A stretch of 18,606 nucleotides of DNA from contig JACVXV010000058.1 of the NCBI GenBank assembly GCA_015661205.1, positions 1 through 18,606 of the forward strand, given 5' to 3'. The notes below the pieces were generated by a model. That model was not told where the DNA came from. It ran no database searches and saw only the letters and a list, made by a program, of their open reading frames with translations. The stretch's first letter is position 1. Every line of letters starts with the position of its first letter. Of this stretch, positions 1-18,606 are shown one piece after another. Made by a program: the position numbers and the translations under genes. Source of the DNA: Candidatus Brocadiaceae bacterium (GTDB taxonomy: Bacteria > Planctomycetota > Brocadiia > Brocadiales > Brocadiaceae).

Positions 1-82
1 AATTAAACAGCACGGAAACCATTTTTCCGGGTACGAATTTGCGCTTGGTATACGATTTGGTATCAAAATAATTTCCCCGAGG

Positions 83-1321
83 TCAGGATATCTGAACTTC
101 CACATCCCAGTTTAAATAATGGTTGCCGGGGACAATAATGCAACGTTGCGCAGACAATCTGAACTGTTTAACCATCTCTTTAAAAAATAGGTGCACCTGC
201 TCGTATTCTTGAGGCGTTCCCTTGTTGGTTAAATCACCCGATATGACCAGGTAGTCCAGTCGCTTATAGCCCAACCCCTCCTTTTCATCGGTTAAATCGC
301 TGATCAGCGGCTGCAATCTCACTGCCGGGTTGTCAGATTCACTGAAGTGCAGGTCGCTTAAATGCAAGATGCGCACAGGGGGGTGCTGTGTCTGCACCTC
401 CAACCTGCGCACCCATTCCCTGACGTCGTCATATGCCACCTTACCGCGTGTTGGGTCGAACAAAATCAGGGCAAGCGTCGTTTCCGGCAGAAAAAGCTGG
501 TTCACCAGCCGGTACTCATCCTGCCCGCCTAAATCCCTGAGAGATATCTCGCGCACCTCACCGGAGGGAGCAACCGCCTCAGGGTCTAACCGTTCGGACA
601 ATATCTTCCAGGTGCGCATCCCGTGCGTAGTCATCTGTTCTTCATAATCGCCCTTAGTCAGGCGAAGTGCCAGACATGACTTCCCGACGTTACTTTCTCC
701 CACTAACACGACCTTGGCACTTGTGTAACAGACAGGTACGGCAAACAGACCGTGACTCTCAACAGAGACGGTAGAAAGACCACTAATGGACGCGCCGACC
801 TCAGCTTTTATAATTAAGACGTCCGGCTTTCCAAGTTTTGTTGCTCCCAACGATACTTCAACAAACGGCTGTGCCATAAACCGGATTGCAACAAGATAGT
901 GTGGGGGCGGTATCTTGTTATGGGATTGCAACTCAGCGCCAGTTTCGGTATACCACACCTTGACGGTGCCGCCCACAGAACCAGAGGCAATCATGCGACT
1001 ATCGTATGAGAAGGATACCGACTGAACCGTGTCTCCATGACCTTCGAGCGTGCGCAAGAGTTTGCCCGTGTTTGCATCCCACACCCTGACGGTCTTGTCA
1101 TCAGAACCCGATGCAATCATGCAACCATCTGGGGAGAAGGCAACGGAATGGAAAGTGTCAGACGGTATATGTGCAGCAACGATACCCAGGTATGCGGTTG
1201 CAGGTGGGTGATGGATTTTATTTTGCTCATTTTGTGAACAAATCCTTTTAAAAAAGAGCAGCGGATTATGAATTCGGCTTAAGGTAACTATAAAATACCG
1301 CTCATAATTGCTTTTTACCAC
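83..1321 (-). CDS. Mosaic ORF: WD40 repeats, partial Roc/Ras-like GTPase (G1-G3 only) and N-terminal half of a calcineurin-like metallophosphoesterase; possible gene remnant or chimera
   Basis: Two clear WD40 repeats (SVAFSPDGCMIASGSDDKTVRVWD; SVSFSYDSRMIASGSVGGTVKVWY, about nt 947-1159). P-loop GESNVGKS (nt 677-700) and DLGGQDEY (G3), but no NKxD/SAK. Then metallophosphoesterase motifs LHLSDLHF (DxH), ISGDL (GD) and PGNHY (GNH-). The ORF opens with GTG and a non-protein-like 50-aa leader. It ends at TGA 83-85 straight after motif III. Confidence 0.45.
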   Translation of the reverse strand: MVKSNYERYFIVTLSRIHNPLLFFKRICSQNEQNKIHHPPATAYLGIVAAHIPSDTFHSVAFSPDGCMIASGSDDKTVRVWDANTGKLLRTLEGHGDTVQSVSFSYDSRMIASGSVGGTVKVWYTETGAELQSHNKIPPPHYLVAIRFMAQPFVEVSLGATKLGKPDVLIIKAEVGASISGLSTVSVESHGLFAVPVCYTSAKVVLVGESNVGKSCLALRLTKGDYEEQMTTHGMRTWKILSERLDPEAVAPSGEVREISLRDLGGQDEYRLVNQLFLPETTLALILFDPTRGKVAYDDVREWVRRLEVQTQHPPVRILHLSDLHFSESDNPAVRLQPLISDLTDEKEGLGYKRLDYLVISGDLTNKGTPQEYEQVHLFFKEMVKQFRLSAQRCIIVPGNHYLNWDVEVQIS

Positions 1322-1366
1322 TACTTTTTTCTTACTTATAAAATATATGCATCATTTATAAGAAAA

Positions 1367-1462
1367 CCGTAGGGTAGGCATCGCCCACCATTTGCATGCA
1401 CGAGCGTGTTTGGGTGTGTGGCGTTTGTAAGGCAGGTTGTTTATTGGCAGGCAGTGCCTTGT
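1367..1462. repeat. About 95-bp dispersed repeat, copy A (direct repeat partner of 2189-2286)
   Basis: Hand alignment to 2189-2286 gives about 88 percent identity (about 11 differences, mostly transitions, plus 1 indel). Shared core: CCACCATTTG.ATGCAC.AG.GTGTTTGGGTGTGTGGC..TTGTAAGG..GGTTGTTTATTGGCAGGCAGTGCCT. The ends can pair (ccgtagg 1367-1373 with cctacgg 1463-1469). Confidence 0.8.
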
Positions 1463-1523
1463 CCTACGGGCTCATCTAAGAGATTGACTTGGACTTTTGT
1501 ATTGCAACAACAAAAACGATGAT

Positions 1524-1829
1524 TCAAACAGCCAAAGGGAGGGATTTTAGGCTTTTTATTGAATTGATTTCCTTTTCTTTTGTAGACATTTCTTCTCTTA
1601 AATCATATTCCATCTGAAGACCCAGCCAGAAATCCGGCGTTGTACCAAAGAACTTTGAAAGGCGTAGCGCCGTATCCGCCGTGATCCGCCTTTTCCCTTT
1701 TATTATTTCAGATACCCTTGTCGGCGGCATTTTAGCTTCTTTCGCAAGTCTGTAAGCAGAAATATGGAAATCCTTGAGGAATTCTTCCTCAAGGATTTCT
1801 CCAGGATGAATATTAGGAACTTTTTTCAC
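1524..1829 (-). CDS. higA: HigA-family antitoxin (XRE-type helix-turn-helix)
   Basis: 101 aa. IHPGEILEEEFL...ISAYRLAKEAKMPPTRVSEIIKGKRRITADTALRLSKFFGTTPDFWLGLQMEYDL is the canonical HigA/VapI antidote signature. The GTG start overlaps the higB stop (GTGA, 1826-1829). Confidence 0.9.
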   Translation of the reverse strand: MKKVPNIHPGEILEEEFLKDFHISAYRLAKEAKMPPTRVSEIIKGKRRITADTALRLSKFFGTTPDFWLGLQMEYDLREEMSTKEKEINSIKSLKSLPLAV

Positions 1830-2125
1830 TTAAAACACCTTTCTAAATGGTAATCGACAATTTCTACGTCAGATGCGTTTGCATTATTCCAAATAAAGCA
1901 AATTCTCCATTGGTCATTTATTCGTATGCTGTATTGACCGATTCTATCGACTTTAAGTTTTTCCAGGCAATTTGCAGGCGGTATTCTCAAATCCTGCAAT
2001 TCCTTTGCCCTGTGGAGCATAAATAGTTTTCTTAAAGCAATGCGCTGAATAGAAATCGGAAACCTCAGCGATCTCTCCTGATTCCATATCTTTTCAGTTT
2101 CTTTGCATTTAAACGATAATATCAC
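1826..2125 (-). CDS. higB: HigB-family toxin (RelE/ParE superfamily, plasmid maintenance system killer type)
   Basis: ILSFKCKETEKIW...LRKLFMLHRAKELQDLRIPPANCLEKLKVDRIGQYSIRINDQWRICFIW...VEIVDYH matches the HigB family layout. The listed ORF (to 2215) runs into repeat copy B. I prefer the GTG at 2125 (GTG GTG ATA), which gives the family-typical M-I-x-S-F-K N-terminus, with TATTATA just upstream. The exact start is uncertain. Confidence 0.8.
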   Translation of the reverse strand: MILSFKCKETEKIWNQERSLRFPISIQRIALRKLFMLHRAKELQDLRIPPANCLEKLKVDRIGQYSIRINDQWRICFIWNNANASDVEIVDYHLERCFK

Positions 2126-2188
2126 CACGCTATAATAACGGTCGAAGATAATAACGTCAAGCAGGATTACTTGTTTTTGCCAGCCAAA

Positions 2189-2286
2189 CCCAGTAGGGTG
2201 GGCATTGTCCACCATTTGTATGCACTAGTGTGTTTGGGTGTGTGGCACTTGTAAGGATGGTTGTTTATTGGCAGGCAGTGCCTGCC
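2189..2286. repeat. About 95-bp dispersed repeat, copy B (direct repeat partner of 1367-1462)
   Basis: See copy A. It lies immediately upstream (minus sense) of higB, whereas copy A lies immediately upstream of the mosaic ORF. Confidence 0.8.
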
Positions 2287-2318
2287 CTCTTTTGCTGAAG
2301 AACTATAGCTGCATAAAC

Positions 2319-2394
2319 GGCATAGAGGCTTTTGGCTATGTCCCGTAGGGACAGATGGAAATAGCCCACCGATTTATCGGTGGGACACTATGCC
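2319..2394. other. 76-nt multi-hairpin element (closing stem plus two internal hairpins), function unknown
   Basis: GGCATAG (2319-2325) pairs perfectly with CTATGCC (2388-2394). Inside are hairpin GTCCC-gta-GGGAC (2340-2352) and a 9-bp hairpin CCCACCGAT-tt-ATCGGTGGG (2365-2384). Confidence 0.3.
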
Positions 2395-2538
2395 AGGATT
2401 TTCAGTCGCATAGGGACGGCTGATTGCATTGACGTTTTGTTCACCTATCCGTCCGCTCTAAAAAACTTCACAGCATGCAACTTTGGCGGTCTGATCGACG
2501 AAAATAAAAAGTGCTTGATTGCTCCTTGAAGCATGGTA

Positions 2539-3225
2539 CTAACCAAGCAGTTCATGGATGTGTTTGATTGAATAGTCAGGTTTAACCTGTTTGTGCGTTT
2601 CTTTGAGATATGCTTTATAGTGTCTGCCGTATTCAAACATCACGGTAATCATGCCTAATGTTTTACCGGTCAGCAGTTCGTCGTCGCACTTATCCCCTAC
2701 GCAAACAATTTCTTCCGGCTTAAGATTATATTTTTGCATTATTTGTTTGAAACAGCTTCTTTTGGTATGGCCGAGTTCCCGGTCGGTAATCATCATTTCA
2801 TCAAAGTAGCCGCCATGTAAGCCTAATATTTCTATTTTCTGTGTCTGTATTCTGTCTTCTCCAGAAGTAACCAGGAAAAGCTTGTAGCCTTGTGATTTGA
2901 GCTTTAACAGGGTATCGGTGACGTCAGGGAAAAGCGCGATGTTGGAGATTTCTACGCGAACAAATTCTTCTAATAATTCCTTTGCGCACGTTTGAGGAAG
3001 TCCGTGAAGTAACGCCAATTTTTCATAGATGTTTGCCTTTGTTCCGTACTTTTCTTCCAACTCCTGTTGAAGGAGGTATGCCTTTTCTTCCGTGCAATTG
3101 ATTAATCCGGCAATGGTTTTTGCAACCCGTCTTCTACCGCGTACTACAAGCGTGTTGCTGCAGTCGTAGAGGGTGTCGTCCAGGTCGATGATGAATGCCT
3201 TGATTTGTTCAGATTTAGTGAGCAT
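2539..3225 (-). CDS. HAD-superfamily hydrolase (phosphatase-like)
   Basis: 228 aa. Motif I IIDLDDTLYD (DxDxT), motif II LFLVTSG, motif IV VCVGDKCDDE. ATG at 3225. Confidence 0.85.
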   Translation of the reverse strand: MLTKSEQIKAFIIDLDDTLYDCSNTLVVRGRRRVAKTIAGLINCTEEKAYLLQQELEEKYGTKANIYEKLALLHGLPQTCAKELLEEFVRVEISNIALFPDVTDTLLKLKSQGYKLFLVTSGEDRIQTQKIEILGLHGGYFDEMMITDRELGHTKRSCFKQIMQKYNLKPEEIVCVGDKCDDELLTGKTLGMITVMFEYGRHYKAYLKETHKQVKPDYSIKHIHELLG

Positions 3226-3348
3226 GTTAATGTTTGTAATGGTTTAAACAGGTATTAAACAAAGTCAGGTTGTAAGAAGGAATTAAGAATACCCATTCCT
3301 CCCGTTAAATTTAAGCCTTTTAGATAGCAAGATTACTACCGTTTCTTC

Positions 3349-3535
3349 AGCCCCGAAGGGGCGACCTGTTTGTAGCATTAAACGCAAACCGATGAATTTA
3401 GCTCCGTAGAAGCGGCCTGTTATTTATGCCAAACAGCGGACGCATAGTTTTCTAAATGCATATAACAGGCCGCTCCTACGGAGTTTTTAATGTGTTTCAA
3501 TTCCATTACTACAAACAGACCGCCCCTCCGGGGCT
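3349..3535. repeat. 187-bp nested inverted repeat built from four copies of an about 22-nt motif (two forward, two reverse)
   Basis: Outer arms 3349-3375 and 3509-3535 pair at 24/27. Inner arms 3401-3423 and 3462-3484 pair at about 21/23. The 25-nt segments between the arms are unrelated. Each outer arm carries a GCCCC-GNA-GGGGC hairpin followed by CTGTTTGT. Confidence 0.8.
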
Positions 3536-3622
3536 ATATTCATTCGTATCCGCTGGCATTCGTACCGTAATTGGCCACCATGCCGGACAAACAAGGTTTG
3601 TCAACGTTATCCCAAGAATCGC

Positions 3623-5320
3623 TTACCTTAAATAAGCATCCGTCACATATCTGCGCATCATACGATGGCAATTGAAATAATAGGCGATCTTACCAATAGA
3701 GTTTTTCATGATTTTTATCCATTGGTTTTTATCGTGATAGTACGTTGGGATAATGATGTTTTCAAGTTTATGGTATAAATCATCAGAATCTGCGGTATCG
3801 GTGGTGTTTGTCAAAGAGGATTCTGTCGGTTTTGGACCGATAGACCAACCAGTAACGCCCTCAATATGACCCTCAATCCACCACCCGTCAAGCACGCTGA
3901 AGTTTATTACCCCATTATGCGCTGCTTTCATACCGCTGGTGCCTGACGCCTCGCGCGGGCGTAAAGGGGTGTTAAGCCATACATCTACCCCGGAAACCAA
4001 TTTTAAGGCCATAGACATCTGGTAATTCTTCAGAAAAACGATTTTGATATTGTTGTCTATCGTCTTACTGAAATCAATGATTCTTTTTATAATGTCCTTG
4101 CCGGGAAGGTCTTTCGGGTGCGCTTTTCCCGCGAAGACGATCTGGAATTTTTCCTTTTTCCCGATTTTCATAAGCCTTTCCAGGTCTGAAAAGATTAAAT
4201 CAGCCCGCTTGTAAGAGGTAAACCTCCGTGCAAAGCCAATGGTCAAAACGTCAGGATTTAATTCCACGCCGGTGGTGTTCTTTACAAAGTCACACAGGTC
4301 TTTTTTTGCGCAACGATGTGCCGTCCATAATTCCTCATCCGGGATAATTTCAGCGCGGACGAACAGTTCCGGCTCGTTTGCCCAACCGTGTATGTATTTG
4401 TCGTACAATCGCTGAAAATTTTCACACGTCCACGTAAACGAGTGAACACCGTTGGTAATTGCGTTGATTTCGTAACCTGGGAACAATGCCTTAGAGACCT
4501 CGCCGTGTTTTTTTGCAACGCCATTAATATAGTTGCTCAAATTTAATGCAAGGAGGGTCATATTGAGGGATTGTTCCCCGCCCAGTTTTTTTAATAGTGT
4601 TAAGGGTATAATCTCGCCGAGTACCTTTTTTACCAGGTCGTAAGAAAACCGGTCATGGCCGGCCTCAATAGGGGTGTGGGTTGTGAACACACAGAGGTCT
4701 TTAACGGTATCTATGTCCCAAACCCAGCGTTCGTCCCAAACGCTTTCAATGTCTCGTTTGTGGCGTAGCAGAAGCTCAAGGGTTAAAAAACTGGCGTGGC
4801 CTTCGTTCATGTGATACTTTTTAATCTGATAACCAAGCGCATGGAGCATCCTTACCCCTCCGATACCCAATACGACCTCTTGCTTTAAACGGTAACGTTC
4901 GTCGCCTCCATAAAGCACGGCGGTAATCTCGCGATCTTCCGTGGTGTTTTCCGGAACGTCGGTATCGAGATACAGTACGGCTACTTCCCCTCCGGTAACG
5001 CTTTTTACCATATAGCACCACGCCTGAATGGAGACGTCACGGCCTTCTATTTTAACCACAACCCTCTTGGTCTGCCGGGTCATAAGCCGGAATGGGTCCC
5101 ATTCAACGGGATGCTCAATCTGTCTTCCCTCGTTGTCGATGTCTTGTTGAAAAAATCCTTTTTTGGATAAGAGGGTTACTGCTACGAGGGGGATTTTAAG
5201 GTCGGCGCCGGATTTGATGGTGTCTCCAGCCAGGACTCCGAGACCGCCGCTGTACGTGGGGATGTCGTTAGAAAGGCCAATTTCCATAGAAAAATAAGCA
5301 ATTTTTAATTCAGTATTCAT
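3623..5320 (-). CDS. glgP: Alpha-glucan (glycogen/maltodextrin) phosphorylase, GT35 family, short form
   Basis: 565 aa. N-terminal FSMEIGLSNDIPTYSGGLGVLAGDTIKSGADL and C-terminal EASGTSGMKAAHNGVINFSVLDGWW (PLP-lysine motif). ATG at 5320, 16 nt after the lpd stop. Confidence 0.9.
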   Translation of the reverse strand: MNTELKIAYFSMEIGLSNDIPTYSGGLGVLAGDTIKSGADLKIPLVAVTLLSKKGFFQQDIDNEGRQIEHPVEWDPFRLMTRQTKRVVVKIEGRDVSIQAWCYMVKSVTGGEVAVLYLDTDVPENTTEDREITAVLYGGDERYRLKQEVVLGIGGVRMLHALGYQIKKYHMNEGHASFLTLELLLRHKRDIESVWDERWVWDIDTVKDLCVFTTHTPIEAGHDRFSYDLVKKVLGEIIPLTLLKKLGGEQSLNMTLLALNLSNYINGVAKKHGEVSKALFPGYEINAITNGVHSFTWTCENFQRLYDKYIHGWANEPELFVRAEIIPDEELWTAHRCAKKDLCDFVKNTTGVELNPDVLTIGFARRFTSYKRADLIFSDLERLMKIGKKEKFQIVFAGKAHPKDLPGKDIIKRIIDFSKTIDNNIKIVFLKNYQMSMALKLVSGVDVWLNTPLRPREASGTSGMKAAHNGVINFSVLDGWWIEGHIEGVTGWSIGPKPTESSLTNTTDTADSDDLYHKLENIIIPTYYHDKNQWIKIMKNSIGKIAYYFNCHRMMRRYVTDAYLR

Positions 5321-5336
5321 AAGGTAGTTGTGCTAT

Positions 5337-6767
5337 TTAGATGTGTAACGATTTACCAAAAGTTGCGAGAGAGGCTTCCCAAATTGCCTCAGAAAGGGTT
5401 GGATGGGGAAATATGGCGTGAGAGACGTCAGCGGCGCTTCCCTTCAGGCTAGCGGCAAGCGAAGAACCCCACATCATTTCCCCTACATTTGGGCCAATGG
5501 CATGCATTCCTAATAATTGACCGTTCTTTTCATCGGTGATAATCTTTACGAATCCGTCTTCGTACTCTCCCTGGATAATTGCTTTGCTGTTTGCAATGAA
5601 TGGGAATCTTCCCGTCTTTACCTTGTACCCGTTGTTTTCCGCTTCAACCTGGGTGAGTCCCATGCTCGCCACCTCAGGATAACAGTAGGTCACTCGTGGT
5701 ATATTGGCATAGTTGATGGGAGCAGTTTCCTTACCGGAAATAGCAGAAACAGCGCGCAAACCCTCGGCTGACGCCTTGTGGGCAAGCAGGGGGGGGCCGG
5801 CAATGTCTCCTATGGCAAAAAGGCCTTTTTGCTCCGTTTCCATTACCCCGTTTGTTTGTAAATATTTCCCCTTATATGGTAACGAAAATGCCTCTATTCC
5901 CAAGTCAGACAAGTTAGGCGTTCTGCCCAATGCGAGAAGTAACTGATCGGCTTTAAAGCAGGTATCGTTGGGATGAATAGGGGGGGGGATTGTATCTGCG
6001 TTTCTTCGTATTGATACGTTAACTCCGCTATTAATTTCAACTTTTTCCAGCGAGGCATTTGTTACAATCTCTATGCCTCTCTTTGCAAACGTTTTCTTCA
6101 GGGTCTCTCTGACTTCCTTATCTTCAGCGGGCAGGATGTCAGGTGAAAGCTCGATTATGGTTACCCGTGCGCCAAGGATGTTGTAAAGATGGGCAAATTC
6201 TACCCCCAAAGAGCCTCCGCCTGCAATGATGATTGATTTTGGAACTTCTTCGCACTTCAGGGCGTCATCACTCGTAAGTACAAACTTCCCATCATAAGGG
6301 ATTGTTTGCGGGATAGCCGGTTTTGAGCCGGTGGCAAGGATGACGTTCTTTGCCGTAATCTCCGCAACGTCGATACCCTCTTTTTTTACGATAACGTTAT
6401 TGGGAGAAGTGAGTTGCCCTTTGCCCTCAAAAACATCCACGCCATTTTTTTTGAGGAGGAATTGTATCCCCTGGAATAGCCGCCTGATAATGGCTTCTTT
6501 ACGGCGATGAAATTGAGGGTAATTAAACGCCAGTTTATCAATGACAATTCCATACTCACTTACCTTCAGTAGCTTCCGATACATGTCTGCGGAATAAAGT
6601 AACGCCTTTGTTGGAATGCACCCCTGATGTAAGCACGCGCCACCAATCTTGTTTTTTTCAACAAGCGCGGTCTTTATTCCCAACTGGGACGCCTTGATTG
6701 CCGCGACGTAACCACCCGGTCCACCGCCGATAATTAACAAATCGTAGGCAGAGTTTCTTCCGGGCAA
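5337..6767 (-). CDS. lpdA: Dihydrolipoyl (dihydrolipoamide) dehydrogenase, E3 component
   Basis: 476 aa. FAD fold DLLIIGGGPGGYVAA, redox-active disulfide GGACLHQGCIPTK, C-terminal HPHPTLSEA interface motif. TTG start at 6767, preceded by AAGGAGGAG with 5-nt spacing. Confidence 0.9.
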   Translation of the reverse strand: MPGRNSAYDLLIIGGGPGGYVAAIKASQLGIKTALVEKNKIGGACLHQGCIPTKALLYSADMYRKLLKVSEYGIVIDKLAFNYPQFHRRKEAIIRRLFQGIQFLLKKNGVDVFEGKGQLTSPNNVIVKKEGIDVAEITAKNVILATGSKPAIPQTIPYDGKFVLTSDDALKCEEVPKSIIIAGGGSLGVEFAHLYNILGARVTIIELSPDILPAEDKEVRETLKKTFAKRGIEIVTNASLEKVEINSGVNVSIRRNADTIPPPIHPNDTCFKADQLLLALGRTPNLSDLGIEAFSLPYKGKYLQTNGVMETEQKGLFAIGDIAGPPLLAHKASAEGLRAVSAISGKETAPINYANIPRVTYCYPEVASMGLTQVEAENNGYKVKTGRFPFIANSKAIIQGEYEDGFVKIITDEKNGQLLGMHAIGPNVGEMMWGSSLAASLKGSAADVSHAIFPHPTLSEAIWEASLATFGKSLHI

Positions 6768-6896
6768 TTACTCCTCCTTTTTCCAGGTAAACAGGATGAC
6801 GAAGATTAGGGCGCAGGTGGTTATCAAAATTACCTTGGGACTGATATCAGGAATAATAGACTTTTCCATAGAAAGTGATAAAAGCTTACCGATCAT
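6768..6896 (-). CDS. Small single-pass membrane protein (42 aa), not in the supplied ORF track
   Basis: My translation: MIGKLLSLSMEKSIIPDISPKVILITTCALIFVILFTWKKEE. ATG (6896-6894) is preceded by AAAGGAGGAATTTTTT. The TAA stop (6770-6768) abuts the TTG start of lpd. It has a hydrophobic helix followed by a KKEE tail. Confidence 0.5.
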   Translation of the reverse strand: MIGKLLSLSMEKSIIPDISPKVILITTCALIFVILFTWKKEE

Positions 6897-6965
6897 AAAA
6901 AATTCCTCCTTTTTAAGTTGAATGGTTATTTATTACAGCAATACAGAATAAACATCTAATTACAA

Positions 6966-7433
6966 TCACTGACATGAAACAAATGTGACAGTACCACTAC
7001 CATAGCCAGACTCGACTCCTGTATCGAATGTTTCATGGACTATTTTTTGCTCTGTTCCATTAAGTGTAGCCGCATCTAATATTACATATATGTGTCCAGT
7101 GCTCATAAAATCTACGGTATCGCCTCTAGTGGAAACGAGTGTCATCAGGATGCTATCTTTCCCCATTTCTCTATTCATTTCTGCGCTGCCCATAACCGAG
7201 GAGACACCTCCATCAGTCCTCATAAATCTGCCATTACAGAGATAATGGTTTTCCCCCATATTGGTGATTCTCAGTGTCCGCACGCCAGCTAAGGAACCAT
7301 CACCACGATATACGTTCCAGCATCTCGTTCCTTTATGGCGCGGCCATGGTACTGAGGCCCAACTACTTGCAATGAAAGATAAGCTTATTAGACAAACCAA
7401 AAAAATAAAGCTGCAAAGACGGATAATCTTCAT
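6966..7433 (-). CDS. Secreted hypothetical protein (signal peptide, beta-rich, 3 Cys)
   Basis: Start moved to the internal ATG at 7433 (MKIIRLCSFIFLVCLISLSFIASSWA/SVPW), which is preceded by AAAGGAGAGG. It has a classical n-h-c signal peptide with an SWA cleavage context. I recognise no family. Confidence 0.6.
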   Translation of the reverse strand: MKIIRLCSFIFLVCLISLSFIASSWASVPWPRHKGTRCWNVYRGDGSLAGVRTLRITNMGENHYLCNGRFMRTDGGVSSVMGSAEMNREMGKDSILMTLVSTRGDTVDFMSTGHIYVILDAATLNGTEQKIVHETFDTGVESGYGSGTVTFVSCQ

Positions 7434-7509
7434 CTGAACCTCTCCTTTCTGAAATGATTTAATCATACAGATTAGCGGTGATAAAAGAACGAAACAATTT
7501 CAGACTGTC

Positions 7510-8040
7510 TCAACATAGCTCTCGCAATTTGATAAAAACTTTATCTATCAACTCAAACTTCTCATCAAAATCATAATATCCAATATCGCTTCGACCATGA
7601 CAGTGGACAGTAACGGTTTCTGTAAAAGGATTGACGCATACCACACGCTTTACGCCTATCGACAAATAATCTTGCACCTTGTCGTTGATTTTTCTAACCG
7701 TTTCATCTTCTGAGATTATTTCAACCACCAAGTCAGGCGGTATTTCAAGCATACCCACTGGTTTTTTAGGAGATGTTTTTTTGCTTATATAAACAACGTC
7801 TGCCGCCCTTAGTCTAAATGGCTTTTTTCTTATTACAACGCCAACTTCTCCAACTGCAACATAGCCCTCTGCCCCAAGATGTTTTCTCAATATCTCATAA
7901 AAAACACCCTCAAGATTACCGTGTCTGAATCCTGCAGGAGTCATGGGTACCATCTCCTCATCGATAATTTCATAATTACCATCAGGCAAAGAATTCACGT
8001 CACTATACGTATATACCTTTTTGTCTAATAAGGCTTTCAT
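7510..8040 (-). CDS. Uma2-family (DUF820) putative restriction-endonuclease-like protein, paralog 1
   Basis: 176 aa from the ATG at 8040 (MKALLDKKVYTY...). NYEIIDEEMVPMTP...H..., RAADVVYISK and IPPDLVVEIISEDE...K..DYLSIGVKRVVCVNP fit the Uma2 PD-(D/E)xK-like layout. It is the same length as the neighbouring paralog. Confidence 0.75.
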   Translation of the reverse strand: MKALLDKKVYTYSDVNSLPDGNYEIIDEEMVPMTPAGFRHGNLEGVFYEILRKHLGAEGYVAVGEVGVVIRKKPFRLRAADVVYISKKTSPKKPVGMLEIPPDLVVEIISEDETVRKINDKVQDYLSIGVKRVVCVNPFTETVTVHCHGRSDIGYYDFDEKFELIDKVFIKLRELC

Positions 8041-8080
8041 GTTGGTAATCCCTGTTCCGGTAACAATCAATCATTCAGTT

Positions 8081-8611
8081 TCAACACAACTCTCGCAATG
8101 TAACAAAAACGTTATCAATCAACTCAAACCTTTCATCAAAGTCATAATACCCGATATCGCTTCTACCTTGACAATGAACGGTAACAGTTTCTGCAAATGG
8201 ATTGATGCATACCACTCGTTTTACGCCTATCGATAAATAGTCCTGCACCTTATTGTTGATTTTTCCAGCCGTCTCATCTTCGGATATTATTTCAACCACC
8301 AAGTCAGGTGGTATTTCAAGCATACCAACAGGTTCACGAGGAGACATCTCTTTACTTACATAGACTACGTCAGCCGCCCTTAGCCTGAAAGGCTTTTTTC
8401 GTATTACAATACCTACTTCTCCAACAGCAACGTGACCTTTCGAACTAAGGTTCTTTCCCAATATTTCTGCAATTACGTATTCAAGTTTTCCATGCCTGAA
8501 CCCTGACGGTGTCATAGCCACCATTTCCCCATCAATTACTTCATAATTACCCTCAGGTAGAGAATTCACGTCGCTATACGTATATACCTTTTTATCTAAT
8601 AAGACGTTCAT
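8081..8611 (-). CDS. Uma2-family (DUF820) putative restriction-endonuclease-like protein, paralog 2
   Basis: 176 aa, about 81 percent identical (about 33 substitutions, no indels by eye) to paralog 1. It lies 40 bp upstream of paralog 1 on the same strand. Confidence 0.75.
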   Translation of the reverse strand: MNVLLDKKVYTYSDVNSLPEGNYEVIDGEMVAMTPSGFRHGKLEYVIAEILGKNLSSKGHVAVGEVGIVIRKKPFRLRAADVVYVSKEMSPREPVGMLEIPPDLVVEIISEDETAGKINNKVQDYLSIGVKRVVCINPFAETVTVHCQGRSDIGYYDFDERFELIDNVFVTLRELC

Positions 8612-8692
8612 GCGGGTAGTTCCTGTTCATGCAGTAATAAATCGCTCCAACGGAGTTAACCATCTAAGCTTTTTAAACCGTTTAATTAGCTT

Positions 8693-10153
8693 TTAAGCGA
8701 TAGCAGCCGCCATAGCCGGCTTTTCAACAGTTACCGTGCTTGACTTATAACAGTCTTTATAGTAATCGCCCGAATCATACAACTCTTTCAAGTTCAGCAA
8801 CACCTGTTCAAAAACCTGTTTCCAGTCTGAACCTACCCTGAATGCAAACATGGAATTTCTTGGATTTTTCGTGGTATTGATAGAGTTCCTGAAGCGGGTT
8901 CTTAAGTTGTTGTTTGCGTAAATGTTGTCATAAACGTATTGCATACCCTCGATGAAATCTTCCAGTTTCATGTCCACGAAACGATGAACCACGTGTGCCG
9001 TATCGTAATATTGCCAATCATCCGGATAGTTCTTTCTGAAAATCCTCTTTTCAGAGTCCAATCTTGCGTAAAGCTGTGTTTTAGGGAAGGGGCAATTGAT
9101 ACCGAAGGTAAGGATATCAATATTGTTTTGTAGAATGAACTCCGTCATCCGCTTAAAGGAGTCCTTGCCGTCGCCGTCTGCGCCAAACACCACAGAACCC
9201 CAAACCACCAAGCCTGCGTCATGAATCTTTTGGATACAATCAAAATAACTATCCGTTCCCAACTTGAGGTTTACCCGCTTGTTCATCTTCTCCAAAACCG
9301 CTTCATTGGTAGACTCGATACCGATAAGCATGCCGAAACATCCGCTCTTTGCCATGTAATTCAACGTTTCCGCGTCCTGGGATATGTTTAAAGCAGTAAA
9401 TCCCAACCAATCCTTATGGATACCACGGTCTATCATGCCTTTGAAAAGATTACGCGCCCTTTCATTCGAATTCTTTCCATGTCCGTAAAAATTATCCTCA
9501 GCCAGCATCAAACCCTTGTAATCAGTTGCAGCCATTTCGTCAAGGACGTCCTCGAAGGGTCTCTCCCTGAATTTTCTGCCCTGGAAAGTAGGCACGCTGC
9601 AGAAGTCGCAATAGTTGGGGCATCCCTTCGTCGTTACGATGGAAGAAAACTTATAATCGTATTTCTTCTTCATAAGTTCGCGGTTTGGATACACCTTTTT
9701 CATAAGGCTAAGAGGGGGTAGGCCACCCTGATATATCTTTTTCAGTTTTCCCGCTTCAAAGTCCTTTATTACCTGTGGCCACAATTCTTCCGCTTCGCCC
9801 ACAAAAACGGCGTCGGCATAATTGGCAGCTTCTTCAGGCATAACAGAGGCGTGTATACCGCCCATAACAACGGGCATGCCTTTTTTCCTGCACGCAGCGG
9901 CTATTTTATATGCCCTTGGAGATTGGTAGGTAACAGCCGTAATGCAGACGAGGTCTACGTTCTTAAACGTAAGTTCGCCTTTATCATCAATAGCCAATTC
10001 AATATTTTCGTCTATAAGATCGAATTCCCATTCACCTGGAGTAAGAGCGGAAATATAGGCAAGGTTCAAAGGCATTTGAACGATCACCGTAATACTTTCC
10101 TCGCCATGTCTGCCAGGCATATGTGGATTAATTAACATCATTTTTCTTTTCAT
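8693..10153 (-). CDS. B12-binding-domain radical SAM enzyme (class B-like)
   Basis: CPNYCDFC (CX3CX2C) at nt 9599-9622. The N-terminal 150 aa have the Rossmann-like B12-binding-domain pattern (MLINP..., VDLVCITAVTYQSPRAYKIAAACRKKGMPVVMGGIHAS). I prefer the ATG at 10153, with GGAGGT 9 nt upstream, over the TTG at 10171. Confidence 0.85.
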   Translation of the reverse strand: MKRKMMLINPHMPGRHGEESITVIVQMPLNLAYISALTPGEWEFDLIDENIELAIDDKGELTFKNVDLVCITAVTYQSPRAYKIAAACRKKGMPVVMGGIHASVMPEEAANYADAVFVGEAEELWPQVIKDFEAGKLKKIYQGGLPPLSLMKKVYPNRELMKKKYDYKFSSIVTTKGCPNYCDFCSVPTFQGRKFRERPFEDVLDEMAATDYKGLMLAEDNFYGHGKNSNERARNLFKGMIDRGIHKDWLGFTALNISQDAETLNYMAKSGCFGMLIGIESTNEAVLEKMNKRVNLKLGTDSYFDCIQKIHDAGLVVWGSVVFGADGDGKDSFKRMTEFILQNNIDILTFGINCPFPKTQLYARLDSEKRIFRKNYPDDWQYYDTAHVVHRFVDMKLEDFIEGMQYVYDNIYANNNLRTRFRNSINTTKNPRNSMFAFRVGSDWKQVFEQVLLNLKELYDSGDYYKDCYKSSTVTVEKPAMAAAIA

Positions 10154-10161
10154 ACGATTAT

Positions 10162-11616
10162 TTACCTCCAATTCTCCATAATTAAATTAGCAACACCCCA
10201 ACCGGAAGAAACTACGGCACAAATTCCCGGGCCTGGTCTAGTCCAGTGTCCAGTCAAATACAGGTTGTCGATCGGCGTTTTTGGGGGTAATCTGTTTCCC
10301 CATATCTGATCCACCGTGACCGCCCAGCCATACGCGGCTCCATGGGTATTTGACGTATAACGCTCCAGGGTTTTCGGTGTGGCAGATTCCTTTACTTCTA
10401 TATACTTCCTTAAATCAGGAACAAAGGCCTCTAAGCGATTTACCGTGTTTTCCGTCAGGGTTTCTTTGAAAGACGGCCAATCGGTAACGTCCTGACACGA
10501 TTCCTCTTTCAAGGAAACAACTACGGAAATAATGTGCTTCTCCGAAGGCGCAAGGGTTGGGCAAATCCTTGTTGGCACGGACACATAGAGCCAATCACCA
10601 TCCGCATAACCGCTATCAGTTGACGTATGGTAAAACCCTCTCTTCAGGTTACTTAAGTCAACACCCTTGCCGACGCCCAAATACAAAAGAAAAAAAGAAC
10701 AACTTTCTTTCATTGACTTGATTTTATCGGTAAAAGGCACATCTGCTTTCCCTTTTAACAGCTCAAAAAAGGTTTGCCTTGCGTCGATATTTGAGACAAC
10801 CAAGCCTGAATGTATCTCTTTACCGTCATGTAGCTTAACGCTTTTTGCCATATTACCGTCAAAAAGTATTTCAATGGCTTTCGATGATAACATAACGTGT
10901 CCGCCGAAATCAATAAATTTCTTAAAAATCGCATTGGCAAACTCTTGCGTACCACCGGCAGGGAAAAATGCCCCGTCTTTAAGATAATTTATCATCATCT
11001 GGCACACGCCAATGGCAGAAGCCTTAGCAGGGGGGAGACCTATGTAACCGCACTGTCCGCCGAGTACCATTTTGAGTTCGTCATTGGTAAAAAAAGCGTT
11101 CAACACGTCCGCGTAGGTCTGGTCTTTATATTTGTCGATAAGCAAGCTCTTCTCATTATTGAAGGTGGCGCGGTAGAGCTTCGTAAACTCCTGGAAGAAT
11201 GCCTTGATGTTGTTTGCTTCAGCGGGATATCGCTGTTGTAATCGCGAAATGTATTCGTCCAAATATGCCGGGATTTCTATGGTGAAATAGGGGAAGATTA
11301 GGTGGTCCATAGGGTCGAGGGGATAAAATTCCATCTCAATCCCCAACGACTTCAAACACCTGCCGACGATGCCCCATTTCCCACAACCCCCGATGTGATG
11401 CACCGCCGCATCGAAGTTAAATCCCTTCCTTTTAAACGACGTGCAATAACCGCCGGGGATAAAATGTTGTTCTACAATGAGTATCTTTTTCCCGCTTTTT
11501 GCCAGAAACGCAGCACAAATAAGACCTGCGATACCGGCGCCAATAACAATCGCGTCATAACAGGGATACAGTTCACTCCTGCTTGTGGATTGTATAGCTC
11601 GTGCGGAAGGCGTCAT
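10162..11616 (-). CDS. Phytoene-desaturase (CrtI/CrtD)-family FAD-dependent oxidoreductase
   Basis: YDAIVIGAGIAGLICAAFLAKSGKKILIVEQHFIPGGYCTSF dinucleotide fold. C-terminal LYLTGHWTRPGPGICAVVSSGWGVA is typical of the family. I prefer the ATG at 11616 (4 nt after the upstream stop), because the longer listed ORF overlaps the preceding gene by about 100 nt. Confidence 0.85.
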   Translation of the reverse strand: MTPSARAIQSTSRSELYPCYDAIVIGAGIAGLICAAFLAKSGKKILIVEQHFIPGGYCTSFKRKGFNFDAAVHHIGGCGKWGIVGRCLKSLGIEMEFYPLDPMDHLIFPYFTIEIPAYLDEYISRLQQRYPAEANNIKAFFQEFTKLYRATFNNEKSLLIDKYKDQTYADVLNAFFTNDELKMVLGGQCGYIGLPPAKASAIGVCQMMINYLKDGAFFPAGGTQEFANAIFKKFIDFGGHVMLSSKAIEILFDGNMAKSVKLHDGKEIHSGLVVSNIDARQTFFELLKGKADVPFTDKIKSMKESCSFFLLYLGVGKGVDLSNLKRGFYHTSTDSGYADGDWLYVSVPTRICPTLAPSEKHIISVVVSLKEESCQDVTDWPSFKETLTENTVNRLEAFVPDLRKYIEVKESATPKTLERYTSNTHGAAYGWAVTVDQIWGNRLPPKTPIDNLYLTGHWTRPGPGICAVVSSGWGVANLIMENWR

Positions 11617-11620
11617 GAAA

Positions 11621-12862
11621 TTAAGGTTTGTATTTGGAGATGATGAGTGACGAACTATTACCGATTCGAGACGCGGTATTAATGAGGACGTTCTTAACCG
11701 GTACGGCCCTGCAGGTGTTAGGCACACAGTCTAAATCACATTCCGTGTCATGTTCCTGGTAATTGATGGTGGGGTGAACGGTGTGTGTCTTAATCGACAT
11801 TAATGAGGCTACCGTTTGCAGCGCACCCGATGCATCCAAACATTCACCGACCATGGATTTAATGGCCGGCGTAGGAATAAGGTTTGCCTTCATACCAAAG
11901 ACCTCTTTTATGGCATGTGTTTCCAATGCATCGCCGTAAACGCCTGAGTACGCGTTTGCAGAGATGCAAGAGATGTCTTGAATTGTCAATCCGGCGCTGT
12001 TAATGGCGTCCAACATAGCCTTCCTGACACCATCAGTCTGGTAATCTTTGCTGACCGCTATTTTCGGTTCAAAGGCAGTTCCATAACCCTTGACTTCGGC
12101 ATAAATATGGGCATTCCTCTTGAGGGCGTCTTCCAACGTTTCCAGGATCACCAACGCAGCCGCCTCTCCGAGAACCATCCCATTTCGCCTTTTATCGAAA
12201 GGAGCGCTTATTTCCAGTGTGCCCGACTTGCTTCCCGCCAATATTGTAGCGCTGTGAGAACCCCAGAATATGTCGTGCGTTAACCCATGCACGCCGCCTG
12301 CAACTATAGCCTTAACGCGTCCCATGCGGAGAAAGTCAGAGGCATAGATGATGGCGTCTACGCTACTCGTAACTCCGTTAGAAATGGTTGTACTAAGACC
12401 CGTTGCATTACAAAAAATGGATGCACGACTCGCTGGGGCATTTAACACGGTGTTGGGAAAATCCATCGGATTAACATAGTTAGGGCCTTCTTGCAACGAC
12501 TGGAAATCAAAGGAGCTAATACTGTCAATACTTCCATACGTCGAACCGACAACGATGCCTAATTCATCACTACTGTACGTGGTTTTCTCAATGTTTGCGT
12601 CCTTGATTGCAAGGGTTGTTGCAGATGATACAAGGAGGGAAGTCCTGTCTATATGGCGGATACCTTTCGGCCCTAAATAGACTTTAGCGTCAAAGTCAGT
12701 TATCTCTCCAGCTTGCTTGGAGTTAAACTTGCTCACGTCAAACAAGGTAATCGGTTTTATGCCCGATACCCCATTGGTCAGATTTTTCCAAAAGGTGTCT
12801 TTGTCAGACCCAAGAGGGGAGATGACTGAAACACCCGTTATAACAATTCTTGTATTTTCCAT
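11621..12862 (-). CDS. Ketosynthase paralog lacking the catalytic triad (chain-length-factor-like / KS-beta-like)
   Basis: Full KAS-II fold similarity to the adjacent FabF (IVITGVSVISPLG, PFDKRRNGMVLGE, IKSMVGE). At the positions aligned to Cys/His/His it reads Val (GTT at 12371-12373), Asn (ISANAYSG vs ISAHGTGT) and Glu (KSMVGECL vs KSMMGHTM). ATG at 12862, 17 nt after the fabF stop. Confidence 0.85.
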   Translation of the reverse strand: MENTRIVITGVSVISPLGSDKDTFWKNLTNGVSGIKPITLFDVSKFNSKQAGEITDFDAKVYLGPKGIRHIDRTSLLVSSATTLAIKDANIEKTTYSSDELGIVVGSTYGSIDSISSFDFQSLQEGPNYVNPMDFPNTVLNAPASRASIFCNATGLSTTISNGVTSSVDAIIYASDFLRMGRVKAIVAGGVHGLTHDIFWGSHSATILAGSKSGTLEISAPFDKRRNGMVLGEAAALVILETLEDALKRNAHIYAEVKGYGTAFEPKIAVSKDYQTDGVRKAMLDAINSAGLTIQDISCISANAYSGVYGDALETHAIKEVFGMKANLIPTPAIKSMVGECLDASGALQTVASLMSIKTHTVHPTINYQEHDTECDLDCVPNTCRAVPVKNVLINTASRIGNSSSLIISKYKP

Positions 12863-12879
12863 GTAAGAGTTCTCTTCTT

Positions 12880-14100
12880 TTATCCTGTAAACTTTTTTAC
12901 CACCAGACAACTATTGTTACCGCCAAACGCATGGGCATTATTAAGCGCAATGTTAACTCGTTGCTTTCTCATAACGTTTGGCACATAATCAAGGTCGCAT
13001 TCAGGGTCCGGTGTTTCATAATTAATCGTAGGTGGCATAATATCATTCTGAACAACCAAGGCGCAGGTTATCGCCTCTATTGCGCTTGCCGCCCCCATGG
13101 TATGTCCCATCATAGATTTGATAGAACTGATTGCAAGATGTGCAGGTTTTTCACCAAAAACCTTTTTGATTGATATCGTTTCTGCTTTATCGTTAGCGGG
13201 AGTACCCGTTCCATGAGCGCTAATGTACTGAACGTCTTCCGGTTTAAGGTTTGCATTTTTTAAAGCCTTTTTCATGGCAGAGACGACACCTTCACCATCC
13301 GGATGGGGGATAGTGATGTGGTATGCATCACAACTCAATCCGTAGCCGGTGATTTCTGCATAAATGTGTGCGCCTCTCTTCATTGCATGTTCAAGAGACT
13401 CTAAAAGAAGCATACCGGCGCCTTCGCCCACCATCATCCCCTTCCTGTTTTTGTCAAAAGGCTGGCAAATATCAGGGGCTATCGCGCCCAACCTGGCGAA
13501 ACCTGTATAGGCAACCTTTGAGAAGGGGTCTGAACCACCGGAAACCATCATGTCAACCCGACCAAACTTTATCAAATCGTATGCATATCCAATTGCATAA
13601 TTACCAGCAGCGCAAGCAGTTGGGATAATCGTATTGGGTCCTTTAAATCCGAATTCTATGGCAATGTTGGCCGGGATGTTGTTGCAGGGATGCATGAGAA
13701 AAAGGGCGGGATCAACCTTGTCCTCGCCTTCTTTATGGCGGACATAATTGACCTTCTCAAGGATTTGTATCTCACCGGCAGTTGTTCCGACGGAGACGCC
13801 GACCCGTTCCATGTTGTACTTACTCAGATCAATCCTGGCGTCCGTTAATGCAAGCTGGGTTGCGGCAATTGCAAACTGAGAACCTTTACCGATCTTCTTA
13901 AGAACGCCATTTTTCACGTAATCGGAATAGTTGAAGTTCTTGACCTCACAGCCTTTATGCACCTTATAGTCTGAAGTATCGATGCACGCTACTTTTTCAA
14001 CTCCCGATGTTCCTGCGATGAGGGCCTTCCAAAATGTATCCCTACCCGCGCCAATAGGAGTAATCATCCCTACACCCGTTATAACAACACGTTTATTCAT
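12880..14100 (-). CDS. fabF: 3-oxoacyl-ACP synthase II (FabF-type), catalytic triad intact
   Basis: 406 aa. [12 protein letters not shown] (Cys163), [16 protein letters not shown] (His296), [15 protein letters not shown] (His333). The ATG overlaps the fabZ stop as ATGA (14097-14100). Confidence 0.9.
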
Positions 14101-14546
14101 AATAAAGCACTTTTCTCTGCTATTCCAAAAGTTAAATTTGCCTTTGCAACTACCGTTTCACCTACCTTTGCCGTCGCCTGAACAATGGCGCCTTTCGATA
14201 CAATCTTTTCTACCAGGACTTCTATAAAGATCTGATCTCCAGGGAAAACCGGTTTGGTAAATCGCGCGCTACTTACAGAGGCCAACAAAAAAATCTTGTC
14301 CTGTTCGATAGTAGCAGTGAGGCTTTTCTTGAAAAGAATGATAGACGCCTGTGCCATCGCCTCAATAATCAAAACGCCGGGAAAGATTGCAAAATCAGGG
14401 AAATGGCCTACAAAGACAGGTTCATTCCCGGAGACGTTTTTTACACAAATAATCCTCTTGCCTTCCTCAAATTCAGTGACTTTATCGATAAACTGAAAAG
14501 GGTATTTTTGTGGCAGAAGATTTCGGATTTCTTCAAAAGATATCAT
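14097..14546 (-). CDS. fabZ: 3-hydroxyacyl-ACP dehydratase (FabZ-type hot-dog fold)
   Basis: 149 aa. [36 protein letters not shown] (catalytic His and Glu context). ATG at 14546. Confidence 0.9.
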
Positions 14547-14584
14547 TTTAGCAGGCTTCGGTATTTCGGTATTAGTGAATTGTG

Positions 14585-14854
14585 TTAAGATGAGAGTTTT
14601 CCACTTTCCGCTAAGACGGATTTGGTTAAGCCTATGGTAGCGCTTAACGACGTAATGTCTATTAGCTTTTCTTCAGGTATCTGCACTTTAAACTTTTTCT
14701 CAATGAGAGCAAGGATTTCCAGTGCCAATAGAGAATCAATCTCCAAGTCTTTAAAGAAATTAGCCTCCCGCTTGTCCCATATTTCCTTTTCGTCCAACTC
14801 TGTAACCTCAGCAACGATAGCGGTTACACCTTTTTCAATCTCTTCAGCGTTCAA
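14585..14854 (-). CDS. Acyl carrier protein
   Basis: 89 aa. FFKDLEIDSLLALEILALIEKKF carries the DSL phosphopantetheine-serine motif. TTG start at 14854 with AAGGAGGA 5 nt upstream. Confidence 0.85.
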   Translation of the reverse strand: MNAEEIEKGVTAIVAEVTELDEKEIWDKREANFFKDLEIDSLLALEILALIEKKFKVQIPEEKLIDITSLSATIGLTKSVLAESGKLSS

Positions 14855-14938
14855 ATTTGTCCTCCTTTGTATAAACCATAAATACTAAACGACATTACGA
14901 CATTGTGCCATAGTGGTAAATCAATACCAGGTAAAAAA

Positions 14939-14995
14939 TATGGTCAGCACATGCTAGCAGAGATATTTTATATTGTCAATAATATTCTGACCATA
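14939..14995 (-). promoter_or_regulatory. Putative sigma70-type promoter of the ACP operon, bracketed by a 9-bp inverted repeat (candidate operator)
   Basis: The minus strand reads TATGGTCAG-aatatta-TTGACA-(17 nt)-TAGCAT-gtg-CTGACCATA. The -35 is at 14979-14974 and the -10 at 14956-14951. The perfect half-sites are 14939-14947 and 14987-14995. Confidence 0.4.
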
Positions 14996-15108
14996 CGATA
15001 CATTTGCAACGTCTGATAATATATATTATGTTACAATTAGCGTATGTTTTCGCTAAAAACGAATCCATTTGTCATTTGCATTCCCTGTCACCCATTTTCC
15101 TCGCCCAA

Positions 15109-15732
15109 TCATTTCCCTTTCTTTGTTGTCCGTCTTTCCTCTGTCGATACCCTACGCCTCATTTTGTTCAACGTATTCAACGCCTTGTACACCTGAGACT
15201 CTAACAAAGATTCGTATGACGACAATTCGCCAGCCAGACTCTTCCCTTCCATAACCTTCAACGCCTTTAATTGTTTTAGTTCCTTGTCGGATCTTTTTCT
15301 TGTTCTGAAAAACCCCTGCTCATATTCCTGCACATCTGAGCTGCATAGTTCAATAATCTGCTTTTCAAACTTCAAGCATCGCTTCAATCTCCACGTGCTT
15401 GACGCGATTCTGTCTACAAGAATTGCCTCGACGTCATTCGTCGGTCTCAGCGCGTTCCTAAGACTTGTCCTTATTTCATCAAAGGCACAACCGTCTTCTC
15501 CGTCAATAACCACCTCGCTACTAAACAGGTTTTGCAAGGCCTTTGACTCAGTTACGATTGGCAGCGGAACTGCCTGGCTTTCCTGTTTACATTCCTGTGC
15601 AGTCTCCTTCGGCTGTTTTTCAACGGCATGATGTGGTGTTACAATGGTATCAATCAATTTGTCCACACCTTCTCTGCCTGAAGATTCCTTGTTTCCACTA
15701 CGTAGTACATTTTTTTTTAATATTGCAGCCAT
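15109..15732 (-). CDS. Hypothetical protein, charged/coiled-coil rich
   Basis: 207 aa. ATG at 15732 preceded by GAAAGGAAG. Lys/Glu-rich with predicted helical C-terminal half (LVDRIASSTWRLKRCLKFEKQIIEL...). I recognise no domain. Confidence 0.55.
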   Translation of the reverse strand: MAAILKKNVLRSGNKESSGREGVDKLIDTIVTPHHAVEKQPKETAQECKQESQAVPLPIVTESKALQNLFSSEVVIDGEDGCAFDEIRTSLRNALRPTNDVEAILVDRIASSTWRLKRCLKFEKQIIELCSSDVQEYEQGFFRTRKRSDKELKQLKALKVMEGKSLAGELSSYESLLESQVYKALNTLNKMRRRVSTEERRTTKKGK

Positions 15733-15833
15733 AATTCTTCCTTTCTAAAAGTAATGAAGAAAAGTTGCTAATTGACGAAATTTCAACGATAATATCTCAT
15801 ATTTGACGAAAGTATTCAATGGTTTTTTGATTT

Positions 15834-15970
15834 GGAACCACAGATTTCACAGATTACACAGATTGTTCTATAAGTTTGTAATTGGTTCACATAGTACCTG
15901 TTATAACGGAAACAACGCACTGATTTCCACTCCTTTTTAAGGAGGATTTCAAAAATCCCCATTAGATAAG
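15834..15970 (+). repeat. About 135-bp repeat element R1 with three terminal 9-bp iterons (NCACAGATT)
   Basis: Iterons at 15838-15846, 15847-15855 and 15856-15864. The body (about 105 nt after the iterons) aligns in reverse complement to 16980-17106 at about 83 percent identity (18 mismatches). Confidence 0.8.
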
Positions 15971-16038
15971 TAATCGAGTTGGCTGTATTATGGGCTTTTT
16001 TTAATAATAACTGGAAACTGGACACCCATGATTTTAAT

Positions 16039-16086
16039 CTGTGGTTTCAGCAGTTTTTTCCATAATAACCTGTGGTTTCAGCAGTT
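16039..16086 (+). repeat. Two exact 17-nt direct repeats CTGTGGTTTCAGCAGTT in the queE leader
   Basis: Copies at 16039-16055 and 16070-16086 (31-nt period). The second ends at the queE ATG (16087). The first is preceded by AAT, completing a reverse-oriented iteron AATCTGTGG. Confidence 0.75.
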
Positions 16087-16722
16087 ATGAAGATTACCGA
16101 AATATTTAAAAGCATCGAAGGTGAAACGTCCTACGTGGGACTCCCCTGCTCCTTTATTCGCGTAACGGGCTGCAACCTGCGCTGTAGCTATTGCGACACC
16201 ACCTACGCTTACGAAGGCGGACGCGAAATGCCGATCCCTTCAATCCTTGAGGAAGTGAGAGGATTCAAAACGAAACTGGTCTGCATCACCGGCGGGGAAC
16301 CCTTGATAAATAAGGAAACGCCGTTATTGGCCGAAGAACTGCTCAAAAAACGTTATACCGTGCTGGTAGAAACAAACGGCGCTTGTGATATCCGCGCGTT
16401 GCCAAAGGCGGCTATTAAGATTATGGATTTAAAGTGTCCCGACAGCAACGCAAGCTCCCACATGCACTGGCAAAACATCGCGTATCTGACGCCTCAAGAT
16501 GAGGTAAAATTTGTCTTGTCTTCCCGAAATGACTATGAATGGGCAAAGGTTATAATACGGCAACATCGTTTAACTGACATTGCCAGGGTGCTAATAGGAA
16601 CGGCCTCCGGCTCAATCCCGCCCAAAACCGTTGTCCAGTGGCTCCTGGAAGACAACCTCAACGTGCGGTTTCAACTCCAAATACACAAATATATATGGGA
16701 TCAGCAGGCCAGGGGCGTTTGA
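16087..16722 (+). CDS. queE: 7-carboxy-7-deazaguanine synthase (radical SAM QueE)
   Basis: MKITEIFKSIEGETSYVGLPCSFIRVTGCNLRCSYCDTTYAY is the QueE N-terminal signature with the CX3CX2C cluster. I prefer the ATG at 16087 over the GTG at 16072. Confidence 0.9.
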   Translation: MKITEIFKSIEGETSYVGLPCSFIRVTGCNLRCSYCDTTYAYEGGREMPIPSILEEVRGFKTKLVCITGGEPLINKETPLLAEELLKKRYTVLVETNGACDIRALPKAAIKIMDLKCPDSNASSHMHWQNIAYLTPQDEVKFVLSSRNDYEWAKVIIRQHRLTDIARVLIGTASGSIPPKTVVQWLLEDNLNVRFQLQIHKYIWDQQARGV

Positions 16723-16778
16723 ATTGTCACACAGTAACGTTGCAAGGTAAAGCCACGGTTCGACGAAAGAACTTAAAA

Positions 16779-16805
16779 CCACAGATTACACAGATTTCAC
16801 AGATT
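16779..16805 (+). repeat. Solo array of three 9-bp iterons (CCACAGATT ACACAGATT TCACAGATT)
   Basis: Exact tandem 9-mers with the same unit and orientation as the R1 terminus, 57 nt downstream of the queE stop. Confidence 0.8.
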
Positions 16806-16824
16806 AAAAGCATGGAAGTTCAGT

Positions 16825-16931
16825 TATACTACGGACGGGCATAATTTAAACTTTTGAAAGTGTCGCAAATGCCAGATAACCATTGAACATGGCGGAACTT
16901 CGGTCTTTTGTAATGTTCAGTTTATGCCCGT
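16825..16931. repeat. Inverted repeat: 20-nt arms with a 67-nt spacer
   Basis: TATACTACGGACGGGCATAA (16825-16844) pairs with TTATGCCCGTTGGCAGTATA (16912-16931): 17 Watson-Crick pairs plus 1 G-T out of 20. Both arms are preceded by GTTCAGT. Confidence 0.6.
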
Positions 16932-16979
16932 TGGCAGTATAGTGTTAATAAAATCCATTGATACAGTCAATTTGATTAT

Positions 16980-17106
16980 TTATCTAATGAGGAACTCTGA
17001 AATCCTCATTAAAAAGAAGTGAAAATTAGTGCGTTGTATCTATCATAACAGGTACTATGTGAACCAATTGTAATTATTAGAACAATCTGTGTAATCTGTG
17101 GTTTCA
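16980..17106 (-). repeat. About 127-bp repeat element R2 (inverted copy of R1) with two terminal 9-bp iterons
   Basis: Its reverse complement aligns to R1. Iterons AATCTGTGT (17084-17092) and AATCTGTGG (17093-17101). It ends 27 nt upstream of the queC ATG. Confidence 0.8.
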
Positions 17107-17132
17107 AAGCTTTTTATCGTGATAGGTCATCA

Positions 17133-17804
17133 ATGAATGAACTTGCCATTATATTAGTCAGCGGCGGCATGGATAGTTGTGTGACTGCCGCCCTTGCAAG
17201 CGAGCGTTATCAGCCCGCGCTCCTGCACGTCAATTACGGCCAGCGCACGGAATCAAGAGAACTTAAGGCGTTCCGGGACATTGCCGCATATTATCACATA
17301 CCCGAAGACAGATTACTCATATCAAACATCGACCACCTCAGCAAAATTGGTGGTTCGAGTTTAACGGACGCCAGGATAGACGTCCAGCACGCACAACCAT
17401 CCAGTACAGAAATCCCAACCACGTATGTGCCATTCAGAAACACCCTTCTCTTAACCATTGCCGTTTCCTGGGGCGAGGTTATCGGGGCGTGCAAGGTATT
17501 TATCGGCGCAGTTGAGCAAGATAGCCCCGGTTATCCCGACTGCAAACCCGCTTATTATGAGGTATTCAACAGACTCATTAAGGCCGGCACAAAACCGGAC
17601 ACCTGCATTGAGGTGGAAACACCCCTTATTGATAAGTCAAAGACCGAGATCGTAAAACTGGGCATTGCGCTAAAAGCCCCCCTTCATCTGAGCTGGTCTT
17701 GTTACAAAAATTCCGACAAAGCCTGCGGCTTCTGCCAAAGCTGTTTCTTACGGTTAAAGGCCTTTCAGGAGGCCGGTGTGAAGGATCCTGTGATATACGA
17801 GTAG
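17133..17804 (+). CDS. queC: 7-cyano-7-deazaguanine synthase (QueC)
   Basis: 223 aa. PP-loop ILVSGGMDSC, LHVNYGQR, and a C-terminal zinc-binding Cys cluster (SWSCY...CGFCQSC). Confidence 0.9.
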   Translation: MNELAIILVSGGMDSCVTAALASERYQPALLHVNYGQRTESRELKAFRDIAAYYHIPEDRLLISNIDHLSKIGGSSLTDARIDVQHAQPSSTEIPTTYVPFRNTLLLTIAVSWGEVIGACKVFIGAVEQDSPGYPDCKPAYYEVFNRLIKAGTKPDTCIEVETPLIDKSKTEIVKLGIALKAPLHLSWSCYKNSDKACGFCQSCFLRLKAFQEAGVKDPVIYE

Positions 17805-17871
17805 CACAGACTTTCAGCCTGCCGACGCCCTTCATTGAAACAAATGCATTGGATGTGAAAGAATCCCTATC

Positions 17872-18606
17872 ATGAACGACACCGACGTCCTCTTAGAATT
17901 CCTGAAAATGCCTCTTGGAAATTCTGACGAAGTATTCAAAAAATTCACCACCCTCCCTGGCGCAATCCACCGGGGAATCGCGCTTGAACAGTTTCTTTTC
18001 GTTAAAGGCAAAAGAGGCGATAAGGTGCTACTCGTGGCGCACGCCGACACCCATTGGGATAATCGCAACAGGGGCAACGGCCACATACCACAGGAAATTG
18101 TGCAAGAACAGGGCATCATCAAAAACGCGCATGGCGGGCTTGGGGCTGATGACAGGGCTGGTTGTGCAATACTGTGGATGCTCAAGGATATGGGACACTC
18201 CCTCCTCATAACTGACGGTGAAGAACGCGGCGGACGGGGAAGCGACTGGTTAATGAATGAAAACCAGGACATTGCCGACGAAATCAACGACAACCATCAA
18301 TTTGTTATCCAGTTCGACAGGAGAAACAGCAAAGACTTTAAGTGCTATTCCGTTGGTACAGACGAGTTCCGGGCGTACGTTCAACAAGCCACCGGCTACT
18401 CCGAACCCAACCGTTCTGCCTTCACGGACATTGTCACCCTTTGCCGCAGGATTGCCGGCGTCAACCTAAGCATCGGTTATCGAAACGAACACACGGATGA
18501 CGAACATCTGGTCTTGCAGGACTGGCAGCACACCCTTGACGTCTGCCGCACATGGCTTTCCCGTGCCGAATTGCCACGGTTTGATCTCTTACAAAATAAT
18601 AGGTAA
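17872..18606 (+). CDS. M28/M20-like zinc metallohydrolase (peptidase-like), compact form
   Basis: 244 aa. The metal-ligand-like motif series is VLLVAHADTH, GLGADDRAGCAILWML, ITDGEERGGRGS and GYRNEHTDDEH. The TAA stop is at the window end. Family assignment is from motif order only. Confidence 0.5.
   Translation: MNDTDVLLEFLKMPLGNSDEVFKKFTTLPGAIHRGIALEQFLFVKGKRGDKVLLVAHADTHWDNRNRGNGHIPQEIVQEQGIIKNAHGGLGADDRAGCAILWMLKDMGHSLLITDGEERGGRGSDWLMNENQDIADEINDNHQFVIQFDRRNSKDFKCYSVGTDEFRAYVQQATGYSEPNRSAFTDIVTLCRRIAGVNLSIGYRNEHTDDEHLVLQDWQHTLDVCRTWLSRAELPRFDLLQNNR

Follow-up and report, generated by a model that had tools for sequence, protein, structure and literature searches.

Gene organization and identity

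What is made by an operon that encodes an acyl carrier protein (ACP), a pair of ketosynthases (KSs) and two putative tailoring enzymes, and is the product a ladderane lipid? The question is raised by positions 8693–14854 of the window, the 18 606-nucleotide stretch of Candidatus Brocadiaceae DNA analysed here, where six genes on the minus strand run in one direction. A sequence-only reading had proposed a ladderane pathway built like a highly reducing type II polyketide synthase (PKS). The features, in the order of the genes, are

14951..14979, minus strand: candidate sigma-70-like promoter (TTGACA, 17 nt, TG-TAGCAT), some 97 nt ahead of the ACP start
14861..14867, minus strand: ribosome-binding site AAGGAGG, read from the sequence, 6 nt before the ACP TTG start
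14585..14854, minus strand: acyl carrier protein, amxACP ortholog; 89 aa, TTG start, Ser41 in a DSL motif
14097..14546, minus strand: 3-hydroxyacyl-ACP dehydratase (FabZ), amxFabZ ortholog; 149 aa, catalytic His48 and Glu62
12880..14100, minus strand: active beta-ketoacyl-ACP synthase, amxFabF2 ortholog; 406 aa, Cys163/His296/His333
11621..12862, minus strand: triad-less KS homolog, amxFabFmut ortholog, chain-length-factor-like; 413 aa, Val164/Asn303/Glu340
10162..11616, minus strand: phytoene-desaturase-like (CrtI-like) FAD enzyme, kuste3607 ortholog; 484 aa, GAGIAG dinucleotide-binding motif from residue 26
8693..10153, minus strand: cobalamin-binding-domain (B12) radical SAM enzyme, kuste3608 ortholog; 486 aa, C178-x3-C182-x2-C185

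All six open reading frames lie on the minus strand as claimed, and direct reading of the sequence bore out every junction that had been reported: an ATGA start/stop overlap at the FabZ/KS boundary (14100–14097), gaps of 17 nt between the two KS genes (12879–12863) and of 4 nt between the second KS and the flavoenzyme (11620–11617), and a GGAGG (10169–10165) that abuts the flavoenzyme TAA (10164–10162) 11 nt before the radical SAM ATG (10153). The promoter candidate, with ten of 12 consensus positions matched, is the best match in the region; it is a consensus match only, the total count of such sites being not above shuffled expectation. Profile-HMM assignment, put forward earlier as a check, gave Pfam and NCBIfam domains in agreement with all six gene calls. 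Among the open reading frames of the window that were scanned, none showed a ketoreductase, enoyl reductase or acyltransferase domain, as the sequence-only reading had stated.

The operon is the ortholog of K. stuttgartiensis kuste3603–3608, 'Cluster I', and is therefore already known rather than new; the earlier statement that this gene content had been proposed for ladderane synthesis was accurate (Rattray et al., 2009; PMC2649909). The gene set and its order are those of the cluster described by Rattray et al. (2009), Javidpour et al. (2016), Dietl et al. (2023) and Granatino et al. (2026, preprint). Exact matches to the window proteins are found in a 'Candidatus Brocadiaceae bacterium' MAG; in the loci compared, these proteins are 70–94% identical to Brocadia and Kuenenia cluster proteins (70–91% at Kuenenia locus L027) and 57–82% identical to those of Scalindua. 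Close relatives of four of them have solved structures, namely amxACP, amxFabZ and the amxFabF2/amxFabFmut heterodimer (PDB entries 7AUF, 8AYD and 9S5H chains B and C, matched with E-values of 1e-45 to 1e-250). Kuenenia Cluster I shares with the window the Val/Asn/Glu of the second KS, Ile69 of FabZ and a host of the family Brocadiaceae. It differs in that the window carries an insertion of two Uma2 endonuclease genes behind the radical SAM gene, as well as an upstream 207-aa open reading frame confined to the Brocadia/Jettenia group; these are lineage-level differences, none of them functional.

Our reading, to which we assign a probability of about 0.8 with the mechanism set out below included, is that the region is the Brocadiaceae copy of Cluster I and constitutes a self-contained, ACP-dedicated type II fatty-acid synthase (FAS)/PKS-like module with two tailoring enzymes. 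Might these instead be six unrelated housekeeping fatty-acid genes that adjoin by chance, or a redundant duplicate of the canonical FAS? Both FabZ and the active KS do score near the canonical FabZ and FabF models. Nevertheless, 84 related loci were retrieved and 58 of them, from several phyla, have the colinear set, so the arrangement is not due to chance. Furthermore, the genes are translationally coupled, the second KS has no catalytic triad, amxFabZ refuses canonical ACP and the canonical FAS (kustd1386–1391) is located elsewhere (Javidpour et al., 2016; PMC4790861). Conservation and the biochemistry of the orthologs effectively refute this explanation.

The dedicated ACP, dehydratase and ketosynthase pair

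The ACP carries a PP-binding domain (PF00550, 51 bits), is identical to GenBank MBF8276471 ('acpP 2') and matches PDB entry 7AUF ('similar to acyl carrier protein') with E = 2.7e-45; its identity to the compared Brocadia and Kuenenia loci (L015, L027 and L033) is 90–94%. The dehydratase has a FabA/FabZ domain (NF000582, 149 bits; cut-off 113) and matches PDB entry 8AYD with E = 1.7e-69. In an alignment compared with Dietl et al. (2023), position 69 is Ile, as in amxFabZ, where canonical FabZ has Gly. The characterized amxFabZ dehydrates (3R)-3-hydroxyacyl groups only on amxACP; it favours C6, strongly prefers C8 or shorter and loses its activity above C8 (Dietl et al., 2023).

Both KS genes encode ketoacyl-synt N- and C-terminal domains (Pfam, NCBIfam). 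Alignment to E. coli FabF confirmed the triad of the first and upheld the earlier assignment of one active and one triad-less enzyme. The active KS matches PDB entry 9S5H chain B (E = 9e-250) and, strongly, the ishigamide ketosynthase 6KXD; the second KS matches chain C (E = 1e-223), and its Val/Asn/Glu are the substitutions of Kuste3606 (Rattray et al., 2009, Table 2; PMC2649909). That the two form a pair like a KS and its chain-length factor (CLF), at first deduced from the genes, has since been confirmed by experiment on close orthologs. amxFabF2 and amxFabFmut assemble into a heterodimer resembling a KS/CLF pair (PDB entries 9S5H/9S5I), which decarboxylates malonyl-amxACP and makes acetoacetyl-amxACP; this heterodimer (amxFabFhet) prefers C6/C8 over C16 and did not elongate hexanoyl-ACP in vitro. 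The nearest structural homolog of amxFabF2 is the ketosynthase of the ishigamide highly reducing type II PKS (bioRxiv 10.64898/2026.05.19.726425).

The operon invites comparison with other carrier-bound systems. Highly reducing type II PKSs (ishigamide Iga; aryl-polyene Ape) share with it a discrete ACP, a KS with a dead KS-like chain-length factor and a hot-dog dehydratase, again with no enoyl reductase, and the ishigamide ketosynthase (6KXD/6KXE) is a top match by both sequence and structure. Unlike these systems, the anammox operon has no ketoreductase, has a FabZ-type dehydratase in place of the ApeI/ApeP-type pair, has no known polyene product and includes a CrtI-like flavoenzyme and a B12 radical SAM enzyme, which are not normal in polyene PKS clusters. 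With the aromatic type II PKS KS-alpha/KS-beta (actinorhodin) it shares the heterodimer of active and triad-less KS and priming by malonyl-ACP decarboxylation, whereas its products would be reduced and dehydrated rather than poly-beta-keto aromatic. In classical chain-length factors Gln replaces the active-site Cys; the triad-less KS of the operon has Val at that position. A third likeness is to the cispentacin system, in which a small carbocycle is formed on a dedicated ACP by a KS/CLF-like pair and a FabZ-like enzyme. Of the AmcB–AmcH models, AmcF (KS; 245 bits), AmcE (FabZ-like cyclizing decarboxylase; 109 bits) and AmcB (ACP) match window proteins, all under the NCBIfam family cut-offs (325, 140 and 80, respectively). 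For the remaining Amc enzymes the window offers no counterpart, and the cispentacin system has no such radical SAM enzyme or flavoenzyme.

The mechanism first suggested for the locus starts from a long polyene, assembled on the ACP by a highly reducing type II PKS; its conjugation would be extended by the desaturase, and a cyclization cascade set off by the radical SAM enzyme would form the ladder. This route is in keeping with a gene set of KS/CLF pair, dehydratase and ACP but no enoyl reductase and with the structural proximity of amxFabF2 to the ishigamide polyene ketosynthase, and polycyclization of a polyunsaturated intermediate is still one of three proposals in reviews. We nevertheless consider long-chain cyclization improbable. 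The collapse of amxFabZ activity above C8 and the C6/C8 preference of the heterodimer argue against it, as do the missing ketoreductase gene and the isotope labelling, which does not match (Dietl et al., 2023); neither anammox bacteria nor cluster-expressing E. coli have ever been seen to contain polyunsaturated fatty acids. What survives of the proposal is its short-chain form, the cyclization of polyenoyl-ACP of C8 or less, which is still compatible with these data.

The putative tailoring enzymes and a possible mechanism

The flavoenzyme contains PF13450 (NAD_binding_8) and PF01593 (Amino_oxidase). Its score against TIGR02734 (crtI_fam) is 168.5, under the cut-off of 238.1, and its closest solved structure, CrtI (4DGK), is matched with only E = 2.8e-27. 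The radical SAM enzyme combines PF02310 (B12-binding) and PF04055 (Radical_SAM). Read from the ATG at 10153, the gene encodes 486 aa, identical to GenBank MBF8276466, and identity to the K. stuttgartiensis ortholog (P0084) is 84%; Cys178, Cys182 and Cys185 are invariant in the homolog alignment, and the enzyme has no close solved structure.

Anammox bacteria contain 10-methylhexadecanoic and related acids. On one view the operon makes methyl-branched fatty acids, its radical SAM enzyme being a C-methyltransferase of the ordinary class B type. Characterized cobalamin radical SAM enzymes are mostly methylases, the K. stuttgartiensis ortholog bears the database name 'bacteriochlorophyllide d C-12(1)-methyltransferase' and there are weak NCBIfam matches to the PhpK, HpnR and tryptophan methyltransferase families. 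These matches fall far under the family cut-offs, though, and the best-scoring ones include the non-methylating HpnJ, BchE and AprD4. Moreover, methylation of a finished chain would not need a dedicated ACP, a KS/CLF pair and a short-chain dehydratase, and we regard this explanation as improbable. BchE, OxsB and HpnJ, which catalyse ring formation or rearrangement, have the same architecture of a B12-binding followed by a radical SAM domain; similarity to the non-methylating families is very low (70–84 bits against cut-offs of 480–580), with HpnJ and BchE among the best NCBIfam matches.

For the ACP-dedicated module that we favour, the following scheme may be envisaged. A ketoreductase would be borrowed in trans. 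Enoyl or polyenoyl chains of at most C8 would accumulate on amxACP because the module has no dedicated enoyl reductase, and the CrtI-like flavoenzyme might tune their unsaturation. The B12 radical SAM enzyme could then carry out C–C bond chemistry initiated by hydrogen abstraction (ring closure or coupling), in the manner of non-methylating cobalamin radical SAM enzymes.

Distribution and the proposed link to ladderanes

Cluster I has long been suspected of making ladderanes, and no experiment ties any of its genes to them. We somewhat favour the view that the anammox product of the operon is a ladderane acyl chain or part of one; the link is inferential. As stated in the sequence-only reading, heterologous expression gave no ladderanes: kuste3603–3608 were expressed and detected in anaerobic E. 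coli, and neither ladderanes nor polyunsaturated fatty acids were found (Javidpour et al., 2016; PMC4790861).

New here is the distribution of one six-gene order across 49 Brocadiales and eight distinct non-Brocadiales loci. The order is identical in all 49 Brocadiales loci with a complete set, while the flanks differ between loci. Among the 84 loci fetched, the eight others are from MAGs of Blastocatellia, other Acidobacteriota, a 'delta proteobacterium', 'Spirochaetales' and high-GC Planctomycetota. Each has a triad-less second KS and an amxACP-like ACP, and seven have a bulky FabZ tunnel residue (amxFabZ-like Ile, or Leu, at position 69). They fall outside a monophyletic Brocadiales clade in 200 of 200 neighbour-joining bootstrap replicates. 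The Blastocatellia contig is judged authentic because the best named matches of its flanking SerRS are all Blastocatellia. The 80 genome loci kept include no isolate genome, nor do the matches listed in either radical SAM protein search.

It had been proposed that the same operon in organisms that make no ladderanes would refute the pathway. The operon does occur outside Brocadiales; its carriers there may make related molecules, so the loci weaken the ladderane link without refuting it. Such clusters in soil Acidobacteria and other non-anammox bacteria also weaken the published claim of uniqueness to ladderane producers.

Possibly, then, the cluster is not specific to ladderanes and makes a different, specialized acyl unit or lipid common to several phyla. 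Examples would be a short chain that is unsaturated, cyclized or branched or, as has been suggested for Desulfotalea, the precursor of a polyunsaturated hydrocarbon; other anammox genes would form the ladder. The colinear orthologs in these MAGs, their position outside the Brocadiales clade, the authentic Blastocatellia contig and the E. coli result are in favour of this explanation. So is Desulfotalea psychrophila, which has syntenic clusters and polyunsaturated hydrocarbons but no ladderanes (Rattray et al., 2009; PMC2649909). Still, the cluster is intact and colinear in every anammox lineage sampled and is highly expressed in anammox bacteria (Javidpour et al., 2016; PMC4790861), the non-anammox carriers may make related molecules and no alternative ladderane gene set is better supported. 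We hold this explanation to be rather unlikely.

The FAS clusters of D. psychrophila, Geobacter and Pelobacter, which are more distant and are likened here by gene content from Rattray et al. (2009; PMC2649909), share with the operon its mix of fatty-acid, radical SAM and amine-oxidase-family ('phytoene dehydrogenase') genes.

The six-gene operon

Six co-directional genes span exactly positions 8693-14854 and keep the order of Cluster I, the candidate ladderane cluster of K. stuttgartiensis (kuste3603-3608), from the acyl carrier protein (ACP) through two ketosynthases (KS) to the B12 radical SAM protein.

Genes of the operon
14854-14585, minus strand: ACP, with a TTG start and AAGGAGG 6 nt upstream
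14546-14097, minus strand: FabZ
14100-12880, minus strand: active KS (FabF2)
12862-11621, minus strand: second KS (FabFmut)
11616-10162, minus strand: CrtI-like flavoenzyme (PDH-like)
10153-8693, minus strand: B12 radical SAM protein

The tight packing described in the sequence-only reading of this DNA is borne out. Read directly from the sequence, the FabZ and KS genes share an ATGA overlap at 14100-14097, the two KS genes are separated by 17 nt (12879-12863) and the second KS and flavoenzyme genes by 4 nt (11620-11617). The GGAGG motif assigned to the last gene lies at 10169-10165, where it abuts the flavoenzyme stop codon and is 11 nt 5' of the radical SAM ATG. Profile searches with Pfam and NCBIfam uphold the domain calls for all six proteins, and no ketoreductase, enoyl reductase or acyltransferase domain is found in the scanned ORFs of the window, as had been supposed. 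The top promoter-like site is TTGACA-17-TG-TAGCAT, some 97 nt 5' of the ACP gene, and is a match to the consensus and no more. In the operon and the DNA upstream of it Rfam reports neither a riboswitch nor any other RNA at gathering thresholds, a permissive scan of 14800-15150 yielded nothing above a chance-level match, no tRNAs were found, and the minus strand 3' of the radical SAM gene carries no convincing intrinsic terminator.

Identity of the proteins

The ACP, FabZ, KS and radical SAM proteins, together with a neighbouring Lpd, are exact matches to GenBank entries MBF8276461-71. The ACP matches amxACP (PDB 7AUF, E=2.7e-45), FabZ matches amxFabZ (PDB 8AYD, E=1.7e-69) and the two KS proteins match the chains of the amxFabF heterodimer (PDB 9S5H chains B and C; 9S5I) with E=9e-250 and 1e-223. 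Since these structures are of characterized anammox proteins, and since the radical SAM protein and its K. stuttgartiensis counterpart share 84% identity, the operon is the ortholog of kuste3603-3608 and is thus already known. The candidate ladderane cluster for which the sequence-only reading cited Rattray et al. (2009; PMC2649909) was indeed described there, with the same gene content. The window has no hzs or hdh genes; neighbour-joining trees place its cluster within the Brocadiaceae.

Alignment to E. coli FabF assigns Cys163, His296 and His333 to the active KS and Val164, Asn303 and Glu340 to the second, which is therefore triad-less; the latter three match the Val/Asn/Glu substitutions of Kuste3606 (Rattray et al., 2009, Table 2; PMC2649909). 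Two positions mark amxFabZ: residue 69, which is Gly in canonical FabZ, is Ile, and residue 115 is hydrophobic (Dietl, 2023; PMC10139942). The window FabZ, with His48, Glu62, Ile69 and Ile115 in the alignment, conforms at both. FabZ scores 149.1 against NF000582 (cut-off 113) and 148.6 against TIGR01750, slightly under the cut-off of 155.15. The active KS reaches 476.9 against TIGR03150 (cut-off 493.75) and 457.8 against NF005589 (cut-off 387), and the second KS is below both FabF cut-offs (314 and 304, respectively).

The last two proteins are less readily placed, and neither has a close solved structure. The CrtI family (TIGR02734) was rejected for the flavoenzyme (168.5, cut-off 238.1), which scores 176 against a carotenoid isomerase model with a cut-off of 587; on its profile matches it is a member only of the broader amine-oxidase/FAD superfamily (PF01593, PF13450). 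The radical SAM protein combines an N-terminal B12-binding domain (PF02310, 43.3 against 32.1) with a radical SAM domain (PF04055, 51.3 against 29.5) and a CX3CX2C motif in which C178, C182 and C185 are invariant, which are the features of class B. TIGR04072 (rSAM_ladder_B12, 'lipid biosynthesis B12-binding/radical SAM protein') is its best NCBIfam match, but the score of 94.2 falls short of the cut-off of 360; membership was rejected, and the protein belongs to another radical SAM family.

Biochemistry of the orthologs

The suggestion that the two KS proteins form a pair resembling a KS and a chain-length factor (CLF) was right, since a May 2026 preprint (10.64898/2026.05.19.726425) has already established this for the orthologs. 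There amxFabF2 and amxFabFmut, each inactive alone, form a KS/CLF-like heterodimer that decarboxylates malonyl-amxACP, forms acetoacetyl-amxACP and favours C6 and C8 in crosslinking. The heterodimer is known only from close B. fulgida and Kuenenia orthologs; in the window proteins the sequence gives the adjacency of the genes and the dead triad. In type II polyketide synthases (PKS), KS and CLF are an active KS and an adjacent dead KS homolog that together form a heterodimer. The classical aromatic CLF has Gln at the active-site position, whereas the second KS of the window has Val164. Highly reducing type II PKS and aryl-polyene systems, to which the operon had been compared, share with it a dehydratase and the absence of an enoyl reductase, but they make a polyene and encode a ketoreductase in the cluster, and the window has no ketoreductase.

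The amxFabZ enzyme dehydrates 3-hydroxyacyl chains on amxACP and not on canonical ACP; it is more than ten times faster with C6 than with C8, with hardly any conversion of C10 and C12 (PMC10139942).

Distribution in the Brocadiales

One genome per GTDB species was scanned with an alignment of radical SAM orthologs, and the six window proteins were then compared by tblastn with 84 fetched loci. The six genes are colinear in 58 of these. Brocadiales or anammox-like sequences of 36-51% GC account for 49, among them Brocadia, Jettenia, Kuenenia, Loosdrechtia, Scalindua, Anammoxibacter, Subterrananammoxibius and deeper lineages. Synteny was a check proposed in the sequence-only reading, and the gene order is the same in all 49 loci; the operon is also present outside the Brocadiales.

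Within the Brocadiaceae the six genes are constant while the flanks vary. In the window, QueE and QueC genes lie divergently upstream (16072-17804, plus strand), and Lpd, glycogen-phosphorylase-like and HAD hydrolase genes lie downstream (2539-6767, minus strand). This synteny block is confined to the Brocadiaceae, which marks the six genes as the conserved unit.

Additional copies of the radical SAM gene were observed. Deep-branching Brocadiales MAGs (loci L073-L080) carry a second, solitary paralog with 57-60% identity to the window protein and no fatty-acid genes within 10 kb, and Anammoxibacter OFTM134 (L060) has a solitary copy of 74% identity besides a full cluster.

Orthologous clusters outside the Brocadiales

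The remaining nine colinear loci are non-Brocadiales. Eight are distinct, all are MAGs, and they lie on contigs DASRDY010000236, DAIQJH010000003, CAVTHF010000011, CAWFFN010000005, CAWESA010000024, CAZYOL010000003, SHNF01000009 and QQUA01000023.

Colinear clusters outside the Brocadiales
L070: Blastocatellia MAG, 50% GC
L001/L002: Acidobacteria MAG, 60% GC
L081: Acidobacteriota MAG, 58% GC
L071, L072: two 'delta proteobacterium' MAGs, contigs of 1.8 Mb and 0.38 Mb, 69% GC
L082: 'Spirochaetales' MAG, 69% GC
L003: Planctomycetota MAG, 57% GC
L084: Planctomycetota MAG, 70% GC

The Blastocatellia locus is nearest to the window, with identities of 72% for ACP, 55% for FabZ, 67% for KS, 49% for the second KS, 46% for the flavoenzyme and 62% for the radical SAM protein. 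A Cys-His-His KS adjoining a triad-less KS is common to the non-Brocadiales clusters (the second-KS calls of L004 and L069 were left out of this comparison, the active KS having been picked there). The FabZ tunnel residue at position 69 is Ile or Leu in seven of the eight clusters, the ACPs are amxACP-like and, compared with E. coli ACP, have the same two residues inserted, and start/stop overlaps again occur at gene junctions. These are the features that the literature treats as specific to anammox bacteria.

When the six proteins are concatenated (1996 columns), neighbour-joining recovers the Brocadiales as monophyletic in 200 of 200 bootstrap replicates with the other clusters outside, Blastocatellia nearest; these other clusters therefore did not arise by recent export from crown anammox bacteria. 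We considered whether anammox contigs had been misbinned. For the Blastocatellia locus this was rejected, as the named best matches of the flanking SerRS are all from Blastocatellia. For the other loci misbinning is unlikely because their GC is 57-70%, most of them lie within contigs 0.38-1.8 Mb long, and their branches fall outside the Brocadiales.

Papers from the Barends group state that the cluster is 'encountered exclusively' in, or 'unique' to, ladderane producers (10.64898/2026.05.19.726425 among them). The eight distinct colinear orthologous loci in non-Brocadiales MAGs contradict this, and the cluster family has members in at least four labelled lineages besides the anammox bacteria. 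The ladderane link can thus no longer be argued from co-occurrence. Looser synteny had already been noted in Desulfotalea, Geobacter and Pelobacter (Rattray et al., 2009; PMC2649909), and metagenomic surveys list antiSMASH 'ladderane' clusters in many phyla. In the part of the literature covered by our searches we met no description of the six genes as exact colinear orthologs in bacteria other than anammox bacteria. The sequence-only reading was to be refuted by the same operon in organisms that make no ladderanes; its occurrence in non-anammox MAGs, whose bacteria may or may not make ladderanes, goes part of the way towards this.

Extended versions of the cluster

Several non-anammox clusters adjoin an SDR-type ketoreductase, unlike the window. 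The Acidobacteria locus L001 has an SDR ketoreductase and FabH beside the cluster; L003 and L082 carry one more B12 radical SAM gene and another KS/dead-KS pair, L003 also with a ketoreductase. The supercluster of L071 adds 3-hydroxyacyl-CoA dehydrogenase and enoyl-CoA hydratase genes and a TetR regulator, with four B12 radical SAM genes in total. Its order (CAWFFN010000005.1, 1-20150) is KS, 3-hydroxyacyl-CoA dehydrogenase, enoyl-CoA hydratase, KS, TetR and the six-gene core, followed by two B12 radical SAM genes, KS/dead-KS, enoyl-CoA hydratase, SDR ketoreductase and the fourth B12 radical SAM gene.

These extended versions resemble Cluster I fused to a set like kuste2802-2805, the other anammox ladderane-candidate genes, and the resemblance suggests that the two anammox clusters work together. 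On the Blastocatellia contig (L069/L070, DASRDY010000236.1) KS, dead-KS and two radical SAM genes (48 and 62%) are located about 18 kb from the six-gene cluster and make up a set similar to kuste2802-2805, so that both anammox candidate sets co-occur in a non-anammox genome. A partial arrangement was seen on a metagenome contig of 72% GC (L004, 7676-11431), with a KS, a truncated dead-KS and a B12 radical SAM gene (55%) and without ACP, dehydratase or flavoenzyme.

We think it improbable that the six-gene cluster is a working pathway for ladderane-like (cyclobutane or radical-cyclized) lipids outside anammox bacteria; the carriers would be Blastocatellia, other Acidobacteriota, Myxococcota-like 'delta proteobacteria' and high-GC Planctomycetota. 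If it were so, anammox bacteria would not be the sole makers of ladderanes, or of compounds immediately related to them chemically, and their ancestor would have gained the pathway from elsewhere. No cultured, genetically tractable carrier is among the listed matches of both radical SAM searches; these matches and the non-Brocadiales loci are all MAGs or metagenome contigs. What is of practical use is therefore the supply of alternative gene sets for reconstitution, together with targeted lipidomics. The high-GC versions, which bring a ketoreductase and additional radical SAM genes in cis, might be less difficult to express or reconstitute, and lipidomics of the non-anammox versions could test whether the cluster product is a ladderane.

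The proposed link to ladderanes

Ladderane synthesis is a long-standing problem, and no enzyme has been shown to build fused cyclobutanes. There is no genetic system for anammox bacteria, and the radical SAM enzyme has been refractory to expression. By itself the window adds nothing here, being one more copy of a studied cluster. Expression of the cluster in E. coli gave no ladderanes, as the sequence-only reading correctly stated on the basis of Javidpour et al. (2016; PMC4790861), and a 2026 review sets out three competing ladderane proposals without an experimental link (PMC13459092).

We put the probability that the cluster is linked to ladderanes at about 0.6. This estimate is lowered by the occurrence of the operon in non-anammox organisms; the link is not discarded, since the operon is intact in each anammox lineage sampled and is highly expressed (for expression, see PMC4790861).

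The sequence-only reading envisaged an ACP-bound polyene that is then cyclized. For long chains this is disfavoured because amxFabZ and the heterodimer prefer short ones, because polyunsaturated fatty acids are absent from anammox bacteria and from E. coli expressing the cluster (published results; PMC4790861, PMC10139942) and because published isotope labelling is at odds with such a route (PMC10139942). A short-chain version may hold. With no dedicated enoyl reductase, a cycle of KS, ketoreductase and dehydratase would give an enoyl-, dienoyl- or trienoyl-ACP of C8 or less. In synthetic chemistry, [2+2] dimerization of paired dienes and trienes leads to [3]- and [5]-ladderanes, and by analogy unsaturated C6-C8 units may be an attractive size for ladder building, a lead rather than a test of the idea.

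Other features of the window

Two further sets of genes were considered as cluster members and rejected. A 207-residue ORF upstream of the ACP gene (15109-15732, minus strand), which has no Pfam match, occupies the same position in 23 Brocadia/Jettenia-like loci (42-90% identity) and is absent from Kuenenia, Scalindua and non-anammox loci; it was not retained as a seventh gene. Directly after the radical SAM stop codon are two tandem genes for putative endonucleases of the Uma2 family (PF05685; 7510-8611, minus strand), 81% identical to each other. These occur only in three close relatives (L005, L006 and L008) and thus look like a recent insertion and duplication rather than part of the operon. 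The Blastocatellia locus also has a distant Uma2 gene (26% identity), some 1 kb beyond its radical SAM gene, which is probably a coincidence.

A HigB-like toxin gene (1826-2215) and an HTH antitoxin gene (1524-1829), both on the minus strand, overlap by 4 nt and have no homolog in any related locus. Between the toxin gene and a HAD hydrolase gene is the sole Rfam match of the window at gathering thresholds, the Acido-Lenti-1 sRNA (RF01687; 2339-2384, minus strand), with 40.4 bits against a threshold of 37. The ORF at 83-1321 (minus strand), the start of which is uncertain, has an unusual architecture of WD40 repeats, a Roc/Ras-like GTPase domain and the start of a calcineurin-like phosphoesterase domain.

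Follow-up and report, generated by a model that had tools for sequence, protein, structure and literature searches.

A CrtI-like flavoprotein and a B12-domain radical SAM protein pair in a Brocadiaceae orthologue of the anammox Cluster I operon, a candidate for ladderane biosynthesis

The window analysed here, an 18,606-nt stretch of contig JACVXV010000058.1 from Candidatus Brocadiaceae bacterium (assembly GCA_015661205.1), contains a six-gene operon on its minus strand. Judged by open reading frames and Pfam domains, the gene order is acyl carrier protein (ACP), FabZ, ketosynthase (KS), inactive ketosynthase (chain-length factor, CLF), CrtI-like flavoprotein (PDH) and radical SAM protein (rSAM); all features described below lie on the same strand. 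The first gene (14585–14854; PF00550, 51.2 bits) encodes an orthologue of amxACP, the KustE3603-type acyl carrier protein, with 92% identity to the copy in the Kuenenia locus L001, and its TTG start is preceded 6 nt upstream by GGAGG. The second (14097–14546; PF07977, FabA-like, 89 bits) encodes an orthologue of amxFabZ, the KustE3604-type 3-hydroxyacyl-ACP dehydratase (77% identity to Kuenenia); the stop codon of this gene and the start codon of the KS gene overlap in an ATGA. The active ketosynthase, an amxFabF2 orthologue (12880–14100; 87% identity to Kuenenia), has both the N- and C-terminal ketoacyl-synthase Pfam domains and a Cys-His-His (CHH) catalytic triad. In the amxFabFmut orthologue, a chain-length-factor-like inactive ketosynthase (11621–12862; 79% identity), the triad is lost, and its columns read Val/Asn/Glu in the window and in Kuenenia alike; translation likely begins at ATG 12862, the mechanical reading frame beginning at TTG 12910. 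Ahead of the operon, the best match to a sigma-70-like promoter (14951–14979; TTGACA-17-TAGCAT with TG) lies about 100 nt before the ACP start and agrees at 10 of 12 positions, by consensus match alone.

The operon closes with two tightly spaced genes, those for the PDH and the rSAM. The PDH (10162–11616), whose ATG at 11616 sits 4 nt past the upstream stop, is an FAD flavoprotein with PF13450 and PF01593 domains; a 484-residue homologue (P0121, 92% identical) shares its N terminus. A preliminary description of this DNA had assigned the flavoenzyme a GxGxxG fold and a CrtI-type C terminus. The first is borne out by GAGIAG at residues 26–31. Like Pantoea CrtI (PDB 4dgk) and CrtISO/CrtH (TIGR02730), the PDH has an amine-oxidase-type fold over its full length (PF01593 at residues 29–479, 45.8 bits against a cutoff of 19.8; 4dgk aligned to residues 23–482, E 2.8e-27) and a related C-terminal motif. 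However, this signature is divergent (NLYLTGHWTRPGPGI) and does not match a CrtI-type pattern, and the score against the NCBIfam model crtI_fam (TIGR02734) is 169 bits, below the cutoff of 238.1. The best NCBIfam model is a carotenoid isomerase rather than a desaturase, again below cutoff (176.5 bits against 586.9). Unlike CrtI and CrtISO, the PDH is embedded among fatty-acid genes and not carotenoid genes, and it belongs to a subfamily with a motif of its own, FDAAVHHIGG.

The PDH reading frame ends in ENWR-TAA, with the stop codon at 10164–10162, and 8 bases (ATAATCGT) separate it from the rSAM ATG at 10153. A GGAGG Shine-Dalgarno motif (10165–10169) falls inside the last two PDH codons, its 3' end 11 nt from that ATG. 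The 8-nt spacing and the GGAGG in the stop region are as first reported, and every coordinate and feature of the preliminary description is indeed present, on the minus strand. Such tight operonic spacing, together with the Shine-Dalgarno motif, is compatible with putative translational coupling of the two genes. Among 51 related loci, each including the PDH C terminus and 300 nt or more beyond it and together spanning 35% to 70% GC, all but one (50 of 51) carry the rSAM gene directly 3' of the PDH gene. The estimated gaps are at most 10 nt, some of them overlaps, for 42 of the 50 adjacent pairs and 19–83 nt for the other 8. The pairing is far beyond chance, and the pair is syntenic with ACP, FabZ and KS/CLF genes in about 60 loci across phyla.

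The rSAM (8693–10153) has the class B architecture, an N-terminal B12-type Rossmann domain fused to a radical SAM barrel. The B12-binding domain recognized earlier from the sequence scores above cutoff (PF02310, residues 28–126, 43.3 bits against 32.1), as does Radical_SAM (PF04055, residues 172–339, 51.3 bits against 29.5). The radical SAM [4Fe-4S] motif CxxxCxxC reads CPNYCDFC and occupies residues 178–185 (9599–9622, read from 9622 to 9599), exactly where it had been placed, and C178, C182 and C185 are the sole invariant cysteines in an alignment of 18 homologues. A DxHxxG motif was not found in the protein; its absence is usual for class B enzymes. In a Foldseek comparison, an AF2 model (pLDDT 82, pTM 0.84) matched AprD4 (6fd2), MgmA/QCMT (9ccb), CysS (9n1b), TsrM (6wte) and OxsB (5ul4) at TM 0.58–0.65, with AprD4 the best. 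The rSAM shares with these proteins and with TokK (7kdx) a Rossmann B12-type domain, a barrel and a helical C-terminal domain, but its identity to characterized B12-domain rSAM structures is only 12–17%. Class B structures belong to enzymes with reactions as different as methylation, ring contraction and dehydration, so the chemistry of the rSAM does not follow from its fold. Moreover, a Chem Sci 2026 review lists AprD4 as unrelated to the B12-dependent enzymes, and thus cobalamin use by the rSAM is a prediction.

Neither the PDH nor the rSAM attains the cutoff of a curated family. The rSAM is not grouped with the lipid C-methyltransferase HpnR (TIGR04367, 76 bits against 650), with BchE (TIGR02026, 69.5 against 481), or with other curated class B families, including those of PhpK (79 against 600), QCMT (66 against 360) and TsrM (37 against 500) type; nor is it a member of the HpnJ family, and an HpnP model is not among the 22 NCBIfam families returned. 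The best-scoring family is TIGR04072, the lipid-biosynthesis B12/radical SAM family 'rSAM_ladder_B12', yet the score of 94.2 bits falls short of the cutoff of 360 and leaves the window protein outside it. Two distant Geobacter-type loci (L014 and L021) show the gene context rSAM-rSAM-KS-KS-FabZ, from which TIGR04072 would appear to cover other rSAMs, shared with Deltaproteobacteria.

Sequence relatives and base composition indirectly support a putative anammox, ladderane-producing host. Best homologues of PDH and rSAM are all from Brocadiales (Brocadia, Jettenia, Kuenenia, Scalindua, Anammoxibacter and Tripitaka), and the GC content of the window, 0.44, is within the anammox range; hydrazine synthase genes are absent from the window. 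The nearest contig is metagenomic (Ga0315281_10004069; rSAM 96% and PDH 91% identical). Upstream of the operon lies a conserved hypothetical gene of 207 codons without a Pfam family (15109–15732). Copies 43–55% identical are found upstream of the ACP gene in 21 anammox metagenome loci, and the gene is syntenic with the operon in Brocadia-type contigs, although its membership in the system is uncertain. The downstream neighbour of the rSAM gene encodes a dihydrolipoyl-dehydrogenase-type (Lpd) flavoprotein (5337–6767; TIGR01350, 504.9 bits against 408.8). Kuenenia L001 (58% identical) and many Brocadia-type loci (57–91%) likewise have an Lpd-type gene after the rSAM gene; it is absent from Scalindua-type loci (about 60% PDH identity) and from non-anammox loci, which probably reflects synteny rather than function.

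The PDH and rSAM are almost certainly orthologues of KustE3607 and KustE3608 from Cluster I (KustE3603–3608) of K. stuttgartiensis (reference locus CP049055.1), to which they are 69% and 84% (P0010) identical, respectively, over their full lengths. Both organisms share the six-gene order, which recurs in about 45 anammox-type loci, as well as the Val/Asn/Glu chain-length factor, equally tight PDH–rSAM spacing and the Lpd-type gene downstream. The window, from another Brocadiaceae organism, differs from Kuenenia in having two Uma2 genes and a gene for a 166-residue hypothetical protein between the rSAM and Lpd genes, and the conserved 207-residue protein gene upstream. In the phylogeny, the window rSAM falls inside anammox clade A (79% bootstrap). 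The pair has already been described, and its interpretation is not new. Cluster I, conserved and highly expressed, is the consensus candidate for ladderane lipid biosynthesis; its rSAM has been named 'ladderane synthase' (PNAS 2026, PMC13598231), and recent reviews call it a candidate. For KustE3607/3608, desaturation followed by radical C–C bond formation has been published as the ladderane hypothesis (PMC2649909; PMC10139942; PMC13459092, Nat Prod Rep 2026), and the desaturate-then-cyclize idea, with methylation as fallback, is that of Rattray 2009.

Anammox genomes encode further rSAM paralogues, namely those of clade C, in ACPS-rSAM-KS-KS clusters of the Kuste2802–2805 type (ACPS, rSAM, FabF and FabB-like), and those of clade D. 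The Kuste2803-type B12 rSAM belongs to the same family as the window protein (50–53% identity), has the same domain layout including a partial DUF4070 tail, and likewise adjoins a KS pair. By contrast, it forms a separate, well-supported clade, its cluster contains no PDH, ACP or FabZ, and it precedes the KS genes. Of the clades of this family (delimited at 50% identity or more) for which gene context was read, all but D show linkage of the rSAM to KS/CLF pairs, also where a PDH is missing, which indicates action on carrier-protein-bound chains.

Six-gene modules of the same order also occur on high-GC contigs from uncultured bacteria, soil bacteria among them, where the GC content of the module equals that of its flanks, that is, the modules are compositionally native. 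Their proteins fall into 90%-identity clusters of, or close to, proteins labelled Terriglobales, Blastocatellia, Vicinamibacteria, Acidobacteria and Myxococcota; in high-GC Planctomycetota, the module is found in split form. Given native modules of the same order in Acidobacteriota- and Myxococcota-labelled relatives, the Cluster I architecture extends beyond anammox bacteria. For neither phylum have ladderanes ever been reported.

A role of the pair in ladderane biosynthesis seems reasonably probable. The overall explanation we favour, at somewhat better than even confidence, is that the Cluster I pair acts on amxACP-bound short chains and that the ladder is built stepwise or convergently; the specific stepwise, C–C-forming mechanism is offered tentatively. 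The KS/CLF heterodimer and the dehydratase would supply amxACP-tethered short acyl or enoyl intermediates to both enzymes. The flavoprotein would install or reposition C=C bonds by FAD-dependent dehydrogenation or isomerization, and the rSAM would reductively cleave SAM at its single CxxxCxxC [4Fe-4S] cluster. The resulting 5'-deoxyadenosyl radical, helped by cobalamin, could then bring about the new C–C bonds of the cyclobutane ladder, formed step by step as the chain grows or through ligation of preformed parts, and not in one long-polyene cascade. The substrates, ring-forming chemistry, cobalamin use and ladderane link of the pair are what we infer here.

Several published observations bear on this mechanism. 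Anammox amxFabF2 and amxFabFmut form a KS/CLF heterodimer (bioRxiv 10.64898/2026.05.19.726425), and Cluster I FabZ and KS/CLF prefer C6–C8 substrates over long chains, so that stepwise or convergent models fit better than desaturation and cyclization of a long acyl-ACP. Stepwise and ligation models of ladderane formation have both been published. CysS, a structural neighbour of the rSAM, was crystallized with pantetheinylated substrates, and the non-methylating cobalamin-dependent rSAM enzymes all carry out ring formation or rearrangement. The jawsamycin cyclopropanase Jaw5/C10P, which forms contiguous small rings on an enoyl chain while this grows on its carrier, served together with its iterative PKS as a template for the stepwise ladderane model, although its likeness to the pair is one of functional analogy only. 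Jaw5 itself is HemN-like, lacks a B12 domain and has a type I iterative PKS as its partner. Counting against the proposed mechanism, expression of kuste3603–3608 in E. coli yielded neither ladderanes nor polyunsaturated fatty acids (summarized in PMC10139942; constructs in PMC4790861), and the activities of both proteins are predicted ones; the homologous six-gene modules in phyla without reported ladderanes weigh in the same direction, as does the carotenoid isomerase, not desaturase, model that best matches the PDH.

Most class B enzymes methylate, and the closest PDB sequence match of the rSAM is the Csp3 C-methyltransferase QCMT/MgmA (9ccb, E 6e-9). Both points speak against predicted ring formation and for the leading alternative, which we hold to be possible but clearly less probable: the rSAM would be a cobalamin-dependent C-methyltransferase that acts once or iteratively on an ACP-bound chain. 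The C1 units would become ring carbons, by way of cyclopropane intermediates rearranged into the ladder, or would give methyl-branched fatty acids, with the flavoprotein providing the alkene acceptor or reducing a methylene intermediate. A fatty acid of this kind, 10-methylhexadecanoic acid, does occur in anammox bacteria. Among the structural neighbours, CysS, TsrM and MgmA methylate, CysS doing so iteratively on a pantetheine-bound substrate; a methylation/cyclopropane route is among the published proposals, and isotope labelling of ladderanes misfits plain acetate assembly. However, the HpnR, PhpK, QCMT-type and TsrM-type scores are all far below cutoff, and a simple branch methylase would need no ACP, KS/CLF and dehydratase of its own. 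Furthermore, cyclopropyl fatty acids, like polyunsaturated ones, were not found in anammox cells (PMC10139942). The sequence of the rSAM is compatible with methyl transfer and ring formation alike.

Somewhat less probable still is that the module is not specific to ladderanes and makes another specialized lipid or polyketide building block, common to anammox bacteria, some Acidobacteriota, Myxococcota and non-anammox Planctomycetota, while the rings arise from other genes, such as the Kuste2803-type paralogue cluster. Full six-component modules in the same order on contigs of 50–76% GC agree with this, as do the KS/CLF split that they retain and the two additional rSAM paralogues (clades C and D) of anammox genomes; in an earlier review, the cyclobutane candidate was Kuste2803 and not Kuste3608. 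Yet the Cluster I rSAMs of anammox bacteria group in a clade apart, at only 54–62% identity to non-anammox proteins, and their chemistry may thus differ from that of the other modules. Cluster I is also present in every sampled anammox lineage and highly expressed. No cultured carrier of a non-anammox module was found, the carriers being MAG lineages.

The preliminary description had proposed that the pair desaturates an acyl-ACP and then performs radical C–C bond formation. Its gene calls, domains and link to an ACP-dependent pathway stand, whereas its literal, long-chain version (the published 'type a'), in which the CrtI-like enzyme converts a long saturated acyl-ACP into an all-trans polyene that the rSAM closes to the ladder in one radical cascade, is improbable. 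The domain logic of the pair suits such a route, which Sinninghe Damste and Rattray had originally proposed. Against it, polyunsaturated fatty acids have been found neither in anammox bacteria nor in the gene-expressing E. coli, the cascade is calculated to be endothermic, the route has been termed 'unsupported by experimental data', and the chain-length preference of amxFabZ and KS/CLF is for C6–C8. By analogy with highly reducing type II PKS, KS/CLF and a dehydratase without an enoyl reductase could in addition yield (poly)enoyl chains desaturase-free.

Finally, tailoring of isoprenoids by the pair (desaturation and C-methylation of carotenoids, squalene or hopanoids beside fatty-acid genes that are neighbours by chance), as automated annotations (phytoene dehydrogenase, prolycopene isomerase, bacteriochlorophyllide methyltransferase) and weak family resemblance to CrtI, CrtISO, HpnR and HpnJ would have it, is effectively refuted by the conserved FAS-type context in the loci across phyla, with those family scores far below cutoff, isoprenoid genes absent from the window, and Kuste3607, the 69%-identical orthologue, giving no lycopene in place of crtI (PMC4790861), which also speaks against a carotenoid-only desaturase.

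Cluster I may be the anammox member of a wider, previously undelineated family of ACP, dehydratase, KS/CLF, PDH and B12-rSAM modules, a reading to which we give slightly less than an even chance. The non-anammox modules exist; that they share their chemistry is the uncertain part. If the core chemistry is shared, either cyclobutane or ladder-type lipids would not be exclusive to anammox bacteria, or Cluster I would provide a generic precursor from which other genes finish the ladder. Either way, the high-GC homologues provide new enzymes, perhaps easier to express, for working out how ladderanes are made.

PDH, a CrtI-like FAD flavoprotein of 484 residues, is encoded on the minus strand from ATG 11616 to the stop codon at 10164-10162 (terminus ...ENWR-TAA), and the 486-residue B12-domain radical SAM protein (rSAM) follows on the same strand from ATG 10153 to 8693. 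Eight bases lie between the PDH stop and the rSAM start, and a GGAGG at 10169-10165 (minus strand) falls within the final two PDH codons. The CxxxCxxC motif of rSAM, CPNYCDFC, is found at 9622-9599 on the minus strand. All of these features are as the preliminary description had placed them, and its assignment of an N-terminal B12-binding-type domain to rSAM is borne out by Pfam, which finds B12-binding at residues 28-126 and Radical_SAM at residues 172-339. In PDH, Pfam finds Amino_oxidase (residues 29-479) and also NAD_binding_8. We take ATG 11616 as the true PDH start rather than the GTG further upstream that opens the mechanical ORF, because the preceding stop is only 4 nt away and a 484-residue homologue with 92% identity has the same N-terminal beginning.

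The pair forms the last two genes of a co-directional operon that is, gene for gene, the anammox Cluster I (KustE3603-3608). The other genes, all on the minus strand, encode an acyl carrier protein (ACP, 14854-14585), a FabZ-type dehydratase (14546-14097), a ketosynthase (KS, 14100-12880) with an intact Cys-His-His triad, and a second ketosynthase (CLF, 12862-11621) in which the triad reads Val/Asn/Glu. The best promoter-like site lies ~100 nt 5' of the ACP gene, and a search of the minus strand 3' of the rSAM gene found no terminator-like site. The Kuenenia stuttgartiensis locus (L001, CP049055.1) has the same gene order, with identities to the window proteins of 92% (ACP), 77% (FabZ), 87% (KS), 79% (CLF), 69% (PDH) and 84% (rSAM). 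All best homologues of both PDH and rSAM come from Brocadiales, the nearest contig being metagenome Ga0315281_10004069 (rSAM 96% and PDH 91% identical). When the window CLF (11621-12862) was compared with the CLF genes of L001 and of the scanned loci L083, L087, L092, L097, L114 and L139, the third triad position was acidic in all (Glu or Asp, in the motif G/R-[ED]-C-[LF]-[DE]), with positions one and two variable.

Two other kinds of biosynthetic machinery were considered for the operon and rejected. The window FabZ (14097-14546) and KS (12880-14100) match the cispentacin proteins AmcE and AmcF below threshold, at 109 bits (cutoff 140) and 245 bits (cutoff 325), which does not make them members; these ring-forming, type II PKS-like enzymes are of interest as a precedent, and a lead, for carbocycle formation by FAS-like enzymes. 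For an aryl-polyene cluster, the dehydratase has only weak ApeI/ApeP-like matches on record; aryl-polyene clusters are not known to contain PDH or rSAM.

PDH is a distant relative of CrtI. The CrtI structure (4dgk) aligned to it end to end with an E-value of 2.8e-27, and its scores fall short of the curated models: 169 bits against a cutoff of 238 for crtI_fam, and 176 bits against 587 for carotenoid isomerase, the best model. The preliminary description had credited the flavoenzyme with a GxGxxG fold and a CrtI-type C terminus; the former is present as GAGIAG at residues 26-31, and for the latter a PROSITE-style pattern of the CrtI-type signature gave no match. The subfamily has an invariant motif of its own, FDAAVHHIGG. 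The AlphaFold model is poor (pLDDT 61), and from its sequence PDH is a candidate desaturase, isomerase or reductase.

For rSAM, the architecture is that of class B enzymes. Neither it nor PDH reaches the cutoff of any curated NCBIfam family: rSAM scores 94 bits for TIGR04072 rSAM_ladder_B12 (cutoff 360), 84 for HpnJ (578), 79 for PhpK (600), 76 for HpnR (650), 70 for BchE (481) and 66 for the QCMT-type (360). With such scores, all far below cutoff, we rejected membership among the hopanoid methylases (HpnP/HpnR; no HpnP model is among the 22 families with a match), HpnJ, BchE, PhpK and QCMT. By sequence, the closest PDB entries are MgmA/QCMT (9ccb, E 6e-9), AprD4, TsrM and TokK. The AlphaFold model (pLDDT 82, pTM 0.84) is made up of a Rossmann domain, a barrel and a helical tail, and its Foldseek neighbours are AprD4 (TM 0.65), CysS (0.62), TsrM, OxsB and MgmA. 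No cysteines other than the three of the motif are invariant in the family; thus, a single Fe-S cluster is expected. Use of cobalamin is predicted. The modelled fold would be compatible with methylation, ring chemistry or another reaction and does not pick between them. A cobalamin-dependent C-methyltransferase route is a rival reading that we consider rather unlikely.

In a neighbour-joining tree, the KS/CLF-linked B12-rSAM family stands apart from generic class B enzymes on a long branch. The window protein lies inside clade A, the anammox Cluster I group (79% support). Clade C (100% support) occurs in ACPS-rSAM-KS-KS clusters with the Kuste2802-2805 architecture, clade D is a third anammox paralogue that stands on its own in the single locus read, L089, and clades B and E/F are non-anammox; the deep branching order has a support of 3-6%. 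Clades C and D are the two further paralogues that anammox genomes carry, with 50-60% identity to this rSAM (L005:9615-14277; L006; proteins P0098-P0120 and P0054-P0095; L089). A KS pair adjoins rSAM in every context read save clade D, with or without PDH. We take this adjacency as the strongest in silico hint that the substrates of rSAM are carrier-bound intermediates belonging to a dedicated elongation system.

The tie between PDH and rSAM is nearly invariant. A metagenome scan seeded by PDH subfamily motifs yielded 63 loci, and rSAM lies directly 3' of PDH in 50 of the 51 with room downstream of PDH. The sole exception among PDH-bearing loci, L133 (8327-15784), is missing rSAM from the next 4.4 kb; a 151-residue gene sits there between CLF and PDH, and an opposite-strand gene of 357 residues comes after PDH. 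All anammox-type contigs (GC 0.35-0.52) preserve the order of the six genes, and Brocadia-type contigs also keep a 207-residue gene upstream and a lipoamide-/dihydrolipoyl-dehydrogenase-type (Lpd) gene downstream. A profile search of genome contigs with the rSAM alignment listed at least 600 stretches, mostly generic class B enzymes with 28-38% identity; among the matches listed, at least four loci had 50% identity or more. In a contig labelled Thermodesulfobacteriota (L027:7900-11194), a distant PDH (33%) and a B12-rSAM (35%) lie ~650 nt apart without KS genes, which may be the Deltaproteobacteria-type pairing reported by Rattray et al. (2009).

The Lpd gene lies 3' of rSAM both in the window (5337-6767, minus) and in L001; as a kept downstream neighbour in Brocadia/Kuenenia-type loci (57-91% identity), the flavoprotein may serve as a redox partner or may simply be syntenic. 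The 207-residue hypothetical protein (15109-15732, minus; no Pfam match) is encoded directly 5' of ACP in Brocadia-type contigs (43-55% identity) and was not detected at this position in Kuenenia, Scalindua-type (~60% PDH identity) and non-anammox loci. Between the rSAM and Lpd genes (6966-8611, minus) are two tandem genes of Uma2, a putative restriction endonuclease family, and a 166-residue hypothetical with a hydrophobic N terminus. The Uma2 proteins are 81% identical, and default blastn (28-base words) left their genes unaligned. The site is a variable spot, since L115 and L141 have one Uma2 gene and Kuenenia has none. Unrelated neighbours include a WD40, Roc GTPase and metallophosphatase fusion protein (83-2215, minus), a small radical SAM protein beside QueC of the queuosine pathway (16072-17804, plus) and, within these flanks, a HigB/HigA-type toxin-antitoxin pair.

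Unexpectedly, contigs of 50-76% GC also carry these six genes in an identical order: L083/L084, L090-L096, L100, L142 and L143 (GC 0.54-0.63), L139 (0.50), L140 (0.76) and L097-L099 (0.68-0.70), the last with one more rSAM and one more KS pair. In L083, KR and FabH genes adjoin the six. At L087:4101-21437 (JGI 3300082212, contig Ga0672940_0000111; GC 0.66), the module is part of a supercluster of 17 genes, among them two rSAMs, three KS pairs, ferredoxin, crotonase, KR, an SRPBCC cyclase-like protein, a FabH/CHS-like enzyme, and muconolactone-isomerase-like and FGE-sulfatase-like proteins. This fusion with an rSAM-KS-KS unit, of the Kuste2802-2805 type found elsewhere in anammox genomes, hints at a functional link. 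The first KS of the non-anammox modules retains Cys-His-His and the second has lost it. Their rSAM or PDH proteins belong to, or are closely related to, protein clusters with the labels Acidobacteria, Terriglobales, Blastocatellia, Vicinamibacteria, Myxococcota and high-GC Planctomycetota; a search for a cultured carrier found MAG and metagenome proteins only. Assembly chimerism or recent transfer was rejected as their origin, the GC of module and flanks being equal in seven such loci. MAGs labelled high-GC Planctomycetota (L086, P0097; P0089) have a KS-KS-rSAM unit with no adjacent PDH. The same-subfamily PDHs P0323 and P0327 share with P0097 and P0089, respectively, an equal longest contig on record (884,128 and 479,528 bp), which suggests a split module with PDH and rSAM non-adjacent on one contig.

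The literature already records generic antiSMASH 'ladderane' calls in non-anammox phyla, and a 2026 preprint (bioRxiv 10.64898/2026.05.19.726425) still states that only ladderane producers have Cluster I, a claim that the non-anammox modules qualify. That the product is not a ladderane and is common to other phyla is a reading that these modules invite; we consider it unlikely.

The preliminary description had proposed acyl desaturation followed by radical C-C bond formation. This is partly supported and amounts to a re-derivation, since Rattray et al. (2009) had already put forward the hypothesis that an acyl chain is first desaturated by the products of these clusters and then cyclised by radical chemistry. 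E. coli expressing kuste3603-3608 gave some soluble Kuste3608 (Javidpour et al. 2016); Dietl et al. note of that work that no polyunsaturated fatty acids were formed and that the radical SAM enzyme was not generated. The amxFabZ and the amxFabF2/amxFabFmut heterodimer have been characterised (Dietl et al. 2023; Granatino et al. 2026), both preferring C6-C8 substrates, and their authors favour convergent or stepwise models. A literal cascade along a long polyene, which would follow the desaturate-then-cyclise scheme most closely, is quite improbable beside these chain-length preferences. Isoprenoid tailoring is scarcely credible for a CrtI relative in a window without crt genes, with a kept FAS-type context and an orthologue, Kuste3607, that did not replace CrtI in lycopene synthesis (Javidpour et al. 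2016), and a carotenoid pathway was rejected on these grounds.

We infer instead a link to ladderanes in which KS/CLF and the dehydratase would supply short enoyl or acyl intermediates bound to amxACP, to be modified by PDH and rSAM. PDH would set the unsaturation, and rSAM, through a 5'-deoxyadenosyl radical and with cobalamin, would form the C-C bonds of the ladder, either step by step or by ligation. In reviews, the 'ladderane' enzyme figures in B12-rSAM similarity networks as an uncharacterised node, and a 2026 PNAS paper (PMC13598231) uses the name 'ladderane synthase' and notes that the enzyme has never been isolated.

Ladderane synthesis, in which linearly fused cyclobutanes are built without oxygen, is a long-standing unsolved lipid problem, and for its ring-forming step the field suspects the PDH/rSAM pair above all. 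The observation is confirmed here; the pair and its interpretation were already known, and re-deriving the suspicion from raw sequence adds nothing new to the field. What may be useful is the comparative result, namely the near-invariant PDH-rSAM adjacency, the tie to KS/CLF and the modules outside anammox bacteria. The last are a useful lead, as they offer alternative enzymes for a reconstitution so far blocked by the poor expression of the anammox proteins.

Follow-up and report, generated by a model that had tools for sequence, protein, structure and literature searches.

A catalytically dead FabF-like subunit, probable partner of the adjacent ketosynthase, in the putative ladderane cluster of a Brocadiaceae bacterium

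The gene at 11621..12862 on the minus strand of the window (the whole stretch of DNA analysed here: 18,606 nt of contig JACVXV010000058.1, assembly GCA_015661205.1, Candidatus Brocadiaceae bacterium) specifies amxFabFmut, a FabF-derived, non-catalytic subunit belonging to the putative ladderane-lipid cluster of anammox bacteria. By transfer from its orthologs, this protein, termed the dead subunit below, would form an obligate heterodimer with the active ketosynthase (KS) amxFabF2 and would act within it much as a chain length factor (CLF) does; to this reading, taken as the whole explanation, we assign a probability of about 0.9. The finding is already known in both its parts, as the dead active site has been in print since 2009 for the Kuenenia ortholog Kuste3606 (Rattray et al., 2009; PMC2649909), and the heterodimer was established by experiment in a preprint of May 2026 (Granatino et al., 2026; bioRxiv 10.64898/2026.05.19.726425). 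What we add is the loss of the catalytic triad in 116 of 117 full-length orthologs, a dN/dS of about 0.04, and a clade of dead-triad proteins that reaches non-anammox bacteria lacking the radical-SAM gene. Ladderane lipids rank among the strangest of natural products, and how they are made is an unsolved problem; of the components of the candidate cluster, the KS/dead-KS pair is among a handful for which experimental characterization exists. The value of the present analysis is confirmatory, in that a reading of raw sequence independently reached a conclusion established by crystallography and enzymology. The window itself contributes one more, slightly divergent Brocadiaceae ortholog, and opens no new question.

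The amxFabFmut gene, its active site and its operon

The dead subunit is encoded by a single ORF of 413 codons (413 aa) that runs from the ATG at 12862 to the stop codon inclusive. Both halves of the ketoacyl-synthase (thiolase) fold were detected (PF00109 at 5e-37 and PF02801 at 1.5e-19), and the protein matches PDB chain 9s5h_C over its full length (745.7 bits, E = 1e-223). A protein with the identical 413 aa sequence occurs in a public collection (P0001). As the orthologs and 9s5h_C share this N-terminal start, the ATG at 12862 is preferred; a longer version from a TTG at 12910, proposed by the ORF finder, was rejected because both the gene spacing and the N-termini of orthologs favour the shorter form. 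Compared with the adjacent KS, the dead subunit is 34 % identical over 409 residues (BLASTP, E = 8e-81), and it retains the scaffold motifs PFDKRRNGMVLGE and IKSM, as the first-pass annotation of this stretch had stated.

That annotation had also claimed that the second ketosynthase of the pair has lost its catalytic Cys, His and His, and this was borne out by two alignments. When both window proteins were aligned by MAFFT with FabF of E. coli K-12 (taken from NC_000913.3; mature E. coli numbering), Cys163, His303 and His340 correspond to Val164, Asn303 and Glu340 of the dead subunit, exactly as annotated, and the same columns hold Cys163, His296 and His333 in the neighbouring KS, where the triad is kept. 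A HMMER alignment to B. subtilis FabF (4ls5/4ls6) placed the triad positions in the identical three columns. Further changes in the dead subunit comprise Thr305 to Tyr and Thr307 to Gly, the equivalents of which bind phosphopantetheine (PPant) in the partner KS, as well as Glu349 to Gln and replacement of the gate residue Phe400 by Arg399; Lys335 is retained. For Kuste3606, Rattray et al. (2009; their Table 2) give an identical set of residues (Val, Asn, Tyr, Gly, Lys, Glu, Gln, Arg).

An AlphaFold2 monomer model of the dead subunit, built from a 31-sequence alignment, was of mediocre quality (mean pLDDT 66.8, pTM 0.74), with pLDDT below 50 at residues 109–165 and 194–231; its top Foldseek match was B. 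subtilis FabF (TM 0.74). Its quality around the active-site helix and at the interface is too low for it to stand in for a structure-based alignment, and we rejected it for that purpose. A shallow input alignment of close relatives may be all that lies behind the low confidence.

The dead-subunit gene lies in an operon of six minus-strand genes, transcribed in the order ACP, FabZ, active KS, dead KS, PDH-like and B12 radical SAM. The first specifies an amxACP-like acyl carrier protein of 89 aa (14585..14854; PF00550), with Ser41 within a DSL motif. It is followed by an amxFabZ-like 3-hydroxyacyl-ACP dehydratase of 149 aa (14097..14546), assigned by PF07977, by synteny and by a score of 149 bits against NF000582 FabZ (cutoff 113), the gene for which overlaps the KS start by 4 nt. 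The active KS, an amxFabF2 ortholog of 406 aa (12880..14100), matches PDB chain 9s5h_B with 831.6 bits and, by alignment, carries gate residue Phe392 and the PPant-binding residues Thr298 and Thr300 in addition to its triad. Downstream of the dead subunit is a phytoene-desaturase-like FAD oxidoreductase (PDH; Kuste3607-type, CrtI/amine-oxidase-like; 10162..11616), which scores 169 bits against the CrtI family TIGR02734, below the cutoff. Its gene likely starts at the ATG at 11616, 4 nt past the dead-subunit stop; the alternative GTG at 11727 from the ORF finder would overlap the dead-subunit gene by 107 nt, and was rejected on ortholog N-termini and gene spacing. The last cluster gene specifies a B12-binding radical SAM enzyme (Kuste3608-type; 8693..10171; PF02310 and PF04055).

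The KS stop codon (TAA) is separated from the dead-subunit ATG by 17 nt (12863..12879, minus strand). This spacer is purine-rich (AAGAAGAGAACTCTTAC), with the purine-rich stretch AAGAAGAG, and looks like a ribosome-binding site. As judged from its sequence, this spacer is consistent with coupled expression of the KS and the dead subunit, a coupling that we infer. Additionally, the best sigma-70-like match in the region (TTGACA, a 17 nt spacer and TAGCAT, with a TG; 14951..14979, minus strand; consensus match only) stands about 100 nt upstream of the ACP start and is a possible operon promoter, in a region where promoter-like matches overall were not enriched over shuffles.

When the six window proteins were searched against fetched loci, the order ACP-FabZ-KS-dead KS-PDH-B12 radical SAM was recovered in 36 Brocadiales loci, spanning Brocadia, Jettenia, Kuenenia, Scalinduaceae and a deeper Brocadiales clade. 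The remaining Brocadiales loci were short, truncated or frameshifted contigs, none of which showed a conflicting order. The operon corresponds to kuste3603-3608, the long-suspected ladderane lipid 'Cluster I' (Rattray et al., 2009; Granatino et al., 2026). As such, the initial description of a fatty-acid-type operon needs amending: this is not an ordinary one, but the anammox candidate ladderane cluster, with its PDH-like and B12 radical-SAM genes. The proposed connection of Cluster I to ladderanes derives from gene distribution and expression; the physiological product of the KS pair would feed into the making of ladderane lipids, alongside the action of the desaturase-like and B12 radical-SAM enzymes encoded downstream.

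Conservation, selection and distribution

Relatives of the dead subunit were sought in one genome per species. The closest were found in two uncultured Brocadiaceae MAGs (97 % identity), followed by Brocadia (~83 %), Jettenia and Kuenenia (78–80 %), Scalinduaceae (67 %) and the deeper Brocadiales clade (59–61 %), all of them anammox or anammox-related lineages. Cys, His and His are all absent from 116 of the 117 full-length orthologs, in which the three positions read VNE (44), TCE (35), VCE (28), INE (6) or ENE (3); in genome loci of the deeper Brocadiales group they read END. One ortholog with the combination VHH (P0054) was considered as an intermediate form and rejected, as it proved to be chimeric, its N-terminal half coming from a dead subunit and its C-terminal half from a KS. 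Phe135, Val139 and Lys335 are invariant in 117/117 orthologs, Gln349 is found in 116 of them, and Glu340 is likewise kept in 116/117, the exception being the chimeric sequence. Moreover, the helix-loop-helix segment at residues 105–145 is largely invariant and among the most conserved parts of the protein, and 23 % of all alignment columns are invariant. The protein is conserved in no fewer than three anammox lineages of family rank.

Against the two closest MAGs, the dead subunit yielded dN/dS values of 0.038 and 0.043, compared with 0.019–0.032 for the active KS and about 0.14 for the desaturase-like gene. It evolves somewhat faster than its partner (83 % versus 89 % identity to Brocadia), and it is under strong purifying selection rather than decaying.

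More distant relatives, at 40–48 % identity, were found in Omnitrophota, other Planctomycetia, an acidobacterial MAG and unclassified MAGs. These too lack the triad: Phe, Tyr or Gly stands in place of the Cys, and the second His is mostly replaced by Glu. In a neighbour-joining (NJ) tree (our own implementation, Kimura distances, 200 bootstraps) the triad-less KS proteins of anammox and non-anammox bacteria formed one clade, apart from the active partners, in 200/200 bootstraps; this result is provisional, as NJ with fast-evolving dead paralogs is open to long-branch attraction. Several of the non-anammox loci combine a dead KS with an ACP, FabZ, an active KS, a CrtI-like flavoprotein, a ketoreductase and an alpha/beta hydrolase, and the B12 radical-SAM enzyme was absent from the neighbourhoods of the non-anammox dead-KS loci examined. 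'Ladderane-like' clusters outside anammox bacteria were already known from genome mining (PMC9902471), and Kuste3606 had been grouped with other triad-less paralogs by Rattray et al. (2009); the non-anammox clade is therefore an extension rather than a discovery. It suggests that the KS/dead-KS module is older than the use to which anammox bacteria put it. More speculatively, and with rather more doubt than confidence on our part, the KS/CLF-like pair, FabZ, ACP and desaturase might constitute an older, widespread module for a short or unsaturated acyl chain, which anammox bacteria converted to ladderane production chiefly by adding the B12 radical-SAM enzyme. If true, this would single out the radical-SAM step as the innovation by which cyclobutane rings are formed, and would offer non-anammox, possibly more tractable systems in which to identify the product of the shared module.

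Proposed role and alternative explanations

The orthologous pairs of Kuenenia stuttgartiensis and Brocadia fulgida have been studied directly (Granatino et al., 2026), under the name amxFabFhet (genes Kuste3606/Kuste3605 and Broful02170/02171; PDB 9s5h and 9s5i). The Kuenenia proteins co-elute on Ni-NTA when co-expressed; either subunit made alone is inactive, and the co-expressed pair is active, decarboxylating malonyl-amxACP to give acetyl-ACP and acetoacetyl-amxACP. The orthologous dead subunits alone do not react with mechanism-based probes. Crystal structures of the B. fulgida heterodimer (2.6 Å) and its complex with C8-amxACP (2.1 Å) revealed a tunnel through the Cys-His-His site of amxFabF2, to the lining of which the dead subunit contributes Phe135, Thr138 and Val139. 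Another tunnel, which ends at the mutated site and had a PEG molecule bound in it, was judged non-catalytic. amxACP touches both subunits. In crosslinking assays the heterodimer prefers C6–C8 probes, and mutations of Val139 and Phe135 shift its chain-length preference. The authors regard the dead subunit as the first CLF-like protein of a fatty-acid-type pathway, and state that ladderane synthesis has not been reconstituted. As no elongation past acetoacetyl-ACP was seen, and as the crosslinking reaction behind the chain-length data is non-physiological, the name 'chain length factor' rests on an analogy for which full proof is lacking.

The window pair closely resembles these proteins. Identity to the characterized orthologs is about 78–83 % for the dead subunit and 85–89 % for the active subunit, and 18 of the 19 residues named in the preprint (catalytic, gate, PPant-binding, Mg-site and tunnel) are present at the corresponding window positions, including all three of Phe135, Thr138 and Val139. 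The single mismatch is a numbering issue, since the stretch concerned is identical in sequence to the B. fulgida chain. In a linear charge count over the helix-loop-helix (residues 110–140) and the helix it interacts with (196–206), the dead subunit had net charges of -4 and -1, respectively, and the KS -2 and +2; this count is too crude a method, and did not reproduce the asymmetry in 3D electrostatics described in the preprint (positive for amxFabFmut, negative for amxFabF2).

Our favoured model is that the window pair behaves like its characterized orthologs. The dead subunit would be an obligate structural partner that stabilizes and activates the KS encoded immediately upstream, its helix-loop-helix (Phe135, Thr138 and Val139) completing the wall of the partner's acyl tunnel and its surface supplying about half of the docking site for amxACP. 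[quoted passage not shown] Transacylation, malonyl decarboxylation and Claisen condensation would take place only at Cys163/His296/His333 of the partner, and the heterodimer would be expected to decarboxylate malonyl-amxACP, to form acetoacetyl-amxACP, and to favour short acyl chains (C6–C8) in crosslinking assays. From sequence alone, the first-pass annotation had proposed an obligate KS/CLF-like heterodimer, which is supported by its demonstration on the orthologous pairs, and a tunnel or chain-length role, which fits both the altered preference of the ortholog Val139 and Phe135 mutants and the confinement of the sole triad to the partner. Its further suggestion that decarboxylative priming is unlikely stands for the dead subunit's own site, where activity as a Gln-type decarboxylase is improbable because both histidines are also absent; it does not hold for the pair, as the ortholog heterodimer does prime in vitro.

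A first alternative, put forward by Rattray et al. (2009), is that the dead-triad protein is a true enzyme of other chemistry, its altered pocket recruiting a pre-made ladderane moiety, not derived from fatty-acid synthesis, into that pathway. The altered pocket is itself conserved, Glu340 being shared with most non-anammox relatives as well as with 116/117 orthologs, Lys335 being invariant and Gln349 present in 116/117, and the PEG-occupied second tunnel does lead to the mutated site. Nevertheless, no nucleophile takes the place of the Cys, both histidines are lost, and the orthologous dead subunits alone have no detectable activity and are unreactive with mechanism-based probes. Furthermore, the residue at the Cys position varies among families (Val or Ile, Thr, or Glu), which is hard to reconcile with a single conserved chemistry, and we regard this explanation as very improbable.

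Even less probable, in our assessment, is that the dead subunit is a stand-alone homodimer, a non-catalytic ACP- or lipid-binding protein whose association with the KS is incidental. The S. brodae amxFabFmut alone did crystallize as a homodimer (Granatino et al., 2026), and one non-anammox locus (L046) has a dead-triad KS beside a ketoreductase and FabZ with no adjacent active KS. In the S. brodae crystal, however, the helix-loop-helix at the interface is disordered; the co-expressed orthologs co-purify and are active only as a pair; and the gene follows the active KS directly in 36/36 complete anammox loci. Finally, the idea of a decaying, functionless fabF duplicate, which the three lost catalytic residues and the somewhat faster evolution relative to the partner might suggest, is effectively refuted by the selection and conservation data (an intact 413 aa frame, dN/dS of about 0.04, 23 % invariant columns and conservation over at least three family-level anammox lineages), and the orthologs are known to be expressed (Granatino et al., 2026). 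The heterodimer with a CLF-like dead subunit is the reading that we retain.

Comparison with known systems

The closest known system is amxFabFhet itself, which represents the same family and operon, its dead subunits being about 80–83 % identical to that of the window. The Val/Asn/Glu substitutions, Phe135/Thr138/Val139, the Cys-His-His partner and the neighbouring amxACP, amxFabZ, PDH and B12 radical-SAM genes are all common to both, and the two differ only in species, the organism of the window being an uncultured member of the Brocadiaceae. With respect to transcription, the window gene lies downstream of the KS gene, whereas the preprint text places amxFabFmut 'upstream'.

With FabF the dead subunit shares the thiolase fold, length and both Pfam KS domains, but it has lost the triad, the gate phenylalanine and both threonines that bind PPant, other residues standing in their place, and, on the evidence of its orthologs, it would act as a heterodimer rather than the homodimer of FabF. 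It falls below the NCBIfam FabF cutoffs (314.1 versus 493.75 for TIGR03150; 304.2 versus 387 for NF005589), whereas the partner KS passes NF005589 (457.8 versus 387).

Similar arrangements, in which an active KS is paired with an adjacent, inactive partner of KS fold that shapes the tunnel, are found in highly reducing systems of the type II polyketide synthase kind, namely in ishigamide biosynthesis (Iga11/Iga12; PDB 6kxd-f) and in aryl-polyene systems (ApeO/ApeC). These systems also resemble that of the window in employing a discrete ACP, a ketoreductase and dehydratases, and in producing reduced or polyene chains; the B12 radical-SAM and CrtI-like enzymes of the window cluster, in contrast, are no part of them. 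The active KS of the window scores 334 bits against Iga11, near its FabF scores. The dead subunit is nearer to FabFs (254.6 bits for B. subtilis): of the ishigamide chains, Iga11 alone appears among the 60 matches listed for it, with 160.5 bits.

In the CLFs of aromatic polyketide synthases, the catalytic Cys is replaced by a conserved Gln. Among the 117 full-length orthologs this residue was never encountered at that position, which holds Val, Ile, Thr or Glu (Val164 in the window). The dead subunit scored 254.6 bits with B. subtilis FabF and about 209 with E. coli FabF, against only 132.7 with the actinorhodin CLF (ActI-ORF2, 1tqy_B). In view of the missing Gln and the low similarity, we rejected membership of the aromatic type II polyketide synthase CLF (KS-beta) family. 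The substrates differ as well, being a reduced acyl chain for the window system and a poly-beta-ketone for the aromatic enzymes. ActI-ORF2 and the dead subunit are nonetheless both non-catalytic KS paralogs encoded beside a KS, and the actinorhodin CLF forms a heterodimer in which its residues limit the partner's tunnel, as is proposed here. The dead subunit is CLF-like in function but stands outside the actinobacterial KS-beta family, and it appears to represent a lineage of separate origin, descended from FabF-like ancestors.

Triad-less ketosynthases outside anammox bacteria

Amongst the genome loci fetched around relatives of the dead subunit (the triad-less amxFabFmut ortholog), we identified non-anammox MAGs, from Omnitrophota, Planctomycetia, Acidobacteria and unclassified lineages, in which a triad-less ketosynthase (KS) occurs together with an ACP, FabZ, an active KS, a ketoreductase, an alpha/beta hydrolase and a CrtI-like flavoprotein. 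These arrangements were found in L047 (3379-10040) and L061 (96-6387), as well as in L050, L052, L053, L054, L055-57, L058 and L062; the B12 radical-SAM gene is absent from all of these loci. In an NJ tree, every triad-less KS falls in one group. Additionally, a Planctomycetales MAG (L046, 8001-10446) carries a dead KS, with Phe/Asn/Glu at the triad positions, alongside a FabG-like reductase and FabZ, and no active KS adjoins the dead KS in this neighbourhood. This group of genes lies next to riboflavin-biosynthesis genes.

Gene order, a hybrid sequence and the predicted monomer

The text of a preprint on the orthologous heterodimer places the dead-subunit gene 'just upstream' of amxFabF2 (Granatino et al., 2026; bioRxiv 10.64898/2026.05.19.726425). 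By direction of transcription, we found it downstream of the active KS gene, both in the window (11621-14100, minus strand) and in the complete Brocadiales loci among L001-L045.

One member of the ortholog set, P0054 (410 aa; ENA, from a 2.5 kb contig), combines an N-terminal half corresponding to the dead subunit, with Val at the Cys position, and a C-terminal half corresponding to the active KS, with both His residues kept. The junction falls within a HIYAE motif common to the parents of both halves. P0054 is probably an assembly chimera, or possibly a recombinant.

In the AlphaFold2 monomer model of the dead subunit (11621-12862, minus strand), pLDDT is <50 at residues 109-165 and 194-231, the first of which overlaps a stretch that is disordered in the published homodimer crystal. 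A shallow alignment may be the sole cause of these low values. The two segments comprise the parts that form the dimer interface and the former active-site helix.

Genes flanking the cluster

Immediately upstream of the cluster is an ORF for a charged 207-aa protein with no Pfam match (15109-15732, minus strand), followed by genes for a small radical-SAM protein (16072-16722, plus strand; Pfam Radical_SAM only), which is QueE-like by size and context, and QueC (17133-17804, plus strand), both transcribed divergently from the cluster. Immediately 3' of the B12 radical-SAM gene are two tandem Uma2-family paralogs (PF05685, putative restriction endonuclease; 7510-8070 and 8081-8611, minus strand), which fall outside the conserved cluster. 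Beyond these lie a 166-aa ORF with a signal-peptide-like N-terminus and no Pfam match (6966-7466, minus strand), a pair encoding a HigA-like HTH antitoxin and a HigB-like RelE-family toxin (1524-1829 and 1826-2215, minus strand; 4-nt overlap), and a single ORF (83-1321, minus strand) joining WD40 repeats, a Roc/Ras-type GTPase domain and the start only of a calcineurin-like phosphoesterase domain. GC content is 0.50 in the first kilobase of the window vs ~0.42 elsewhere.

Cluster proteins and NCBIfam models

The B12 radical-SAM protein (8693-10171, minus strand) matches the NCBIfam model rSAM_ladder_B12 (TIGR04072) weakly, at 94 bits vs a cutoff of 360; it is of a B12-rSAM subfamily other than the one that TIGR04072 describes. 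The FabZ-like protein (14097-14546, minus strand) resembles AmcE, the 'cyclizing decarboxylase' of cispentacin, at 108.9 bits, below the NCBIfam model cutoff of 140, and both KS proteins (11621-14100, minus strand) give AmcF matches, likewise below cutoff. In these matches, the FabZ-like and KS proteins recall a carbocycle-building type II PKS-like system.
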